64,000 bases of DNA. Origin: Legionellales bacterium (lineage in GTDB: Bacteria; Pseudomonadota; Gammaproteobacteria; M30B25). The notes beneath the pieces are model-generated. The model was not told the DNA's origin. It did no database searches and saw nothing but the letters and a program-made list of their open reading frames with translations. Made by a program: the position numbers and the translations under genes. The stretch spans positions 4,351 through 68,350 of the forward strand of contig JBDOIW010000036.1 of NCBI GenBank assembly GCA_047404175.1, in the 5' to 3' direction. Positions 1-64,000 of this stretch are shown here, in pieces. Each line of letters opens with the position of its first letter. Positions within the stretch are counted from its first letter, which is position 1.

Positions 1-123
1 TTGTTTAAGTTCAATGATGCTATTTTACGATCACTCGTGTTGGCTCGTAAAGAAGCTATTTCTTCCCCATCACCTATGATGGCGGACAAATCATCTGCTC
101 GTCAAGAAGAGCAAAGCAACTAA
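1..123 (+). CDS. rpsF: 30S ribosomal protein S6, C-terminal part (5' end outside window)
   Basis: Frame 1 reads [27 protein letters not shown]..., matching the S6 FRFNDAVIRS...SPM motif; lies directly upstream of rpsR. Confidence 0.9.
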
Positions 124-137
124 TTAAGGGGGCTATA

Positions 138-362
138 ATGTCTTATTCAAAAAGAAAAAAAATGGTTCGTTTAACTGGTGATTCATTAGATCAAATCGAC
201 TATAAAAACATTGATTTACTGTTGAATTATGTCATTGAGACAGGCCGTATCATTCCTAGTCGTATTACAGGAACTTCTGCTAAAGCTCAAAGGCTCGTTA
301 CACGAGAAATTAAATTAGCACGTTATCTTGCTCTCATTCCTTACTGTGATAATCACAAATAA
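138..362 (+). CDS. rpsR: 30S ribosomal protein S18
   Basis: IDYKNIDLL...[13 protein letters not shown]...ARYLALIPY motif. Confidence 0.98.
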
Positions 363-371
363 GGAGCAGCA

Positions 372-1283
372 GTGATCTCATTCAGTCAGGGATTGATTGA
401 AAATAAGCGCCAGCGGACACTTTGTTCGGTTCTGGCGCTTTTTCTTTATACCTTAGGTATTCCTGTTCTGGCGCCAATAGCTAATGGTTTTTACGTTTAC
501 TTGATAGCTTTGGTTGTTTTACGCAAAGGTTTACACGATGCGCTGATGTTGTTTGTGTTGGCATTGGCCTGGGGTCTAGGGCTTCTGGCTTTAGCTGATT
601 TTGCACTTAAGAGTGTGGTTGCTCTTATGGTGACTATGACGTGGTTGAAGTTGGGAGTGACTGCTCTAGCTGCTCATAGTTATCGATTATCAAAAATATG
701 GTGTCAGCCTTCGTTTGTGATGGTTGGTGTTCTAATGGTAAGTCTTATGGGGCTGCATATAGTGTTGCCTGAGCTTAATGCGAACATTCAGGAGTCTGTT
801 CTTTCTATGTTGCCTCCAGAGACCTCTGCGTTGTTTGCCGGGCCAGATAATTTTCTATATGGCTATTTGTTTGCAACATTGCTTGTGAATGAAATGACAC
901 TGATCATGCTTGTTTTGGTGTTTGCAAGGTATATGCAGTCGCAATGTTATTTTCCTGAGGGCTTTGCTGTTGAGTGGAAGGGCGCGCGCTGTCCTATTGC
1001 TTATTACAAGGCTTTATTTGCTGTTATGGGCATATTTTTACTGTTCTATTTCTTCACAGATGATCAAGGGACTTTACAGGTTCTTTTAGAGTTTATGGTC
1101 ATTGCCTATATGCCGGCAGTCTTAGAGACGGTTTTTCTTGGACATCAGCATTGGCTGAAACAAGGGGGGCAGCTAGCAGTTGTGGCATATTATGTCATAA
1201 TTTTGCTCCTATTTTCTGCTTTTTATCCTGTTTTTGCGATGATTTCATGTGCTCGATGTTTTTTTAATTTGAGAAATACCTAG
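372..1283 (+). CDS. Polytopic membrane protein, DUF2232/YybS-like
   Basis: Many hydrophobic helices; position between rpsR and rplI is typical of this family. Confidence 0.7.
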   Translation: MISFSQGLIENKRQRTLCSVLALFLYTLGIPVLAPIANGFYVYLIALVVLRKGLHDALMLFVLALAWGLGLLALADFALKSVVALMVTMTWLKLGVTALAAHSYRLSKIWCQPSFVMVGVLMVSLMGLHIVLPELNANIQESVLSMLPPETSALFAGPDNFLYGYLFATLLVNEMTLIMLVLVFARYMQSQCYFPEGFAVEWKGARCPIAYYKALFAVMGIFLLFYFFTDDQGTLQVLLEFMVIAYMPAVLETVFLGHQHWLKQGGQLAVVAYYVIILLLFSAFYPVFAMISCARCFFNLRNT

Positions 1284-1326
1284 GATTTATGTTAGTATTA
1301 AGAACTGTTTAATGAGGAGTATAGGT

Positions 1327-1773
1327 ATGAGAGTTATTCTTACGGAGCAAATTAAAGGTTTAGGCGCAATTGGTGATATTGTATCGGTAAAAGATGGTTA
1401 TGGGCGCAATTATCTTATTCCCCAAAACAGGGCAGTGGTTGCAAATGCTGCCAATATTGCAGATATTGAAGCAAATCGTGCAGATCTTGAAAAGCGTGAG
1501 CAGCAAAGGCAGCATGATGCTCAAGTGAGACTTGGCCACTTCAAAGGCATGAGTTTGTCTATTGCTTGCCAGGCTTCAGAAGAAGGTAAACTTTACGGCG
1601 CAGTCTCAAGTGCTAAGGTTTTGGAACTGATCAAGTCACAGGGGCATGATGTGCGTAGTTCTGAGATCGAAATGCCAAATGAATCCATTCGTAACATTGG
1701 GGACTACGAGGTAACACTTCACCTCTATCAAGATGTTAGTTGTGTAGTGCCATTGACTGTTGTAGCGCAGTAA
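1327..1773 (+). CDS. rplI: 50S ribosomal protein L9
   Basis: MRVIL...LGAIGDIVSVKDGYGRNYLIP; GAGGAG RBS supports ATG at 1327. Confidence 0.97.
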   Translation: MRVILTEQIKGLGAIGDIVSVKDGYGRNYLIPQNRAVVANAANIADIEANRADLEKREQQRQHDAQVRLGHFKGMSLSIACQASEEGKLYGAVSSAKVLELIKSQGHDVRSSEIEMPNESIRNIGDYEVTLHLYQDVSCVVPLTVVAQ

Positions 1774-1794
1774 CCTGATCTAACGGTTATTGCG

Positions 1795-3180
1795 ATGGAT
1801 CACACGTCATCCAGTTCAGTAAACGAGCCTGCAAAGCTTAAGGTTCTACCTCATTCGCTTGAGGCAGAGCAGTCAGTCTTAGGAGCGCTTATGTTGGTTC
1901 CTTCGGCATGGGATAATGTCGTGGGTTTAGTCAGCACACAAGACTTTTACAAAGAGAGTCATCAGCGTATTTTTGAAACAATGGGCCGCCTATCAGATAA
2001 AGGCGAGCCTTTTGATGTGCTTACCGTTTCCGAAGCGCTTAAATCACTTAATCAACTGGAAAGTATTGGTGGCGATGCTTATCTGTTTGAAATTGCAAAC
2101 AATACGCCAACTACAGCGAATGTTCAGAGTTACGCCAGCTTGGTGCGAGAAAAGTCCATACTAAGGCAAATTGTGCAGGTTTCTAATAGGGTTGCTAACT
2201 TAGCGCTAGCGCCTGAGGGGAGATCTTGTCATGAAGTGGTAGAAGCGGCAGAAACTCAGATCCTTAAAATTAGTGATCAAGATACTCGAGGCTCTGAGCC
2301 TCAGCCAGTGGGCTCATTTTTGTCGATTGCAACAGATCGCATTGACAAGCTTTATCGTTCTGATGGTGATTTGGCGGGTACTCCTTCTGGTTTCAATGAT
2401 CTTGATAAAATGACAGCAGGGATGCACCCAGGCGATTTAATCATTATTGCTGGACGCCCTTCGATGGGTAAAACATCTTTTGCTATGAATATTGCAGAAA
2501 ACGTTGCAATTAAATCGAAGAAAACCTCGTTAGTCTTTAGTCTTGAAATGTCAGGGGATAGTTTGGCCACTCGAATGTTGTCGTCGTTAGGCCGAATTGA
2601 TCAAAATAAGGTCCGCACAGGTCAGCTTGCCGATGATGATTGGCCACGACTTACTTCTGCAGTGAGCATGTTATCTTCATCCACCATGATGATTGATGAT
2701 ACTCCTGCTTTAAGCCCAACTGAAATGCGTTCTCGAGTTCGTCGTGTGATAAAACAACATGGTGAAATTGGCGTCATTGTTGTGGATTATCTACAGCTTA
2801 TGCAAGTGCCGGGTCTCAAAGACAATCGAACATTAGAGATCTCTGAGATTTCCCGATCATTAAAGATGATTGCTAAAGAAGCTGGTGTGCCGCTTTTGGC
2901 ACTATCTCAGCTTAATCGTGGTTTAGAACAACGCCAAGACAAGCGTCCCATTATGTCTGATTTGCGAGAATCAGGAGCCATTGAACAAGACGCGGATTTG
3001 ATCTTATTTATTTATCGAGACGAGGTCTACAACCCTGAAACACCAGATAAAGGCGTCTCAGAAGTTATTATTGCTAAGCACCGTAATGGAGCAACTGGTC
3101 GTATTAGACTTGCCTTTTTAGGCCAATACACTCGTTTTGAAAACTTAGCCCATTCTCATCAAGCTGAAGAGGTATTTTGA
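1795..3180 (+). CDS. dnaB: Replicative DNA helicase DnaB
   Basis: PHSLEAEQSVLG, GRPSMGKT Walker A, DYLQL, SDLRESGAIEQDAD; no intein. Confidence 0.99.
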   Translation: MDHTSSSSVNEPAKLKVLPHSLEAEQSVLGALMLVPSAWDNVVGLVSTQDFYKESHQRIFETMGRLSDKGEPFDVLTVSEALKSLNQLESIGGDAYLFEIANNTPTTANVQSYASLVREKSILRQIVQVSNRVANLALAPEGRSCHEVVEAAETQILKISDQDTRGSEPQPVGSFLSIATDRIDKLYRSDGDLAGTPSGFNDLDKMTAGMHPGDLIIIAGRPSMGKTSFAMNIAENVAIKSKKTSLVFSLEMSGDSLATRMLSSLGRIDQNKVRTGQLADDDWPRLTSAVSMLSSSTMMIDDTPALSPTEMRSRVRRVIKQHGEIGVIVVDYLQLMQVPGLKDNRTLEISEISRSLKMIAKEAGVPLLALSQLNRGLEQRQDKRPIMSDLRESGAIEQDADLILFIYRDEVYNPETPDKGVSEVIIAKHRNGATGRIRLAFLGQYTRFENLAHSHQAEEVF

Positions 3181-4295
3181 TGGAGAATAGAACGGTTGCA
3201 GAAATTGATTTAAATGCTTTGAGACATAACTTTATGCAAATGAAGCAAAAAGTTGGTGATACGAAAGTGATGAGTATGGTGAAAGCTGATGCTTATGGAC
3301 ATGGCTTACTGCCTGTTGTCTCTGCACTAAAAAACTTAACCGATGCTTTTGGGGTTCATTCGTTTGAAACAGCTATGACCATTCGAGCTCATCATCCATC
3401 TGTACACATCATCTTGTTGTCTGGGGTGTTGGATCTTAGTGCTGCAAAAGCAGCACAATCACATCATTTTGATTTGGTGTTACATAATTTCGCTCAAGTA
3501 CGTATGCTTGAGGATTTGCCAAGTCATACACCTGTTAGGGTTTGGGTGAAGATTAATACAGGCATGCACCGTCTTGGGTTTCCTGTTGAACAGGTATCAC
3601 GAGTCTATGAACAGCTTCAGCTTTTAGAACAAGTGAAGCAACCTTATTATTGGATGACACATTTTTCTGAATCAAGTAATATTGCAAGTCAGGAAACAAA
3701 TAAACAACTTGCTCGCTTTACTGCTGCAGTTGGGTGCTATCCTGGGGAAAAGTCTGCGGCCAATTCAGCTGCTATTTTAGCATGGCCTAATTCCTACTAT
3801 GAGTGGGTTAGGCCTGGAAAAATGCTTTATGGAGGCTCTCCATTAGATCACCAATCAGCTCAAGAACAACAGCTTTTACCGGTAATGACCTTAAAATCAA
3901 GAGTTATTGCATTTCAGCACGTTAAAAAAGGCGATTGTCTGGGATACGATCGCACTTGGATGTGTGAGCGAGACTCTGATATTGCAATTATATCCATCGG
4001 TTATGGTGATGGTTATCCAAGAAGTGCCGCATTTGGGACGCCTGTTCTTATTCAGGGGAAACGATATCCAGTTGTTGGACGTGTCTGTATGGATTTAATC
4101 CATGTTGATATTACGGGGTCAGATGTCATTGCTTTAGGTGATGAGGTGATTTTATGGGGCAAAGGCCTACCTGTTGACGAAGTAGCACGTTATGCAGGAA
4201 CTGTATCTTATGAACTATGTTGTCATGTCAGCGCTAGAGTGCGCAGAGACTATATTAATTGCAAACAAGAGGAGGTGATTTGTGCCGAATCGTGA
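3180..4295 (+). CDS. alr: Alanine racemase
   Basis: VKADAYGHG PLP lysine motif, GMHRLG, GYGDGYPR, GRVCMD; ATG overlaps dnaB stop (TGATG). Confidence 0.97.
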   Translation: MENRTVAEIDLNALRHNFMQMKQKVGDTKVMSMVKADAYGHGLLPVVSALKNLTDAFGVHSFETAMTIRAHHPSVHIILLSGVLDLSAAKAAQSHHFDLVLHNFAQVRMLEDLPSHTPVRVWVKINTGMHRLGFPVEQVSRVYEQLQLLEQVKQPYYWMTHFSESSNIASQETNKQLARFTAAVGCYPGEKSAANSAAILAWPNSYYEWVRPGKMLYGGSPLDHQSAQEQQLLPVMTLKSRVIAFQHVKKGDCLGYDRTWMCERDSDIAIISIGYGDGYPRSAAFGTPVLIQGKRYPVVGRVCMDLIHVDITGSDVIALGDEVILWGKGLPVDEVARYAGTVSYELCCHVSARVRRDYINCKQEEVICAES

Positions 4296-5574
4296 TAAAA
4301 AGACTTTATACCTAGGATGGATGATTTGTTTACTGGGAGCCTTCTTTTATTGCTACGAATATCTATTGCGAATAGAGCCTGTCACAATGATTGCTGAGCT
4401 CGAGGATTATTATCATCTTTCTGACACTGGTCTTGGTTTTTTAACTGCTTTTTACTATTATGCTTATACCCCAATGCAGCTTTTTGTGGGTGCGATTATT
4501 GATTATTATGGTCCGCGTCTTATTCTTACCATTGCGGTTGCTTGCTGTGCTTTAGGAAGCTTTTTATTTGGAAGTGCAGAAGTGGTGAGTATTGCCGCAG
4601 TGGGTCGTTTTATGATTGGCTTTGGTAGTGCTTTTGCTTTTGTTGGAGTGCTTAAACTGGCTGCAACATGGCTTCCAGTCAGATTTTTTGCCTTGTTTAC
4701 GGGATTAACAACAGGTCTTGGAATGGTGGGTGCGATGGCAGGTAATATGGCCATGGTTCAGATGATTCATAACATTGGTTGGCAGGAAACGATTCATTAT
4801 GGCACGGTTTTAGGTCTTATCTTAGTGCCCATTATTTGGTTTGTGATTCGTGATCACCATAGCTGGACTATAGGTGGGGAGTCACATCGGGATTTTGAGA
4901 GTCTTACTTCTGTCATTCAGGGTGTTAAATCAATTATGCTTAACCGACAAATGTGGATGAGTGGTATGATTGGCATGATCATGTTTTTTTCATTATCAAT
5001 TTTTGCTGAGGCTTGGGGGCCGCGCTTTTTGAGTTTGTTATACCCTGGCTCTAGCACGGATGCGATTACCTCCGCAAATGTTATGGTTTTTGCTGGTTGG
5101 CTAGTAGGGGCGCCTTTTGCAGGTTGGTTTTCTGATGCGATACAATCTCGGCGTTTACCTCTTATTTTGGGTAGCTTAACAACCTTTTTCTTATCTTCTT
5201 TTATTCTGTTTTACTCAGGTATTAGTATTGAGTTAATGCGCTTCTTATTGTTCTTATTTGGTTTTTGTTCAGCTGTTCAGATCAATTGCTTTGTTTTGGG
5301 GCGTGAAAACTGTCCAGACCACATGTCAGCAACTGCTGTTGCTTTTATCAATATGTGTGTGATGCTTAGTGGCATGGTATTTCAGCCTTTAGTGGGCGTT
5401 GTTTCTGACTATAGCCAGAGGCTAAGGTTGGGTATGACTAGTGTGGGCAGTAGTTTAAAAGAGCTGCCAGATTACCAGTACGCTCTAGCACTTATTCCTA
5501 TTGGATTACTTATTGCTTTTGTTTTAGCGCTTTGCATTGAAGATACTTATGGTCAGGGTGGTATTGAGGAATGA
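4282..5574 (+). CDS. MFS transporter, Pht-like
   Basis: About 12 TM helices; GAIIDYYGPR MFS loop motif; N-terminal FFYCYEYLLRI resembles Legionellales Pht transporters. Confidence 0.85.
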   Translation: MPNRDKKTLYLGWMICLLGAFFYCYEYLLRIEPVTMIAELEDYYHLSDTGLGFLTAFYYYAYTPMQLFVGAIIDYYGPRLILTIAVACCALGSFLFGSAEVVSIAAVGRFMIGFGSAFAFVGVLKLAATWLPVRFFALFTGLTTGLGMVGAMAGNMAMVQMIHNIGWQETIHYGTVLGLILVPIIWFVIRDHHSWTIGGESHRDFESLTSVIQGVKSIMLNRQMWMSGMIGMIMFFSLSIFAEAWGPRFLSLLYPGSSTDAITSANVMVFAGWLVGAPFAGWFSDAIQSRRLPLILGSLTTFFLSSFILFYSGISIELMRFLLFLFGFCSAVQINCFVLGRENCPDHMSATAVAFINMCVMLSGMVFQPLVGVVSDYSQRLRLGMTSVGSSLKELPDYQYALALIPIGLLIAFVLALCIEDTYGQGGIEE

Positions 5575-5816
5575 GCATCAGTCAAGCAGACTTAAAATGG
5601 CGATGCCGTCGCGGTATGTTAGAGCTTGATGAAATGCTCAATTCTTTCGTTGATCATCACTACGAGCAGCTTTCTTCTGATGATCAACTTGTGTTTATAC
5701 AGCTCTTGGAAGAAAGTGATCAAACATTGTGGCGATGGTTTTTGGCCATTGAGAAAAGTCCAGAAAAATACCATGACTTGATTGCACATGTGCTTAAAGC
5801 TTATCAAGCTCAGTAG
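5571..5816 (+). CDS. sdhE: Succinate dehydrogenase assembly factor SdhE (YgfY)
   Basis: LKWRCRRGMLELD signature. Confidence 0.95.
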   Translation: MSISQADLKWRCRRGMLELDEMLNSFVDHHYEQLSSDDQLVFIQLLEESDQTLWRWFLAIEKSPEKYHDLIAHVLKAYQAQ

Positions 5817-5965
5817 CTTAAGATCTTAGCATTCCCATGCATTATATTCCTTCAAATATAGTGTTAGTTCACGGTGAATCATGCTTTATATTGCATGCTT
5901 AATTTATCTGAAATATTTTTAAAAGAATGGTCTATACTTCTTGGTTGGGATTTAAAGAGTGTAAA

Positions 5966-7186
5966 ATGAAATTGTTTAAACCATTAAAATTAGCTCTTGC
6001 TTCTCTTGCCGCTGTGGGTATGATCGCAGCTTGTGGTGGTGGTTCAAGTAGTGGTAGTAATTCATCTTCAACCGTCCAGGCAACCCCCAAAACTTGTCCA
6101 GCAGGTGTTGAGTCTGCATTTCGAAACTTTCTCACTGATGAAGGGGCGGCGAACATTGCAAGTGGTGCAACTTCAGTGATATTTGAGGCAAGATACCAGG
6201 ATGATAACAATGTCCCAGACGATTATACAACGCTTGCTATTTTCTTTGAAGAGGGTGATCTCGATGGCACAGAGTTTGAGCAAATGCCACTTACCATTGT
6301 GCACAATGATCAAAACTATAGGTTGTCATTTGGTGTCGATACAGATGGTTATCCATGGTTAGCCTATCAGAACATAACAGATGTTGAATATGGTTACTAT
6401 GATGAACAAGATGTTGGATATTCAAATTGGATCTACTTACATGAAGGTCTTATCTATACGGGTGAATTTTGGTCAGACGATCTGGTTGATATGTTTGGAG
6501 ATTATCATGAAAATGAACATGGTGAAACACAAATACAGACCATAAATGATAACGGTGATATGTCATATGACAACTATGATGAAAATTTGCGTAATCAAAT
6601 TATAAATAATGAAAGATATATTGTGGTTCAGAATGAAAAAGTAAATCGGTTTTTCATGCTAGCATATGAGAAGCTAAAAGATGATAGTGGTCTTATGGAT
6701 GTTTACGATATTGATGCCCAAGATCTCGAAAGTCGTTTAGAAATATTACTAACCAGTATAGAACTTTATGAACAATACGCAAATGGCACAGTGGACTTAA
6801 GTGGTGTCGATATGACAAATACATGCTTAAAGCTGGTGATGGATAATGTGTTGCTAGACACAGAAGTTTTGGTCGAATATGACTCTACAACTGAAGAAAT
6901 GATATGGCAAGACCATCCTATCGCACACGATGTTATGAAGATTGATTTAAGTGGCAATCGTTGGTTTGATAAAAATTCATTACGTATCTTAGTGGACTCA
7001 TTATCCCAAGTGATTATTGATGAAGCAACTGGTAATATGTACTATTCTAAAGGAAACAGTTTAAAAGAGGTAGATCTTAAGGGAACATCTGTCACACAAC
7101 AAGATATTGATGATTTAATCAAAGAGGATCCCGATCGTTATTGGCACTTTATGTTACATAAAGTCAAAATCCTCATAAATGAATGA
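5966..7186 (+). CDS. Array lipoprotein 1 (acidic, C-terminal LRR-like module)
   Basis: Signal peptide MKLFKPLKLALASLAAVGMIAA|CGGG, Ser linker, TCP motif; C-terminal DLSG...CLKLVMDNV...IDLSGN; start set at 5966 by homology to paralogs. Confidence 0.85.
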   Translation: MKLFKPLKLALASLAAVGMIAACGGGSSSGSNSSSTVQATPKTCPAGVESAFRNFLTDEGAANIASGATSVIFEARYQDDNNVPDDYTTLAIFFEEGDLDGTEFEQMPLTIVHNDQNYRLSFGVDTDGYPWLAYQNITDVEYGYYDEQDVGYSNWIYLHEGLIYTGEFWSDDLVDMFGDYHENEHGETQIQTINDNGDMSYDNYDENLRNQIINNERYIVVQNEKVNRFFMLAYEKLKDDSGLMDVYDIDAQDLESRLEILLTSIELYEQYANGTVDLSGVDMTNTCLKLVMDNVLLDTEVLVEYDSTTEEMIWQDHPIAHDVMKIDLSGNRWFDKNSLRILVDSLSQVIIDEATGNMYYSKGNSLKEVDLKGTSVTQQDIDDLIKEDPDRYWHFMLHKVKILINE

Positions 7187-7199
7187 TCATCTTTCAATT

Positions 7200-7227
7200 A
7201 AAAAAGCCGCTTTAGAGCGGCTTTTTT
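7200..7227. terminator. Bidirectional intrinsic terminator, array copy 1
   Basis: AAAAAAGCCGCT-TTAG-AGCGGCTTTTTT. Confidence 0.9.
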
Positions 7228-7312
7228 GTGTTCGTCTTGAAGTTCAATTATCCAGCATAAATAAATATTTCAACTATACTTAGCGGGTTAATTTAATAAA
7301 TTAGGAAAAAAG
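7228..7312 (+). promoter_or_regulatory. Repeated array promoter/5'UTR module (copies near 9044-9127, 10905-10989, 12959-13045, partial 14810-14869)
   Basis: Shared TTGAAGTTCAA palindrome (three copies), ATAAATAAA, CTATACTT (-10 TATACT) and AGGAAAAAA RBS. Confidence 0.7.
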
Positions 7313-8959
7313 ATGAATACGTTTAAACAATTAAAATTAGGTATAGTCACATTAGCAAGCATTGGTATGATCGCAGCTTGCGGTGGAGGTTCTAGTAGTG
7401 GTTCTAGTGGTTCCAGCGTAAGTCCAATCAACAATGTGACAGGTACAACAACTTGCCCCAATGGACTTGACTTAGTTTTTGGGCAGCATTTTGCGTCTAA
7501 AGAAGATAGAATGCGCTTAGCAACTGGTGCAGATGTTATTAAGGATGCTCTATCTACTGCTGAAGTTATGCAAGACGCTGATCCCTTAGTTGTAGTTTTA
7601 ACAGGAGATTTAGCTAGAGCTATTGATCTTGGGGATGGACAAGTGGCTAATTTATCCATGGTTGTTAAGGTAAGTGAGGATAACGGTAGTGAAGTGATTA
7701 TGTTTGCTTACGTAGATCAGGAAGAAAAGGTTGTTTCTTCTATACCTTTAATAATGCCCTACATCACTGATTATATTACTAAGTCACTGGATACAGATGC
7801 ATATAAAAGAGCTTCAGAATTGTTAGTAACTCAAGCTAAAGACATAAATCCAGTAGATGTATTTACATATCTGGAGGAACATTCTGCTGAAAAAGCAAAA
7901 GATTTTCTTTTGCAGAGAATTTACGCTGAGATATCTGCATCTGGTAAAACTATACCTACAGTTTACGTTGTAATTGATGATGAAAATGACAAGGAGTTTT
8001 CAAATATTGACTTGGGTAATATGAAATGGAACGGTACTAATGAAGAAAAAATGCAAGCAGAAAAATATAGTAATCAAATACATCAACATTATGCTCACCT
8101 TCTTATAGATTACAATAAGTATTTAGAAGAATTTGTGAATTATTCTGCGAGATTGTCAGGTGTATCAGATGAGGCTACTGTTGGCGATGTTAAGGAATAT
8201 ATCTTAGGCATGCTAGAAGATTTTTTCCCTGATTTAGAGTTGGATTTGCAAAATAAGCCAGTAGAATATTGGGAATCATTTGACTGGGGGCAAATAAGTA
8301 AATCCAAAATAGACAAAGAAGCAATGTTAAAAAATTTCAAAGGATTGAAACTTGGTGATATTGTGCCAAGAAATTTAAGGTCAGATCTAAATGTTGTTAG
8401 TCAAACAACACAAAATTGGCTAGTAGCACTTGATCAATATACAGATAAGGCAGATAAAAAGTATAGCGGTTATAGTGATCTGGTAGAAAATACTCAAGTA
8501 TTATCATCTGCAGTTAGTGCTCTTAATCTGGCAGAAATATTATTAGCAGGTTTGTTTAATGGTACTATAAGCTTGAAGGGCTATGGTGTTGATGATGCTT
8601 GTATGGCTTTAATTGCTGATACAGTCGATTTCGATGTTTTTGGCAATGCAGTAACATCATTGGATCTTAGTAATAATAAGCTTGGTCCTGATGGATTGAG
8701 AGCTATTCTACAGCATTTCGATGCAAGAGATGCTAATGGTAATCGTATGCATGGTTTATCCATTAGTAGTATTAATATCTCTGGCAATGAAATGATTACA
8801 GAAGATGATGTGAACAAACTCATAGAGGAATTTTCAAGGATTCTTGGTGATGGTCTGTTCACTTCAACTATTACCATTTATCTAGATGAAACTTTGTTTG
8901 ACACGCATCAAAGGTCGCTTGAGTTAAACAAGATTATAGATGCAATGGAAATGGAATAA
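7313..8959 (+). CDS. Array lipoprotein 2
   Basis: MNTFKQLKLGIVTLASIGMIAA|CGGG lipobox; TTCP; LDLSNNKLGPDGLRAIL LRR-like unit. Confidence 0.88.
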   Translation: MNTFKQLKLGIVTLASIGMIAACGGGSSSGSSGSSVSPINNVTGTTTCPNGLDLVFGQHFASKEDRMRLATGADVIKDALSTAEVMQDADPLVVVLTGDLARAIDLGDGQVANLSMVVKVSEDNGSEVIMFAYVDQEEKVVSSIPLIMPYITDYITKSLDTDAYKRASELLVTQAKDINPVDVFTYLEEHSAEKAKDFLLQRIYAEISASGKTIPTVYVVIDDENDKEFSNIDLGNMKWNGTNEEKMQAEKYSNQIHQHYAHLLIDYNKYLEEFVNYSARLSGVSDEATVGDVKEYILGMLEDFFPDLELDLQNKPVEYWESFDWGQISKSKIDKEAMLKNFKGLKLGDIVPRNLRSDLNVVSQTTQNWLVALDQYTDKADKKYSGYSDLVENTQVLSSAVSALNLAEILLAGLFNGTISLKGYGVDDACMALIADTVDFDVFGNAVTSLDLSNNKLGPDGLRAILQHFDARDANGNRMHGLSISSINISGNEMITEDDVNKLIEEFSRILGDGLFTSTITIYLDETLFDTHQRSLELNKIIDAMEME

Positions 8960-9013
8960 AAAATTGGTGTTTTACCACAGTGGAGCACTGAATAATATGA
9001 TATTTATCTTCAC

Positions 9014-9043
9014 AAAAAAAAGCCGCTTCAGAGCGGCTTTTTT
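9014..9043. terminator. Intrinsic terminator, array copy 2
   Basis: A-tract-GCCGCT-TCAG-AGCGGC-T-tract. Confidence 0.9.
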
Positions 9044-9127
9044 GTGTTCGTCTTGAAGTTCAATCATCGAGTATAAATAAAAGATTCAACTATACTTAAC
9101 GCGTTAAATTAATAGCTAAGGAAAAAA

Positions 9128-10815
9128 ATGAATATATTAAAGCAATTAAAACTAGGTCTTGTGACATTAGCAAGCATTGGGATGATCGCTGCTTGTGGGG
9201 GTAGTTCAAGCAACGTCTCAAGCTCAAGTTCAGTCAATAAGGTAGTAGGAACAACAACGTGTCCCAAGGGGCTTGATTTGGTATTTGGGCAGCACTTTGC
9301 ATCTGAAGAAGATAGAATGCGTTTAGCATCTGGGGCAGAATCAGCAAGTAGTGAGGACGATCCATTTCATATATTTTTAACAGGAGATTTAGCTAAAACA
9401 GTTACTTTGACAGATAATCAAGCTAGTGAAGCTGGTGTTGCTTCTGGAACAAAAGCTAGCTTAGCTATGGCTATTTTTACAGAGAGCCTTTTTGATGAAA
9501 ATAGTGGCAGCCCAGACAGTCCTGTCATTGTATTTGGTTATGTGAGTGTTAATGATCGTGAGCTAATTGAGGTTATACCTGGATTTGTGCCCTTTAAAAC
9601 TAATAATATGGCTATGATCACTGATCCAAATGCACATGCGGAGACTTGGACAAAAATACAGGAAACAGGTAGCGAGCTAACACCAGATAATGTATTAAAA
9701 TTTTTTGAGGATAACAGTGAAAAAAAAGTAAAAGATTTTGTTATGCAGCAAATTTTTGAGCTTTTTAAGGAGACTAATGACCTTCCCTGGTATTATTTTG
9801 TAATCGATTTTGATGGATCTAGCGAAGAAGAGATGATTTCAAATATTGAGCTAGTGAATATGAAGTGGGGGGATAATGCAGAAGCAAAGGAGCGAGCAAA
9901 CAATTATAGTAAGCAATTACACGAGTATTATGGTCATCTAGTAAGCAATTACACGAGTATTATGGTCATCTTCTTATAGACTATAATAGTCATTTAGAAA
10001 GTTTCGTTGACTATTCTTTGGGTTTAGGAGATATCCATGATGCTACTGTTGGGGATGTCCTAGTAATAATGTCAGCGTTGGTAGAACCATATTGGGTAAA
10101 TATAGACGACTCAGCATCTATAGTTGATGCTCTTCACGGTTTCGGTTTACTTAGCTCTGAAGGTTATAAAGATTATGGCTTGGAAGATTATAAAAACTTA
10201 TATGAAGAGCACGCTCCAGAAGATTTAGATTCAACGGTAGAACGTAAGCTAAAAGATAATAAATATATTATGAAAAATTGGTTGCAAGCAGTTAGCCAGT
10301 ATAGAGCAGAACTTGAAGAAGCAGTTGAGCAAGGTGAGTCATTAGCAACAGGTGCAAATGAGGCTTATGGTGAGTATGTGAATAACACTCATGATATATT
10401 ATCAGCCTTACTTAATGCTATAGAGATAGCAGAAACAACAGTCAAGGGTTTGTATCACGGTTCTATCAGCTTGAGTGGACATGGTATTGATGATGCCTGT
10501 ATGGCTTTAATTGCTGATACTGTCGATTTTGATGTTTTGGGCAATGCAGTAACATCATTAGATCTTAGTAACAATAAGCTTGGTCCTGATGGATTGAGAG
10601 CTATTTTGAAGCATTTCGATGCAAGAGATGCTAATGGTAATCGTATGCATGGTTTATCCATCAGTAGTATTATTGTCTCAGGCAACGAAAGGATTACGGA
10701 TAGAGAAGTGGAAGAACTCATAAAAGAATTTCCAGACATTCTTGATGATAATCTTTTTCAAGCAAGTATCACTATTTTTTCATCTACAAGTTTGGGTGTG
10801 GGAAACGATGATTAA
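9128..10815 (+). pseudogene. Array lipoprotein 3, frameshifted by a 32-bp tandem duplication
   Basis: ORFs 9128-9979 and 10018-10815 join into one paralog of lipoprotein 2 when one copy of the 9907-9970 duplication is removed. Confidence 0.9.
9907..9970 (+). repeat. Perfect 2 x 32-bp tandem duplication
   Basis: TAGTAAGCAATTACACGAGTATTATGGTCATC twice. Confidence 0.97.
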
Positions 10816-10876
10816 GAAATAGATGCTCCTTAGTAAGAAGCTGGTCCTTAAATACTATGGGCTGACAGTGTTCTTC

Positions 10877-10904
10877 AAAAAAGCCGCTTCAGAGCGGCTT
10901 TTTT
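10877..10904. terminator. Intrinsic terminator, array copy 3
   Basis: AAAAAAGCCGCT-TCAG-AGCGGCTTTTTT. Confidence 0.9.
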
Positions 10905-10989
10905 GTGTTCTTTTTGAAGTTCAATTATCCAGCATAAATAAATATTTCAACTATACTTGTCTCGATTATTTAATAACTGAGGAAAAAAA

Positions 10990-12870
10990 ATGAATACGTT
11001 TAATCAATTAAAATTAGGTATTGTCACATTAGCAAGCATTGGTATGATAGCTGCGTGTGGTGGTGGTTCAAGTAGTGGTAGTAGTTCAGCTGCAGGAGCA
11101 AAAGCGGCTGCTCCTTCAACGTGTCCTACAAAGATTCAGTTTGCTTTAAGAGAGTTTTTAACTGATGAATCTGCGGCTAAGTTAGCCAGTGGTGCATCCA
11201 TGCAAGACATAGAAGCAACAGGGGATTTAGCTTGGGTTTTAGTTTCAGAAGAAGGTGATTTTTGGTATGACACCATTTATCTCAATGAAGATGGTACCTT
11301 ATCTAACACAGATGCAAATGGTGGAACTCAATTGACTTTAGTGATGTACGGTACTGGTCATCCAACGCAAACCGCTATCGATTCGAATTATGATAGAGGT
11401 ATTCAGGATTCTGAGTCATATTCGGAGAATCGTTCTTATATTGATTTTGTAACAACTACCTATGATATTTTTGAAGATATGAACTTCGCTTATGTTGATT
11501 TGAATAAAGGTGTGGATGAGAACAGTCATTCTGTATTATTTTTATTGAGATCAACATTATATGCAAATGCAGTGCTGGATGAAACTCTTGTTGGTTCTGA
11601 AAGAGTATTATTCCCTAATCTTCTCGACCTTACAGCAGATAATGCTCTATCCAATAATTATCAAGTCATGAGTATTAGCGATGAAAATAAACAGAAGCTT
11701 ATACTTGATTTAGCAAAGGCTGTGATTGCAAGTGAGAGCTATGATGTCACCAACTTTAGGACTTATGAGCAAAATCAGTCACAAGAAACAGGTACTGTTG
11801 ACTATTCTTATGAAGAAAAGGATGGGAGATATACTGAGGTAGAAACTTATTATAATAGCGATATGAACGTGGTCTTTGAAGACACGTATTCGGATGTTCT
11901 GAGTTATGATTATATAGATGCGACCTACACTAGTCGTGAATATGGTGATGACGAATCTCTTTTACAGGTTTTCTCATATGAGATGTATGATGACAATACG
12001 CCTGACAACTACGAGTATAGTAGCGAATCGTTATATTATTGGGGGGATCGAGGGGCTAATGATAATCAGTTAGCTAGGCAAGTGATTCATAAGCATCCAA
12101 ATGGAAAAGCTCATTCAACTGATGGCAGTGATTTGTATGAATCATTTACCTATAATCAGGAGGGTACATTGATTCGTCATGTTGTAGACACAGAAGGATA
12201 CCGGAAAAAATTTATGTACGATGAAGATGAAAATATTACTATCATGTCACAACATCAGTTTGATTTAGAGACACATGAAATGATTACAACTACTTATTAT
12301 TCACCAGATTCTGATGGAAATCTTCAGGAATTAACGGATCAGGATATAATCGAGTTATTAGTGGCTCAGAATGAACAACTCTATGATTCATTGGGTGATG
12401 CCTGGTATGGGATGATGTCTGATATTCACGCATCGCGCGTGGATGAGGTATTCAACTACAAAGAAGGCTTAGCTGGTTACCTCAATCAATTTTCACAGCT
12501 TAATGCTGGGGCAATTATGATGTATGATGCATTTAAATCTGGAACACTACCACTCAACAAGACAGATCTTAGTCAAGCCTGCTTAGTAAAAGTGATGAAA
12601 GATGTTCCCTTGGACGGAGATGACAACGAGGGGATTGCACCAGTGGAGATTATTAACCTAAGCAACAACAAAACAGTAACTGTTGAAGCACTGAAAGCGA
12701 TGTTAGAAGAATTAGAAACGAATGGTAAAGGAGAGAGCATTATTTCAATTGATGTTAGAAATACTAGCATTACAGCAGATCAGGCTAAGGATCTTATGGA
12801 TACAGAGTCAATGCTAAGTATCTATGAAGTTTTAGGTATTACACTGATTCATGATGGAATGGAGAACTAA
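10990..12870 (+). CDS. Array lipoprotein 4 (Tyr/Asp-rich passenger)
   Basis: Same lipoprotein signal; STCP; C-terminal ACLVKVMKDV...INLSNN...IDVRNTSIT. Confidence 0.88.
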   Translation: MNTFNQLKLGIVTLASIGMIAACGGGSSSGSSSAAGAKAAAPSTCPTKIQFALREFLTDESAAKLASGASMQDIEATGDLAWVLVSEEGDFWYDTIYLNEDGTLSNTDANGGTQLTLVMYGTGHPTQTAIDSNYDRGIQDSESYSENRSYIDFVTTTYDIFEDMNFAYVDLNKGVDENSHSVLFLLRSTLYANAVLDETLVGSERVLFPNLLDLTADNALSNNYQVMSISDENKQKLILDLAKAVIASESYDVTNFRTYEQNQSQETGTVDYSYEEKDGRYTEVETYYNSDMNVVFEDTYSDVLSYDYIDATYTSREYGDDESLLQVFSYEMYDDNTPDNYEYSSESLYYWGDRGANDNQLARQVIHKHPNGKAHSTDGSDLYESFTYNQEGTLIRHVVDTEGYRKKFMYDEDENITIMSQHQFDLETHEMITTTYYSPDSDGNLQELTDQDIIELLVAQNEQLYDSLGDAWYGMMSDIHASRVDEVFNYKEGLAGYLNQFSQLNAGAIMMYDAFKSGTLPLNKTDLSQACLVKVMKDVPLDGDDNEGIAPVEIINLSNNKTVTVEALKAMLEELETNGKGESIISIDVRNTSITADQAKDLMDTESMLSIYEVLGITLIHDGMEN

Positions 12871-12932
12871 AACTGAATATGGTGTTTAATATTGAAATGT
12901 AATAGGGCGCTAATGAAGGCAGTCCAAAAATG

Positions 12933-12958
12933 AAAAAGCCGCTTTAGAGCGGCTTTTT
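12933..12958. terminator. Intrinsic terminator, array copy 4
   Basis: AAAAAGCCGCT-TTAG-AGCGGCTTTTT. Confidence 0.9.
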
Positions 12959-13045
12959 CTTGTCTGTTAAAAAGTGATAATAATCCAGAATAAATAAATA
13001 TTACAACTATACTTAACGAGTTAAATTAATAGCTTTGGAGAAAAG

Positions 13046-14395
13046 ATGAATGCATTAAAACAATTGAAACTAGGACTTGTGACATTAGCAAGCACTGGTA
13101 TAATCGCAGCTTGTGGTGGTTCAAGTGGTGGCTCTAGCTCTGGGTCAGTAAGTGTCCAAAATACGTCAACTTGCCCGGTAGGGTTAGGTTTAGTCTTAAA
13201 GAAGCAACTTACAAAAGAGGCTGAACAACGCCTAGCTGCTGGCGCATCAACAACGTCTAATGGTGTGGATGTCTTAAAACGGATTAGCAAACCGTATAAA
13301 TTTGACGAAAATCATGCGTTGTATCAAGAGACCATTGGAAAGGATTCTAAGAAGCTGTATAGAGCAGTGGCTGCTGTAGAGATTGATACTTATGATGATT
13401 CCGGTAATGCTATGAAAACCAATGCTATGGGCTTTGTTTATGTCGATAGTGAAGGCAAAGTCAGTGAAAACATACCATTATTTGTTCCTTTTAGCAATTA
13501 TGATGTGGATAAAGAAGGTGAAGTGACAGAAGCAGTGGTACCCGTATTTAGGTGGAATGCTTACAATAGCAATACTGATTCAATCATGAATGGCGATCAA
13601 GTCAGTACAATACAAAAATATTACGGAGATCTTTTTATCGACTGGATTGTCTATAAGAAAAAGTATGAGTCCATATGGAAGTTATTTGAAGAAGAGGATC
13701 TTGATGATTCTATTGCTGATACTAGAGTAGATTCACTAATTCCTTCAGATTTTCGTGCTGACGTTGTTAAGGTTAGAGCTGTTGCTGAAAAGTGGACGAT
13801 CGCTGGTAACTATCTGTTGGGTGAGATAGGTTTTGAATTGAAAGATTCCGCAGATGAAACACTAGAAGGAACACTTCTCGAAGATTCCTTTGGTGACTTT
13901 GCTGAAGCAGTTGATTTTAGTGATGAAATAGATGAAATATTAAGCATGGTTGACATATTTGAATCATTGGTTACAGGATTACAAGATGGTGTTCTTGATT
14001 TAAGGGATCTAGGGGTCAATGATGCATGTTTGAAGCTAGTGATTGATAATGTGGACTTAGACGGGGATGTTGGTGCAGCTATCAGTAAGTTGGATTTGAG
14101 AGATAATGCAATTACTATTTCAGGATTGCGAAACGTTTTACGTCATCTTGATATGAGAGACAAAGATGGCAATCGAATTCATGGATTAGGTATCGGTAGT
14201 ATCGACATATCAGGTAATAATATCAATAATACAGAGCTTGACGACGCTAAAAAGGAATTTGAGGGTCTATTGGAGGGAGTGATTTTTACGCATATCAAAA
14301 TTATCATGAATATGACGGTGAAAGAAGCGTCAGAAATAATTGATGAATATGAAGATGAAGATGAAGATGAAGAAGATGAAGATGATGAAGAGTAA
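13046..14395 (+). CDS. Array lipoprotein 5 (poly-acidic tail)
   Basis: Lipobox IIAA|CGG; STCP; DACLKLVIDNV, LDLRDNAITISGLR; ends EDEDEDEEDEDDEE. Confidence 0.88.
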   Translation: MNALKQLKLGLVTLASTGIIAACGGSSGGSSSGSVSVQNTSTCPVGLGLVLKKQLTKEAEQRLAAGASTTSNGVDVLKRISKPYKFDENHALYQETIGKDSKKLYRAVAAVEIDTYDDSGNAMKTNAMGFVYVDSEGKVSENIPLFVPFSNYDVDKEGEVTEAVVPVFRWNAYNSNTDSIMNGDQVSTIQKYYGDLFIDWIVYKKKYESIWKLFEEEDLDDSIADTRVDSLIPSDFRADVVKVRAVAEKWTIAGNYLLGEIGFELKDSADETLEGTLLEDSFGDFAEAVDFSDEIDEILSMVDIFESLVTGLQDGVLDLRDLGVNDACLKLVIDNVDLDGDVGAAISKLDLRDNAITISGLRNVLRHLDMRDKDGNRIHGLGIGSIDISGNNINNTELDDAKKEFEGLLEGVIFTHIKIIMNMTVKEASEIIDEYEDEDEDEEDEDDEE

Positions 14396-14423
14396 CCCAT
14401 GAATTTGGAGTAAATAATACAAG

Positions 14424-14450
14424 AAAAAGCCGCTTTATGCGGCTTTTTTT
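14424..14450. terminator. Intrinsic terminator, array copy 5
   Basis: AAAAAGCCGC-TTTAT-GCGGCTTTTTTT. Confidence 0.88.
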
Positions 14451-14451
14451 G

Positions 14452-14624
14452 TTCGTCATCAATGTGGCGCAAGGTTGGACCTATATAGAGTTGGCGTGGT
14501 CGGCCTAATTGATAGTCGCTATTACGCATTTCAAGCCAATGGGCAACCCAACCAGTTGTGCGAGCCAAAGCAAAAATGGTAGTAAAAAAGCGTTTGGGAA
14601 TGCCAAGTGCGCTTAAAGTAAGGC
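14452..14624 (-). pseudogene. gltA: Remnant of citrate synthase 3' end (about 57 codons, stop changed to GAA)
   Basis: Translates LTLSALGIPKRFFTTIFALARTTGWVAHWLEMRNSDYQLGRPRQLYIGPTLRHIDD; 11 mismatches in 173 bp versus gltA by manual alignment. Confidence 0.93.
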
Positions 14625-14869
14625 TAGTGTGAAAATAAGCCTTAGAATAAATCTTATATAGAAAATAGAGATCTAAATGTCATGGCTATGATTGACGGTA
14701 AACATAGTAATAAAAGGAGTGTTGGGCCTAACTATAACGGTTGCCTATGTGCAAGAGAAAAATTGAAAAAATTAGTGTTTGATGAATTTATATTAAAGCT
14801 GTATTTGTCCATAATTAATATAAATGTCATCTATACTTAACTCATTAAATTAATAGATTAGGAAAAAAG

Positions 14870-16465
14870 ATGAATACGTTTAAACAATTAAAATTAGGTC
14901 TTGTGACATTAGCAAGCATTGGGATGATCGCAGCTTGTGGTGGTGGTTCAGGTAGTGTTGGCACTGCTTCAGGAGCAAAAGCAGTGGCTAAAACCTGCCC
15001 TTCGGGTATTGATCTTGTTTTAAGAGATTATGTTAGCGAAGAAGGCGCTAAGAGGATTGCTAGTGGAGCCGAGAATCTTAGATATGAGTTATTGGAGCAC
15101 ATAGGTACCAATCTGTTTATCTCTGATCTTGATATGGTAACCATAGACCAAGGAGCGACGAAATTTTTACTCTTGGATTGGATGAAAGTTAGTTCTGGTC
15201 AACATACTATTGAAAATCATCAGCGGCGAGCAGCAATTGTGATTGTGTATCTGGTATTGTTGACTGAAATTGTTGCTTTAAATGATTTAAATGAGGATGC
15301 ATTGCATATTGTAACAAGGCTTAATACGAAAGAAGATGGTTCTGAGATTCAAGAATACATGTTGACCGATACCGATTTTGAGGATTATCTCCAGTATACT
15401 CCTAATCCTGAGTATTACGATGGATCGTTTTCCCAACGTGGGAACATAAAAGAACTCTCAGAGTCAATATTTAAAAACATTGTCATCTTTACAGAGGATA
15501 AACCTGTAGCATCAGAATCGGATGAACAGCAAATGATACGTTATCAATTTATTGCAGAAAAGCAGCATATTTTAGGAGAGATGATAATGCATATGCTCAG
15601 TGTTAAAGTTGCACAAGAATCTGACAGAGTGTTAGCTGTATCATTAGCTCAAATGAATGATCTTTCGAAGAAAAATATGGAATTGGATTCTCGTATTGAT
15701 GATTTAAAATCTGAGAAAGCTAATTTACAGTCTCAGAAAGATGATTTACAGTCTCAGAATGATGATTTACAGTCTCAGAATGATGATTTACAGTCTCAGA
15801 AAGCTGATTTAACATCTGAGAAAGCTGATTTACAGTTTAAGTTCGATGTCTCTAAAGGAAAAGTTGAGGCTCTAGATAAGCAAATTGTGGGTCTAAATGC
15901 GCAAATTGCAGGCAAAGATAAAGAAATAGCTGGTTTTATAGCAAAGGTAAATAAGCTATCTAGTGATAAGGAAGCATTAACAGCTGAAAAAGAGCGTTTG
16001 GAAGCTAAGTATGATACAGATATTGCAGGTCTAGAAAGCAAACTAGATGATATGCAAAACAAGACTGAAGCTCTTACAAAACAATTAAGTGAGGCTTTGG
16101 CTCAAAAATCTAAGTTTGAAAGGATGTTGTCTCAAGGTGTGGTTGATTTGAGTGGAGTTGCGATGAGTAATGCTTGTTTAACTTTAGTCATGGATAACAT
16201 TGTACTTGATGAAACAAAAGATGTGGGTGATGCTGACTATGATTCAAAAAAAGAAGTACGTAAGTTGGATTTTAGTGGCAATAAATGGTTTGACAAAGAC
16301 TCACTCAGAATTGTGTTTGATTCACTCTTGACTCAAGAAAGAACTTTTCTAAAGGAAATAAATTTAGAGGGTACTTCTGTTACTCTGGATGAGATTACAA
16401 AATTGCTCGATGAAGATGACTATTCTGAATTGCATGATATGGACGTTAAGCATGATGATTTATAA
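14870..16465 (+). CDS. Array lipoprotein 6 (coiled-coil passenger)
   Basis: Same signal peptide; KTCP; heptad repeats; NACLTLVMDNI, LDFSGNKWFDKDSLR. Confidence 0.88.
   Translation: MNTFKQLKLGLVTLASIGMIAACGGGSGSVGTASGAKAVAKTCPSGIDLVLRDYVSEEGAKRIASGAENLRYELLEHIGTNLFISDLDMVTIDQGATKFLLLDWMKVSSGQHTIENHQRRAAIVIVYLVLLTEIVALNDLNEDALHIVTRLNTKEDGSEIQEYMLTDTDFEDYLQYTPNPEYYDGSFSQRGNIKELSESIFKNIVIFTEDKPVASESDEQQMIRYQFIAEKQHILGEMIMHMLSVKVAQESDRVLAVSLAQMNDLSKKNMELDSRIDDLKSEKANLQSQKDDLQSQNDDLQSQNDDLQSQKADLTSEKADLQFKFDVSKGKVEALDKQIVGLNAQIAGKDKEIAGFIAKVNKLSSDKEALTAEKERLEAKYDTDIAGLESKLDDMQNKTEALTKQLSEALAQKSKFERMLSQGVVDLSGVAMSNACLTLVMDNIVLDETKDVGDADYDSKKEVRKLDFSGNKWFDKDSLRIVFDSLLTQERTFLKEINLEGTSVTLDEITKLLDEDDYSELHDMDVKHDDL
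15701..15835 (+). repeat. About 6.5 x 21-bp tandem repeat encoding heptads (DLQSQND-like)
   Basis: GATTTACAGTCTCAGAATGAT and variants in tandem. Confidence 0.92.
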
Positions 16466-16498
16466 AAAGTAACCCATGAATTTGGAGTAAATAATATG

Positions 16499-16529
16499 AA
16501 AAAAAGCCGCTCTGGAGCGGCTTTTTTTT
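16499..16529. terminator. Bidirectional terminator between lipoprotein 6 and gltA
   Basis: A-tract-GCCGCTC-TG-GAGCGGC-T-tract directly after the gltA stop. Confidence 0.92.
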
Positions 16530-16530
16530 G

Positions 16531-17799
16531 TTAGTCATCAATGTGGCGCAAGGTTGGGCCGGTATAGAGTTGGCGTGGTCGGCCTAATTGATAGTCGCTA
16601 TTACGCATTTCAAGCCAATGGGCAACCCAGCCTGTTGTGCGAGCCAAAGCAAACAGGGTAGTAAAAAAGCGTTTGGGAATCCCAAGTGCGCTTAAGGTAA
16701 TGCCTGAGTAAAAATCAACGTTTGGATATAGATTGCGAGATTTGAAGTAATCGTCTTCTAAGGCAATTTTTTCCAAGGCCATGGCAAGTTCAAACAAAGG
16801 TGAGTCTCCTTTATCAGCCACACTCAGTACCTCATGACACGTTGAGCGCATGATAGTTGCCCTTGGATCATAGCTTTTGTAAACACGGTGCCCAAAGCCC
16901 ATGAGTCTGAAGTTGTCATTGGGATCTTTAGCTTTAGCAATATAGTTTTCAATGTGATCAACAGAGCCAATGGTTTCAAGCATATCAAGGCAGGCCTCGT
17001 TAGCGCCACCATGAGCTTTGCCCCACAAGGCAGCAACACCAGCGGCAACGCAGGCGTAAGGGTCAGCACCTGTTGATCCTGCCAGGCGCACAGTCGATGT
17101 GGATGCATTTTGTTCGTGATCGGCATGTAGTATAAAGATTTTATCAAGTGCTTTGGCCAAAACATGTTCTTTTTCTGTAAGCGGTCTTCCTCGTAAAAGA
17201 GCTAGAAAGTGCTCTGCGTAATGCTCTGGTTGCAAATGATTATCATAGGGCTGTTGGTGCTGATGGCAAAAAATAGCTGCAATGAGACACGGAATCTTGG
17301 CGACTAAGTCATAAGCTGCCTGCTCACGCACGGAAGATTGGCTGTAATCATTTTGGTCATGATGAAGTGACGCTAATTGCCCTATGGCTGCTATGAGGAG
17401 CGCCATGGGGTGTCCGTCAGTATTACCCTCTAGTAAGCGATGAATCGAAGCGTCAAGTGTCATTTGAGATAAAATGGTCTCCCTAAATACTTTGCTCGAT
17501 TGTTCTTGAGGTAGCTCGCCTTGTATTAACAGTTGAGCAGTCTCTAAAAAATCTTTTTTTGCAGCTAATTCTTCTATAGGGTAGCCACGATGTAATAAGA
17601 TACCCTCGTTACCATCAATATATGTGATTTTAGATTCGCATGCTGCAGTGACCTTAAACCCTGGGTCGTAAACCCAGGCGTTTTGTTTAGCAATGTCTTG
17701 CATGGGAATGACATCATTGCCTAAAGTAGCTTCGATAGTGCTTAGTGGAATGGTGGTCTTGTTGTTGAGGTTAAGAGCGATAGAATCATGCTTGCTCAT
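16531..17799 (-). CDS. gltA: Citrate synthase
   Basis: HADHEQNAST, AHGGANE, GFGHRVYKSYDPRA, YPNVDFYSG. Confidence 0.99.
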   Translation of the reverse strand: MSKHDSIALNLNNKTTIPLSTIEATLGNDVIPMQDIAKQNAWVYDPGFKVTAACESKITYIDGNEGILLHRGYPIEELAAKKDFLETAQLLIQGELPQEQSSKVFRETILSQMTLDASIHRLLEGNTDGHPMALLIAAIGQLASLHHDQNDYSQSSVREQAAYDLVAKIPCLIAAIFCHQHQQPYDNHLQPEHYAEHFLALLRGRPLTEKEHVLAKALDKIFILHADHEQNASTSTVRLAGSTGADPYACVAAGVAALWGKAHGGANEACLDMLETIGSVDHIENYIAKAKDPNDNFRLMGFGHRVYKSYDPRATIMRSTCHEVLSVADKGDSPLFELAMALEKIALEDDYFKSRNLYPNVDFYSGITLSALGIPKRFFTTLFALARTTGWVAHWLEMRNSDYQLGRPRQLYTGPTLRHIDD

Positions 17800-17837
17800 T
17801 GATACTCCTTATCTTTGTTCTTTGACCTTGACCCATC

Positions 17838-17866
17838 ATATTAGGGGACAAAAGAGTCATTGTCAA
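17838..17866 (-). promoter_or_regulatory. Putative sigma70 promoter of gltA
   Basis: Minus strand TTGACA-17 bp-TAATAT. Confidence 0.6.
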
Positions 17867-17879
17867 AGAAGGCCTTAGC

Positions 17880-17908
17880 TTGAAATTTTGAAATGCCAGG
17901 AGTATACT
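17880..17908 (+). promoter_or_regulatory. Putative sigma70 promoter of the sdh-suc operon
   Basis: TTGAAA-17 bp-TATACT. Confidence 0.7.
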
Positions 17909-17947
17909 AATAGTGCTTAATTTATAAAGACCCTATGAGAGGTATAT

Positions 17948-18334
17948 GTGTCTCAATCTAACCGTCCTGTGTTCCTCAATTTGGCGCAAATTCGTCTTCC
18001 GTTAAATGCTTTTGTTTCCATCCTGCACAGAATAAGTGGCCTGTTCATGTTTTTGACATTGCCTATTGTCTACTGTTGGCTTGCCTGTGTGCTTGATTCT
18101 CCAGATCGTATGAACAGTCAGACAGTATCTATGGGTGATGGTGCATGGCCCTATTTAGGGTTTGTCGTGATTTTGGCTTGGATCTACCATGCGCTTGCAG
18201 GTGTTCGCCATCTGATTATGGATTTTGGCTACTGCGAGTCACTCAGAGCTAGTCGCGTCCTCAGTTGGATGGTGCTTATTGTTTTTTCTGCTGTTGCCAT
18301 TTATTTAGGAGTTTGCTTATGGTCACCAATGTAA
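17948..18334 (+). CDS. sdhC: Succinate dehydrogenase cytochrome b556 subunit
   Basis: NRPVFLNL, SILHRISG, HALAGVRHLIMD. Confidence 0.96.
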   Translation: MSQSNRPVFLNLAQIRLPLNAFVSILHRISGLFMFLTLPIVYCWLACVLDSPDRMNSQTVSMGDGAWPYLGFVVILAWIYHALAGVRHLIMDFGYCESLRASRVLSWMVLIVFSAVAIYLGVCLWSPM

Positions 18335-18666
18335 CTGGTCTCACTACTCACGGAGTAAGAGACTGGCTGGTTCAAAGAGGAACAGCGCTTTTGATATTGG
18401 CTTATGTCAGCTACTTAGCTTACTTTGTAGTCATGTCTTATCCTGTTACCCATTTTGAAGTTAAGCAGCTCTTCTCTACTACAACAATGAGAGTTGTAAG
18501 TACACTTGTGGCGTTTTCTATTACCTGGCACGCATGGATTGGGGTTTGGACCATCTTTACAGACTATGTAAAGTGCTCAAGTTTGCGTTTGGCTCTGCAA
18601 GGAACCGTTATTGTTTTACTCTTTGCTTATCTTGTTTGGGCAATTAAAATATTTTGGAGTGTGTAA
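18319..18666 (+). CDS. sdhD: Succinate dehydrogenase membrane anchor
   Basis: MVTNVT...GVRDWLVQR, HAWIGVWTIFTDYVK; AGGAG RBS before ATG 18319. Confidence 0.95.
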   Translation: MVTNVTGLTTHGVRDWLVQRGTALLILAYVSYLAYFVVMSYPVTHFEVKQLFSTTTMRVVSTLVAFSITWHAWIGVWTIFTDYVKCSSLRLALQGTVIVLLFAYLVWAIKIFWSV

Positions 18667-20442
18667 ATGTCAATTGCGTCTGAATCGTTTGATGTGATCA
18701 TCGTTGGTGGTGGCGGCGCCGGTCAGCGTGCTGCGCTTGAGATTGCCCAGTCAGGTAAAAAGGTTGCCTTAGTCTCAAAGGTGTTTCCTACTCGCTCTCA
18801 TACTGTCTCTGCGCAGGGGGGTATTAACGCTGCACTAGGTAATATTGATGAAAATGATAGTTGGGAATGCCACATGTACGATACTGTTCGTGGTGCCGAC
18901 TATCTTGGTGACCAGGATAGTATTGAATACATGTGTAAAGAGGCTCCTCGCACTATCATTGAATTAGAGCATATGGGCTTACCATTCTCCAGAAATGAAG
19001 ATGGCACTATTTATCAACGAGCATTTGGTGGACAAACGCTCGACTTTGGGAAGGGTGGACAGGCTCACCGAACTTGTCCTGCAGCAGACAGAACAGGTCA
19101 TGCTATGCTGCATACACTCTTTCAACAAAATGTTAAGGCTCAAACTCGATTCTTCCATGAGTGGTTTGCGATTGACTTAATCAAAACGTCACCGTCCTCG
19201 ATTAGCGGTGTTGTTGCGATGAGTATTGAGACAGGTGAGTTAATGACACTTAAAGCACGTTCTGTTGTATTGGCTACGGGTGGGGCTGGGCGAATTTTCT
19301 CATCAACGACTAATGCTTATAGCTGTACAGGTGATGGCTTGGGTATGATCGCACGTGCTGGATTTCCTCTTCAAGACATGGAGATGTGGCAGTTTCATCC
19401 TACAGGTATTGCTGGAGTGGGCTGTCTTATCACCGAGGGTGCTCGTGGTGAGGGTGGATTCCTGGTTAATAGTGAGGGTGAGCGATTTATGGAGCGTTAT
19501 GCTCCAACTCAAAAAGATCTTGCGTGCCGTGATGTGGTGTCTAGAAGTAGTGCTTTAGAAATTAAAGCAGGTCGTGGTTGTGGACCCAAGAAAGATTATG
19601 TCATGCTGGATCTAACTAATCTGACACCTGAAAAATTACATGAGCGCCTGCCTGGTATCTCTGAGCTTGCGAAAACTTTTGCTAATGTTGATGTGGCGAC
19701 ACAACCTGTTCCTGTGGTGCCAACTTGTCATTATATGATGGGGGGAATACCTACCAACAAATATGGTCAGGTAGTCACTCAAAACTCACGTGGCCAGGAT
19801 GTTGTGGTTGAAGGTTTATATGCAGCAGGTGAAGCTGCATGTGTTTCTGTTCATGGTGCTAATCGTCTTGGTGCAAACTCCCTATTAGAAATCGTCGTAT
19901 TCGGTCGTGCAGTAGGGCATCACATCATAGAAAACCAAGATCAGCAATCATCATCCCACGTATCCGGAGACGAAGAGGCGAGTATTGACGAAGCTCTAGC
20001 TCGAGTCGATTTCTGGCGTTCAGGCAAGGGTGGTAGTGAATCCATAACAGAAATTTCTGATGAGATGAAACGTATTATGCAAGACGATTTTGGCGTGTTT
20101 CGTGATGGTGAGCATATGCAAGAAGGGCTTTCGCGTCTTGACGCGGCAAAAGCCCGCCTGAGTCATGCGAGTATCAGTGATAAGAGTCTTACTTTCAATA
20201 CCCGACTTATTGCTGCACTAGAGCTTGAAAACATGATGTCTGTCGCTTATGCCAGTGCGGCAGGAGCTCTTGCACGAGAAGAAAGCCGTGGCGCTCATTC
20301 ACGAGTCGATTTTCCTGATCGAGATGACAAAAAATGGCATAAACATACTCTTTATTTTGATGATGGGAGTAAGAGTACCCGTGCAGTTAATATGAAGCCT
20401 GAGCTAACTAAAGGCTTTCCACTAGAGGAGAGAGAGCACTGA
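18667..20442 (+). CDS. sdhA: Succinate dehydrogenase flavoprotein
   Basis: GGGGAG, RSHTVSAQGG FAD-binding His, HGANRLGANSL. Confidence 0.99.
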   Translation: MSIASESFDVIIVGGGGAGQRAALEIAQSGKKVALVSKVFPTRSHTVSAQGGINAALGNIDENDSWECHMYDTVRGADYLGDQDSIEYMCKEAPRTIIELEHMGLPFSRNEDGTIYQRAFGGQTLDFGKGGQAHRTCPAADRTGHAMLHTLFQQNVKAQTRFFHEWFAIDLIKTSPSSISGVVAMSIETGELMTLKARSVVLATGGAGRIFSSTTNAYSCTGDGLGMIARAGFPLQDMEMWQFHPTGIAGVGCLITEGARGEGGFLVNSEGERFMERYAPTQKDLACRDVVSRSSALEIKAGRGCGPKKDYVMLDLTNLTPEKLHERLPGISELAKTFANVDVATQPVPVVPTCHYMMGGIPTNKYGQVVTQNSRGQDVVVEGLYAAGEAACVSVHGANRLGANSLLEIVVFGRAVGHHIIENQDQQSSSHVSGDEEASIDEALARVDFWRSGKGGSESITEISDEMKRIMQDDFGVFRDGEHMQEGLSRLDAAKARLSHASISDKSLTFNTRLIAALELENMMSVAYASAAGALAREESRGAHSRVDFPDRDDKKWHKHTLYFDDGSKSTRAVNMKPELTKGFPLEEREH

Positions 20443-21167
20443 TGAGTAACAAACAGTCTCGAGTACTACAAGTTGTTGTTTACAAATACAACCCAGAAGT
20501 GGATAAAAAACCTTATCCAGTTGAATACAGCGTTGATACAGGTTTATTTCATGGTGTTATGTTGCTGGACGCTTTGGAGTATATTAAATCACACCTCGAT
20601 GATGGCTTAAGTTTCCGTCGCTCTTGTAATGAAGGTGTCTGTGGATCTGATGGAGTTAATATCAACGGTAAAAATGGTTTGGCCTGTATTACCCCTATTG
20701 AGTCGTTACCTAATAAAATCACCATTCGTTCACTGCCTAGCTTCCCGATTATTCGTGATCTTATTGTCGATATGACACTATTTTATAAACAGTATGAGCG
20801 TGCAAAGCCCTATTTACAAAATGACCAACCTGAGCCTCAAAAAGAGCGTTTGCAATCACCTCAAGATCGCGAGAAACTTGATGGTCTTTATGAGTGTATT
20901 CTTTGTGCGTGCTGTACCAGCTCTTGTCCTTCTTATTGGTGGAATCCTGAAAAATTCATGGGGCCTGCCGCCTTATTATGGGTATGCCGTTTCTTAGAAG
21001 ATAATCGTGATAATGCGGATCAAAAACGCTTAGAAGCTCTGGAGGATGCCTTTTCTTTGTATCGTTGCCGTACTATTATGAACTGTGTTGATGTGTGTCC
21101 TAAGGGGCTCAACCCATCAAAGGCTATTGCTGATATTCGTGCGCGCATGCTTGATAAAAGCGTTTAA
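20442..21167 (+). CDS. sdhB: Succinate dehydrogenase Fe-S subunit
   Basis: SCNEGVCGSDG, CILCACCTSSCP, CRTIMNCVDVCPK. Confidence 0.99.
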   Translation: MSNKQSRVLQVVVYKYNPEVDKKPYPVEYSVDTGLFHGVMLLDALEYIKSHLDDGLSFRRSCNEGVCGSDGVNINGKNGLACITPIESLPNKITIRSLPSFPIIRDLIVDMTLFYKQYERAKPYLQNDQPEPQKERLQSPQDREKLDGLYECILCACCTSSCPSYWWNPEKFMGPAALLWVCRFLEDNRDNADQKRLEALEDAFSLYRCRTIMNCVDVCPKGLNPSKAIADIRARMLDKSV

Positions 21168-21182
21168 CCATCGAGGTGTACT

Positions 21183-23969
21183 ATGTCTGATGATTCCATG
21201 CAAAACAAGCAATCCACCTCTTTTCTTCATGCTGGCCAAGCTGCTTATCTAGAGCAGCTTTACGAAGATTATCTGATTGATCCTTCTCGTATTCCTGAGC
21301 ATTGGGTTAATTATTTCAATGGTCTAAGTAGTTCTGGTCATTACGAGCCTGATGTGTCTCACGCAGCGATTCAGTCTGCAGTGCAAGCTTCTGCACTTCA
21401 AAGTGTAAAAGCTTCTAGCATTTCAGTGTCCTCTAATCAGCCTGTTGAGCAGCTTATTCAGGCATACAGGATGTTAGGACATTTAGCTTCTCAAACCAAT
21501 CCTTTACACAAGACAGGTTCAACCGCTGAGTTATCAGCTAAACACTACGGTCTTAGTGAGTCAGATTCGATGTCAGTTGAGTGGGCGGGGCAAACATTCG
21601 CAACGATCAAAGATTTATCACAAAAGCTTGCACAAACTTATTGTGGTGCCATTGGCTATGAGTTCATGCATGTGCAAAATGAAGCAGAACGACACTGGCT
21701 GCAACATGCGGTTGAGCAAGCCCAGGGAAAGTATAATTACTCACATGAAGAGCGTACTCACTTACTAGAAATGTTAGTAAGAGCAGAAGGCTTAGAAAAA
21801 TATCTCGCTACTAAATACGTTGGTCAGAAGCGTTTTTCTCTTGAAGGTTGTGATAGTTTTGTACCTTTGATGGATCGTCTTGTTCAAAAAGCAAGTGATC
21901 ACGAGTTTCAATCCGTTATTGTTGGGATGGCTCACCGAGGTCGCCTCAATATGCTTGTAAACGTGTGTGGTCAAGCGCCAAGGGCACTTTTTGACGAGTT
22001 TGAAGGCAAGCGCACCATAGGTTTAACTTCTGGAGATGTTAAATATCATAATGGCTTTTCTGCTGATGTAGCAACACAGAAGGGTTCTATACATTTGTCG
22101 CTAGCTTTTAATCCCTCGCATTTAGAGTTTATCAATGCTGTGGTGATGGGGTCGTCTCGAGCTAGAGGTGACTTACTGAATGAACGATCACGGACAGCTG
22201 TTTTACCTATCTTAGTGCATGGTGACGCCTCCTTTGCAGGACAAGGGATTGTCATGGAAACACTTAACATGTCACAAACAAGCGCTTATGGTGTGGGCGG
22301 TACGGTGCATGTTGTGATCAATAACCAAATTGGCTTCACGACAAATCAAACATCTGATGCAAGATCTAGTCGTTACTGTACTGATATTGCAAAAATGATT
22401 GATGCGCCGATTATTCATGTCAATGCCGAAGATCTTGAAGCCGTTGCCTTTTGTGCAGATCTTGCTATTCGCTATAGACACCAGTTTAAAAAAGATATCG
22501 TGATAGATCTTATTGGTTACCGCAAACATGGTCACAACGAAGCTGATGAACCTGCTGCAACTCAACCCTTAATGTATGAGGCCATTCGTCAAAGACAAAC
22601 AGTATGTCAGCAGTATCAAGCTCAATTGATTGCTGATGAGATCTTATCTGAAGACGATGTTTCTGCTATGCATGCTCGTTATAAGGCGGCACTAGATCAT
22701 GGTGAGCCTGTTGTTGAAATGTTACCAGGGCGTGTCAGTGAGAAGCGTGAAAAAATATGGAAACAATACCTTAATCATAGTTGGGAAGCTAAAGGGGCGA
22801 CTAAAGTCTCGCGAAAAAAATTAGAGCAATTAGGACAAGTCATTACCTCTTTGCCTGAGCAGTTTACTTTGCAGCGTCAAGTTGGCAACATGATGAAGGC
22901 AAGAAAAGCTATGGTTGACGGCGAGCAGTCTTTTGATTGGGGCTGTGCTGAAACTTTAGCTTATGCCTCTTTGCTGGATGAAGGGTATTTTGTGCGTATT
23001 TCGGGACAAGATGCACAGCGCGGAACTTTTAGCCACCGCTTTGCTATGCTTCATGATAATAAAACAGGTGAAGTTTTCACGCCACTAAGCCATGTACACT
23101 GTCCAAAAGAGAATGCTCGTTTTGAGGTCTATAATTCTCTATTATCTGAGCAAGGTGTTTTAGGCTTTGAATATGGCTATGCCAGTGTTCGACCTGGAGG
23201 TTTAACCATCTGGGAAGCTCAGTTTGGTGATTTTGCCAATGGCGCACAAGTGATTATTGATCAGTTTATTAGTTCAGGCTGGCAGAAGTGGAATCGTCTC
23301 TCAGGTCTTACTATGCTATTGCCTCATGGGTATGAAGGTATGGGGCCCGAGCATTCTTCGGCTCGTCTTGAGCGATTCATGCAGTTATGTGCCCAAGATA
23401 ATATTCAGGTGTGTGTGCCATCAAGTCCCTCTCAGATTTTCCATTTACTACGTCGTCAAGCGGTTAGACCTTATCGTAAGCCATTAGTAATTATGTCACC
23501 CAAAAGTCTTCTTCGAAATAAACTTGCTGTGTCTGACTATGCTTCTTTGACCCAGGGACACTTTGAGTGCGCAATCCCTGAGATTGATGATGTAGATCCA
23601 AAACATGTTAAACGAGTTGTGATCTGCAGCGGTAAGGTGTACTACGAGTTGTTAACCGCAAGACGTGAAGCTAAGCTTGATAAGGTAGCCATTATACGTC
23701 TTGAGCAGCTTTATCCCTTCCCTGAAAAAGTACTAACTCAAGTACTAAAGCCTTATGCAAAAGTGAAAGATATCGTATGGTGTCAAGAAGAACCTAAAAA
23801 TCAAGGGGCTTGGTATTGCATTCGTCACAATCTAGAATCTGTTCTACAAAAAGGACAGTCGCTTCATTATGCGGGTCGTGAGGCAGCCGCTGCTCCTGCT
23901 GCAGGATACCCTAAACTTCATAAAAAACAACAGGATGCCTTGATAAAAGATGCCCTAAAATTAGCTTAA
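21183..23969 (+). CDS. sucA: 2-oxoglutarate dehydrogenase E1
   Basis: [34 protein letters not shown]. Confidence 0.99.
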
Positions 23970-23986
23970 CAAGAGGAATGATCACT

Positions 23987-25195
23987 ATGAGTACTGAGAT
24001 TAAAGTTCCTGCACTACCAGAATCAGTTGCAGATGCTACCATCGCTAAATGGTATAAAGGTGTAGGTGATGCCGTGAAAGAGGGTGAGAATATTGTTGAT
24101 CTTGAGACAGATAAAGTCATGCTTGAGGTACCTGCACCATCTGCTGGAGTGATTACAGCTATTTCCCAAGACGAGGGAGCGGTTGTAACCTCTGATCAAG
24201 TGATAGGATCTCTAGATATGGCAGCCCAAGCAGTAGACTCTATAGATAAACCTGAAGCGGCTGTCAAAGATACTCCAGAAGTTAGCACACAAGCTCCTAA
24301 TAGTAGCCAAGAGGCAGAATCATCGGCATCACACCGTGATGCTTCTGATATTTTGACTCCTTCAGTACGACGTGCTGCCTCAGAGCATGGTGTTGCAACA
24401 GAAGGTCTTCAGGGCTCAGGTAAAGATGGTCGTCTAGTTAAAGCTGATATCGAAAAAGCAATGCATCAAACACCTAAGACTGTGCTACCAAGTGGCCGTG
24501 AAGAGAATAGGGTTCCTATGTCTCGACTAAGACAAAAAGTAGCCGAGCGTCTCATGGAGGCAAAACAAAATACTGCCATGCTGACTACTTTCAATGAAAT
24601 TGATATGAAGCCGGTGATGGATCTTCGTGCTCAATATAAAGACCTATTCATTAAAACGCATGACACGAAACTTGGTTTCATGTCTTTCTTTGTAAAAGCG
24701 GTGGTTGAAGCTTTAAAGCGCTATCCTTCTATCAACGCAAGTATTGATGGCAATGATATTGTCTATCATAACTATTTTGATATTGGTGTCGCGGTGTCTT
24801 CACCCCGAGGTCTCGTGGTACCAGTGATAAGAGATGCCGATCAACTTTCCATGGCGGATATTGAAAGAACTATCGTTGAGTTTGGACAAAAAGCAAAAAA
24901 CAACCAGATTACCATTGAAGACATGACAGGTGGCACGTTTACAGTCACCAACGGTGGCGTATTTGGTTCTATGTTGTCGACGCCCATTCTTAATCCGCCA
25001 CAGTGTGGTATTTTGGGCATGCATAATATTGTTAAACGCCCAGTGTGTGTAGGAGATGATATTGTTGCTAGACCTGTCATGTACGTTGCTTTATCCTATG
25101 ACCACCAGTTAGTTGACGGTCGGGAGTCAGTAGGCTTTTTGGTCACAATAAAACAATTACTTGAAGATCCTGCTAGAATTTTGTTAGGCTTGTAG
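23987..25195 (+). CDS. sucB: 2-oxoglutarate dehydrogenase E2
   Basis: Lipoyl ETDKV motif, ALSYDH..VDG. Confidence 0.98.
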
Positions 25196-25237
25196 CATCT
25201 TCGACCATTATCGTTATAAGAATAAGGAGATCTTATC

Positions 25238-27874
25238 ATGCAAGATTCGTTTAGTTGTGCTTCAGTTTTAAGTCATCAAGATCAAGATTATCACTATATG
25301 TCATTGCCAAAAGCAGAGGCTTCGGGCTGTTCTGATATTCACCAGCTTCCCTTTTGTTTAAAAGTACTGTTAGAAAACGTGCTGCGTCATGAAGATGGTT
25401 CACAGGTGACACAATCCACTATCCAGGCCTTTTCACAGTGGGTGCAAGATAAACGCTCGGATGTATCGATTGCCTTTCATCCTGCAAGAGTACTGATGCA
25501 AGACTTTACTGGTGTGCCTGCAGTGGTTGATTTGGCGACCATGCGTGAACAATTTATTCAGTTGGGTGGTGATGGAAAAAAAGTCAATCCATGCATTCCT
25601 GTTGATCTAGTCATTGATCATTCGGTTCAAGTCGATGCTTTCGCATCACCCGATGCCTTAGCGATTAATGTTGGCAAAGAGGTAGAGCGAAACCACGAGC
25701 GTTATACTTTTCTTAAGTGGGCTCAGAACGCTTTTGATGGTCTGCGTGTGGTACCACCAAGCATGGGTATCTGTCACCAAGTGAATCTTGAGTATTTAGC
25801 TCAGTGTGTCTGGCAAAAACAAGAAGGAGACAAAACTTGGATCTATCCTGATGCCTTGGTTGGGACCGATAGTCATAATACTATGATTAATGGTCTTGGA
25901 GTTCTTGGTTGGGGTGTGGGTGGTATTGAAGCAGAAGCTTGTATGATGGGACAATCCATTTCCATGATCTTGCCTGAAGTCATTGGCTTTGAGCTTAAAG
26001 GCGAGCTGCCTCAAGGCATTCATGCTACGGATTTAGTGCTCACCATTTGTTCAATGCTGCGTGAATATGGCGTTGTAGGTAAGTTCGTTGAATTTTTTGG
26101 CGAAGGTTTACATTCATTGACCTTGGCCGATCGTGCTACGATTTCCAATATGTCCCCAGAGTTTGGTGCAACGAGTGCCATTTTTCCTGTAGATGACGAG
26201 ACACTAAAGTATTTGGCAAATACAAATCGTAGTGAAGAACAAGTGGCTTTAGTCAAATCTTACTTGCAAGCTCAGGGTATGTGGACGCCAGATTATCAGC
26301 ATGAGACTGTGTATACTGATGTTTTGAGTCTAGATTTATCTACAGTTGCGCTTACGGTGTCAGGACCCAAGCGGCCTCAGGATAAAGTTTTGGTAAAAGA
26401 TCTGCATGATGAAGTAAAAACACATATTCCTCAGGATGAGTCCTTTGGTCAAGGGCTAAATCATGGTGATGTTGTCATTGCGGCGATTACTAGCTGCACG
26501 AATACATCCAACCCTTTTGTGATGTGTGCTGCAGGTATCATGGCTAAAAAAGCACATGCTCTTGGAATTGCCCCCAAACCATGGGTGAAAACATCTTTAG
26601 CTCCTGGATCTAAAGTGGTCACAGATTACTTGCACAAAGCAGGTTTGTTGCCACATCTCGAAGCGATAGGCTTTCACGTAGTGGGCTATGGCTGTACCAC
26701 GTGTATTGGCAACTCTGGTCCATTGCCAGAGGAAGTTTCAAAGCAAATTGAAGCTAATGATCTTAAGGTGGCCTCTGTCCTGTCGGGTAACCGCAACTTT
26801 GAAGGTCGAATTCATCCACTAGTGAAACACAGTTGGTTAGCTTCTCCACCTTTAGTTGTGGCGTACGCCTTAGCAGGAACAACTTGTTTAAACCTAGAAG
26901 AAGACATTATTGCGGTGACTGAAGAGGGCAAAGAAGTTCGCTTGCATGACTTGTGGCCAAGTAACCAGGAAGTTCTTGATGCGATGCATGCAGTTAATCA
27001 AGACATGTTTGCCAAAGCTTATGGGACTATCTTCGAGGGCGATGAAGCTTGGCGAGGGCTTGAGGTGGATGCCTCAGGTGAAACCTATGCATGGCAACCC
27101 CAGTCAACTTATGTCAAACATCCGCCTTTCTTAGCGTCAATGCAAAAAGAGCCAAGTAGTCTTAACGATATAAGTGCTGGGCGTATTTTGGCTGTGTTGG
27201 GCGATAGTGTGACAACTGACCATATTTCACCTGCTGGTGCCATTGCTGAAAATGTTCCAGCAGGTCAATACCTAAAACAACAAGGTGTTGGTGTTGAAGA
27301 CTTTAACTCTTATGGCTCTAGGCGAGGTAATCACGAGATAATGATGAGAGGTACCTTTGCTAATATTCGTATCCGAAACCAAATGACGCCTGAACATGAG
27401 GGTGGTTGGAGTCGACATGTGAACAGTGAAACAGCTGCACCTTTGTACGATGTTGCGATGCAGTATCAATCTGAAAATACCCCTTTATTTATTTTTGCAG
27501 GTAAGGAATATGGGACAGGTTCTTCACGAGACTGGGCCGCTAAAGGGACCAATTTACTAGGCATCAAAGCAGTTGTAGCAGAGAGCTTTGAGCGTATTCA
27601 TCGTTCCAATTTAGTAGGCATGGGAGTGCTTCCTCTGCAGTTAATGCATGACACGTGTCAGTCACTGGGTCTTGATGGCACTGAAGAAGTTAGTCTTGAG
27701 AATTTAACATCAAATTTAAGCCCTCGAGGTGAACTTAATATCAGATTGAAACGGAAAGACGGCCGACATGAGACTATTAAGGTTTTAGTGCGTCTTGATA
27801 CCGATCGTGAATATGACTACTACTGTCATGGTGGTATTTTGCCCTATGCGTTACGAGCCATGCTAGTTGATTAA
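25238..27874 (+). CDS. acnA: Aconitate hydratase A
   Basis: QDFTGVPAVVDL, SCTNTSNP, CTTCIGNSG, GSSRDWAAKG. Confidence 0.98.
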   Translation: MQDSFSCASVLSHQDQDYHYMSLPKAEASGCSDIHQLPFCLKVLLENVLRHEDGSQVTQSTIQAFSQWVQDKRSDVSIAFHPARVLMQDFTGVPAVVDLATMREQFIQLGGDGKKVNPCIPVDLVIDHSVQVDAFASPDALAINVGKEVERNHERYTFLKWAQNAFDGLRVVPPSMGICHQVNLEYLAQCVWQKQEGDKTWIYPDALVGTDSHNTMINGLGVLGWGVGGIEAEACMMGQSISMILPEVIGFELKGELPQGIHATDLVLTICSMLREYGVVGKFVEFFGEGLHSLTLADRATISNMSPEFGATSAIFPVDDETLKYLANTNRSEEQVALVKSYLQAQGMWTPDYQHETVYTDVLSLDLSTVALTVSGPKRPQDKVLVKDLHDEVKTHIPQDESFGQGLNHGDVVIAAITSCTNTSNPFVMCAAGIMAKKAHALGIAPKPWVKTSLAPGSKVVTDYLHKAGLLPHLEAIGFHVVGYGCTTCIGNSGPLPEEVSKQIEANDLKVASVLSGNRNFEGRIHPLVKHSWLASPPLVVAYALAGTTCLNLEEDIIAVTEEGKEVRLHDLWPSNQEVLDAMHAVNQDMFAKAYGTIFEGDEAWRGLEVDASGETYAWQPQSTYVKHPPFLASMQKEPSSLNDISAGRILAVLGDSVTTDHISPAGAIAENVPAGQYLKQQGVGVEDFNSYGSRRGNHEIMMRGTFANIRIRNQMTPEHEGGWSRHVNSETAAPLYDVAMQYQSENTPLFIFAGKEYGTGSSRDWAAKGTNLLGIKAVVAESFERIHRSNLVGMGVLPLQLMHDTCQSLGLDGTEEVSLENLTSNLSPRGELNIRLKRKDGRHETIKVLVRLDTDREYDYYCHGGILPYALRAMLVD

Positions 27875-27908
27875 TGATCATTGAATAAAATCTTGTGGGG
27901 GGATTACT

Positions 27909-29702
27909 ATGCCAAGTAAGCTTGATTTGTTGTTTTTGCTCAAGCCGGCACCGAATTATTATCACTGGTGGAAAGAGCGTTTAATAAGCAAACCAGAGGA
28001 TCTAACTTACGCTGCTTGGCGCCAGATTCTAGATACGAGAAGCTTTATTGAAAACCACAAGCTTTTATTAAAATCGCGTATTATATCCCATGATTTAGTA
28101 CTGGGTGACCATAAAGCTAAGCTTATTATGCCTCATGTGCATTCGCTGGAGTGGATTGATAGTCTTGTTAAAGTGATACAGCTTCATTTTGAAGATAAGT
28201 CTCAAGCTATATTATTTGTCCCCCAAGAGGGGGAAGGTTTGTTGTTAGCACAAGTGTTATGTCGTTTATCGATGCTGGATGTCACTTTGTTTAAACGACT
28301 CACTGTTGTAAGTCAGCAACCTTGTCTTGACCCTGATTTATCAATCACTTATCTAAAAAGCAAAGTGGATAAAATCAAAAAAAATTGCCTTGTATTGATC
28401 TACAACCATCCTGACTCTAGAGCAACTTACCCCGACGAATCATTGTGTAAAAGGCTCATTTCTCAGGCATCAAATTTAATCGTATCATGTGAAATATTGC
28501 CTGCTCGTATAGTTCCTGTAACACGACCTAATCAGACACTTCACTTTATGCCTTCCATTACTCCTCATGACCTTACTGATTCTGAGGAAAATCGCTTACG
28601 CTGGAATGGTTCTCATAGTTATGCAGGAGCTCTTGGTTTTCTAGCAAAAGATCCAAGTCAATATCAAAAGATTACGGCATGGTTGTCTGATCAGTCGTTT
28701 AAGGCAGAAAATTACTTCCAGCAACCTTTGGGTGCCTCTGAAATGTGGATGAATATGATCAGGGTTTTTGCAGCTCATGGTTGTATGCCCATAACAGATT
28801 ATGAAACTATTTTCCCAGAATCCATGAATCTTTATTGTATGAAGAATGTGATAGATTTGCTTGGTTCTGTTTTTGTTCACCAATTTGTTGATGGCAGTAT
28901 TCGTATGGCAGGAAGTTATGCATTCTATAGTCAACCAGTTAGCCCCCAATGTGTGGTTGATTATATTATGACTTTATCTGCTGCATATCCAACCTACCTC
29001 GATGACCCTGAACGATCACCACAAGTTGGTGGAGAAGTACCTTATCCTTATTCAAGAATAGATAAGGCAAGAGCTAATCTTTCTTGTTCTTTATATCTTA
29101 TTAATTTAGATCTTGTAAAATCATTCTTAAGTCGATTTGAATATAGTGATATGGCAATTAATCTGCGTGAGTTGATGAGTGGAGAAAATTGGGCTAGCAT
29201 CGTGACTCACTTGAGAGAATACTTCATGGGTAATCCTCATCAATGCATGTCGATCGGTATGATGTGCTGTTTTTATCAAAAGGTTCCTGTTGAAGCATTT
29301 ATTCAAGATAATCAATTTTGCACGGGTGTTTTTCTTACTCCTACTCACCCCAATACTCGCTTATTTTTACGGATCAAGCTAGATGATGAGAAGCTTGTTG
29401 AGATACTGGTTGCTTTTATAGAAGGGCTTAGCCCCTCTGTTATGAAAGAAGTTTTGTCTTCTGACGACGTATTAGATCGATGCAGGTCTATGGTGCAGTC
29501 AGGGCAGGAATTTGAGCAAGCCTTTGATGATGTGACTGACTATCAGCCTCGAGAAGAGATCTTGCCTCAAGTGCTTGAATCAGATCACGGGTTGGCTTCC
29601 CAAGCAGATACAACCCGACTGGATGAGCATTCATTATTGTCAGTTTCAAAAAACAACAATGATTCATCTGCTGAGCCCTCTAAATCCTATAAGCCTAAGT
29701 GA
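27909..29702 (+). CDS. Hypothetical protein (effector-like orphan)
   Basis: 597-aa ORF with GGGGA RBS; no recognised family; low-complexity S/N/K tail. Confidence 0.75.
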   Translation: MPSKLDLLFLLKPAPNYYHWWKERLISKPEDLTYAAWRQILDTRSFIENHKLLLKSRIISHDLVLGDHKAKLIMPHVHSLEWIDSLVKVIQLHFEDKSQAILFVPQEGEGLLLAQVLCRLSMLDVTLFKRLTVVSQQPCLDPDLSITYLKSKVDKIKKNCLVLIYNHPDSRATYPDESLCKRLISQASNLIVSCEILPARIVPVTRPNQTLHFMPSITPHDLTDSEENRLRWNGSHSYAGALGFLAKDPSQYQKITAWLSDQSFKAENYFQQPLGASEMWMNMIRVFAAHGCMPITDYETIFPESMNLYCMKNVIDLLGSVFVHQFVDGSIRMAGSYAFYSQPVSPQCVVDYIMTLSAAYPTYLDDPERSPQVGGEVPYPYSRIDKARANLSCSLYLINLDLVKSFLSRFEYSDMAINLRELMSGENWASIVTHLREYFMGNPHQCMSIGMMCCFYQKVPVEAFIQDNQFCTGVFLTPTHPNTRLFLRIKLDDEKLVEILVAFIEGLSPSVMKEVLSSDDVLDRCRSMVQSGQEFEQAFDDVTDYQPREEILPQVLESDHGLASQADTTRLDEHSLLSVSKNNNDSSAEPSKSYKPK

Positions 29703-29706
29703 TAGC

Positions 29707-30597
29707 TTAACTAATCGAACTTGTGATTGAGAGTGATGAAATACATTCAAGCGTTTGTTCGATCATACCCAAAATAGCTTTTTCAGGTTGTCGACTAAAT
29801 TCGCCAGTCGCTCTGTTGGCTAAGACGGTATTAATGGAGATTGCCCGGTGCTGTAAACACTCTGCGAGTAATAGAATGCCTGCTGTTTCCATCTCAAAGT
29901 TAGAAACAAGTTGTTGCTCTTCAGCAATGGTGTTGGCAGTACTCAAGAGGTGAGGATGTTTGGGTGCGATGCGTAGGCGACGTCCTTGTGGTCCGTAAAA
30001 GCCAGGCCATGTGAAGGTCATGGATGGTTTACAAAATCGTGCAACTTGTTGGTGTAATGACTGATTAGATTGAGCAAGATAGAAGGGGAGGTCCAGTCCA
30101 TTTGTTGTTAGTTCATTTTGGATTGCTTTTTGAACTTCTGCTAGGTGTGTCTTATTGTCATAATAATGACCCAATGTATCAAAACCACAAGCAATCTGGC
30201 TTGAAAGATAGGAGTCAACCAAGGTGCTTGCAGCTCCAACACCTGTTGTTCCCATACGTATGATATTGAGAATGGTGTGTTTATCCAACGTTTCGCCAGT
30301 GTGCAAGTTAATATTGACGAGTGCATCTAGTTCATTGAGTGCAATATCAATATTGTCAGTGCCCATACCTGTAGACATAACAGTGACACGCATAGACCCA
30401 AGCATGCCTGTGTGTGTATTAAACTCCCTTCGTTGTTTTTTAAGTTCTATAGAATCAAAGTATTGGGACACGACTGGGACACGATCGGGATCACCTACAA
30501 GAAAGACGACATCACCTAAATCCTCTGGTCGAAGTCCTAAATGATAAATAGAACCATCTTGGTTGATAATAAGCTCGGCAGTATTGGGCTTGGTCAT
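29707..30597 (-). CDS. Uridine/nucleoside phosphorylase (PNP_UDP_1)
   Basis: YHL.LRP, VGDPDRV, REF, STGMG, IIRMGT, FYGPQGR, NFEMET. Confidence 0.9.
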   Translation of the reverse strand: MTKPNTAELIINQDGSIYHLGLRPEDLGDVVFLVGDPDRVPVVSQYFDSIELKKQRREFNTHTGMLGSMRVTVMSTGMGTDNIDIALNELDALVNINLHTGETLDKHTILNIIRMGTTGVGAASTLVDSYLSSQIACGFDTLGHYYDNKTHLAEVQKAIQNELTTNGLDLPFYLAQSNQSLHQQVARFCKPSMTFTWPGFYGPQGRRLRIAPKHPHLLSTANTIAEEQQLVSNFEMETAGILLLAECLQHRAISINTVLANRATGEFSRQPEKAILGMIEQTLECISSLSITSSIS

Positions 30598-30745
30598 AAA
30601 TAATCCCTGAGAATAAAAGATGATTATGGCAAATTCGTCAACTTAATTTCAAGGGAATATGCCCAGGTTTTTTTGCATAGGGGTACAGATGTTGGTAGTT
30701 AAATGATTTTATGAAGTTTTTATTTTTATTAATGGCGCTGTCTAC

Positions 30746-30774
30746 TTGAGATCTTTCATAACTCTGGTTAAAAT
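30746..30774 (+). promoter_or_regulatory. Putative sigma70 promoter
   Basis: TTGAGA-17 bp-TAAAAT upstream of the oxygenase gene. Confidence 0.55.
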
Positions 30775-30797
30775 ACATCTACTTTGATTATAGGACT

Positions 30798-31655
30798 ATG
30801 TGTATGACAGACTTCCAGATTTTATCAGTTGATTTTAATGCCAGTGATGCGGCTCAGCTCTTCGCTACATCGCTAAAGAATACTGGGTTTGCACTTATTG
30901 AAAATGCACCTTTGCAACAGTCAGTGATTGATGAAGCTTATCGTGCTTGGGGTGAATATTTTCACTCAGAGGCCAAAAGTGAATTTCTCTATAGTGACGA
31001 AACAAGAGATGGATACATTTCAACGGCACGTTCTGAAACTGCTAAAGGTAAGACGACAAAAGATCTAAAAGAGTTTTATCATTATTACCAGTGGGGGCGT
31101 TGTCCTGAGCAACTTAAGGTCTTGACCGAAGCACTTTATCAGCAGATGAATGCTTTTGCTGAAACACTTTTAGCGTGGGTAGAGCAAGAGATGCCTGAAA
31201 ATTTGCGCAAGGCACTGTCTGAGCCACTTAGTCAAATGGTGAAAGATAGCCCTATGACCTTACTTCGTTTTATTCACTATCCCCCTCTTACCGGTGACGA
31301 AGACCCAGACGCAGTAAGAGCGGCTGCACATGAAGATATTAATCTTATTACTATTCTTCCTGCGGCAACTGCGGACGGCTTGCAAGTGCAAACCATGGAT
31401 GGAGATTGGGTTGACGTTGATTGCAATCAAGATCGAATTGTTATTAACACAGGTGATATGCTTTCAGAGTGCACAGAGGGTTACTATCGAGCCACTCCTC
31501 ATCGTGTCATTAACCCCACAGGTGATGCAGCCAAAGAATCTCGACTGTCTATGCCCTTATTTTTACATCCCAGAGAGGACGTCCAGTTGTCAGATCGTCA
31601 CACTGCTAAAAGTTACCTTGCTGAACGATTACGTGAGCTCGGACTTGGAGAGTAA
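30798..31655 (+). CDS. 2OG-Fe(II) oxygenase, isopenicillin N synthase family
   Basis: HED...H iron triad (AAAHEDINLIT, ATPHRV) and RLS cosubstrate motif. Confidence 0.93.
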   Translation: MCMTDFQILSVDFNASDAAQLFATSLKNTGFALIENAPLQQSVIDEAYRAWGEYFHSEAKSEFLYSDETRDGYISTARSETAKGKTTKDLKEFYHYYQWGRCPEQLKVLTEALYQQMNAFAETLLAWVEQEMPENLRKALSEPLSQMVKDSPMTLLRFIHYPPLTGDEDPDAVRAAAHEDINLITILPAATADGLQVQTMDGDWVDVDCNQDRIVINTGDMLSECTEGYYRATPHRVINPTGDAAKESRLSMPLFLHPREDVQLSDRHTAKSYLAERLRELGLGE

Positions 31656-31749
31656 TCGAATAAAGTCCGAAGAGGAAGAAGTACTTCTTCACAAAGACGC
31701 TGATGTTTACTATGGTAGTCAATCGTATCACTTGCTGTTTTTATGTGTA

Positions 31750-32061
31750 ATGACTATGCTTGGTCCAGGTCTTTTGATGGCAGGTGTGGTGTGTTGGCAC
31801 AGTACAAGTTTGTCTTTGTCCTCATGGGGAATATGGATGTCATTGGTGGGACTTGGTGACAGTGTGGTTTTATCAATTTTTATTTGTGCTAACCGTTCCT
31901 ACTTCTTTTCAGAAAATGGTCAAGCTCGTTCTATTGATACGCAAGACATTAGAAGTATCACCGTACCTACTGCAATCTTACTTTCCTCTGGTCATTCACA
32001 GAGGCCGTTGGATCATCAGCTCAGTGGTGCTTCCAATGATTCCTCACTTAACTTAAAGTAA
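31750..32061 (+). CDS. Possible small two-TM hypothetical protein (start uncertain)
   Basis: 3' part of ORF 31330-32061 that does not overlap the oxygenase; two hydrophobic segments. Confidence 0.35.
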   Translation: MTMLGPGLLMAGVVCWHSTSLSLSSWGIWMSLVGLGDSVVLSIFICANRSYFFSENGQARSIDTQDIRSITVPTAILLSSGHSQRPLDHQLSGASNDSSLNLK

Positions 32062-32145
32062 CCTTCAGTCTTAATGAGATGCTCATAACCCTTGACTGAT
32101 TTTAGTAAATGTAAGAGGCCTCCTCACTAGATTTGGCTGTGATTC

Positions 32146-33633
32146 TTACATGCCCATTGCTTGTCGTATTTCAGCTTCTAATTGAGCCTGCTGTGTGTCA
32201 AAAGTGCTTAAACCTTGAGTGAAATAACTCATAACTTCCTGAATAGCGCTCAAGAAGTCCTGATTTTCAGACTCAATGCTCTGTTTGATGATTTTCAAGG
32301 TTTCATAAGTGCTTGCTAAGTGTTTTTGGTTAATCCAGCGTACAAAGCCAGTGTCTGGATTAACTACCATATCATGACTTCTAGTGTTTATGATGAGTGG
32401 TAATAATAAATCATTCCTGATGGCAGGGTGCTTTGAAAGCTTAATAATGCTCTCTCGATGTCGATCTTCTGTTGTCGGGTTCATGACATCATGAAGTAGA
32501 TAGAAAAAGCCTGATATATCTTTGTCTGATAAAGAAACGGAGGCTTGTTGAGCGGATGCTCCTGATAGCTCTGATGCTACATCTGCGCAGCTTTCATGTG
32601 CCTGTGTAAAAGGGGTTGGGGTAAGTAGCTTTTCTTCAATGATTGTTTGTAGTTGTGCACTAAGCTTGATACCAGAAGATAAGAGTATACCCATAAGATT
32701 TGGGTCAGATTGTTCAAGCCACTGTATCCAGGGGTGAGTGTGTGCATGATGTTGATGTAATCTTGTATCCTTAATGGCACCGAACCAATAAGTAGTAAAT
32801 TGTTCGGCTAGCTTAGAGGTATTGGATTCAGTTTCTTGGCAAATGCTTTTAAGGCTTGTAAGAATTGCTGTTTTTACGGCCTTGCTCTGTTCAATGTAAT
32901 CTGAGATTGAGTCTGAAAAATCATTATTTAGACTTTTGTTTAATGCGGGTATCTGACGTTGTTTGAGATAGGATTGAATCAGTTGAGTTAGGATGTTTTG
33001 TCGGAAGTAACCTGTTTCATTAAGATTGTTAGCATTGAATCCTTTAAAAGCATGGCTGATAGGCAGAAAACCAAGGGCTTTCGTGCCTAGTTGTTCAGGG
33101 TTAGCCTCATTGATCAATGTTAGTATGGCTTTTTGTTGAGTGCTTGATAGTTCACTCTTAAGTAGTTTTACTTGCTTCATGTCTAATAGGCCAAATCCAT
33201 CATCATGCGAGAGGGTTGTAATTGGATTAGATGCGATGTGCTTATGCGAAATATAAGCAAGTAGTAGTCCTAAAGCGGGTTCGTGGTATTTGATAAGCTC
33301 TTGTATTTCTTCCATGCGCTCATGTTGAAATAAATGCTCAATTAATGATAGTCCTTCTTTGTCACGAAATAAGGCAATCAGTCCCCGATGAGGAGGGTTT
33401 TGACGTAATTGCTCTATGAGCATGGCATGCTTTTCATAAAAGTTAGCAATGGGATTTTTTTGTTGAGATACCACTTTTGTTAGATCAGAGAGTACACTCC
33501 AAGCACTTACTTTGGTTGGTAGGGGTGGAAAAAGTTCTCGGTACAGCGCATTAACAGTTTCTGTAACACCTGTTAGTATTTTTTTAGTGGTGGGATTTAA
33601 ACTTACGGTTTTATCTAATTCTAGCATTATCAT
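32146..33633 (-). CDS. Hypothetical alpha-helical protein
   Basis: 495-aa ORF, no recognised family. Confidence 0.75.
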   Translation of the reverse strand: MIMLELDKTVSLNPTTKKILTGVTETVNALYRELFPPLPTKVSAWSVLSDLTKVVSQQKNPIANFYEKHAMLIEQLRQNPPHRGLIALFRDKEGLSLIEHLFQHERMEEIQELIKYHEPALGLLLAYISHKHIASNPITTLSHDDGFGLLDMKQVKLLKSELSSTQQKAILTLINEANPEQLGTKALGFLPISHAFKGFNANNLNETGYFRQNILTQLIQSYLKQRQIPALNKSLNNDFSDSISDYIEQSKAVKTAILTSLKSICQETESNTSKLAEQFTTYWFGAIKDTRLHQHHAHTHPWIQWLEQSDPNLMGILLSSGIKLSAQLQTIIEEKLLTPTPFTQAHESCADVASELSGASAQQASVSLSDKDISGFFYLLHDVMNPTTEDRHRESIIKLSKHPAIRNDLLLPLIINTRSHDMVVNPDTGFVRWINQKHLASTYETLKIIKQSIESENQDFLSAIQEVMSYFTQGLSTFDTQQAQLEAEIRQAMGM

Positions 33634-33766
33634 ACATCTCTATTAGTATTCTATTGTATCTGAATTGAATATAATCTACATATCCTATAATAACTGTAGA
33701 AATCAATAAGATTAATTGTAGTGAACAAAGCTTAATAATTTGTTAAAATAAACATAATAATTGGCA

Positions 33767-33814
33767 CAAAAGTGCAAAAGTGCAAAAGTGCAAAAGTGTA
33801 GGAGTGTAGGTTTG
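33767..33814 (+). repeat. 8-bp tandem repeat (CAAAAGTG)x4 plus two degenerate units at the hemF leader
   Basis: CAAAAGTG x4, TAGGAGTG, TAGGTTTG. Confidence 0.9.
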
Positions 33815-34714
33815 TTTGAGCAGGTTGAAAAGTGGTTGAAGCAACAGCAAAATGATTTAATTACTATGCTTGAGGCATTTGAGCCCAAAGCACGCTTTTT
33901 TCGTGATGAGTGGCAGTATCAAGATCACGGCGGTGGGATTACTTGTGTCCTTGAGTCAGGTGAATTATTCGATCGAGCGGGTGTTAACTTTTCATCCATA
34001 AGGGGCTCAAAGCTTCCCGTCTCAGCCACCGAGAAACGTCCAGATCTTGAAGGGTTGCCTTTCACAGCCATGGGCATTTCAATTGTGGTTCACCCTCGTA
34101 ATCCTTTTGTTCCTACTTGCCACGCAAACTTTCGTTTGATAGCGGTCGACCATCCAGAGCAGCCTGTTTGGTGGTTTGGCGGGGGCTTTGATCTCACGCC
34201 TTATTATGGTTTCGACGAGGACTGCCGTTTGTGGCACCAAACAGCAAAGCAAGCCTGTGATTTACTAGGCCCAGAATATCATGCACAATTTAAGAAGCAG
34301 TGTGATGATTATTTTTACTTGCCGCATCGCAATGAACCGAGAGGAATTGGCGGGATTTTCTTTGATGATCTTAATGAGGGTGGGTTTGAGCATTGTTTTG
34401 CCTTTATGCAGCAAGCAGCTAGTGGTTTTACAAAAACCTATCAACGTATTGTGGTCAAGCGTCATGAGCACCCCTATGCAGAGAGTCATCTTGATTTTAT
34501 GCGATATCGTCGTGGCCGCTATGTTGAGTTTAACTTACTTTATGATAGAGGAACATTATTTGGCATTCAGTCAAGGGGACGTACTGAGTCAATTTTGATG
34601 TCAATGCCAGCCAGGGTTCATTGGCGCTATGACTGGAAGCCAGAAGAGGGGAGTGAAGAAGAGCGTTTGTACAAAGTGTTTCTCAAACCTCGTGATTGGT
34701 TAAAAGAGAAGTGA
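33812..34714 (+). CDS. hemF: Oxygen-dependent coproporphyrinogen III oxidase
   Basis: HPRNPFVPTCHAN, WWFGGGFDLTP, RGIGGIFFDD, RGRYVEFNL; TTG start after AGGAG. Confidence 0.98.
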   Translation: MFEQVEKWLKQQQNDLITMLEAFEPKARFFRDEWQYQDHGGGITCVLESGELFDRAGVNFSSIRGSKLPVSATEKRPDLEGLPFTAMGISIVVHPRNPFVPTCHANFRLIAVDHPEQPVWWFGGGFDLTPYYGFDEDCRLWHQTAKQACDLLGPEYHAQFKKQCDDYFYLPHRNEPRGIGGIFFDDLNEGGFEHCFAFMQQAASGFTKTYQRIVVKRHEHPYAESHLDFMRYRRGRYVEFNLLYDRGTLFGIQSRGRTESILMSMPARVHWRYDWKPEEGSEEERLYKVFLKPRDWLKEK

Positions 34715-34917
34715 TTAGACGCTGGTGTTGTCATACGCTTTTCTTTGATTATGGTAGACTTTAATTATCGTCTATGTGTAGGTTAGAGATTTGTATCTTA
34801 AGCTGTGTGTAAGGGGGCTTAAGTAGCTTCTTGCTTTTAATTAACATGAAATAATCATTGAAAAAAAGCTAGCAAATGCTTACTCTTAAGAAGTTAGGTT
34901 AATCAAAAGGCAATTGT

Positions 34918-36081
34918 ATGAATTTACATGAATATCAAGCAAAAGAATTATTCGAGCAGTATAGCTTGCCAGTCCCTCGTGGAGAGGTTGCAGCTTCTGT
35001 GGAAGAAGCTGTGCAAGTATGGGACCAGCTCGGCACTTCAGAGGTCGTCGTTAAAGCTCAAGTACATGCTGGAGGGCGTGGTAAAGCAGGTGGTGTCAAG
35101 CTTGTGGATAATAAAGAAGATTTCAAAACCTATGTCAAAAGCCTTTTAGGCACGCGGCTAGTTACGTTTCAGACCGATGAGCACGGACAGCCTGTGAACC
35201 AAGTACTAGTAGCCGAACCATCTACTATCGCCAAAGAGCTGTACCTCAGTCTTGTTGTGGATCGTGCTCAGCAGCGTATCGTTGTGATGGCATCAACTGA
35301 AGGTGGCGTTGATATTGAAGCGGTTGCTGAAAAAACACCTGAGAAAATTTTGCGTGCAAGCATTGATCCCCTTGTTGGAGTAATGCCTTACCAATGTCGT
35401 GAGCTTGGTTTCCAGCTGGGTTTTGACAAAAACCAAATCAAAATGTTTACGCATATTTTGACACAGTTAGGCAAGCTCTTTGTTGAGCAAGACCTTAGCC
35501 AAGCAGAAATTAACCCGCTTATCATCACGGAAGAGGGCGATCTTGTTTGTCTTGACGCTAAAGTCAATATTGATCCCAATGCACTCTTTCGCCAAAAAGC
35601 CATGCGCGAGATGCGTGATTTAACGCAAGAAGATGAAAAAGAAAATAGAGCTTCTCAGTCTGAGTTAAATTATATTGCCCTTGATGGTGATATTGGTTGT
35701 ATGGTGAATGGTGCTGGCCTTGCGATGGCAACGATGGACCTTATCAAGCTCAAAGGCGGTAGCCCTGCCAATTTCCTTGATGTTGGAGGAGGAGCAACTA
35801 AAGAGCGAGTGACAGAAGCTTTTAAGATTATTTTATCAGATAAAAATGTTAAAGCTATCCTCGTGAATATTTTTGGTGGTATTGTCCGTTGTGATATTAT
35901 TGCCGATGGTATAATTGGTGCGGTCGAGGAAGTGGGTATTGAGATTCCTGTCGTTGTTCGACTAGAAGGAAATAATGCTGATTTGGGAGCTGAAAAACTT
36001 GAAAAAAGTGGTCTCAATATCATTGCAGCGAAAGGCTTTACTGAAGCTGCCGAAAAAGTTGTTGCGTGTGTAGGAGTGTAA
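34918..36081 (+). CDS. sucC: Succinyl-CoA ligase beta subunit
   Basis: [34 protein letters not shown]. Confidence 0.99.
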
Positions 36082-36083
36082 AA

Positions 36084-36959
36084 ATGACAATGCTAATATC
36101 AAAAGAAACAAAAGTGATTTGCCAGGGATTTACTGGTCAACAAGGTACTTTGCATTCTGAGCAAGCGATTGCTTATGGTACAAAAATGGTAGGGGGTGTC
36201 ACGCCTGGTAAAGGTGGACAGACGCATCTTGAGCTACCTGTGTTCAATACAGTCCAAGAAGCGGTGGATGAAACTGGAGCTGATGCTAGTGTGATTTACG
36301 TTCCTGCTGCTTTTTGTAAAGATTCAATCATTGAAGCTGCAGAAGCGGGTGTTAAGCTAGTGGTGTGTATCACAGAAGGCATTCCTGTGCTTGATATGCT
36401 CGAAGTTAAAATGATTGTAGATAGCCTTGGGGTTCGCTTGATTGGCCCAAACTGCCCAGGTGTTATTACTCCTGATGCTTGTAAAATTGGCATTATGCCA
36501 GGCTATATCCATCAAGCAGGAAAGGTTGGGATTGTTTCTCGATCAGGAACACTGACCTACGAGGCGGTTCACCAAACTTCAGCACTCGGTTTTGGCCAGA
36601 GTACTTGTGTGGGCATTGGAGGAGATCCTATTCCTGGTACTTCATTCATTGACGTTCTAGCTGAGTTTGAACAAGATCCACGTACTGAGGCCATTGTTAT
36701 GGTGGGTGAGATCGGTGGTACTGCTGAAGAAGAAGCTGCTGAGTTTGTTAAGCATAATGTCACAAAGCCTGTAGTCTCTTATATCGCAGGTGTAACTGCA
36801 CCTCCAGGCAAGCGTATGGGACATGCTGGTGCTATTATTGCAGGCGGTAAAGGGACTGCCAGTGAGAAATACGCTGCACTTGAAAAAGCTGGCGTTCACA
36901 CAGTTAAGTCACCTGCCGATATAGGTAAAGCAGTGGCGGAAGCTACTGGCTGGTCATAA
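36084..36959 (+). CDS. sucD: Succinyl-CoA ligase alpha subunit
   Basis: QGFTG, GPNCPG, MGHAGA phospho-His motif. Confidence 0.99.
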
Positions 36960-37076
36960 AGGCTTAAGCGCTATGCTACCAGACTTCTGTTTAGCGGCTC
37001 ATCTTCTTTGTTTGCAGTCTCTTTTGAAAGTTAAGAGAGTACGCATTTATCAAGGGTGAAAGAAAAGAGAGGGGTT

Positions 37077-37823
37077 GTGATTAAGCTCAGTGTCAATGTT
37101 AATAAAATCGCTTTGTTGAGAAATTCGCGCGAAACTTCTGTACCTTCTGTTGTTGAGTTTTCAAGGCTGGCATTAGAAGCTGGTGCGCACGGTATTACAG
37201 TGCATCCAAGGCCTGATTTACGTCATATTACTCCCGAAGATGTTTATCAGATTGCCGATCTGATGAAACAATATCCTGATGCTGAGTTTAATATTGAGGG
37301 TAATCCTTTTGAGCCGCCTAATGAAGCTTATCCGGGCTACCTTAAGCTTGTCTCAGATTGTCTGCCAGATCAAGCAACCTTGGTGCCCGATAGTACGAAC
37401 CAAAAAACTTCAGATCATGGTTGGAATTTTGATGCTGATGAACACCGCTTACGTCCTACCATAGAGGAGATTCATGTGTGTGGGGTGAGAAGTAGTGTGT
37501 TTGTTGATCCGCTGGAGGCTGCAATACAGGGAGCTAATCGGGTCGGTGCTAATCGTATTGAACTTTATACAGAATCCTATGCAAAAGCATGTGTGCAAGG
37601 TCAGGCTGAGCAGTCGTTTGATGGCTTCAATCATTGCGCTAAGCTTGCTCATTCGTTGGGCTTAGGTATTAATGCCGGCCATGATCTCAATCAGGATAAT
37701 TTATTATTGTTTGCGTCTTTGTCTTATCTTGAAGAGGTTTCAATTGGCCATGCACTTGTTGTTGATGCTCTCTACAGTGGCTTTGAGCAAACAGTCAAAG
37801 CTTATTTAGATGCTTTAATGTAG
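37077..37823 (+). CDS. pdxJ: Pyridoxine 5'-phosphate synthase
   Basis: LSVNVNKIALLRNSR, ITVHPRPD.RH, NAGHDL, EVSIGH. Confidence 0.97.
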   Translation: MIKLSVNVNKIALLRNSRETSVPSVVEFSRLALEAGAHGITVHPRPDLRHITPEDVYQIADLMKQYPDAEFNIEGNPFEPPNEAYPGYLKLVSDCLPDQATLVPDSTNQKTSDHGWNFDADEHRLRPTIEEIHVCGVRSSVFVDPLEAAIQGANRVGANRIELYTESYAKACVQGQAEQSFDGFNHCAKLAHSLGLGINAGHDLNQDNLLLFASLSYLEEVSIGHALVVDALYSGFEQTVKAYLDALM

Positions 37824-37840
37824 CTGTTATTTAGTCAAAA

Positions 37841-37861
37841 TATTATTATTATTATTATTAT
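37841..37861 (+). repeat. (TAT)7 microsatellite
   Basis: TATTATTATTATTATTATTAT upstream of ATG 37879. Confidence 0.85.
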
Positions 37862-37878
37862 TTTGGTCGGCGATACGT

Positions 37879-38945
37879 ATGGAATATGCGCACAATAAAG
37901 GTCAAAATTCCAGGCATCATGACTTTCAATATAAAGCCGATCAAACTGGTCTGATTGACTACTACTTCGCTGGTTTGCGTTGGCTTGTTCTTGCAATGCT
38001 GGTATTTACTGCTTTTGCTTTGGTGCATCTTTTGGGTGCGCCAACTACTCTGGTGGCTGTTGTGAATGCACTTTTTGCTGGTTTTTTTGTTTACGTGACT
38101 GCGATCACTTATGGTATTGTCAATGACATTCTTGCAACAAAAACACACCTCCCTTACTTTCTTTTGGGGCATCAGCCTGATCAACATTCACTTGTAAGAT
38201 CCAATAGTGAAATCGTTAATGCTAGTGTTTGGGGTATTGCTGCTGTACACCCTTTAGCACGGCTGGCTGCGATTGTTTTTACCATTGCCTATTCCATTGT
38301 CGGTGGACTAGGTCTCCCATTTCTTGGTTTTTTACTTCCTGCTATCCCTGTTTTAGCGCTATGTATCATCGCTTATGCCTCGAGCATTGCAAGAGCTGTT
38401 CTTGGCTCTAGTGAAAGATTTTCCCATGTTGTTTTACCGTTCAGCACTTATCAGAGGCAAGGGCGTGAGTATTTTATTAATCAGATCTATGAAAAAATAA
38501 GTCCATACCAAAGGATAGCCTTAATGCCGAGTATGATTGTGCATTTTGGTCAAACGGAGAAAGAAATATGATTGGCTTCATTTGGATGCCAATTTGTGCG
38601 GTAGTCTCTTTAATAACGTTGATGGTTTTATCTGCACACGCAGCCTCGATATTTCCAGCTTTGGGGTTAATGGTTAATATCGTGCCCGTATTGACTGTTG
38701 CAGGAGTCATGGGGGCTTTTTGCCTTGGAATGGGCTATTACTCATTTTGTAATAAAGATACTGAAGTTGATAACGACTATAAGCTTCCGGTAGATAAGGT
38801 GAATCCACAAGATTTTGAAAACGATGGTCGTTTAGGGCCAAGCCTTGGCTTAAATAATGACAGTCGAGGTTATGGTGTCTTAGATAATCAAGACGCAGAC
38901 GATTTAGGTGATTCTGCTAGTCTTCTTGAGGGATCACCTGTCTAG
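37879..38945 (+). pseudogene. Multi-TM hypothetical protein probably split by a 1-nt deletion in an A6 tract
   Basis: The frame of ORF 38568-38945 is open back to the A-run at 38492-38497; adding one A fuses it to ORF 37879. Confidence 0.6.
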
Positions 38946-39531
38946 AGAGTAGGGCACGGCTAAGCGTATTGCCATCAATATACTCAAGTTCACTCCCCAT
39001 TGGAACGCCATGGGCTATGCGTGAAATCGTGCAGGGATGAATATCTTGGAGGGCCTGAGCAAGATATTGTGCAGTGGTTTCGCCTTCGACCGTTGGGTTG
39101 GTCGCAAGTATGACTTCAGATGGTTGGAGTTGCTTGAATAACTCCAGTAGCTTTGGGATGCCAATTTGCTCGGGACCAATACCATCTAGAGGGGATAAAT
39201 GGCCTTTGAGAACAAAGTAACGGCCTTTGTATTGACAGGTTTGCTCAATAGCGTAAACATCTTGTTGGTTTTCAACCACACACAAGAGATCATCTTGACG
39301 TTTTTCATCGAGGCAGATTGGGCATAATGCTTGGTCGGTAAGCATCTGACAGCGATTGCATTCCACGACAACATCAAGTGCGTGATCAATTGCCTCAGCA
39401 AGTAGTTTGGCGTTGTTCTTGCCTTTATTGAGTAAATGCAGTGCGAGTCGTTGAGCACTTTTAGGTCCTACGGAGGGTAGTGTTTTAAGTGATTGAATTA
39501 GCGCGTCGATGGCGGGGCTAAATTCACTCAT
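38917..39531 (-). CDS. recR: Recombination protein RecR
   Basis: LPSVGPKSAQR, C4 zinc finger, EVILATNPTVEGE Toprim motif. Confidence 0.98.
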   Translation of the reverse strand: MSEFSPAIDALIQSLKTLPSVGPKSAQRLALHLLNKGKNNAKLLAEAIDHALDVVVECNRCQMLTDQALCPICLDEKRQDDLLCVVENQQDVYAIEQTCQYKGRYFVLKGHLSPLDGIGPEQIGIPKLLELFKQLQPSEVILATNPTVEGETTAQYLAQALQDIHPCTISRIAHGVPMGSELEYIDGNTLSRALLSRQVIPQED

Positions 39532-39869
39532 TCTGCAGGCTTATCTTGTTTGGATAAGTCAACTTGTGAGGCTAATTCAACCATGTTGGATTTTGCTGCG
39601 ACTTCAATTTTGCTAACGGCATCATTGTATGCTGCTGCAGATAAATCACTAAGTAAATGATGGAGGGCATCATCATCACGATTATCTTTTAAAAGCTTAG
39701 GGTCGATATTAACTGATTTAACTCGGAAGTTGCCAAGCATAGTCACTTTGACCATGCCAGCGCCTGCTTCACCCTCAAATTCTTCACTGTTAAGTTTTTG
39801 ATGCGCTTTTTTAAGATTTTCTTCTAGGTCTTTGCTAGCTTTTTGAATAGCTTCCCAGTTCAGTGACAT
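39528..39869 (-). CDS. ybaB: YbaB/EbfC nucleoid-associated protein
   Basis: EGEAGAGMVKVT, LSDL.AAAYNDA; lies between dnaX and recR. Confidence 0.93.
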   Translation of the reverse strand: MSLNWEAIQKASKDLEENLKKAHQKLNSEEFEGEAGAGMVKVTMLGNFRVKSVNIDPKLLKDNRDDDALHHLLSDLSAAAYNDAVSKIEVAAKSNMVELASQVDLSKQDKPAE

Positions 39870-39993
39870 AATGATTCCTCAGTAATACTTTATTTACTAG
39901 TGTACCGTAAAAAAACCAGTTCTGGTAGTGCCTGAATCGAATTTTGCGATGGATTTTTCTTTTGTTTATCGGTGAGCTAGGCAGATTATATGA

Positions 39994-41631
39994 CTACGAT
40001 TCCTTGATTGTGTCATCAATGATTTTGCCGCCCATTTCTTCAACAATGGCTGTTGCCATGGGAGCTTGCATAAGCGTTTGCTTTTGCGCGTTAAGTTTGT
40101 CTTGCTTTGTTTTTTCTTTGCGCTCTAATGGTGATGATGTCTGAGCTTCATCAAAGCGTAAGTGCACAGTTTTAACACCATCAAGTGATTGGGTAATAGC
40201 TTGACGAATACTGTCTTGCTGAGGTGGTGTCAACATAGATTCAAGGTTTGGTGGTAAGATAAGAGTAAGCTCAGGGGGAGTGCAGCTGGCAACAGTGCTC
40301 TGTTGAATGAGAGAGCCTGAAAGTCCCTTTAACGGTAGTTGAGCCACAATGGTATGCCAGTTGGCTTGTAGAGTGTCTGGTTGATACGCAATAGTATTAT
40401 TTGGTTCCGATGTTTGCTTGCTTGGCTCTGGGGCTTTTGGTTTTGTTGTTTTAGATGGAGCTTGTGAGGCTGCATTGGAGCTTGATGAGGGAGTGGTTTT
40501 ATTTTCATTGCTGATGGTGCTTTGGTTCACTTGCGTTGACGTTGAGGTGTTGCTACTGAGTGCAATCATCCTTAGCATGGTCATTTCAAATGAAAGAACG
40601 GCATCTGGGGCATATTGCATGTCTTTACGCCCCATAAGAGCGATTTGATAATACAACTGTAGTGTTTCTGGTGATACTTGATTGATGAGTTGCTGAAGTG
40701 CTGATTCATTGATGACTGCATCACATGGATAATCTGGAATAGCCTGGCGCATAGCAGCAGTGTGACATAGGCCAATAAAAGCATCAAGCAAAGCATCTGT
40801 GCGCGCACCTTCTTTTAAGATATTTTGAATAATTTCCATTAAGGCTTGAGCTTGATTGTTGATGATTGCTTTGAGCATCTCTAGTAAGGGTTCTTGTGAT
40901 GCAATGCCAAGCATGTGACTTACAGCATCCAAACTAACCGTTTTATTACTATAGGCAATAGCTTGATCAGTTAAACTTAATGCATCACGCATGCTACCGT
41001 TGGCCGCTTTGGCAAGAAGCATCAGCGCGCTATCTTCAAAGGTGATTTTTTCTTGTTGTAAAATATGGCTTAGTTGACCTGTGATTTCATTAGTGCTCAA
41101 GGCGCTTAGCTTGAGTTGAATGCAGCGCGAGATCACCGTAGGTGGAATTTTCTGAGGGTCAGTGGTTGCAAGGATAAACAAGCAATGACTTGGAGGCTCT
41201 TCCAATGTTTTTAGCAGTGCATTAAAGCTGTGGTTGGAGAGCATGTGCACTTCGTCAATAAGATAAACTTTGTAGCGACCTTGGTTTGGGGCGTACTGCA
41301 CATTATCGAGTAGCTCACGTGTGTCTTCTACTTTTGTCTTGGAGGCGGCGTCTATTTCGATGAGATCAAGAAAACGATTATTGTTAATTTGCTCACAGGC
41401 AGAACATGTTTCGCAAGGACTTGCAGTTTGACCTGATTCACAATTGAGGCATTTTGCTAGAATTCTGGCAATGGTTGTTTTGCCAACGCCCCGAGTACCT
41501 GTGAGTAGGTAAGCATGATGAAGGCGATTTTGGCTAATGGCATTGCTTAAGGCTTTAACTACCACACTTTGACCCACTAAAGTTTCAAAGCTTTTAGGAC
41601 GATATAGACGGGCAAGTACGCGAGAGTTCAT
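39994..41631 (-). CDS. dnaX: DNA polymerase III subunit gamma/tau
   Basis: VLARLYRP, GTRGVGKTT, DEVHMLS, NALLKTLEEPP, SRC; start moved to 41631 because the longer ORF overlaps ffs. Confidence 0.98.
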   Translation of the reverse strand: MNSRVLARLYRPKSFETLVGQSVVVKALSNAISQNRLHHAYLLTGTRGVGKTTIARILAKCLNCESGQTASPCETCSACEQINNNRFLDLIEIDAASKTKVEDTRELLDNVQYAPNQGRYKVYLIDEVHMLSNHSFNALLKTLEEPPSHCLFILATTDPQKIPPTVISRCIQLKLSALSTNEITGQLSHILQQEKITFEDSALMLLAKAANGSMRDALSLTDQAIAYSNKTVSLDAVSHMLGIASQEPLLEMLKAIINNQAQALMEIIQNILKEGARTDALLDAFIGLCHTAAMRQAIPDYPCDAVINESALQQLINQVSPETLQLYYQIALMGRKDMQYAPDAVLSFEMTMLRMIALSSNTSTSTQVNQSTISNENKTTPSSSSNAASQAPSKTTKPKAPEPSKQTSEPNNTIAYQPDTLQANWHTIVAQLPLKGLSGSLIQQSTVASCTPPELTLILPPNLESMLTPPQQDSIRQAITQSLDGVKTVHLRFDEAQTSSPLERKEKTKQDKLNAQKQTLMQAPMATAIVEEMGGKIIDDTIKES

Positions 41632-41648
41632 GATTATAATCCACAAAA

Positions 41649-41762
41649 TGGTGGCAGCTTTACCCACCAGAGTCTACCACTTGTTTCTCTGTTGCCGCTG
41701 CTCCCTTCCGGGCCTGACGGGGTTGGCAGATTAACAATGGTAGGAAGCAGATAAAGCTACCA
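41649..41762 (-). ncRNA. ffs: SRP RNA (4.5S)
   Basis: Minus strand has helix-8 TCAGGCCCGGAAGGGAGCAGC; terminal stem GGTAGCTTTA/TAAAGCTGCC; upstream of dnaX. Confidence 0.93.
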
Positions 41763-41773
41763 TGACAATGCAG

Positions 41774-41803
41774 ATTATAGCAGTTTTACCTCTGAGATGG
41801 CAA
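41774..41803 (-). promoter_or_regulatory. Putative sigma70 promoter of ffs-dnaX
   Basis: TTGCCA-18 bp-TATAAT on the minus strand. Confidence 0.65.
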
Positions 41804-41882
41804 GTCTCTGAATAAGCCATGGGTATTGACAAATAATTATTGTCATCGATAATGAATACAAATTGGAATAATAGTTTGTATT

Positions 41883-43619
41883 TTGTTTTTTGCTGAGACT
41901 TTAAAAAAAATAAGAACTATGACGACACGTCGTCAAAAGTATGCTTGGATTATCATACTCGTGGCAGCTACTGTGTCATCACTCTTTGAGGTTATCTCTG
42001 CATTCTCTGTGGCTGGTTTTGTTCAGGTTGTGCACCATACAGACAAAGTTCGTAGCATAATGATCTCGTATGCCGGGTTGAATTGGACTGACTATGAGAT
42101 CATTTTGATGTCTTGTTTAGTGTGTGCCTTCACTTATGTTTTTAAAAACTTTGTTATTGCTGGTGAAGTTCATTTGCAAAGTAAAATTATTCAGCAAATG
42201 TGCTCGAGTTTTCGTGCTAAGCTCCTGCATACTTTTAGCAGTTATTCTTATCAAAAGTATATCCAAAAAGGTGCAGCTAGCTACCTTCAGGTGTTTAATG
42301 CAGATATAGATAAAATGTTTGTTGTTGGGATCACTTCATTAGCCTCTATTTTATCAGAGTTTACAGTTGTGATTTTTTTAAGCTTGTTTTTGTTTTTTCT
42401 GAATGCAAAGTTGGCAAGCTTGATTTTGTCAGTACTCGTGATCGTTGGGTTTTTATTTTCTAGGTTTCTTCTACCTTACTTCCTTAATTATGGCAAGCAG
42501 CTTCGTTCTGTTGGAGTGCGGCAAACAGAGGTGCTTCACACTTTTTTTCATGGTTACAAAGATGTGATAGTTCGGGGTATAACAGAAGACTTTGTAAAAG
42601 ATTACTTTTCCTCAGATCGTTATCGTGCAAAAGCTATAACATGGCAAAATACCTTTAATGTGGTACCTCGTTTAATTCTAGAAAGTGTATTTATGCTCAC
42701 TTTCGTTATGATTGTGTGGTGTATGATCGTCGAACATGCTCCAATCTCAGAAATTATTACTACGCTTGGAGCCTATCTGTATATTGGCTTTAGGATGATG
42801 CCAGGTATTAATCGTCTTATGAATTATTCTAGTAACATTAAGACGGCAACACCTTCGATTGATCGGGTTCATGATCTGTATAACTCTTTATGTCGTGATG
42901 ATCATTATCTTGATACTAAGGATTTTGCTTTTACACATTGCATCACTTTTAAAGACTGCTGTTTTGCCTATGCTGGTGAGAAACATGTTTCGCTTTCTAA
43001 TATTGATTTAGTGATTAATAAAGGACAAAGGGTCGGAATAATGGGGCATACTGGTGCTGGTAAATCAACACTTATTGATCTTTTGCTTGGTATACTTAAG
43101 CCTACAAGTGGGTCTGTATTGGTTGATGGTCACTATCATGCTCATAGTAAACAATGGCAGCAATATTTTGGACTGGTATCTCAAAATGTTTTTCTGCTGC
43201 CGGGGTCTATCCGTGATAACATTTTATTTGGTCATGAACCACACGATCAAGGGGACGAGTATTTGTGGAATGTTCTTAAACAAGTACGCTTAGATGATTT
43301 TGTTGCATCTAAACCTACGGGGCTTGATACTATTGTAGGTGAAAACGGTGTATTTTTATCGGGCGGAGAGAAACAGCGAATTGCTATCGCAAGAGCTTTA
43401 TATGGTACTCCACAAATTATCTTGTTTGATGAAGCAACTTCTGCACTTGATAATGAGACGGAGGTGGCCATAATGGATATGTTACAGGATATTTGCGAAG
43501 GCATGACTGTTATTATGATTGCACATCGCCTGACAACATTAAAATCTTGTGACACGGTTATTAAGCTTGAATCAGGTCGCATTGTCGCCAAAGGAAGCTA
43601 CAAGGAGCTTTGTCTATGA
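41883..43619 (+). CDS. ABC transporter, fused TMD-NBD (PglK/MsbA-like glycan flippase)
   Basis: Six-TM domain, GHTGAGKS, LSGGEKQR, DEATSALD; in a glycosyltransferase cluster. Confidence 0.9.
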   Translation: MFFAETLKKIRTMTTRRQKYAWIIILVAATVSSLFEVISAFSVAGFVQVVHHTDKVRSIMISYAGLNWTDYEIILMSCLVCAFTYVFKNFVIAGEVHLQSKIIQQMCSSFRAKLLHTFSSYSYQKYIQKGAASYLQVFNADIDKMFVVGITSLASILSEFTVVIFLSLFLFFLNAKLASLILSVLVIVGFLFSRFLLPYFLNYGKQLRSVGVRQTEVLHTFFHGYKDVIVRGITEDFVKDYFSSDRYRAKAITWQNTFNVVPRLILESVFMLTFVMIVWCMIVEHAPISEIITTLGAYLYIGFRMMPGINRLMNYSSNIKTATPSIDRVHDLYNSLCRDDHYLDTKDFAFTHCITFKDCCFAYAGEKHVSLSNIDLVINKGQRVGIMGHTGAGKSTLIDLLLGILKPTSGSVLVDGHYHAHSKQWQQYFGLVSQNVFLLPGSIRDNILFGHEPHDQGDEYLWNVLKQVRLDDFVASKPTGLDTIVGENGVFLSGGEKQRIAIARALYGTPQIILFDEATSALDNETEVAIMDMLQDICEGMTVIMIAHRLTTLKSCDTVIKLESGRIVAKGSYKELCL

Positions 43620-44650
43620 AAGATAAAAAAAATATAGCAGTGATTGGCTGCGGATACTGGGGTAAAAATCTTGTCCGAAATATAGCTGAGTTGGGCCATC
43701 TTTACGCTGTATGTGATCATGATAGTAAGCAGGCTGAAGGATTTGCTGAACAATATCATTGTTTGAATATGACTTATGAACAAATTTTGTCATCCAGTGA
43801 TATTGATGGTGTCATGATTGCTTCACCCGCTGAAATGCATTTTAATATGGCTGCTGACTGTTTAAGATCAGGGAAACATGTTTTTGTAGAGAAGCCCTTA
43901 TCACTTAATATTGCGGATGGTCAAGCCTTACTCAAGTTGGCTAAACAATCACGGACTAAACTCATGGTTGGACATCTACTTCAATATCATCCTGCCTACA
44001 TAGAAGCAAAACGTATCGTGCTTTCTGGTGAGCTTGGAAAGCTACACTATGTGTATTCTAATCGTTTAAGTTTAGGAAAATTTCGTCAGGAAGAAAATAG
44101 CTTATGGAGTTTTGCTCCCCATGATATTTCAATGATACTCGGCATGATCAATCAGCCCCTTCTATCGGTTTATGCTACAGGTTCATGTCACTTGCATCCT
44201 AATATTGAGGATATTACTACAACTCATCTGAAATTTGAGGGTGGCGTTGAGGCTCATATTCACGTGTCATGGTTGCATCCTGTTAAAGAGCAAAAGCTTG
44301 TTATCATCGCGGATAAAGGCATGCTTGTATTCGACGATAGCCAGGATTGGCAGAGTAAACTACAGATTTATGCCCACAAGATTATGTGGGATGGTGGAAA
44401 GCCTAGCCCTCAAAAAGCACAAGGGTCTGCCATTACTATTAATCCCTGTGAGCCTTTGCGAATTGAGTGTGAGCACTTTATTTCATGCATTACTTCTGAT
44501 AAACTTCCTCGAACAGATGGTGCTGAGGGTCTGAGCGTTCTACGTGTATTGCAAGCTGCGCAACTCTCCATTAAGAAGCAAGGCGTTATCTGTCCTGAAA
44601 CCATGAAGACGGTAGTAAAATCTTGTGATCGGGTTATGGAAGTAGTCTAA
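43616..44650 (+). CDS. Gfo/Idh/MocA oxidoreductase, WbpB/WlbA-like sugar 3-dehydrogenase
   Basis: IGCGYWG, VEKP, SFAPHD; next to a DegT aminotransferase. Confidence 0.85.
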   Translation: MKDKKNIAVIGCGYWGKNLVRNIAELGHLYAVCDHDSKQAEGFAEQYHCLNMTYEQILSSSDIDGVMIASPAEMHFNMAADCLRSGKHVFVEKPLSLNIADGQALLKLAKQSRTKLMVGHLLQYHPAYIEAKRIVLSGELGKLHYVYSNRLSLGKFRQEENSLWSFAPHDISMILGMINQPLLSVYATGSCHLHPNIEDITTTHLKFEGGVEAHIHVSWLHPVKEQKLVIIADKGMLVFDDSQDWQSKLQIYAHKIMWDGGKPSPQKAQGSAITINPCEPLRIECEHFISCITSDKLPRTDGAEGLSVLRVLQAAQLSIKKQGVICPETMKTVVKSCDRVMEVV

Positions 44651-44672
44651 ATAATTTTAAAAAGGATTATTC

Positions 44673-45821
44673 ATGGTTGTAAAAGAAAAACAACAAATTC
44701 AATTTATTGATTTGGTTCAACAACAGTCTTTGATTCGTCAGCCTATAGAAAAAGCAATTCACAAAGTGTTAGATCATGGACAGTATATCATGGGTCCAGA
44801 AGTTACAGAGCTTGAAGAGAAACTTGCGGCATACACAAATGCGAAGCATGTTATTACATGTTCTAGTGGGACAGATGCCTTGCTTATGGCACTTATGGCA
44901 TATGGTGTGGGGCCAGGTGACGCGGTACTAGTTCCTGCTTTTACCTTTCCTGCAACACCTGAAGTGGTTGCTTTATTAGGTGCTACCCCCGTTTTTGTTG
45001 ATGTAGATATGGATACATTTAATATCTCTATGGACTCTGTCATGGAGGGCATTGCTTACTGTAAAAACCATCACATAAATTTACGCGGCATTATGGCAGT
45101 CGATCTATATGGGCTTCCAGCAGATTATGACGCGCTTAACCAGATTGCCTCTGAACACAATTTGTGGGTCGTAGGGGATGCCGCTCAAAGTTTTGGTGGT
45201 GAGTATAAAGGAAAAAAAGTCGGTACACTTGCAAATATTACCGCAACAAGTTTTTTTCCAGCTAAGCCTCTTGGATGTTACGGAGATGGCGGCGCTGTTT
45301 TCACGGATAACGATGATTTGGCACATTGTATGCGATCCATTCGTGTTCATGGAAAAGGTGAACATAAATACGATAACGTAAGAGTTGGCATCAATGGTCG
45401 TCTTGATACGATTCAGGCTGCTATTCTTTTGGAAAAACTTAAAATCTATCCTCAGGAATTACAAAAAAAACAGCAGTTGGCAGGATATTACAATGAAATA
45501 TTGGGCTCATTGTGCATGACCCCAAGTATTCCGCCTTATTGTCAAAGTGCCTGGGCACAATATACTATTACATTACATAACCATATTGATCGTTGTGCAC
45601 TGCAAAAATATCTTAAAGATCAAGATATTCCTACTATGGTTTACTATCCTAAGCCTCTCCATCACCAAAAGGCTTACGAAGCCTATCCTGCTGTTAGCAG
45701 CTTGATTTATTCTGAGCGACTTTGTGTAAGTGTTTTGAGTTTGCCTATGCATGCTTATCTTTTAGAAAACTATAAAAATAAGTTACTAGCAATTCAGGCC
45801 GGTCTTATTGCCTATGTGTAG
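44673..45821 (+). CDS. DegT/DnrJ aminotransferase, WbpE/WlbC-like
   Basis: SSGTDAL, DAAQSFG, SFFPAKPLGCYGDGG, NGRLDTIQAA. Confidence 0.92.
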   Translation: MVVKEKQQIQFIDLVQQQSLIRQPIEKAIHKVLDHGQYIMGPEVTELEEKLAAYTNAKHVITCSSGTDALLMALMAYGVGPGDAVLVPAFTFPATPEVVALLGATPVFVDVDMDTFNISMDSVMEGIAYCKNHHINLRGIMAVDLYGLPADYDALNQIASEHNLWVVGDAAQSFGGEYKGKKVGTLANITATSFFPAKPLGCYGDGGAVFTDNDDLAHCMRSIRVHGKGEHKYDNVRVGINGRLDTIQAAILLEKLKIYPQELQKKQQLAGYYNEILGSLCMTPSIPPYCQSAWAQYTITLHNHIDRCALQKYLKDQDIPTMVYYPKPLHHQKAYEAYPAVSSLIYSERLCVSVLSLPMHAYLLENYKNKLLAIQAGLIAYV

Positions 45822-46983
45822 TAAGAAAGTCATGATGCTGATTTACACACGCCTTAGTGATCAGCAAACAAGAGTAATAAAGCAGGCATTAACAATTAAG
45901 TCCTTGGGATACAAGGTATGCGTCCTTGATAATGGTAACTCCACGAATCCTACTGTATCTTATGATATTGAATATATTCGTGTGTTAAAAAATGCTAAAA
46001 AGAGTTTTTCTAAGACTACTAGGTTTGTGGCGAGGATCGTATCTTATTTAGTTTTTCAGCCTTATAGCTTGATTATGTACTACTTTTCGTGTTGGTCATA
46101 CTTTAAAAAAAATATTGATATAGTGCATTGTTTTAGAGTAAATACGCTACCATTGGCTATGTTAGTAAAATTATTTTATGGCGTGAAAGTAGTTTATGAT
46201 GCAAGAGAGTTTGAAATGAGTGCTTTTGGCTTATCACCTTTTCAGCGGTGGTTTGCTTACAAAACTGAGAAGTTACTTTTGCCCTACGTAGATCATGTGA
46301 CAACATTAAGTGACCGTCTTTCGACTGTTTATGCAAGACTTTATCGTATAAAAAGACCTAGTGTGATTTGGAATTGTTCATGGTTGCCTAGTCATAATTC
46401 TTTTAATTTATTTCGGGAAAAATTTTGTATTGAAAAGGATTCGCTTATTTTTCTTTATAATGGGCGACTGTCTGAAGGAAGGTGCATTAGTTTTTTGCTT
46501 GATGTGTTCTCCAAGCTAGATAAACGTCATGTGATTGTTTTTTTGGGTTATGGGCCACTGGTTGATACAGTTGAAAGTTTTGCACAACGTTTCGATAATA
46601 TTTTCTACCATCCAGCGGTTAAAACCAGCGAGCTCTACCAGTATACAGCTTCTGCAGATTTAGGTTTATGTCTCATAGAGCATTGCTGCAAAAGCTATAC
46701 TTACTGCGTGCCCAACAAATTTTTTGAGTACTGCTCTGCTGGTTTGCCAGTCATAATTTGTCAATTGCCTGATATCAAGAGATTTTTGGATCAATTTCAA
46801 AACGGTTTAGAGCTTGATGATATCTCATTTGAATCATTTAAAAGCATGCTTGATAAACTAAGTCTTGATCAAATAAAATCAATGGGTGAAGCAAGTTTGA
46901 GGTTGTCTCAAAAGTATAATTGGGAGAGCAATCAAAAAGTATTGATAAACATCTACCACTCTATGGCTAATATTAGTGATTAA
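45808..46983 (+). CDS. Glycosyltransferase, GT4-like
   Basis: YDARE, YNGRLS.GR, PNKFFEY..AGLPVI. Confidence 0.88.
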   Translation: MPMCSKKVMMLIYTRLSDQQTRVIKQALTIKSLGYKVCVLDNGNSTNPTVSYDIEYIRVLKNAKKSFSKTTRFVARIVSYLVFQPYSLIMYYFSCWSYFKKNIDIVHCFRVNTLPLAMLVKLFYGVKVVYDAREFEMSAFGLSPFQRWFAYKTEKLLLPYVDHVTTLSDRLSTVYARLYRIKRPSVIWNCSWLPSHNSFNLFREKFCIEKDSLIFLYNGRLSEGRCISFLLDVFSKLDKRHVIVFLGYGPLVDTVESFAQRFDNIFYHPAVKTSELYQYTASADLGLCLIEHCCKSYTYCVPNKFFEYCSAGLPVIICQLPDIKRFLDQFQNGLELDDISFESFKSMLDKLSLDQIKSMGEASLRLSQKYNWESNQKVLINIYHSMANISD

Positions 46984-48175
46984 AGACAAAACTAAAGTAA
47001 CATTTATTAGTCCTTATCCTTCTACTTTGCACGATAGCCGAATTAGTAAACAGGCTGCTTCTTTAAACAAACAAGGTTACGATGTTGTTGTTTTGTGTGC
47101 TAGTGAGGCAAAAGTTGTTAGACAAGAAGAAAGGAGCGATTTTAAGGTTTACCAATTACCTTCCAGAACTGCATCATGCTTTTTGGCCCCGATTATTGAA
47201 TTTCTGAGCACTAAAGCTGTTGCTAGTCCAGCTGTTTGGGCGCTTAAGTTTTTTGCTCGTGCCTTCAATGCCATTGAATACTTTTTTCATTGCTTAAAGT
47301 TTTATAGAAAAACACAGGTAGTTCATTGTCATCGCGCTCAAACTCTTTATATTGGCGTATTGTTAAGAATTATTAGTTTGGGCACGAAAAAACTTATTTA
47401 TGATGCTAGGGAATATGAATCAGATGTCTCGTATCATAGCTCATTCGAGAATAGATTGAATAGTTTGGTTGAAGCTATTGCGTTCAAATTTACTAATAAG
47501 GTTATTACAGTAAGTCCCGCAATTGCTCAAGCCTATGTAAAAAAATATTCGATTATCAAGCCTACGGTTATTATGAACTGTCCAAAACAAGTGATGTTGC
47601 AAAAAAAATCTGATAATTTTAGACATCTCTTTAATTTAACAAAAGATCAGAGGGTTTATCTCTACCAAGGACGCTTATCTTATGGACGAGGTATTGATTA
47701 TGTCTTGAAAACATTTGAGAGCCTTACAAGTAAAGATGTTGTTGTGTTTATGGGTGATGGTCCATTGACCGAAAAAGTGCAGTTGGCAGCTAAAGTTTAC
47801 GCAAATATTTTTTACCATCCGCCCGTATTACCTGAAGAGCTTATTCAAGTTGCATCATCAGCTGATATTGGATTATGTTTGATAGAGCCTGTTTCCCAAA
47901 GCTATGAGATGTGCCTGCCAAATAAGTATTTCGAGTATTCTATGTCTTTGCTTCCCATTATCGTTTCTAATCGTATCGAGTTAAGTCGCTTTGTCTCTGA
48001 TCATAAAAATGGTTTGATCGTCAATCTTGAAAATGAGGATGACCTAATGAATAGAGTACTTCAGATCAGTGATTCTGATATAGCCATGATGTCTAGTGCC
48101 AGTCAATGCTTAGCAAAAGAATATCACTGGGAAGCTGAGGCAGAAAAATTACTTGATGTGTACTCGATATATTAG
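46976..48175 (+). CDS. Glycosyltransferase, GT4-like, paralog of the preceding gene
   Basis: YDAREYE, YQGRLSYGRG, PNKYFEY. Confidence 0.88.
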   Translation: MIKDKTKVTFISPYPSTLHDSRISKQAASLNKQGYDVVVLCASEAKVVRQEERSDFKVYQLPSRTASCFLAPIIEFLSTKAVASPAVWALKFFARAFNAIEYFFHCLKFYRKTQVVHCHRAQTLYIGVLLRIISLGTKKLIYDAREYESDVSYHSSFENRLNSLVEAIAFKFTNKVITVSPAIAQAYVKKYSIIKPTVIMNCPKQVMLQKKSDNFRHLFNLTKDQRVYLYQGRLSYGRGIDYVLKTFESLTSKDVVVFMGDGPLTEKVQLAAKVYANIFYHPPVLPEELIQVASSADIGLCLIEPVSQSYEMCLPNKYFEYSMSLLPIIVSNRIELSRFVSDHKNGLIVNLENEDDLMNRVLQISDSDIAMMSSASQCLAKEYHWEAEAEKLLDVYSIY

Positions 48176-48837
48176 CTGATGGTTGCTTTCCATTCGTCAA
48201 AACGATCTATCATGATTTTTTCTTTGTCTGCTGGCATTCTCATGTTTGCAGGTTGTTCATTGTAGGAAGAGATATAGTTATTTTGAAGATAGTTTGGAAA
48301 ATTAAGCATAAGCTCAAGTTCGATTTGGTAATGTCGCCTTGCTAATGTTTCATAGGTATCACTAGAAAAAACTGGTGTTTTTTCTATGGTTAATATTTTT
48401 CCTTTATCCACTTCTTGGTCAATCAAGTGAAGTGTCACCCCTAATGCATGCTGGTGATAAATACTCCATTTAAAGGCGTCAAGTCCACGAACTAATGGTA
48501 TGATTCCAGGGTGTGTATTGACGATAGGAACATCTCCAAATAGAGTAGGGTCAATAATACCTGCACCAGTAATGAGTACAACATCATGGGAGTGCTCGAC
48601 CCTATGCTTGCCATCCCAGGGTTTTAACTCTAGTTTCATGATGTTGGCTAGGTCATGCATATCAATGGATTGAGTTTGATCAGGGCGATGTGGGTAAGAA
48701 ATATGACGTTTTTTACGAGCAACAAAAGGTAATGCATACATTGTTATCCGACATGAAGGGTAGCGATTGAGAAGGCCTAGAACAATTTGTTCTGTTTTGA
48801 GGTGAGGAGTATTGTATGTAATGATACCGATGTCCAT
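48172..48837 (-). CDS. Formyltransferase-family protein (PurN/Fmt fold)
   Basis: NTHPGIIPLVRG and GVTLHLID.EVDKG motifs. Confidence 0.82.
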   Translation of the reverse strand: MDIGIITYNTPHLKTEQIVLGLLNRYPSCRITMYALPFVARKKRHISYPHRPDQTQSIDMHDLANIMKLELKPWDGKHRVEHSHDVVLITGAGIIDPTLFGDVPIVNTHPGIIPLVRGLDAFKWSIYHQHALGVTLHLIDQEVDKGKILTIEKTPVFSSDTYETLARRHYQIELELMLNFPNYLQNNYISSYNEQPANMRMPADKEKIMIDRFDEWKATIS

Positions 48838-48929
48838 AACTGAGATGCCTTTTATTTAAAAACAGATTGTTTTTTATGTTAGGATTTATAGTGTAATATA
48901 TCAACTAGGTATAGTATACAACTCTTATT

Positions 48930-50069
48930 ATGAAAATTGCCTATGTTAACTATCTTGCTTCTATATCAAGCCTTCCTGGTGTGGCAGCTGCAATAGAGGC
49001 TCGCTACGAGGCTGTTGAAAGTCGTGGTCTTCCTATTGATTTTTTTATTGTTACCTCTGAAGCTTACCAGGACAATAGGTTCTCTGTTATCAGACTTGAT
49101 CAGAACTTAGTAGGTATGGCAAGACAAAAATCTTTGGTCAAGAGTCTTCAAAACATTGGTAAGCAATATGACGTCATAATTCTCCGTAAATTATCTTACT
49201 CACCTTGGTTGCTTTATTTTTTGCGTAAGACAAAGGTAAAAATTATTATGGAACACCATACGATGGTGCTACCTGAGTTATGGCTCACTCAACAATATCT
49301 TGCATGGATAAGCGAGCTATCTTTGTCACGTTGGTGTCAGCGTTATATGAGTGGTCATATTGCTTTAACAAACGAAATTGCAAGATCTGAGGTTGTTGGT
49401 CAAAAACCAACTCGTGTTATTGCTAATGGATTAAGCTTCAACAGTACATATGGTTCAGATTGTATAAGAAAGCCCTCTGGAGCTAGTATCAATATTCTTT
49501 TTGCATTAAGTCAGCCCTTGCCTTGGCATGGTGTTGAAAGGTTGATAATGAGTTTATATCATTATAAAGGACAAAAAAATATCAATGTTCATTTTGCTGG
49601 CAATATAAGTGCTAAGGATATTGATTCTACTTATTTGACTAGGCTTCCCAGGGCAGTGTCACTTATATTCCATGATCTACTTTCAACAGCTGATCTGTCA
49701 AAATTAGCACAGAAATGTGATTTGGGCGTTGCGACACTCGCCTTACATAAAAAACATATGAGCGAAGCTTGTAGCCTTAAAACTCGCTTTTATCTCAATG
49801 AGCGTCTACCCTTTATTTACGCCTATGATGATCCTGATTTTTCTCACGATGAAATCTTTTGTGCACGTTATCCTAATGATGATAGTTTGATTAACCTAGA
49901 CGAGGCGGTTGGTTTTGTAGAAAAAACGCAAAAAAATGTCTTTGCGGTGGATAAAGCAATGCGGTCAAAATCAAAAGCTATCGCGTTAGATAAAAAAATG
50001 CAATGTTATTACGAGTTTGCATCTAGCGTTTTTCAGTCATCAGTCACCGAAGAAGTCATAGCTACTTAA
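48930..50069 (+). CDS. Glycosyltransferase, GT-B fold
   Basis: PWHGVERL, DLGVATLALH, SLKTRFY...LPFI. Confidence 0.75.
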   Translation: MKIAYVNYLASISSLPGVAAAIEARYEAVESRGLPIDFFIVTSEAYQDNRFSVIRLDQNLVGMARQKSLVKSLQNIGKQYDVIILRKLSYSPWLLYFLRKTKVKIIMEHHTMVLPELWLTQQYLAWISELSLSRWCQRYMSGHIALTNEIARSEVVGQKPTRVIANGLSFNSTYGSDCIRKPSGASINILFALSQPLPWHGVERLIMSLYHYKGQKNINVHFAGNISAKDIDSTYLTRLPRAVSLIFHDLLSTADLSKLAQKCDLGVATLALHKKHMSEACSLKTRFYLNERLPFIYAYDDPDFSHDEIFCARYPNDDSLINLDEAVGFVEKTQKNVFAVDKAMRSKSKAIALDKKMQCYYEFASSVFQSSVTEEVIAT

Positions 50070-50209
50070 TCTAATTCTCGATCTAATCCCTTCAGGCCTA
50101 TGTATTGCAGCTGAGTTTCAATAGCTGAATTTATTTATGCTCACCTAAGCCTAATGCGTGGCTTAGAATCCTTTGAGGAATAGCTCATACAGTAACTAGA
50201 GACTCACGC

Positions 50210-50749
50210 TTAGCTTGGTGATGACTTGATGTTAGTAGCGCCTTCACGTTCATGTGTCTGATTGTGACTTGCGGAAAAAAATGTGTTTGTAGACTGTGAT
50301 TTTGCTAATCTGACAAGTATACCAAATCTTTTTTTTAGCTTTGCTGTCGGAGCAGAAAATGTAAGCGTCCCTGTTTTACTGTTAGCGCTGAAAAGGTGCT
50401 TCCCGTTATAAAATGAATCACAACGCGGGATGTTTGATTCAGGTACGATAACTTTTATACCAAGATAACAGACTAACATCTGAACTGTTCTATCACTAAC
50501 ATGTTGGTCGTCACTTTTTGGACCAGTCGCAGTTTTTATAAGTTCAATAGCGTTCTCTGATGTTGATGTCCATACTTGTTTTTCTTCACTCCAGGTAAAG
50601 TCTTTAAGTAGTTCAGATAATTGTGCATAGATAGGTTTGAATTGAGAAAAAGCCATGTGAAAAAAGGCTTCAGCTGATTTTGGGTTTTTGCGGGCATCAG
50701 CTTGCGCTTTTAGTGTTTCCATTTCTTTTGTTGTTAACTCAGGAATCAT
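50210..50749 (-). CDS. Hypothetical protein
   Basis: 179-aa ORF with its own consensus promoter. Confidence 0.7.
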   Translation of the reverse strand: MIPELTTKEMETLKAQADARKNPKSAEAFFHMAFSQFKPIYAQLSELLKDFTWSEEKQVWTSTSENAIELIKTATGPKSDDQHVSDRTVQMLVCYLGIKVIVPESNIPRCDSFYNGKHLFSANSKTGTLTFSAPTAKLKKRFGILVRLAKSQSTNTFFSASHNQTHEREGATNIKSSPS

Positions 50750-50781
50750 TTATTTAACCTAATTTTGTGTTTTAATGCATA

Positions 50782-50809
50782 ATTATACCACTTTTTTATT
50801 TTCTGTCAA
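50782..50809 (-). promoter_or_regulatory. Consensus sigma70 promoter
   Basis: TTGACA-16 bp-TATAAT with TG extension on the minus strand. Confidence 0.75.
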
Positions 50810-50823
50810 TAGGTTGTGGTTTT

Positions 50824-51447
50824 TCACATGACAAGCAAATGATAAAGCACGGTGGTGGCGCTCATCATCAAGATGCTTCCTGTGATGTGATTTATTCTGA
50901 GTAGAAAAGCATTGCTTATCTTGTGTTGGATGAGAGGGATAATAAAAGACACCGTAGTCCACCATGTCGTGGTACCAAATAGTATACCGAATGCCATTAG
51001 TACGGCTTTTTCATGCGGTATGGGTTCATCAAAAAGGCCAACGGCAGCCATAATGCCTGGCACTGCTATGGCTGTAGCAGGGTTGATGAGGGTTAAAAAA
51101 AACAGATGGATAAGTTTTTGTATCTTATGATTAGAGCTTTGTTCATGTTTAAAATCATCAATGTGATGCTTTTTGTCAAAGAAGAGGAGAATTCCACTTG
51201 AAGCTAGGAGAATAATGCCTGCAATTTGTAAGGTGATTAAGTGGTTTTGCACTGTATCGACTAACTTTGTAAAGCTTAATGCTGCCAAAAGTGCGTAGCA
51301 AGCGTCTGCTAGACCGCAGGAAATGCCCGATAGAATGCACATGGTGCGCCCATAAACAAGCTGATGTTTAAGACAGACTGCGCCTACTGCACCAATGGGC
51401 GCAGAGACAGCAATGCCAAGCAGGATGCAGAGTACAAAGTCGCCCAT
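50824..51447 (-). CDS. LysE-family transporter
   Basis: GIAVSAPIGAVG, LTLINP, GTTTWW. Confidence 0.9.
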   Translation of the reverse strand: MGDFVLCILLGIAVSAPIGAVGAVCLKHQLVYGRTMCILSGISCGLADACYALLAALSFTKLVDTVQNHLITLQIAGIILLASSGILLFFDKKHHIDDFKHEQSSNHKIQKLIHLFFLTLINPATAIAVPGIMAAVGLFDEPIPHEKAVLMAFGILFGTTTWWTTVSFIIPLIQHKISNAFLLRINHITGSILMMSATTVLYHLLVM

Positions 51448-51455
51448 GATCTTTT

Positions 51456-52613
51456 TTAACTCCCATGTAGATTGAAAAGAAACTGTTCGTACAGAGCTGT
51501 AAGCGTATGGAGGTCAGTCAGTGACGTGTGTTCGTTGATTTGGTGAATGGTTTTATTGATAAGCCCCATTTCTATGACTTCACACCCAAGAGGCGCAATA
51601 AACCGCCCATCAGAGGTGCCCCCGGATGTGGATAAAATAGGCTCTTTGTGTTGAATCTTGCTGATAGCATCTACCATAGCTTTAACTAGTTTGCCTGCTG
51701 GGGTATAAAAGGGTTTTCCAGAGTGGTGCCAGTCTATTGTGACAGCAGTGCCGTATTTCTGTGCGGAGTGCTCTTGAAAGATGGTTTCAGTCAGGTGTTT
51801 TAGTGTGTTGGCATCTGTTTCAGGGCTATAGCGAAAATTAAGGGTAATATTGACTTGATTGGGAATGACGTTACTGGTTCTAGTGTCTGATTCGATAGAG
51901 ACTAATTGACACTGTGTGGGGTCAAAGTGCTCGTTACCCTGGTCCCAGGAATGCTGTGTCATTTGGTTAAGTGCTTCAATACAGGCGTGTATTGGGTTGA
52001 GTGCAAGGTGAGGGTAGGCGACATGGCCTTGTTTACCCTTGACCGTGATATGAGCAGAAAGTGAGCCGCGTCGACCAATTTTGACGGTGTCTCCTACGTG
52101 ACTTTTTGAACTCGGTTCCCCTACAAGGCAGTAGGCTGGAATACAATAGTTTTTTTCTTTGATAGCTTGGATCATGGCTTTAATGCCATACCGTGCAGGG
52201 CCCTCTTCGTCGCTTGTAATCAAAATACCAACATTGAGCTTGGGTAGCTTGTGAGTAGCGAGTTGAAGTGCTGTAAGAAAACAGGCGATCCCACCTTTCA
52301 TGTCAACAGCGCCGCGGCCATATAGATGATCATTTGCTATCGTTGCAGAAAAGGGGGGGTAACTCCATTGTGTTTCATCGCCAGTTGGGACTACATCGGT
52401 ATGGCCAACATACCATAATTGTGGATCACCTTCTGGGCGACAATAATAACTATTAGTGATGCCTTCTTGATCAAACGAATGTCTTTTGTAGCCCAGTCGG
52501 GCTAAAAAGTCAGCAATAAGATCTTGGCAGCCCGCATCAATAGGTGTCACAGATGCTTTTTGGATGAGCTGTTGGCAAAGCATGACCGGATCAGCTGATT
52601 GCATCGCTAGCAT
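51456..52613 (-). CDS. dapE: Succinyl-diaminopimelate desuccinylase
   Basis: GHTDVVP, GRGAVDMKG, SDEEG, GRRGSL, GGTSDGRF, TIHQINE. Confidence 0.97.
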   Translation of the reverse strand: MLAMQSADPVMLCQQLIQKASVTPIDAGCQDLIADFLARLGYKRHSFDQEGITNSYYCRPEGDPQLWYVGHTDVVPTGDETQWSYPPFSATIANDHLYGRGAVDMKGGIACFLTALQLATHKLPKLNVGILITSDEEGPARYGIKAMIQAIKEKNYCIPAYCLVGEPSSKSHVGDTVKIGRRGSLSAHITVKGKQGHVAYPHLALNPIHACIEALNQMTQHSWDQGNEHFDPTQCQLVSIESDTRTSNVIPNQVNITLNFRYSPETDANTLKHLTETIFQEHSAQKYGTAVTIDWHHSGKPFYTPAGKLVKAMVDAISKIQHKEPILSTSGGTSDGRFIAPLGCEVIEMGLINKTIHQINEHTSLTDLHTLTALYEQFLFNLHGS

Positions 52614-53427
52614 CCCTTAAGATTTGATTGATACCAGTTTTGGCTTTAGTTTTTTCATCGACATACTTCACAATAATCGCAGCATTGAGATGGCAGCCAC
52701 CTTGTGAAGAGGGGACTGATCCTGGGACTACAACTGCACCTTTAGGTACACGCCCATAGCTTATCTTTCCTGTATGACGATCGAGAATTTTAGTGCTTTG
52801 ACTGATAAAGGTACCCATGGCAAGAACTGCTCCTTCTTCAACAATGACGCCTTCTGCTACTTCGGAGCGGGCTCCAATAAAGCAGTTGTCCTCAATGATA
52901 GTGGGAGTGGCTTGCAGAGGTTCGAGTACGCCGCCGATGCCAGCTCCGCCTGATAGGTGAACATTTTTACCTATTTGAGCACAGGATCCAACGGTTGCCC
53001 AGGTATCAATCATGCATCCTGTGTCGATATAAGCACCAATGTTGATAAAGCTTGGCATGATGACGCAATCCTTGCTGATGTGGGCACCGTAGCGAACCAC
53101 TGAGCCTGGTACTACACGAACACCTGCTTTTTGAAAATCTTCAGGACGGTCGTGAGTATACTTTAAGGGAACTTTATCATAATAATGACATAGAGTGTCG
53201 GACATCACACCATTGGGGTGTAGCTTAAAGTATAGGAGAATCGCCTGTTTGGCCCACTCATGGACAGTCCAGTTTTCGCCATTTTTTTCAGCGACACGAA
53301 GTGTTCCTTGATCAATCATCTGGATCGTTTCCACGACAGCATCTTTGATTGATTGCTCGCATGATTTGAAATCAAGCTCATTTAAATGAGTAAAGGCTGA
53401 TTCGATAATTTTTTTGTGCTGGGTCAT
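52591..53427 (-). CDS. dapD: Tetrahydrodipicolinate N-succinyltransferase
   Basis: YYDKVPLK, DTWATVGSCAQIG, GIGGVLEPLQA. Confidence 0.98.
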   Translation of the reverse strand: MTQHKKIIESAFTHLNELDFKSCEQSIKDAVVETIQMIDQGTLRVAEKNGENWTVHEWAKQAILLYFKLHPNGVMSDTLCHYYDKVPLKYTHDRPEDFQKAGVRVVPGSVVRYGAHISKDCVIMPSFINIGAYIDTGCMIDTWATVGSCAQIGKNVHLSGGAGIGGVLEPLQATPTIIEDNCFIGARSEVAEGVIVEEGAVLAMGTFISQSTKILDRHTGKISYGRVPKGAVVVPGSVPSSQGGCHLNAAIIVKYVDEKTKAKTGINQILRDASDAIS

Positions 53428-53619
53428 ATATTTTAAGAATCTAATAAATCTCATAAAATTGTACAGATTTTATGTCGTGTATTCAACGGCCATGATAATG
53501 CAAGCTTGAGATCCTGCTAAATTCCCTAACATGTAACCTTGTCATGAGTGAAAAATCTATTTTAATGATAAGTTTTATATGTTAACGTTGCTGCTATTTG
53601 TTTCTATAAAGAGGTTAGG

Positions 53620-54285
53620 TTGGTTCAGCTTGTTATTAACAAGAATCTATTTGATCAATTTCGTGTAGTGTGGGTTAATTTCGTCATTCCAGTATGTCTG
53701 GCTGCAAATTTATGTAAGATAGTGCTAGCAGCTTTCACATGGATATGTGGGCACCGACTTGTGGGGCAAAGATTTCAATCATTGGATGCAGTCCAAGAGA
53801 CGAGCTCCTAGTTGTTTGTCATGCAATTATTTTCGGTTGGGGTTATGAGTCTTTTGGAGTATCATCAAGTCATAACATTTTCTGAACGTGAGCGAACACA
53901 CTGGCGAGGCTATCCTTGTGCGAATGATTTGGCTAGGATTAAAACCACCGAAGAAAAAAACACTCAGTGGCAAAGATATGTCTATGGCCATATTGGTGAG
54001 GAGTTTGTTCCTGGTGACTTTCTCTGTCCTATAACGTATCAGATCATGAGACAGCCGGTGACTTATGCTAAGCACACCTTCGAAAAAAATGCGATAGAAC
54101 GATGGCTGATGCACAGGTCTACATGTCCTATCACGCGTGTTTATGTTGAAAAAAATTATTACAAACCTAATGATGAACCTGCGGATAGAATTGGACGTTG
54201 GGTTATTGAACACACATCTGTCTCTCATCACGCAAAAGAGCATGCAATGCCTGATCAAATTCAATCTGCTTATACTTTCGTTTGA
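53620..54285 (+). pseudogene. TM plus U-box protein with in-frame TAG at 53809-53811
   Basis: ORFs 53620-53811 and 53812-54285 share a frame; U-box FLCPITYQIMRQPV...FEKNAIERWL...CPITR; homologous to 54404 on both sides of the stop. Confidence 0.75.
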
Positions 54286-54403
54286 TAGTTTTGGCGTGCT
54301 ACTTGAGATTCATCACATGCTTTGTTGGCACACATTGATGCATGACTGTATTAACACGAGGGTTCATGCTATCCTCTAGTTAAATCAATTTATTATAGTT
54401 GTC

Positions 54404-55129
54404 ATGTCACATTTAGTGGTGAATTTAGACACTTTTAATAAAATTCACTATCTCTATTTGTTTATTGCATTTTCTGCAGTGGCTATGTCCTTGCTTAGTA
54501 TGCTTTACCCTGCCTTAGTTCTCAGTATCGTTGCTCTAGTTATGACTTGTGTATCATATGTATTAGCAGCAACTTTTTTGTTCGGTATGGTACTATGTTA
54601 TTATGATCTACTGAGGCTTTCCCCTGATGAGCCAACCCATATTCATAGGGACGTTGTTATTAGTCCTGAGAAACAAAAAGAGATTACTGTTAATTTCAAT
54701 GCCGATTCAGATTGGGTTTATGACATTGAGCAGTCCTTAGAAGATAAGTGTTTTGATATTCCTGAGAAATTCAAATGCCCTATAACGCGTTTTATTATGA
54801 AAAACCCGGTGACTTGTCATGGTCAAACTTATGAGAAAACTGCTATTGAATCCTGGCTGTCTGATAGTAACCATACATGTTGCCCAATGACGCGAAAACC
54901 TGTACAAATGCAGGATTACAAGCCAAACGAAGAGCTCGCAACTGAAATAAAGAGTTGGCTTGCTGAAAAACTACCAGAACACTCTATTTGCAATCAGATC
55001 AGACCTGCTGAGCCCTCTAATGCCGCTCTGTTTGGACTTTCTTTGTTTGCGGGGTTAGAAGATGAAGATAGTGATCTTTCAGCTCCTCTACTTGATAAGT
55101 CCATGCAAAGCTTTGGAAAGTCGCTTTAA
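54404..55129 (+). CDS. Membrane-anchored U-box (E3 ligase-like) protein
   Basis: IPEKFKCPITRFIMKNPV...GQTYEKTAIESWL...CPMTR...PNEELATEIKSW; two N-terminal TM helices. Confidence 0.9.
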   Translation: MSHLVVNLDTFNKIHYLYLFIAFSAVAMSLLSMLYPALVLSIVALVMTCVSYVLAATFLFGMVLCYYDLLRLSPDEPTHIHRDVVISPEKQKEITVNFNADSDWVYDIEQSLEDKCFDIPEKFKCPITRFIMKNPVTCHGQTYEKTAIESWLSDSNHTCCPMTRKPVQMQDYKPNEELATEIKSWLAEKLPEHSICNQIRPAEPSNAALFGLSLFAGLEDEDSDLSAPLLDKSMQSFGKSL

Positions 55130-55319
55130 AGACAATTGTTATGTGTTGTTAGAGGTTTTGTTATTTGTTTGATGTTGTTTTAGCTAGATAAGTTTTTTTA
55201 TCATCCCTTTCATGGCTTTTTATCTTTTCTATTTTCTTGCTCTATTTTAACTGATGGCCTGTAAATATATATATTTGATCTATATTTTCTTATGAAATAG
55301 ATTGTGAGCAGGTTTTATT

Positions 55320-56777
55320 ATGAGATGGATTAGAAAAACAGATCAACAGAAAGGCTTGAATAAGACTATCTCAACTGAAAGTTTAAACAAGCTTGATTAT
55401 AAGTATGGTGATCAAAGTAATCCCATTGCAAATTTAATTCAATTTTCAGAGCCTGCACCCAATAAAGACTATGCCGATGATATTGGGGCAAACCCCTATG
55501 CAAAAATGTTGAAGATGAAAGAAATGGTTAAAGAGGTTTTTACTCCTCCTGCCAAGCACAGTAAGACTAGTACGAGAGGCCATATGGGTAGAGAGGCAAA
55601 GATCGAACAGCGCAAAAAAGATTTAACACGACATGTATTCCAGAAGCTTATGAGAAGCATTGGTCAAAAAATGCGTAAACAAAGTCGCCATAGTCAGACT
55701 GATCCCCGTGTCGTTGACGTCTTTGAGGCATCTTTGGTAGAAGCATTAGAAGTATCTAAAATGATGAGGCCTCTGCTGGGAGAAGAGTGGTTTGATGTAG
55801 CTAATTATATCAATGAGCATGAGATCTATAATAAAGATAAAGACTTTACTCAAATAGTTGATGATTATAATACGAGCTTAAAGCTGGAGTCATTTTCTGA
55901 AGAGAGTAATGATAAGATGGTCGAAATGGCCGTTTCTTATGGAAAGAGCGTTGTAAGTGATGATGATCTATTAAGCGTTCTTAAGCAGTGCTGTGCTCGG
56001 TCATTGGTCATGGGGGATGATATTGCATTGTGCAGGGATCTTAGAAATAAAATTGCAACTATTCTATTTCTTAGGGCACAATTATCAGAAGATTCCGATC
56101 TGGATTTTAAGGTTCAATGTCAGCTTGGTTTGGATTTGGACTATGCCATGGATCCAAATGCTTCGATTGTTATGTTGCAGGAGCAGCTTGTTAAAATTAC
56201 TGATGATCAATTTGCTGAGCAAGATGAACGTATCTACCCTCAAGAATTTGTTGATGCTGCGAAGCAAGTGCGCCTCTATAATAATAGGGGGTTTGACCAG
56301 TTTGGTTGTGATCGTCGAGGTTATGATGAGTATGGCTTTAACTCGGAAGGATATAACAGAGAGGGTTTCGATTTCAATGGCTTTAACAAATTAGGTTATG
56401 ATGCAGAAGGCTATGATCAGGAGGGTATTGATCCTCTGGGACTTAATAATTGTGGTGAAATTTGTGCTGATATCGATAAGGATTTCTTTCTTAACAGAAG
56501 TCCTAAAGATGCTATTTCTTGTATCAAAGAGTATCAAGTTAAAGTCGATACGATACTGCAATCAGAAGGGGATAATAGCGAAGCAGGCCAAAAGTTGCTA
56601 GATGATTGGAATAGTTTTCTTAAGGATGTCAGTAAGATAATACAATCTAATAAGTATGATAACGAAACAGGGCACGAGCTGCGGGATGATTGGAATAGTT
56701 TTCTTGTTCAGAGTGGAGCAACAATGCGACCTAGGTCAAATGACTTGAGTGGCCCACGTTCTTCGAGTAGTTGCTGA
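55320..56777 (+). CDS. Hypothetical protein with [FY][DN]xxG pentapeptide repeats
   Basis: 485-aa ORF; 12 pentapeptide units at 56277-56456. Confidence 0.8.
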   Translation: MRWIRKTDQQKGLNKTISTESLNKLDYKYGDQSNPIANLIQFSEPAPNKDYADDIGANPYAKMLKMKEMVKEVFTPPAKHSKTSTRGHMGREAKIEQRKKDLTRHVFQKLMRSIGQKMRKQSRHSQTDPRVVDVFEASLVEALEVSKMMRPLLGEEWFDVANYINEHEIYNKDKDFTQIVDDYNTSLKLESFSEESNDKMVEMAVSYGKSVVSDDDLLSVLKQCCARSLVMGDDIALCRDLRNKIATILFLRAQLSEDSDLDFKVQCQLGLDLDYAMDPNASIVMLQEQLVKITDDQFAEQDERIYPQEFVDAAKQVRLYNNRGFDQFGCDRRGYDEYGFNSEGYNREGFDFNGFNKLGYDAEGYDQEGIDPLGLNNCGEICADIDKDFFLNRSPKDAISCIKEYQVKVDTILQSEGDNSEAGQKLLDDWNSFLKDVSKIIQSNKYDNETGHELRDDWNSFLVQSGATMRPRSNDLSGPRSSSSC

Positions 56778-56856
56778 TCATTATTATTTTTTTAATAAAT
56801 ATTTAATAATTCCATTGTAAGGTCATCTATGATGACTATTTAACTTGGGATTTTGA

Positions 56857-57960
56857 TTGATGAATTTTGCACTTATTAGATATACTATTGCATTGGCAAA
56901 TAGGTCGTTAGAGACAATTTTTACTACTGGAAGTATCATTGGTATTGTTGGATTCAATGTCATGGCTGCAGTCGCACCATACCTTATTCCAATAATCATT
57001 CCAGCTACTCCGGGGATAAGTATTGTTATGTTATGGTTTGGTGTATCATTCTTTGTTGGACCTTCGGTCGTGTATGCTTCAATTGTGGCGGTTGGCTTGG
57101 CAGCTCAGCTGGTCTTTAGTGCCGCAGAGATTTCTATCATGCTTGTAAAGGGAGTTGTAAGTGCGCTCACTACAGTGGCCTCTGGGTTGTACTCGGCCGC
57201 TAAATGGTTATTGACGCCTGGTGCAAAACAGTTAACACCTGCTGAGCAACAGTTTGCAAAATCAATGACCCTAGAAGCTTATAATAAGACAATTGAGGCA
57301 GTTAAGCAGCAACTTGGAGCATTTAAGATTGGCTATTACCAAAAAAATGCATCTGGATGTTATGAGTTTGTAGCTAAGTTTAATCCTGGTGTATTAAAGA
57401 GTAGCACTGGAGATATTTTGCCTCATGCCGCAGCAAGCCTCGTCATTGCCGCTAAAAAGAGCAAAGATATTAGATCTTGTCTACCTGTTTTGATGGCATC
57501 TCATGAGCGCTCTGAAGCAAAATATTTCACTCTTGACGTAGTAAAAGATACTCTGATGCGGGCTAAGTCTACACTGAAGGGAGTATCAATGCCTTCTTAT
57601 ATTGTTAGCTCTACACAAAGCGCCAGTGATTGCGAATGTTTTTATCGCGATCGCGAGGGTGATGTCTCAGTTCGTGAGATTGAGGTAGATAGTAATAACT
57701 ACCAAGAAGTAGCACTTAAACTTCGCCTATTTGCAAAGAATAACCCTGAGCTACAGAGAATAATGCCTAGTGTCCTGAAGAATGAGGCTGGTGAGGCTGA
57801 AGAATTTAACGCTAACGGTTGTGTTACTAATCTATTAGTTGATGATAAGGGTATTCCTCGTTACTTTGCTTGCCCTGTTGAAGATGGCTCTATTGTTAGT
57901 CAGCCTTGTAGGATGGGTTTGAGCGAGTTTGTTTCACATGGGATTAGTGGTATGGTGTAA
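56857..57960 (+). CDS. Hypothetical protein with hydrophobic N-terminal third
   Basis: 367-aa ORF followed by a terminator. Confidence 0.75.
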   Translation: MMNFALIRYTIALANRSLETIFTTGSIIGIVGFNVMAAVAPYLIPIIIPATPGISIVMLWFGVSFFVGPSVVYASIVAVGLAAQLVFSAAEISIMLVKGVVSALTTVASGLYSAAKWLLTPGAKQLTPAEQQFAKSMTLEAYNKTIEAVKQQLGAFKIGYYQKNASGCYEFVAKFNPGVLKSSTGDILPHAAASLVIAAKKSKDIRSCLPVLMASHERSEAKYFTLDVVKDTLMRAKSTLKGVSMPSYIVSSTQSASDCECFYRDREGDVSVREIEVDSNNYQEVALKLRLFAKNNPELQRIMPSVLKNEAGEAEEFNANGCVTNLLVDDKGIPRYFACPVEDGSIVSQPCRMGLSEFVSHGISGMV

Positions 57961-57985
57961 TTGTTTAAATTGATGCTATGTATTC

Positions 57986-58021
57986 AAAAAAAAGCGCCCA
58001 AAAATTGGGCGCTTTTTTTTT
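57986..58021. terminator. Bidirectional intrinsic terminator
   Basis: AAAAAAAAGCGCCCAA-AAA-TTGGGCGCTTTTTTTT between convergent genes. Confidence 0.92.
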
Positions 58022-58082
58022 GGCGCTAGAGCCGTTTGTGGACGACCTTAGTAAGCTGCTAGGCTCCGTGTAGTAGGGTGAG

Positions 58083-60428
58083 CTAGTTTTTGTGGATCAT
58101 ACACATATCTGAAAGATAACCATAAAGAACTGACTTTTCGACTTTCATTTCAGAATTATTGGCGATATTATTTTCTTCTTTTTCAAGTCTCTTTTCTCTA
58201 GCGGCTTCTTGTCCCTTCCATTTGGACTTCAAGGTAGAGCATTCTTTGAGCTCGCATTTCTCATCGCCGTTATAGGTTGTATTTTTTTCAATGCATGTTT
58301 GATAGCACATGTCGTAGTCAATTTCCGCATCTCTTTCTGCTTGCGGTATTTCTATATAGCGTTTGTGCAAGTCCTGTAAGATAGCTTTATCTTGTATGCT
58401 AGATCTACTGTAAGTTGTTGGTTCTTGAACGAAGTCATAGGGGCCTAATGACGCCGTGTTAGAGATGACTGATCCACCGACATTACTGCAGCATCTTCTT
58501 ACATTGAGAATAGAAAGCTTACCATAATGATCTAGTTGACGAGAATCTAGTCTATTAAGCAGATCTTTTATGATTGTTCGATTATCTTCGTACATATAAA
58601 TGAAACGATCATTATTTTGCATCGATTGGTAGGAATGCCATCTTTCGCTCTCATCAATACATTGTTCAAATGTTTGCGCTTTTTTTTCATCTAGGTGCTC
58701 ATAGCTATTGGCGTCAAAGTCATTTTGACAAAAGTTCTGACTTAGTAGTGCGTAATTGGTGATTTCACTTGCGAGCACTTCTTCTTGGGTGCATGCAAGG
58801 TTATAGGCAAGCTTTTCGTGAGCGGATAAGCCTGCTGCGCTTTTTGTGCAGTCAAATGCTAACATGCTACTAAGCTTTTTGTAATCCAAGGAGAATAAGT
58901 AATCGTTTTCTGTCTCAGTATATCCAGAGAGATGAATTAACTCTAGGCGATCTAACAGCGCGTAAGGGATGTCAAGGCTATTAGCTGTGGCAATGAACAT
59001 CACCTTGGACAAATCGAAATCAACTTCAAGGTAATGATCATTAAATTGCTTATTTTGAGATGGATCAAGCACTTCAAGCAAGGCAGAAGCAGGATCTCCA
59101 CGAAAATCAGAGCCTAGTTTGTCAATTTCATCAAGAAGAAAAACCGGATTGTTTTTCTTACACTTAGCAAGCTTTTGCATGATACGGCCCGGCATTGCAC
59201 CTATATAAGTTTTTCTATGGCCTCGTATTTCGGCTTCGTCACGCACACCACCCAGAGATAACTTCACAAATTCTCTTCCTGTGGCCTTGGCAATCGATTC
59301 ACCTAATGAAGTTTTACCCACACCAGGAGGACCCACTAGACAGAGTATAGGGCCATGACTTTGTTTAGCTCGTTTCTCAACGGCCAAGTACTCTACAATG
59401 CGTTCTTTTACTTTTTCTATACCGTAGTGATCTTGATCCAAAACTTTTTGCGCTTTTATAATGTCCTTGTTAAGCTTTGAACTTTTTTTCCAAGGCATCT
59501 CAAGCAATGTATCTAAGTAATGTCGAATCACAGTCGCTTCTGAGGATAATGGTGCCATCATTCTAAGTTTATTAAGTTCTGACTGCGCTTTTTCAAAGGC
59601 CTCTTGAGAAAGTCCTGCTGATTCAATCTGTTCCTCTAGTTCGCTTAGATCATCACCAGTAGGCTCACCTTCCACATCATTAATTTCGTTTTGAACCACA
59701 TTGAGCTTTTCGTTGAGATAGTACTTTAGCTGACTATCATCCATCCGCTGCTTGACCTTTTGTTGAATTTTTTGATCTATTTCAATTTGATTCAACATCT
59801 CTTTTATTTCAGTCAATAGAATATCAGCACGGGCTAAGACATCCTGTTCCATAAGAAGAAAGTACTTTTGTTCTTGACTTAACTTAAGATGAGCTGCAAT
59901 TAAGTGCGTCACCTGACTTAGGGTCATATCAGAACTCACTGCACCTTTTAGTTCTTTTGGATACTGCTTGTTTTTCTCCATTAACTCATTATACAAGGTC
60001 ACTAGTGCGTGCTTTGAGGCTTCTGATTCACAATCATCATTGTCATAAGGAAAATCGTGCAAGAGCTCTATGTCAAGTGATAAATGCGGCGACTCTGATA
60101 CCATCGATTTAACTTTAGCTCTGGCCTCAGCTTCGACCAATACTTTAATGGTGCCATCTTGTAAACGCAGCACTTGAAGTAAAACCCCAACACAACCGAC
60201 GGTGTGTAAGTCATTCAAACCAGGAGCTTCCAGATCAGGATCTTTTTGGGCGGTCATAAACAATCGCTGTTCTGGGTGTTTGCAAGCCTCTTCGATAGCT
60301 GCAACCGACTGATCCCTACCAATAAACAGAGGACTGACTGTTCCTGGAAAAAGAACTAAATCGCGTAATGAAAGCGTAGGATAAATGCCAGATTGTAAAG
60401 TCTCTACATCAGTATCATAAGTTGACAA
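58083..60428 (-). CDS. lon: Lon N-domain and AAA+ core fused to an unrelated C-terminal domain (no protease domain)
   Basis: GPPGVGKT, LLDEIDK, LLDRLELIHLSGYTE; Lon homology stops near residue 507 and no PKDGPSAG catalytic motif follows. Confidence 0.9.
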   Translation of the reverse strand: MSTYDTDVETLQSGIYPTLSLRDLVLFPGTVSPLFIGRDQSVAAIEEACKHPEQRLFMTAQKDPDLEAPGLNDLHTVGCVGVLLQVLRLQDGTIKVLVEAEARAKVKSMVSESPHLSLDIELLHDFPYDNDDCESEASKHALVTLYNELMEKNKQYPKELKGAVSSDMTLSQVTHLIAAHLKLSQEQKYFLLMEQDVLARADILLTEIKEMLNQIEIDQKIQQKVKQRMDDSQLKYYLNEKLNVVQNEINDVEGEPTGDDLSELEEQIESAGLSQEAFEKAQSELNKLRMMAPLSSEATVIRHYLDTLLEMPWKKSSKLNKDIIKAQKVLDQDHYGIEKVKERIVEYLAVEKRAKQSHGPILCLVGPPGVGKTSLGESIAKATGREFVKLSLGGVRDEAEIRGHRKTYIGAMPGRIMQKLAKCKKNNPVFLLDEIDKLGSDFRGDPASALLEVLDPSQNKQFNDHYLEVDFDLSKVMFIATANSLDIPYALLDRLELIHLSGYTETENDYLFSLDYKKLSSMLAFDCTKSAAGLSAHEKLAYNLACTQEEVLASEITNYALLSQNFCQNDFDANSYEHLDEKKAQTFEQCIDESERWHSYQSMQNNDRFIYMYEDNRTIIKDLLNRLDSRQLDHYGKLSILNVRRCCSNVGGSVISNTASLGPYDFVQEPTTYSRSSIQDKAILQDLHKRYIEIPQAERDAEIDYDMCYQTCIEKNTTYNGDEKCELKECSTLKSKWKGQEAAREKRLEKEENNIANNSEMKVEKSVLYGYLSDMCMIHKN

Positions 60429-60448
60429 GTAAACCTCCTCAGTCAGAA

Positions 60449-64000: not shown

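Follow-up and report, generated by a model that had tools for sequence, protein, structure and literature searches.

The two ends of flagellin are conserved and pack together, and its central domains are hypervariable. Lamprey variable lymphocyte receptors likewise consist of constant caps and variable inserted cassettes. Extracellular LRR proteins have a Cys-stapled N-terminal cap (LRRNT) with a four-Cys cluster inside the cap, and LRRs are carried by some spirochaete lipoproteins. In Mycoplasma, the Vlp, Vsp, and Vsa proteins are variable lipoproteins encoded by multigene families with conserved 5' cassettes. We identified in the window (the whole 64,000-nucleotide stretch of DNA that was analysed) a locus at 5966-16465 with six tandem lipoprotein genes on the forward strand (P1 to P6), of which P3 is broken and the other five are intact (Table 1). 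Our reading, to which we assign a probability of roughly 55%, is that these genes represent a lineage-restricted lipoprotein family built on a small ribonuclease-inhibitor-type (RI-type) LRR domain that is split by domain insertion.

The family shares with RI-type (LRR_6) LRRs, such as the C-terminal LRR of tropomodulin and leiomodin, the LRRs of NLR proteins and Legionella LegL1, the alpha/beta units composed of L..L.L..N and a helix, and the tropomodulin domain (about 165 residues; 1io0, Z 7.8) is similar in size to the minimal form of the family, the metagenomic protein P0033. Unlike these LRRs, the proteins have only three units, are predicted to be exported and lipidated instead of cytosolic, have a cap that is 205-633 residues away from the first repeat and stay below the cut-off of Pfam LRR_6. 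The resemblance to flagellin is one of logic only, without kinship in sequence or fold, in that constant ends would form one scaffold from which a variable middle, different between paralogs and strains, loops out; here the scaffold is an LRR and not a coiled-coil filament core, the protein would be lipid-anchored, polymerisation is not known, and no flagellin family is among the Pfam matches at E up to 1. As in LRRNT-type proteins, a Cys-bearing cap would close the N-terminal end of the solenoid, and as in the lamprey receptors constant ends surround a variable middle. However, the cap has a single Cys that would pair with a Cys of repeat 1, the variable part does not consist of LRR cassettes and there is no somatic assembly; Pfam LRRNT did not match any of seven proteins at E up to 1. 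The Mycoplasma families, like the present array, consist of lipoprotein paralogs arranged in tandem, in which a promoter-plus-signal-peptide cassette is conserved and the mature parts diverge. In the present array, however, conservation extends to the C-terminal module, and the host belongs to the marine plankton. Among the repeats found in the array DNA, neither a homopolymer tract nor an invertible element was seen that would serve as a phase-variation device.

Table 1. Features of the lipoprotein gene array and its borders (positions in the window; Cys numbering in residues).
Feature	Position	Strand	Length	Details
sdhE-like small gene	5571..5816	+	81 aa (ORF)	left border of the island
P1	5966..7186	+	406 aa	N motif 6092-6169; insert 205 aa, acidic, aromatic; C module 6785-7183; Cys 23, 44, 287
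Hairpin terminator 3' of P1	7199..7228	+		repeat families D1, D3, D7
P2	7313..8959	+	548 aa	N motif 7451-7531; insert 343 aa; C module 8561-8956; Cys 23, 48, 430
P3a (5' piece of broken P3)	9128..9979	+		N motif 9257-9337; Cys 23, 45
Exact tandem duplication inside P3	9907..9971	+	32 bp	shifts the P3 frame
P3b (3' piece of P3)	10018..10815	+		C module 10459-10812; Cys 161
P4	10990..12870	+	626 aa	N motif 11119-11196; insert 448 aa, 9% Tyr; C module 12541-12867; Cys 23, 45, 531
P5	13046..14395	+	449 aa	N motif 13169-13246; insert 247 aa; C module 13988-14392; Cys 23, 43, 328
Duplicate of terminator region and gltA 3' end	14385..14649	-		repeat families D6, D9
P6	14870..16465	+	531 aa	N motif 14993-15070; insert 355 aa, coiled coil, with 21-nt tandem repeat at 15680-15847; C module 16136-16462; Cys 23, 43, 436
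gltA (citrate synthase)	16531..17799	-		right border of the island; G001 homologue 75% identical

Each gene of the array has its own terminator, and a terminator scan returned 14 sites where 4.9 ± 2.5 were expected. The conserved terminator-plus-5' cassette is first found at 7199..7228 and again before P2, P3, P4, P5, and P6. Contigs that match exactly were found in three seawater RNA libraries from three studies and lie on P2, P3b, P4, P5, and P6; the parts of the array that are not covered by such contigs are uninformative. Based on these terminators and contigs, the members of the array are real genes. P3 is split in two pieces because the 32-bp tandem duplication shifts its frame; P3a and P2 share 41% identity over 296 aa, and the DNA of P3b (10397-10696) is 85% identical to that of P2 (8499-8798). 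An ordinary array of decaying paralogs, in which the ends are alike only because the copies duplicated recently and underwent gene conversion, and in which the Cys residues are incidental, would fit the one copy that is already broken, the rarity of the family (clusters of 1-2 members) and the low dS of the P2/P3b C module (0.22-0.38, compared to at least 0.6 or saturation elsewhere, in a windowed dN/dS analysis that is too noisy in poorly aligned parts). We consider this highly improbable: five of the six copies are intact with their own terminators, the RNA libraries contain exact matches, and the architecture with its two Cys columns (discussed below) is shared by distant members and by a seventh member of 788 aa on another contig (C66).

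The lipobox IAAC is present at residues 20-23 in all six proteins, lipobox-like sites occur in all 16 full-length members, and the genome contains a match to the LspA family (E 4.7e-43). Judged from the canonical lipobox and from LspA in the genome, the family members are predicted bacterial lipoproteins. After export, they would be lipidated at Cys23, which is followed by a tether of approximately 15-20 Ser/Gly-rich residues. In E. coli, Gly at position +2 suggests sorting to the outer membrane, and the Gly at +2 in the present proteins likewise suggests an outer-membrane location. The idea of the initial annotation that the proteins serve as a display platform is conjecture. Searches of the own genome for the Slam family and for the ATP/ADP translocase family gave no match, and control genomes were equally silent in both searches.

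In the AlphaFold2 model of P5, the C-terminal module consists of three LRR units and a closing strand (DSSP). The initial annotation had proposed two LRR-like units after the C-terminal Cys motif; the units are real, and the count needs correction in that the Cys motif itself is the first of three. Strand and helix alternate in the models of both P5 and P0033, as in an alpha/beta solenoid, and RI-type LRRs (NLRP3, NOD2, RNase inhibitor, and tropomodulin) lead the Foldseek and VIA-align results for both models, with Z 8-10, rmsd 2.5-3.6, about 100-110 aligned residues and Foldseek E-values down to 2.7e-4. The profile of the family matches the designed RI-type LRR 4r5d over two units (E 5.9e-10). 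With Pfam LRR_6, P2 reached 19.9 and P3b 22.8 bits, short of the cut-off of 23.4 bits, and P1, P4, P5, and P6 were not matched; an ESM Atlas search with P2 (best score 0.82) gave generic LRR leads only. Taken together, the profile match and the predicted models identify the C-terminal module as kin of the RI-type LRRs. No Pfam or NCBIfam family scored above its cut-off for these lipoproteins, which are an uncharacterised family that no Pfam or NCBIfam model describes, and full-text literature searching gave no description of this architecture among the results listed.

The N-terminal TCP...ASGA motif was proposed by the initial annotation to fold together with the C-terminal module, and this is supported by the P5 and P0033 models and by the anatomy of relatives that lack the insert. 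When the P5 model was compared to known structures with VIA-align, 42 of the 50 rows extended from residues 37-55 to residues 421-449 and aligned just 92-139 residues, in each case to an uninterrupted run of LRRs in the target; seven of the remaining rows begin at 300-315 and one is poor (rmsd 12.3). The P5 model, whose overall confidence is low (mean pLDDT 55.7 and, in the N motif, about 60; built from an alignment of 12 rows), therefore puts the N motif at the position of a preceding LRR unit. The P0033 model (pLDDT 77, pTM 0.72, and pLDDT 86 in the N-motif block) has LRR matches that cover residues 39-212. Complex prediction with the N motif (36-72) and C module (285-449) of P5 gave scores of 0.21 and 0.14, the mark being 0.32, and counts neither for nor against such a contact. 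Five relatives lack the insert, namely P0033, three secreted RI-type LRR proteins of the sister genome G001 (502, 314, and 212 aa) and one further such protein on a contig of the own genome (C3), and in these a Cys opens a short helix 28-54 residues ahead of the Cys of the first repeat. In P0033 (212 aa), whose C module matches the family with an hhalign probability of 94.7% (E 5.6e-8), a HACP motif is followed 54 residues on by the first-repeat motif DHC; in the G001 proteins and the C3 protein the Cys precedes the DDAC- or NDC-type first-repeat Cys by 28-30 residues.

Alternatively, the proteins could be linear three-part lipoproteins in which the N motif is independent, acting as a sorting, processing or partner signal that does not pack on the LRR, and in which the Cys residues are free or form intermolecular bonds (in dimers or with another envelope protein). 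When only the N motif was made into an HMM and run against 2,295 own ORFs and P0033, the six array genes were the sole matches; P0033, the member on C66 and the LRR proteins that lack the insert were missed, so that homology of the cap to the insert-free forms rests on pattern and position instead of statistics. Together with the low pLDDT of the N motif in the P5 model and one protein that lacks one of the two Cys and retains the other (P0006, see below), this would suit the linear arrangement. In addition, the 5' cassette, including the signal peptide and non-coding DNA, has been homogenised at the DNA level (87-89% identity between copies), and part of the N-terminal conservation in the window could be concerted evolution. 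Local gene conversion, however, can not explain that the motif survives in distant metagenomic members with at most 25% overall identity (P0016, P0021, and P0023/P0026/P0032). The N motif is moreover located inside the LRR superposition in both AlphaFold2 models, and N-motif identity correlates with C-module identity (r 0.78 over 55 pairs, which are not independent). We regard the linear arrangement as unlikely, and a single domain formed by N motif and C module as supported by the models and the comparative anatomy.

In the split-domain reading, the TCP...ASGA motif would be the pair of helices that caps the LRR at its N-terminal end. The chain would then leave the scaffold for 205-448 residues, forming first a beta-hairpin and then a mostly helical or coiled-coil stretch, and re-enter through a long helix into LRR unit 1 (G.L.L......[AT]C[LM]), two further units and the closing strand, with the cap docked onto the first repeat as the models suggest. 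If cap and first repeat indeed close into one domain across hundreds of residues, the family would provide a compact natural scaffold that presents arbitrary domains, which would be of interest for protein engineering.

Each of the five intact proteins contains exactly three Cys, in the lipobox, in the N-terminal motif (TCP...E...[LI]A[STA]GA) and in the C-terminal motif ([AT]C[LM]..[VI].D.[VI]..D), as the initial annotation had noted for the two motifs. Chance is ruled out as an explanation because the 15 Cys in these proteins (2,560 residues) occupy three aligned columns. Besides the lipobox Cys, the mature intact paralogs of the window thus have the N-motif and C-motif pair only. Both Cys are present in 20 of the 21 tabulated sequences; the sole exception is P0006, which has kept the C-terminal Cys and misses the N-terminal one, and this exception is probably real because a P0006-like 5' end occurs in contigs of two RNA libraries (loose end at 11085). 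The number of Cys in the mature protein is even in 14 of the 16 full-length members, and the DsbA and DsbB families score above their cut-offs in the genome. Cys at the helix position concerned also belongs to the consensus core of RI-type repeats, and its conservation alone is therefore no proof of a disulfide. A disulfide between the N-motif Cys and the C-motif Cys is plausible and, in the split-domain reading, probable; it would be made by DsbA/DsbB and would tie the base of the insert.

The segment between the two motifs is 205-448 aa long, which replaces the earlier estimate of 220-470 aa. This segment had been described as differing in type between the paralogs, and it is true that none of the 28 pairs of insert groups gave a significant hhalign match (probability 2.2% or less throughout). 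However, P2, P3 and partly P5 share one type of middle (P2-P3a, E 4.8e-29; P2-P5, E 0.001 over a motif of 20 aa), and a weak FAYVD-like beta-hairpin motif (..L.L....D/G... h.FAYVD) is found at the same position in all insert groups, where also the best matches of group A to group B (E 0.07) and to group D (E 0.12) are located. A sharp step between ends and middle was observed for P4 and the metagenomic P0005, whose N motifs are 100% and whose C modules are 98% identical, compared to 60% for the middles; for P6 and P0008 these values are 66, 61, and 27%. The earlier proposal that the inserted part is exchangeable is only partly supported: the P4/P0005 comparison agrees with it, whereas the insert type common to three of the six paralogs and the recurring hairpin motif leave room for divergence from one ancestral insert.

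Such divergence would mean that one insert entered once between the cap and the first repeat and that all middles descend from it by fast divergence, repeat expansion and indels, in which case the split scaffold is real and nothing was swapped. The middle common to P2, P3, and P5, the hairpin motif, the co-occurrence of end types with insert groups, the expansion of the 21-nt repeat inside the P6 middle and the tblastn similarity between P1 and P6, which extends some 65 residues beyond the C module in the upstream direction, all point in this direction. On the other hand, all 28 between-group comparisons are non-significant, and the step between P4 and P0005 is easier to obtain by recombination than by uniform divergence. 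A single ancestral insert is in our view improbable. More far-reaching is the possibility that the cap and the three-repeat LRR tolerate unrelated inserts of 200-630 residues behind a single-disulfide tie and that the middles are swapped in the population by recombination in the conserved ends and the 5' cassette, by which a streamlined planktonic bacterium could quickly re-arm a small set of envelope proteins against phage or grazers or for changing partners. We put this forward as a doubtful proposal; if true, the family would be a lipoprotein counterpart of the constant-ends, variable-middle systems of the flagellin and variable lymphocyte receptor type. For the split RI-type LRR domain as such, we propose that the LRR and its cap are the constant part and that the insert evolves fast, possibly as a variable binding or antigenic face.

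The family is rare, which limits its reach for now. A class-wide scan of 400 genomes gave matches in four genomes. In one of these (G186) only the lipoprotein signal peptide matched, and in another (G037) the match was a generic RI-type LRR without cap; both were rejected. Scans of genome contigs with P2 and with P0021 as queries found nothing, and metagenome contigs gave no match to the family alignment or to a degenerate DNA pattern of the signal-peptide region. A homologue search with the 212-aa insert-free G001 protein, performed to enlarge the set for Cys covariation, returned three proteins.

In the sister genome G001 the gene order is alr-MFS-sdhE-gltA, and the sdhE homologue is located directly between the MFS gene and gltA without the array. 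The array is an island of approximately 10.7 kb that is absent from the sister species, and its GC content is 36.2% compared to 41.8% and 43.1% in the flanks. Growth of the array would have occurred by tandem duplication, in which the ends and the 5' terminator-promoter-signal-peptide cassette stayed far more alike than the middles. If the split LRR domain closes as proposed, the array would represent a previously undescribed route by which a marine bacterium with a small genome diversifies its envelope proteins within a flexible genomic island. The duplicated gltA fragment between P5 and P6 is the footprint of a past event that placed P6 beside gltA: with 90% identity in both cases, 14444-14649 matches 16523-16728 and 14385-14434 matches 16462-16511, and an ORF on the reverse strand (14179-14568) repeats the C-terminus of gltA. 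The planktonic marine host also carries a rhodopsin gene.

The six tandem lipoprotein paralogs P1-P6 most likely are lipid-anchored envelope proteins in which, judging from structure predictions, a constant cap-plus-LRR scaffold bears a fast-evolving looped-out domain. Their near-identical signal peptides end in the lipobox IAAC, which is followed by a Ser/Gly-rich stretch, and the proteins are probably located in the outer membrane. A search of the genome for the Slam family found none, and the control genomes were equally silent. Each intact protein contains exactly three Cys residues, each in a column of its own in the alignment: the lipobox Cys23, the Cys of T-C-P in the N-terminal motif TCP...E...[LI]A[STA]GA (N motif) and the Cys of [AT]-C-[LM], approximately 110-135 residues before the C-terminus, in the C-terminal LRR module (C module). 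The N- and C-terminal Cys motifs described in the initial annotation are present in these proteins as described. The inserts between the two are strongly acidic (17-22% Asp+Glu).

Genes of the lipoprotein array and its neighbours
Feature	Position	Strand	Remark
sdhE-like gene	5571-5816		left neighbour of array
P1	5966-7186	+	insert 205 aa
P2	7313-8959	+	insert 343 aa
P3 (two pieces)	9128-9979 and 10018-10815	+	insert 213+147 aa
P4	10990-12870	+	insert 448 aa
P5	13046-14395	+	insert 247 aa
P6	14870-16465	+	insert 355 aa
gltA	16531-17799	-	right neighbour of array

Behind every array gene lies its own hairpin terminator and then a conserved upstream cassette extending into the signal-peptide sequence (repeat families D1, D3, and D7, 64-98% DNA identity); a terminator scan gave 14 sites, compared to 4.9 ± 2.5 expected. 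In the assembled sequence, P3 is split into two ORFs by an exact 32-bp tandem duplication (9907-9971), which may be either real or an assembly artefact. Short contigs from three seawater RNA libraries (three studies) match P2, the P3 piece P3b, P4, P5, and P6 without differences, which hints at transcription of the array genes; DNA can occur in such RNA libraries. In contigs of two RNA libraries (X2 and X3), the shared signal-peptide region (11048-11085) is followed from position 11085 by sequence resembling P0006, a relative from metagenomes and protein collections (as are the other P00 proteins below). As these contigs diverge at 11085, the paralogs that stand behind this 5' cassette differ in other strains.

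The family lies outside all Pfam and NCBIfam models, and Pfam LRR_6 matched only P2 and P3b, both below threshold. A family profile matched the designed ribonuclease-inhibitor-type (RI-type) LRR protein 4r5d with an E-value of 5.9e-10 over two units. The AlphaFold2 model of P5 (12-row alignment) has a mean pLDDT of 55.7, with residues 300-410 at pLDDT 74-89. DSSP assigned three strand-helix units and a closing strand to these residues, and therefore the Cys motif (G.L.L......AC[LM].LV) represents the first of three LRR units. The LRR character proposed in the initial annotation is thereby retained, but its count of two units becomes three. NLR, RNase-inhibitor, and tropomodulin LRRs were the top Foldseek and VIA-align matches to the family models. 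Both the profile and the predicted fold identify the scaffold as an RI-type LRR.

The N motif and the C module probably form one domain, as indicated by structural matches to the P5 model, by an insert-free metagenomic relative and by insert-free relatives in the genus. Among the best 50 VIA-align rows for the P5 model, 42 start at residues 37-55, in the N motif, and end at residues 421-449, where the range gives the first and last aligned residues only and the N motif is modelled at a pLDDT of about 60. Each of these 42 rows aligns 92-139 residues to one contiguous LRR stretch of the target; seven others start at residues 300-315 and one is meaningless (rmsd 12.3). The P5 model thus sets the N motif in the position expected of a preceding repeat or cap, with the insert outside. 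The insert-free relative P0033, a metagenomic lipoprotein of 212 aa, came up when 1.84 billion representatives were searched with the profile. By hhalign, its C module pairs with the family at a probability of 94.7% (E-value 5.6e-8). The motif H-A-C-P...L.LRDYL stands right behind its signal peptide, and the first-repeat Cys follows 54 residues on. The P0033 model (26-row alignment) has a mean pLDDT of 77 and a pTM of 0.72, its N-motif block reaches a pLDDT of 86, and RI-type LRR matches cover residues 39-212 with Z 8-9. The own genome and that of its sole congener (G001) encode several exported, insert-free RI-type LRR proteins. In these insert-free proteins of the genus, a Cys opens a short helix 28-30 residues before the first-repeat Cys (..D.C). 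An HMM built from just the N motif recovered the six array genes and no others among 2,295 ORFs of the own genome and G001 loci plus P0033. The N motif therefore corresponds to the insert-free cap by pattern and position, without significant sequence similarity. The proposal that the two ends fold into one domain is thus favoured by the models and the insert-free relatives, but not by the N-motif HMM, which misses the insert-free proteins.

The DSSP assignments, read together with what is known of RI-type solenoid geometry, lead us to infer that the two Cys residues open adjacent helices along one edge of the solenoid. This placement makes an intramolecular disulfide between the N-motif Cys and the first-repeat Cys plausible, with P0006, in which the N-terminal Cys alone is lost, as the one natural exception. 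Of the 21 sequences compared, full-length or insert-free, 20 keep both Cys residues. The mature window proteins hold two Cys residues only, so that just one intramolecular bond is possible. Among the 16 full-length members, 14 have an even mature Cys count (two in eleven, four in P0033 and ten in two large members), and the two with an odd count are P0006 (1) and P0023 (11). Also in favour of the bond, the later repeats have a Gly instead of a Cys at the equivalent helix position, and the own genome has DsbA- and DsbB-family genes. On the other side, Cys belongs to the core consensus of RI-type repeats at this helix position, so that its conservation by itself does not establish the bond.

By BLAST, the inserts group as P2/P3/P0002 (P5 shares a 20-aa motif), P4/P0005/P0006 and, weakly, P1/P0008, with P6 and P0007 each alone. 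A further type, Cys-rich and 590 aa long, occurs in P0023, P0026, P0032, and a seventh member in the own genome. This member (788 aa, contig C66, 10243-12606; locus L016, 1495-3861) lies outside the array and combines a cap and C module as in the array with an insert with eight further Cys residues; two of its three close metagenomic relatives share one contig. Pairwise hhalign runs among eight insert groups (28 comparisons) gave no probability above 2.2%. The best A-B and A-D matches between groups land on one short motif, h.FAYVD, which MAFFT aligns in every member directly behind the N motif. It is possible that all middles descend from a single ancestral insert that has since diverged, as this common motif and the beta-hairpin at its position in the P5 model would suggest; the step-like identity between ends and middles argues against it. 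Identity between P4 and P0005 is 100% for the N motif and 98% for the C module compared to 60% for the middle, and between P6 and P0008 it is 66 and 61% compared to 27%. Recombination between conserved ends would produce such steps, as would a middle under very strong diversifying pressure. The C modules of P2 and P3 share 85% DNA identity (dS 0.22-0.38, compared to at least 0.6 or saturation elsewhere), which hints at gene conversion between them. The suggestion of exchangeable, different passengers accordingly holds in part: it agrees with the groups lacking significant hhalign matches and with the step-like identity, but P2, P3, and P5 are related and h.FAYVD is common to all. Within the coiled-coil insert of P6, a 21-nt unit (a heptad of DDLQSQN type) is repeated in tandem about eight times (15680-15847), a likely site of length variation.

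The array would act as a flexible-island device that diversifies the looped-out domain. Its GC content is 36.2% (5900-16500), compared to 41.8 and 43.1% in the flanks, and it is absent from G001, where contig C31 reads alr-MFS-sdhE-gltA with nothing between. The gltA 3' end and the terminator of the last paralog are copied between P5 and P6 (14385-14649 against 16462-16728, 90% identity). This copy is the footprint of an event that added a gene beside gltA, with array growth at the gltA end. With P5 as a query, the own genome was the sole match among 41 genomes (40 relatives and itself). Among 400 genomes sampled from the class, four matched at E ≤1e-5, with true members in the own genome only; G001 has insert-free relatives, and the other two were rejected (one signal peptide, one generic LRR). 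The family is rare. Its members in protein collections form clusters of one or two sequences, and one contig often carries several of them (three on a 6.7-kb, two on a 5.5-kb and two on a 10.6-kb contig).

In this rare family, a known fold takes a new architectural form. Among the matches listed in full-text literature searches, none described an LRR in which a large insert separates the cap from the first repeat. LRRNT-capped LRRs differ, as the array proteins have neither the four-Cys cap nor a Pfam LRRNT match. The logic of constant ends and a variable middle is similar to that of flagellin and, more loosely, of lamprey variable lymphocyte receptors and mycoplasma variable lipoproteins, without homology to any of these.

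Sequencing runs labelled marine or seawater contain the stretch. The own genome (1.40 Mb, 87 contigs, 93% complete) has a rhodopsin gene (C76, 2386-2685), and its LRR repertoire is unusually large for a 1.4-Mb genome with such a gene. In G001, genes for three exported RI-type LRR proteins stand in tandem (502, 314, and 212 aa; contig C56, locus L017, 5214-10610, minus strand) next to that of a 592-aa eukaryote-like protein kinase, for which tblastn gave no match in the own genome. Many more RI-type LRR loci were found by tblastn on own contigs C3, C26, C40, C52, C9, and C28.

What the first reader, a model, noticed from the sequence alone, without database searches (positions are those of the whole stretch)
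14391..16703. Diverged gltA 3'-end duplicate flanks the last cassette: the array may grow by recombination at gltA
Seen: 14391-14624 repeats 16468-16703 and brackets lipoprotein 6. The 173-bp gltA part has 11 mismatches and no indels. One removes the stop; 7 of the other 10 are at third codon positions and the amino-acid changes are T/I, L/I and I/L. Inference: the copy diverged while still a functional allele rather than decaying neutrally. Cassette 6 would then have arrived with a relative's gltA end, by Campbell-type or homology-facilitated recombination, displacing the older end. This would give polarised cassette acquisition anchored on a core gene, and the repeat could also allow excision.
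Basis: partly seen in the sequence, partly recalled or inferred. Interest (0 to 1): 0.8.

Follow-up and report, generated by a model that had tools for sequence, protein, structure and literature searches.

The report
Leftover gltA end in lipoprotein array
A 234-base copy of the end of the citrate synthase gene sits inside a strain-variable row of six surface-lipoprotein genes; it is a real scar of how the row grew, but the data do not show that it arrived from another strain.

Summary
Window 14391-14624 repeats 16468-16703 and brackets lipoprotein 6. The gltA part is 173 bp with 11 mismatches and no indel. One mismatch removes the stop, and 7 of the other 10 are at third codon positions.

New facts change the reading:
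- The remnant runs about 25-31 bp further into gltA at only about 62-64% identity, and destroys residues that are invariant in 121 of 121 relatives. The junction is therefore older than the clean 173 bp, which must have been refreshed by homologous exchange.
- The "selected allele" pattern is not significant once the live copy's own selected divergence is counted (P 0.04-0.16).
- All four older junctions carry the same bidirectional terminator plus about 12 nt resembling the gltA end.
- The array is missing between sdhE and gltA in the one same-genus genome. A closer relative has a different array with no cassette 6 and no remnant.
- The cassette holds no integrase.

Best reading: this is a scar of cassette addition at the gltA-proximal end of a locally evolving tandem lipoprotein family, kept partly similar to the live gene by gene conversion. 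Import with a foreign gltA end remains possible, at about 0.2.

The parts
5571..5816 (+). sdhE (Sdh5 flavinator), the left core flank of the array
   Evidence: Pfam PF03937, E 1e-20. In the same-genus genome G001 its homologue lies 130 nt from the gltA stop with no array in between.
5966..7186 (+). lp1, lipoprotein cassette 1 (the listed ORF starts at 5927; the lipobox start is at 5966)
   Evidence: Signal peptide with lipobox IAAC and the conserved N- and C-terminal regions of the family. Its C-terminal part is the closest paralogue of lp6 (38% over 165 aa).
7199..7241 (.). Junction module J1: bidirectional terminator hairpin plus about 12 nt resembling the gltA end. The same module recurs at 9015-9057, 10876-10918 and, degraded, at 12931-12973.
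   Evidence: the repeat finder families D7 and D9, the sequences and the terminator scan. The hairpin motif occurs 6 times per strand in the 1.4-Mb genome, and all copies lie in this array.
7313..8959 (+). lp2, lipoprotein cassette 2
   Evidence: LRR_6 hit below the Pfam threshold. 56% identical to P0123 of the related strain.
9128..10815 (+). lp3, an lp2-like cassette split into two ORFs (9128-9979 and 10018-10815) by an exact 32-nt tandem duplication at 9907-9970
   Evidence: the repeat finder family D12. With one unit left out, the frame is open for 551 aa.
10990..12870 (+). lp4, lipoprotein cassette 4
   Evidence: 67% identical to P0124 of the related strain, with near-identical termini.
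13046..14395 (+). lp5, lipoprotein cassette 5, with an acidic tail
   Evidence: Its last 421 nt (13917-14337) match the related strain's contig with 6 differences.
14391..14451 (.). Repeat copy A, non-coding part: 3' UTR shared with lp6, plus the bidirectional terminator (hairpin 14424-14448)
   Evidence: The first 29 nt are identical to 16468-16496. The hairpin loop is closer to the J1/J4 loop than to the loop of copy B.
14452..14624 (-). Repeat copy A, gltA' outer part: the last 57 codons of gltA with the stop changed to GAA
   Evidence: 173 bp, 11 mismatches, 0 indels against 16531-16703. E 3.7e-72.
14625..14655 (-). gltA' inner part: heavily decayed continuation of the remnant
   Evidence: In register, 16 of 25 identical, P 7.5e-4 from random placements. 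Divergence differs from the outer part with Fisher P 1.3e-4. Seven residues invariant in 121 of 121 relatives are changed.
14656..14799 (.). About 145 nt of unknown origin between the remnant and the lp6 promoter module (31% GC)
   Evidence: No significant similarity to other junctions (z -1.4 to 0.5) or to the rest of the genome.
14800..14869 (+). Promoter and ribosome-binding module of lp6, shared with cassettes 2-5
   Evidence: Alignment A3, the repeat finder family D1.
14870..16465 (+). lp6, lipoprotein cassette 6, with a coiled-coil middle that includes 21-nt tandem repeats at 15659-15868
   Evidence: Pieces are present at 100% identity in a run from a different study (X3). No close homologue was found among the 7 family members in the 5.8-billion-protein collection.
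16468..16530 (.). Repeat copy B, non-coding part: lp6 3' UTR plus the bidirectional terminator shared with gltA (hairpin 16499-16528)
16531..17799 (-). Live gltA (citrate synthase, 422 aa). Its last 173 bp (16531-16703) are repeat copy B.
   Evidence: Homologues carry PF00285. It lies divergent from sdhCDAB at 17948 onward.

Best explanation
The duplicate is a pseudogene scar (gltA'). It was left when a complete lipoprotein cassette was added at the gltA-proximal end of a tandem paralogue array.

The lipoprotein genes and the convergent gltA share one bidirectional terminator, and that terminator ends only about 5-8 nt from the gltA stop. Any duplication or insertion that carries a whole cassette with its terminator must therefore have its right endpoint inside gltA, and so must copy the gltA end. 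This happened at least twice:
- An early event left about 12 nt. That short vestige was then spread to junctions J1-J4 by internal unequal crossing-over.
- A later but still old event left at least 198-205 nt at junction 5.

The outer 234 bp of that remnant (UTR, terminator and 173 bp of gltA) have since been re-homogenised by homologous exchange. The most likely route is gene conversion from the live copy 2 kb away, with a short patch from a J-type module at the terminator. The inner 25-31 nt lay outside the exchange tract and decayed.

The array itself is a lineage-specific, strain-variable family of lipoproteins with a conserved signal-peptide and N-terminal region, a fast-evolving middle and a C-terminal leucine-rich-repeat-like domain. 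It evolves by duplication, unequal crossing-over and conversion at conserved junction modules.

Shown: the anatomy, the two divergence levels, the vestiges, the variation between strains, and the absence of a recombinase gene inside the cassette.
Inferred: the order of events, and gene conversion as the refreshing mechanism.
For: - Two divergence levels within one remnant. The outer part has 11 of 173 mismatches. The next 25 nt have 9 of 25 (Fisher P 1.3e-4). The in-register extension has P 7.5e-4. The inner part changes L, P, N, D, Y, S and G residues that are invariant in 121 of 121 relatives.
- Polarisation with P0001 (94% identical GltA) and P0002 (76%) shows that the stop loss, T to I and I to L are derived in the remnant. 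At 7 of the 11 sites the remnant has A/T where the live copy has G/C. Both fit relaxed selection in a 36%-GC array.
- The substitution pattern is compatible with a neutral remnant plus a selected live copy (P 0.04-0.16).
- The same hairpin terminator stands at all six junctions and nowhere else in the genome.
- After the T-run, J1 and J2 read GTTCGTC and then match 3 of the next 5 positions, like copy A's gltA end.
- Copy A shares the stop-loss C and the loop type with the J modules but shares its UTR with copy B. That is a mosaic, as expected from conversion.
- The 5' modules of the cassettes are 78-92% identical in the first 26 codons (lp2-lp6), while the gene bodies have diverged (24-36% amino-acid identity to lp6).
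- The lipoprotein family occurs only in this array within the genome.
- The array is absent between sdhE and gltA in the same-genus genome G001.
- Only 7 family members were found in the 5.8-billion-protein collection. Four are from this contig and three are from one 6699-nt contig of a related strain.
- That related strain has a different cassette order.
- The cassette holds no ORF other than lp6.
Against: - lp5 and lp6 are not recent duplicates. They are 26% identical overall, and only the N-terminal 67-69 aa align in tblastn. A plain tandem duplication therefore needs either great age plus fast divergence, or later replacement of one copy.
- The roughly 145 nt upstream of the lp6 promoter module (14656-14799) show no similarity to the terminator or UTR of any other junction. 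A duplication of an internal cassette would predict such similarity.
- The A-B differences have a low non-synonymous share (4 of 11). All three amino-acid changes are variants that occur in other citrate synthases (L in 8, I in 5 and L in 4 of 121 relatives). This fits allelic divergence slightly better (likelihood ratio up to 7.1).
- The live copy carries a derived L, made by two changes in one codon, and has the odd terminator loop.
- Gene conversion is inferred and was not observed.
- Only one complete array is available for comparison.
Confidence: 0.5

Rival explanations
1. Cassette 6 came from a related strain together with that strain's gltA 3' end. It entered by Campbell-type or homology-facilitated illegitimate recombination anchored in gltA. 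Copy B is the donor's end and copy A is the displaced native end. To fit the two divergence levels, the incoming piece must already have carried the old decayed inner remnant. For example, it could have been a unit excised from a donor with the same structure and re-inserted by a crossover within the 234-bp repeat.
For: - The non-synonymous share is low (4 of 11) and the amino-acid changes are conservative and occur naturally.
- A-B divergence (6.4%) is close to the divergence between this strain and the related strain over the last 647 nt of gltA (46 differences, 7.1%).
- Copy B has the derived L and a terminator loop unlike all five others.
- The region upstream of cassette 6 is unlike the other junctions.
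- lp6 has no close paralogue or homologue.
- The related strain has a different terminal cassette next to gltA.
- Published precedent for anchored displacement arrays: PMC5361080, section 13 read. For circle formation and re-integration in lipoprotein paralogue clusters: PMC2568036, section 19 read.
Against: - A single import predicts uniform divergence along the remnant. Observed is 6.4% against about 36%.
- The statistical support for an allele under selection is weak (P 0.04-0.16).
- The stop-loss base of copy A is the same base as in the J modules. That suggests exchange within the array and not an independent hit.
- No donor allele is known.
- No recombinase gene is present.
- No empty site or circle was seen in the contigs of the probable source run.
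- The cassette order in the relative is not that of a polarised stack.
Confidence: 0.2
2. An old scar, as in the best explanation, followed by ordinary homologous allelic replacement of the live gltA 3' region from a related strain. This would be unconnected with cassette gain. The A-B differences would then be mostly allelic differences between two live ends, plus a little decay.
For: - It explains both the selection-like pattern and the two divergence levels.
- The live copy's L at FFTT[L]F is derived relative to P0001, P0002 and 110 of 121 relatives.
- GC3 of the live tail is 0.47, against 0.39 for the gltA body and 0.39 for copy A.
Against: - It needs one more event than the best explanation.
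- GC3 of 0.47 lies within the range of 57-codon windows along gltA (0.28-0.47).
- GltA differs from P0001 in the last 57 residues at only 1 position, so there is no visible recombination break.
Confidence: 0.15
3. An assembly artefact or strain chimera: two gltA alleles from co-occurring strains were joined into one contig.
For: The genome is a draft of 87 contigs. Related strains exist in the same study (X2). None of the eight listed X1 contig pieces bridges the repeat copies in the probable source run (128 further pieces across all four runs were not shown).
Against: - Copy A is not a live allele. It has no stop, and after about 200 nt it continues into sequence that is not gltA and then into the lp6 promoter.
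- All 34 of 34 source-run contigs fit the window at 99% or more. None runs on into unlike sequence and there is no alternative joint.
- The two copies differ at 17 substitutions and 2 indels, so short reads can tell them apart.
Confidence: 0.03
4. A site-specific integrative element that uses the gltA 3' end as its attachment site and supplies a replacement end, as prophage e14 does at icd.
For: Direct repeats of a core gene's 3' end flank the insert, with a pseudogene copy at the far side. This is the same geometry as icd and icdC around e14 (PMC13626634, passages read).
Against: - The 1.85 kb between the repeats holds only the lp6 gene and its upstream region. There is no integrase or excisionase ORF of 60 aa or more.
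- The insert is a paralogue of its neighbours.
- The repeat also covers the lipoprotein 3' UTR.
Confidence: 0.02

Closest known systems
Staphylococcus aureus lpl (lipoprotein-like) tandem paralogue cluster in the nuSa-alpha island (Tsuru and Kobayashi 2008, PMC2568036; abstract and section 19 read)
   Same: - Same-orientation tandem lipoprotein paralogues thought to act in host interaction.
- Conserved segments serve as sites of homologous recombination.
- The unit that is conserved spans the gene's 3' end, the intergenic region and the next gene's 5' end.
- Order and content differ between strains. This is explained by unequal crossing-over, apparent conversion, circle formation with re-integration, and exchange between strains.
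   Different: - Here the conserved recombination substrate is the junction itself (terminator, promoter and signal peptide) plus a C-terminal domain, not a central region of the ORF.
- The array abuts a core gene whose end has been copied into the junctions.
- The protein family is unrelated (no Pfam lipoprotein family was hit).
- Only two arrays are known so far.
Orphan immunity-gene arrays of Vibrio cholerae T6SS clusters, and the Rhs/CDI orphan strings, built by successive displacement through homology-facilitated illegitimate recombination (Kirchberger et al. 2017, PMC5361080; abstract and section 13 read)
   Same: - Growth of an array without an integrase, next to a conserved anchor gene.
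- Displaced 3' remnants of the anchor are left inside the array.
   Different: - In those arrays the cassettes match those of other strains and are unrelated to each other. Here the cassettes are paralogues.
- In those arrays the order records the history. Here the related strain's order does not fit a stack.
- The remnant here shows two divergence levels.
e14 prophage at icd with the icdC pseudogene in E. coli K-12 (passages of PMC13626634 read; the primary papers by Hill and co-workers are cited there and were not read)
   Same: A diverged duplicate of the C-terminal end of a TCA-cycle gene lies at the far side of an insert. The live gene uses the proximal copy. Recombination between the copies removes the insert and makes a chimeric but functional end.
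   Different: e14 is a 15-kb prophage with its own site-specific recombination system. Here the insert is a single lipoprotein gene with no recombinase.

Membership tests
Tandem paralogue lipoprotein cluster evolving by recombination at conserved segments (S. aureus lpl type) | Several same-orientation paralogous lipoprotein genes in tandem | tested here: met
   Six cassettes lie on the + strand from 5966 to 16465. All have a lipobox (IAAC) and shared N- and C-terminal regions.
Tandem paralogue lipoprotein cluster evolving by recombination at conserved segments (S. aureus lpl type) | Conserved DNA segments between variable parts that can serve as recombination sites | tested here: met
   The terminator modules of J1-J3 are 93-100% identical to the D7 reference copy. 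The first 26 codons are 78-92% identical among lp2-lp6. The gene bodies have diverged (24-36% amino-acid identity to lp6).
Tandem paralogue lipoprotein cluster evolving by recombination at conserved segments (S. aureus lpl type) | Rearranged order and content between related strains | tested here: met
   The related strain's 6699-nt contig reads lp5-like end, novel gene, lp4-like, lp2-like, gltA. This window reads lp1 to lp6, then gltA. Only one other strain was available.
Anchored displacement array (HFIR type, T6SS immunity / Rhs orphans) | A conserved anchor gene next to the array, with displaced remnants of its end inside the array | tested here: met
   gltA lies at 16531-17799. The remnant is at 14452 to about 14655. 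Vestiges of about 12 nt sit in J1-J4.
Anchored displacement array (HFIR type, T6SS immunity / Rhs orphans) | Cassettes closer to those of other strains than to each other (horizontal origin) | tested here: inconclusive
   lp4, lp2 and lp5 have counterparts in the related strain (67%, 56%, and 6 differences in 421 nt). lp6 has none among the 7 family members found.
Anchored displacement array (HFIR type, T6SS immunity / Rhs orphans) | Polarised order: the newest cassette lies next to the anchor and the older order is shared between strains | tested here: not met
   The order in the relative (5-like, novel, 4-like, 2-like, gltA) is not a shared older stack with new additions at the gltA end.
Anchored displacement array (HFIR type, T6SS immunity / Rhs orphans) | The remnant diverged from the live end as an allele, with uniform divergence and a signature of purifying selection | tested here: inconclusive
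   The non-synonymous share is 4 of 11, which does not reject a neutral remnant (P 0.04-0.16). Divergence is not uniform: 6.4% against about 36%.
Site-specific integrative element with att repeats in a gene's 3' end (e14/icd type) | An integrase or recombinase gene within or beside the insert | tested here: not met
   Only lp6 and short antisense ORFs lie between the repeats. No such ORF lies between sdhE and gltA.
Site-specific integrative element with att repeats in a gene's 3' end (e14/icd type) | Direct repeats of the target gene's end flanking the insert | tested here: met
Integron | intI, attI and attC sites at cassette borders | tested here: not met
   No integrase ORF was found. The borders are intrinsic terminators and promoters, and each cassette has its own promoter module. 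No Rfam family reached its threshold.
Leucine-rich-repeat (LRR_6 / RNI-like) proteins, for the cassette C-terminal domain | A match to the LRR profile above the curated threshold, or a confident LRR fold | tested here: inconclusive
   - LRR_6 scores 19.9 and 22.8 bits, against a cut-off of 23.4.
- A PDB GALA protein matches at E 3.5e-5 over 23 residues.
- Protein-atlas feature score is 0.93 to LRR_6 clusters.
- The AlphaFold model has mean pLDDT 45.8. Only residues about 420-510 reach 66-82, and they form alternating strand-helix units.

The most novel reading that the evidence does not exclude
Cassette 6 is a unit that moves between strains without any recombinase. It consists of the 234-bp repeat (lipoprotein UTR, terminator and gltA end), the old decayed gltA piece and the lp6 gene. 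It would loop out by recombination between its two repeat copies and re-enter other genomes by one crossover in the conserved gltA end. A core metabolic gene would then serve as the docking site for a stack of variable surface lipoproteins. The two copies would differ as live alleles of donor and recipient.
Probability: 0.15. Interest if true: 0.55.

Novelty: new member of a known kind. Interest (0 to 1): 0.3.

Why it matters
The locus is a compact, well-marked example of how a hypervariable surface-protein array is built in an uncultured marine bacterium with a small genome. The genome is 1.4 Mb, and the nearest GltA proteins outside its own lineage (P0001 at 94% and P0002 at 76%) are only 54-59% identical.

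The shared terminator forces every addition at the end of the array to copy a piece of the neighbouring core gene. Those copies act as dated scars, from which the order of events and the reach of gene conversion can be read.

If more genomes of the lineage appear, the scars would allow a direct test between duplication and import as the source of new cassettes. That question is usually hard to settle for such arrays.

As it stands, the finding is a sound annotation and a useful caution. An excess of third-position differences between a pseudogene fragment and its live parent does not by itself show that the fragment diverged as a functional allele.

Tried and rejected
1. I thought by eye that 14650-14800 was a decayed copy of another junction (the 3' UTR of lp3b or lp4 plus an eroded terminator), which would have dated the junction independently. 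Local alignment with shuffles gave z from -1.4 to 0.5 against all junction UTRs. blastn-short found only the last 39 nt, the promoter and ribosome-binding site, elsewhere. I rejected the idea. Homology to the other cassettes starts only at about 14800.

2. I expected T to I in RPRQLYTG to be a damaging change that would prove decay. In fact 5 of 120 homologues have I there (5 of 121). I dropped that argument.

3. I tried to polarise the synonymous differences with the same-genus genome G001. Its codons are too diverged to be informative.

4. I looked for closer relatives with flanking DNA. The metagenome-contig scan gave 56% as the best match, and so did the genome-contig scan. Neither gave a usable relative. 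The two closer GltA proteins (P0001, P0002) and the three related lipoproteins come from Logan assemblies, for which I could obtain protein sequence only.

The planned allele phylogeny could therefore not be made.

6. The structure prediction of lp2 had low confidence (mean pLDDT 45.8), so I ran no fold search.

7. The Rfam scan found nothing above a gathering score. It returned four sub-threshold matches, all overlapping the terminator modules.

8. Runs X3 to X12 hold only small shares of the stretch. X3 and X4 were laid. They show short pieces at 99-100% identity (lp6, the lp5 5' end, the MFS gene), but no contig across either repeat copy. I draw no conclusion about the junction or about habitat from the parts they do not cover.

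I did not ask for any supplementary files of the papers I read. The figures and supplements of PMC5361080 and PMC2568036 may hold details that I did not see.

10. Genome G040 (unpublished) was among the 41 genomes counted. No claim in this report rests on it.

Full report
**Observation.** The window is G000:C36:4351-68350 of a 1.4-Mb draft genome of 87 contigs. The gene order is MFS transporter (4282-5574), sdhE (5571-5816), six same-strand lipoprotein genes lp1 to lp6 (5966-16465), then convergent gltA (16531-17799, minus strand), which is divergent from sdhCDAB.

14452-14624 matches 16531-16703 over 173 bp with 11 mismatches and no indel. One mismatch changes the stop TAA to GAA. Seven of the other ten fall at third codon positions. 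The amino-acid differences are T/I, L/I and I/L. The repeat also covers the 61/63 nt between the lipoprotein stop codon and the gltA stop: the first 29 nt are identical, followed by 6 substitutions and 2 one-base indels around the terminator hairpin. In the organism's own genome, gltA has only this one extra partial copy (E 3.7e-72).

**The remnant is longer than the clean repeat.** Beyond 14624 the two sequences stay in register, but identity drops. In 30-nt bins the identical positions are 28, 28, 30, 28, 28, 23, 16, and then 10, 10, 9, 14, which is the background level.
- The best extension is 16 of 25 identical. A score that high occurred at none of 919 other gltA offsets and at 0.075% of 20,000 random window positions. 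Its divergence differs from that of the outer 173 bp with Fisher P 1.3e-4.
- In translation, the inner part replaces L, P, N, D, Y, S and G residues that are invariant in 121 of 121 relatives. The three changes in the outer part are all variants found in other citrate synthases: L in 8, I in 5 and L in 4 of 121.
- The junction between gltA' and the lp6 upstream region is therefore much older than the 6.4% divergence of the outer copy suggests. The outer 234 bp must have been refreshed by homologous exchange.

**Is the pattern that of a selected allele?** Seven of ten differences at third positions has P = 0.02 against a uniform model, but that is the wrong null model. The live copy evolves under selection and contributes mainly synonymous changes.
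- With a neutral remnant and a live copy at omega 0.05-0.2, the expected non-synonymous share is 0.56-0.66. Observing at most 4 of 11 then has P 0.044-0.161. The likelihood ratio for "both selected" over "remnant neutral" ranges from 0.2 to 7.1, depending on the transition and AT bias assumed. The test is inconclusive.
- Two closer GltA proteins found in Logan assemblies, P0001 (94% identical) and P0002 (76%), end in FFTTIFALAR...RPRQLYTG...HIDD or HIKK. The stop loss, T to I and I to L are therefore derived in the remnant, and the L of the live gene is derived there.
- At 7 of the 11 sites the remnant has A/T where the live copy has G/C. This fits relaxed selection in an array of 36% GC, against 45% for gltA.

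**The junctions.** All six cassette ends carry the same bidirectional hairpin terminator. The motif occurs six times per strand in the genome, and every copy is in this array.
- After the T-run, J1 and J2 read GTTCGTC and then match 3 of the next 5 positions of copy A's gltA end. J3 and J4 are degraded versions. This is a vestige of about 12 nt of the gltA end, and it carries the same stop-destroying C as copy A.
- The loop of copy A is also closer to the J1/J4 type than to the copy B type, while its UTR is shared only with copy B. Copy A is therefore a mosaic, as expected from conversion among these modules.
- The terminator ends a few bases from the gltA stop. Any event that adds a whole cassette with its terminator at that end must therefore copy some of gltA. 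The vestiges follow from this geometry and need no special mechanism.
- The roughly 145 nt between the remnant and the lp6 promoter module (14656-14799) match nothing. My first impression that they were a decayed junction did not survive testing.

**The cassettes.** The six proteins share a lipoprotein signal peptide (lipobox IAAC), a short N-terminal region and a C-terminal domain. Their middles differ.
- The C-terminal domain looks like a leucine-rich repeat, but only at the level of a lead. LRR_6 scores just under the Pfam cut-off. A GALA protein in the PDB matches at E 3.5e-5 over 23 residues. The protein-atlas feature score is 0.93 to LRR_6 clusters. The otherwise poor model shows alternating strand-helix units at pLDDT 66-82.
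- lp6 has a coiled-coil middle with 21-nt repeats.
- lp3 is split by an exact 32-nt tandem duplication.
- The family occurs only in this array within the genome.

**Relatives.** The one same-genus species genome, G001, has the MFS gene, sdhE and gltA directly adjacent, with a 130-nt spacer, on a contig that ends inside gltA. It has no family member apart from one weak match elsewhere. No closer relative exists in metagenome contigs or genome contigs, where the best GltA identity is 56%.
- In the 5.8-billion-protein collection, the N-terminal signature found 7 proteins among 253 candidates. Four are from this contig and three are from one 6699-nt Logan contig.
- That contig is record 9 of run X2, which comes from the same study as the probable source run but from another sample. 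Laid on the window it reads: lp5-like 3' end (6 differences in 421 nt), a J-type junction, 1417 nt of novel sequence, lp4-like, a gene with an lp2/lp3-like body, 183 nt, and then the gltA end (46 differences in 647 nt).
- Its proteins are P0126 (novel; at most 39% identity to lp4, over 242 residues), P0124 (67% to lp4) and P0123 (56% to lp2).
- This strain therefore has no cassette 6 and no gltA remnant within 6 kb of gltA. Its lp5-like gene is followed by a J-type junction, and its cassette order is not that of a polarised stack.
- Short pieces of lp6 at 100% identity occur in a run from another study (X3). Pieces with 1-2 differences occur in X4.
- In the probable source run, 34 of 34 contigs fit at 99% or more, with no alternative joint.

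**Mechanism.** The best-supported account is a scar of cassette addition at the gltA-proximal end of a locally evolving tandem family, with its outer part kept similar to the live gene by gene conversion (confidence about 0.5).
- The main weaknesses are these. lp5 and lp6 are anciently diverged, at 26% identity. The lp6 upstream region is unlike the other junctions. The substitution pattern leans slightly toward allelic divergence.
- Ordinary allelic replacement of the live gltA end is a third option (about 0.15).
- Assembly error (0.03) and a site-specific element (0.02) are unlikely. Copy A is plainly not a live allele, and the insert holds no recombinase.

**Comparison with known systems.**
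- The architecture and dynamics match the S. aureus lpl tandem lipoprotein cluster (PMC2568036; abstract and section 19 read).
- The geometry of a displaced 3' end recalls icd and icdC around prophage e14 (PMC13626634; passages read).
- This locus is best filed as a new member of the first kind. Its added feature is that a neighbouring core gene's end is copied into the junctions.

Noticed in passing
window 9907-9970: An exact 32-nt tandem duplication splits the lp2-like gene lp3 into two ORFs (9128-9979 and 10018-10815). With one unit left out, the frame is open for 551 aa. This is either a recent inactivation or a reversible slippage switch.
   Followed up: partly
window 15659-15868: lp6 contains seven or more 21-nt (7-aa) tandem repeats (DDLQSQK-like) within a long coiled-coil segment. 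Such repeats could vary in number between strains.
   Followed up: no
window 14179-14568 (minus strand): Loss of the stop in the gltA remnant creates a 129-aa ORF. It runs through the terminator and antisense to the acidic tail of lp5. No evidence was found that it is a gene.
   Followed up: no
window 16654-16656 (gltA codon in FFTT[L]F): The live citrate synthase has L (CTG) where the remnant, P0001, P0002 and 110 of 121 relatives have I. Two base changes in one codon of the live gene produced it.
   Followed up: partly
L033 (G001:C31) 6763-7486: In the only same-genus species genome, sdhE and gltA are 130 nt apart with no lipoprotein gene between them. The contig ends inside gltA.
   Followed up: yes
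run X2, record 9 (6699 nt), laid on window 7203-17169: A related strain, about 93% identical in the gltA 3' end, carries a different array: lp5-like end, a novel 491-aa lipoprotein, lp4-like and lp2-like genes, then gltA. Orthologous lipoproteins are only 56-67% identical, while a relative's GltA (P0001, a different Logan contig, not shown to be this strain) is 94% identical. The variable middles therefore evolve very fast.
   Followed up: partly
G000:C66:10252-10503 and G001:C56:31620-31811: Weak matches of the lipoprotein family profile outside the array, at E 9.8e-6 (N-terminal part) and E 2e-6 (LRR-like part). I did not examine them.
   Followed up: no
window 14338-14397: The acidic tail of lp5 is encoded by GAAGAT-type short repeats. 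Read laying skipped this stretch as repetitive. In the related strain, the distance from lp5 position 14337 to the terminator is about 55 nt longer.
   Followed up: no
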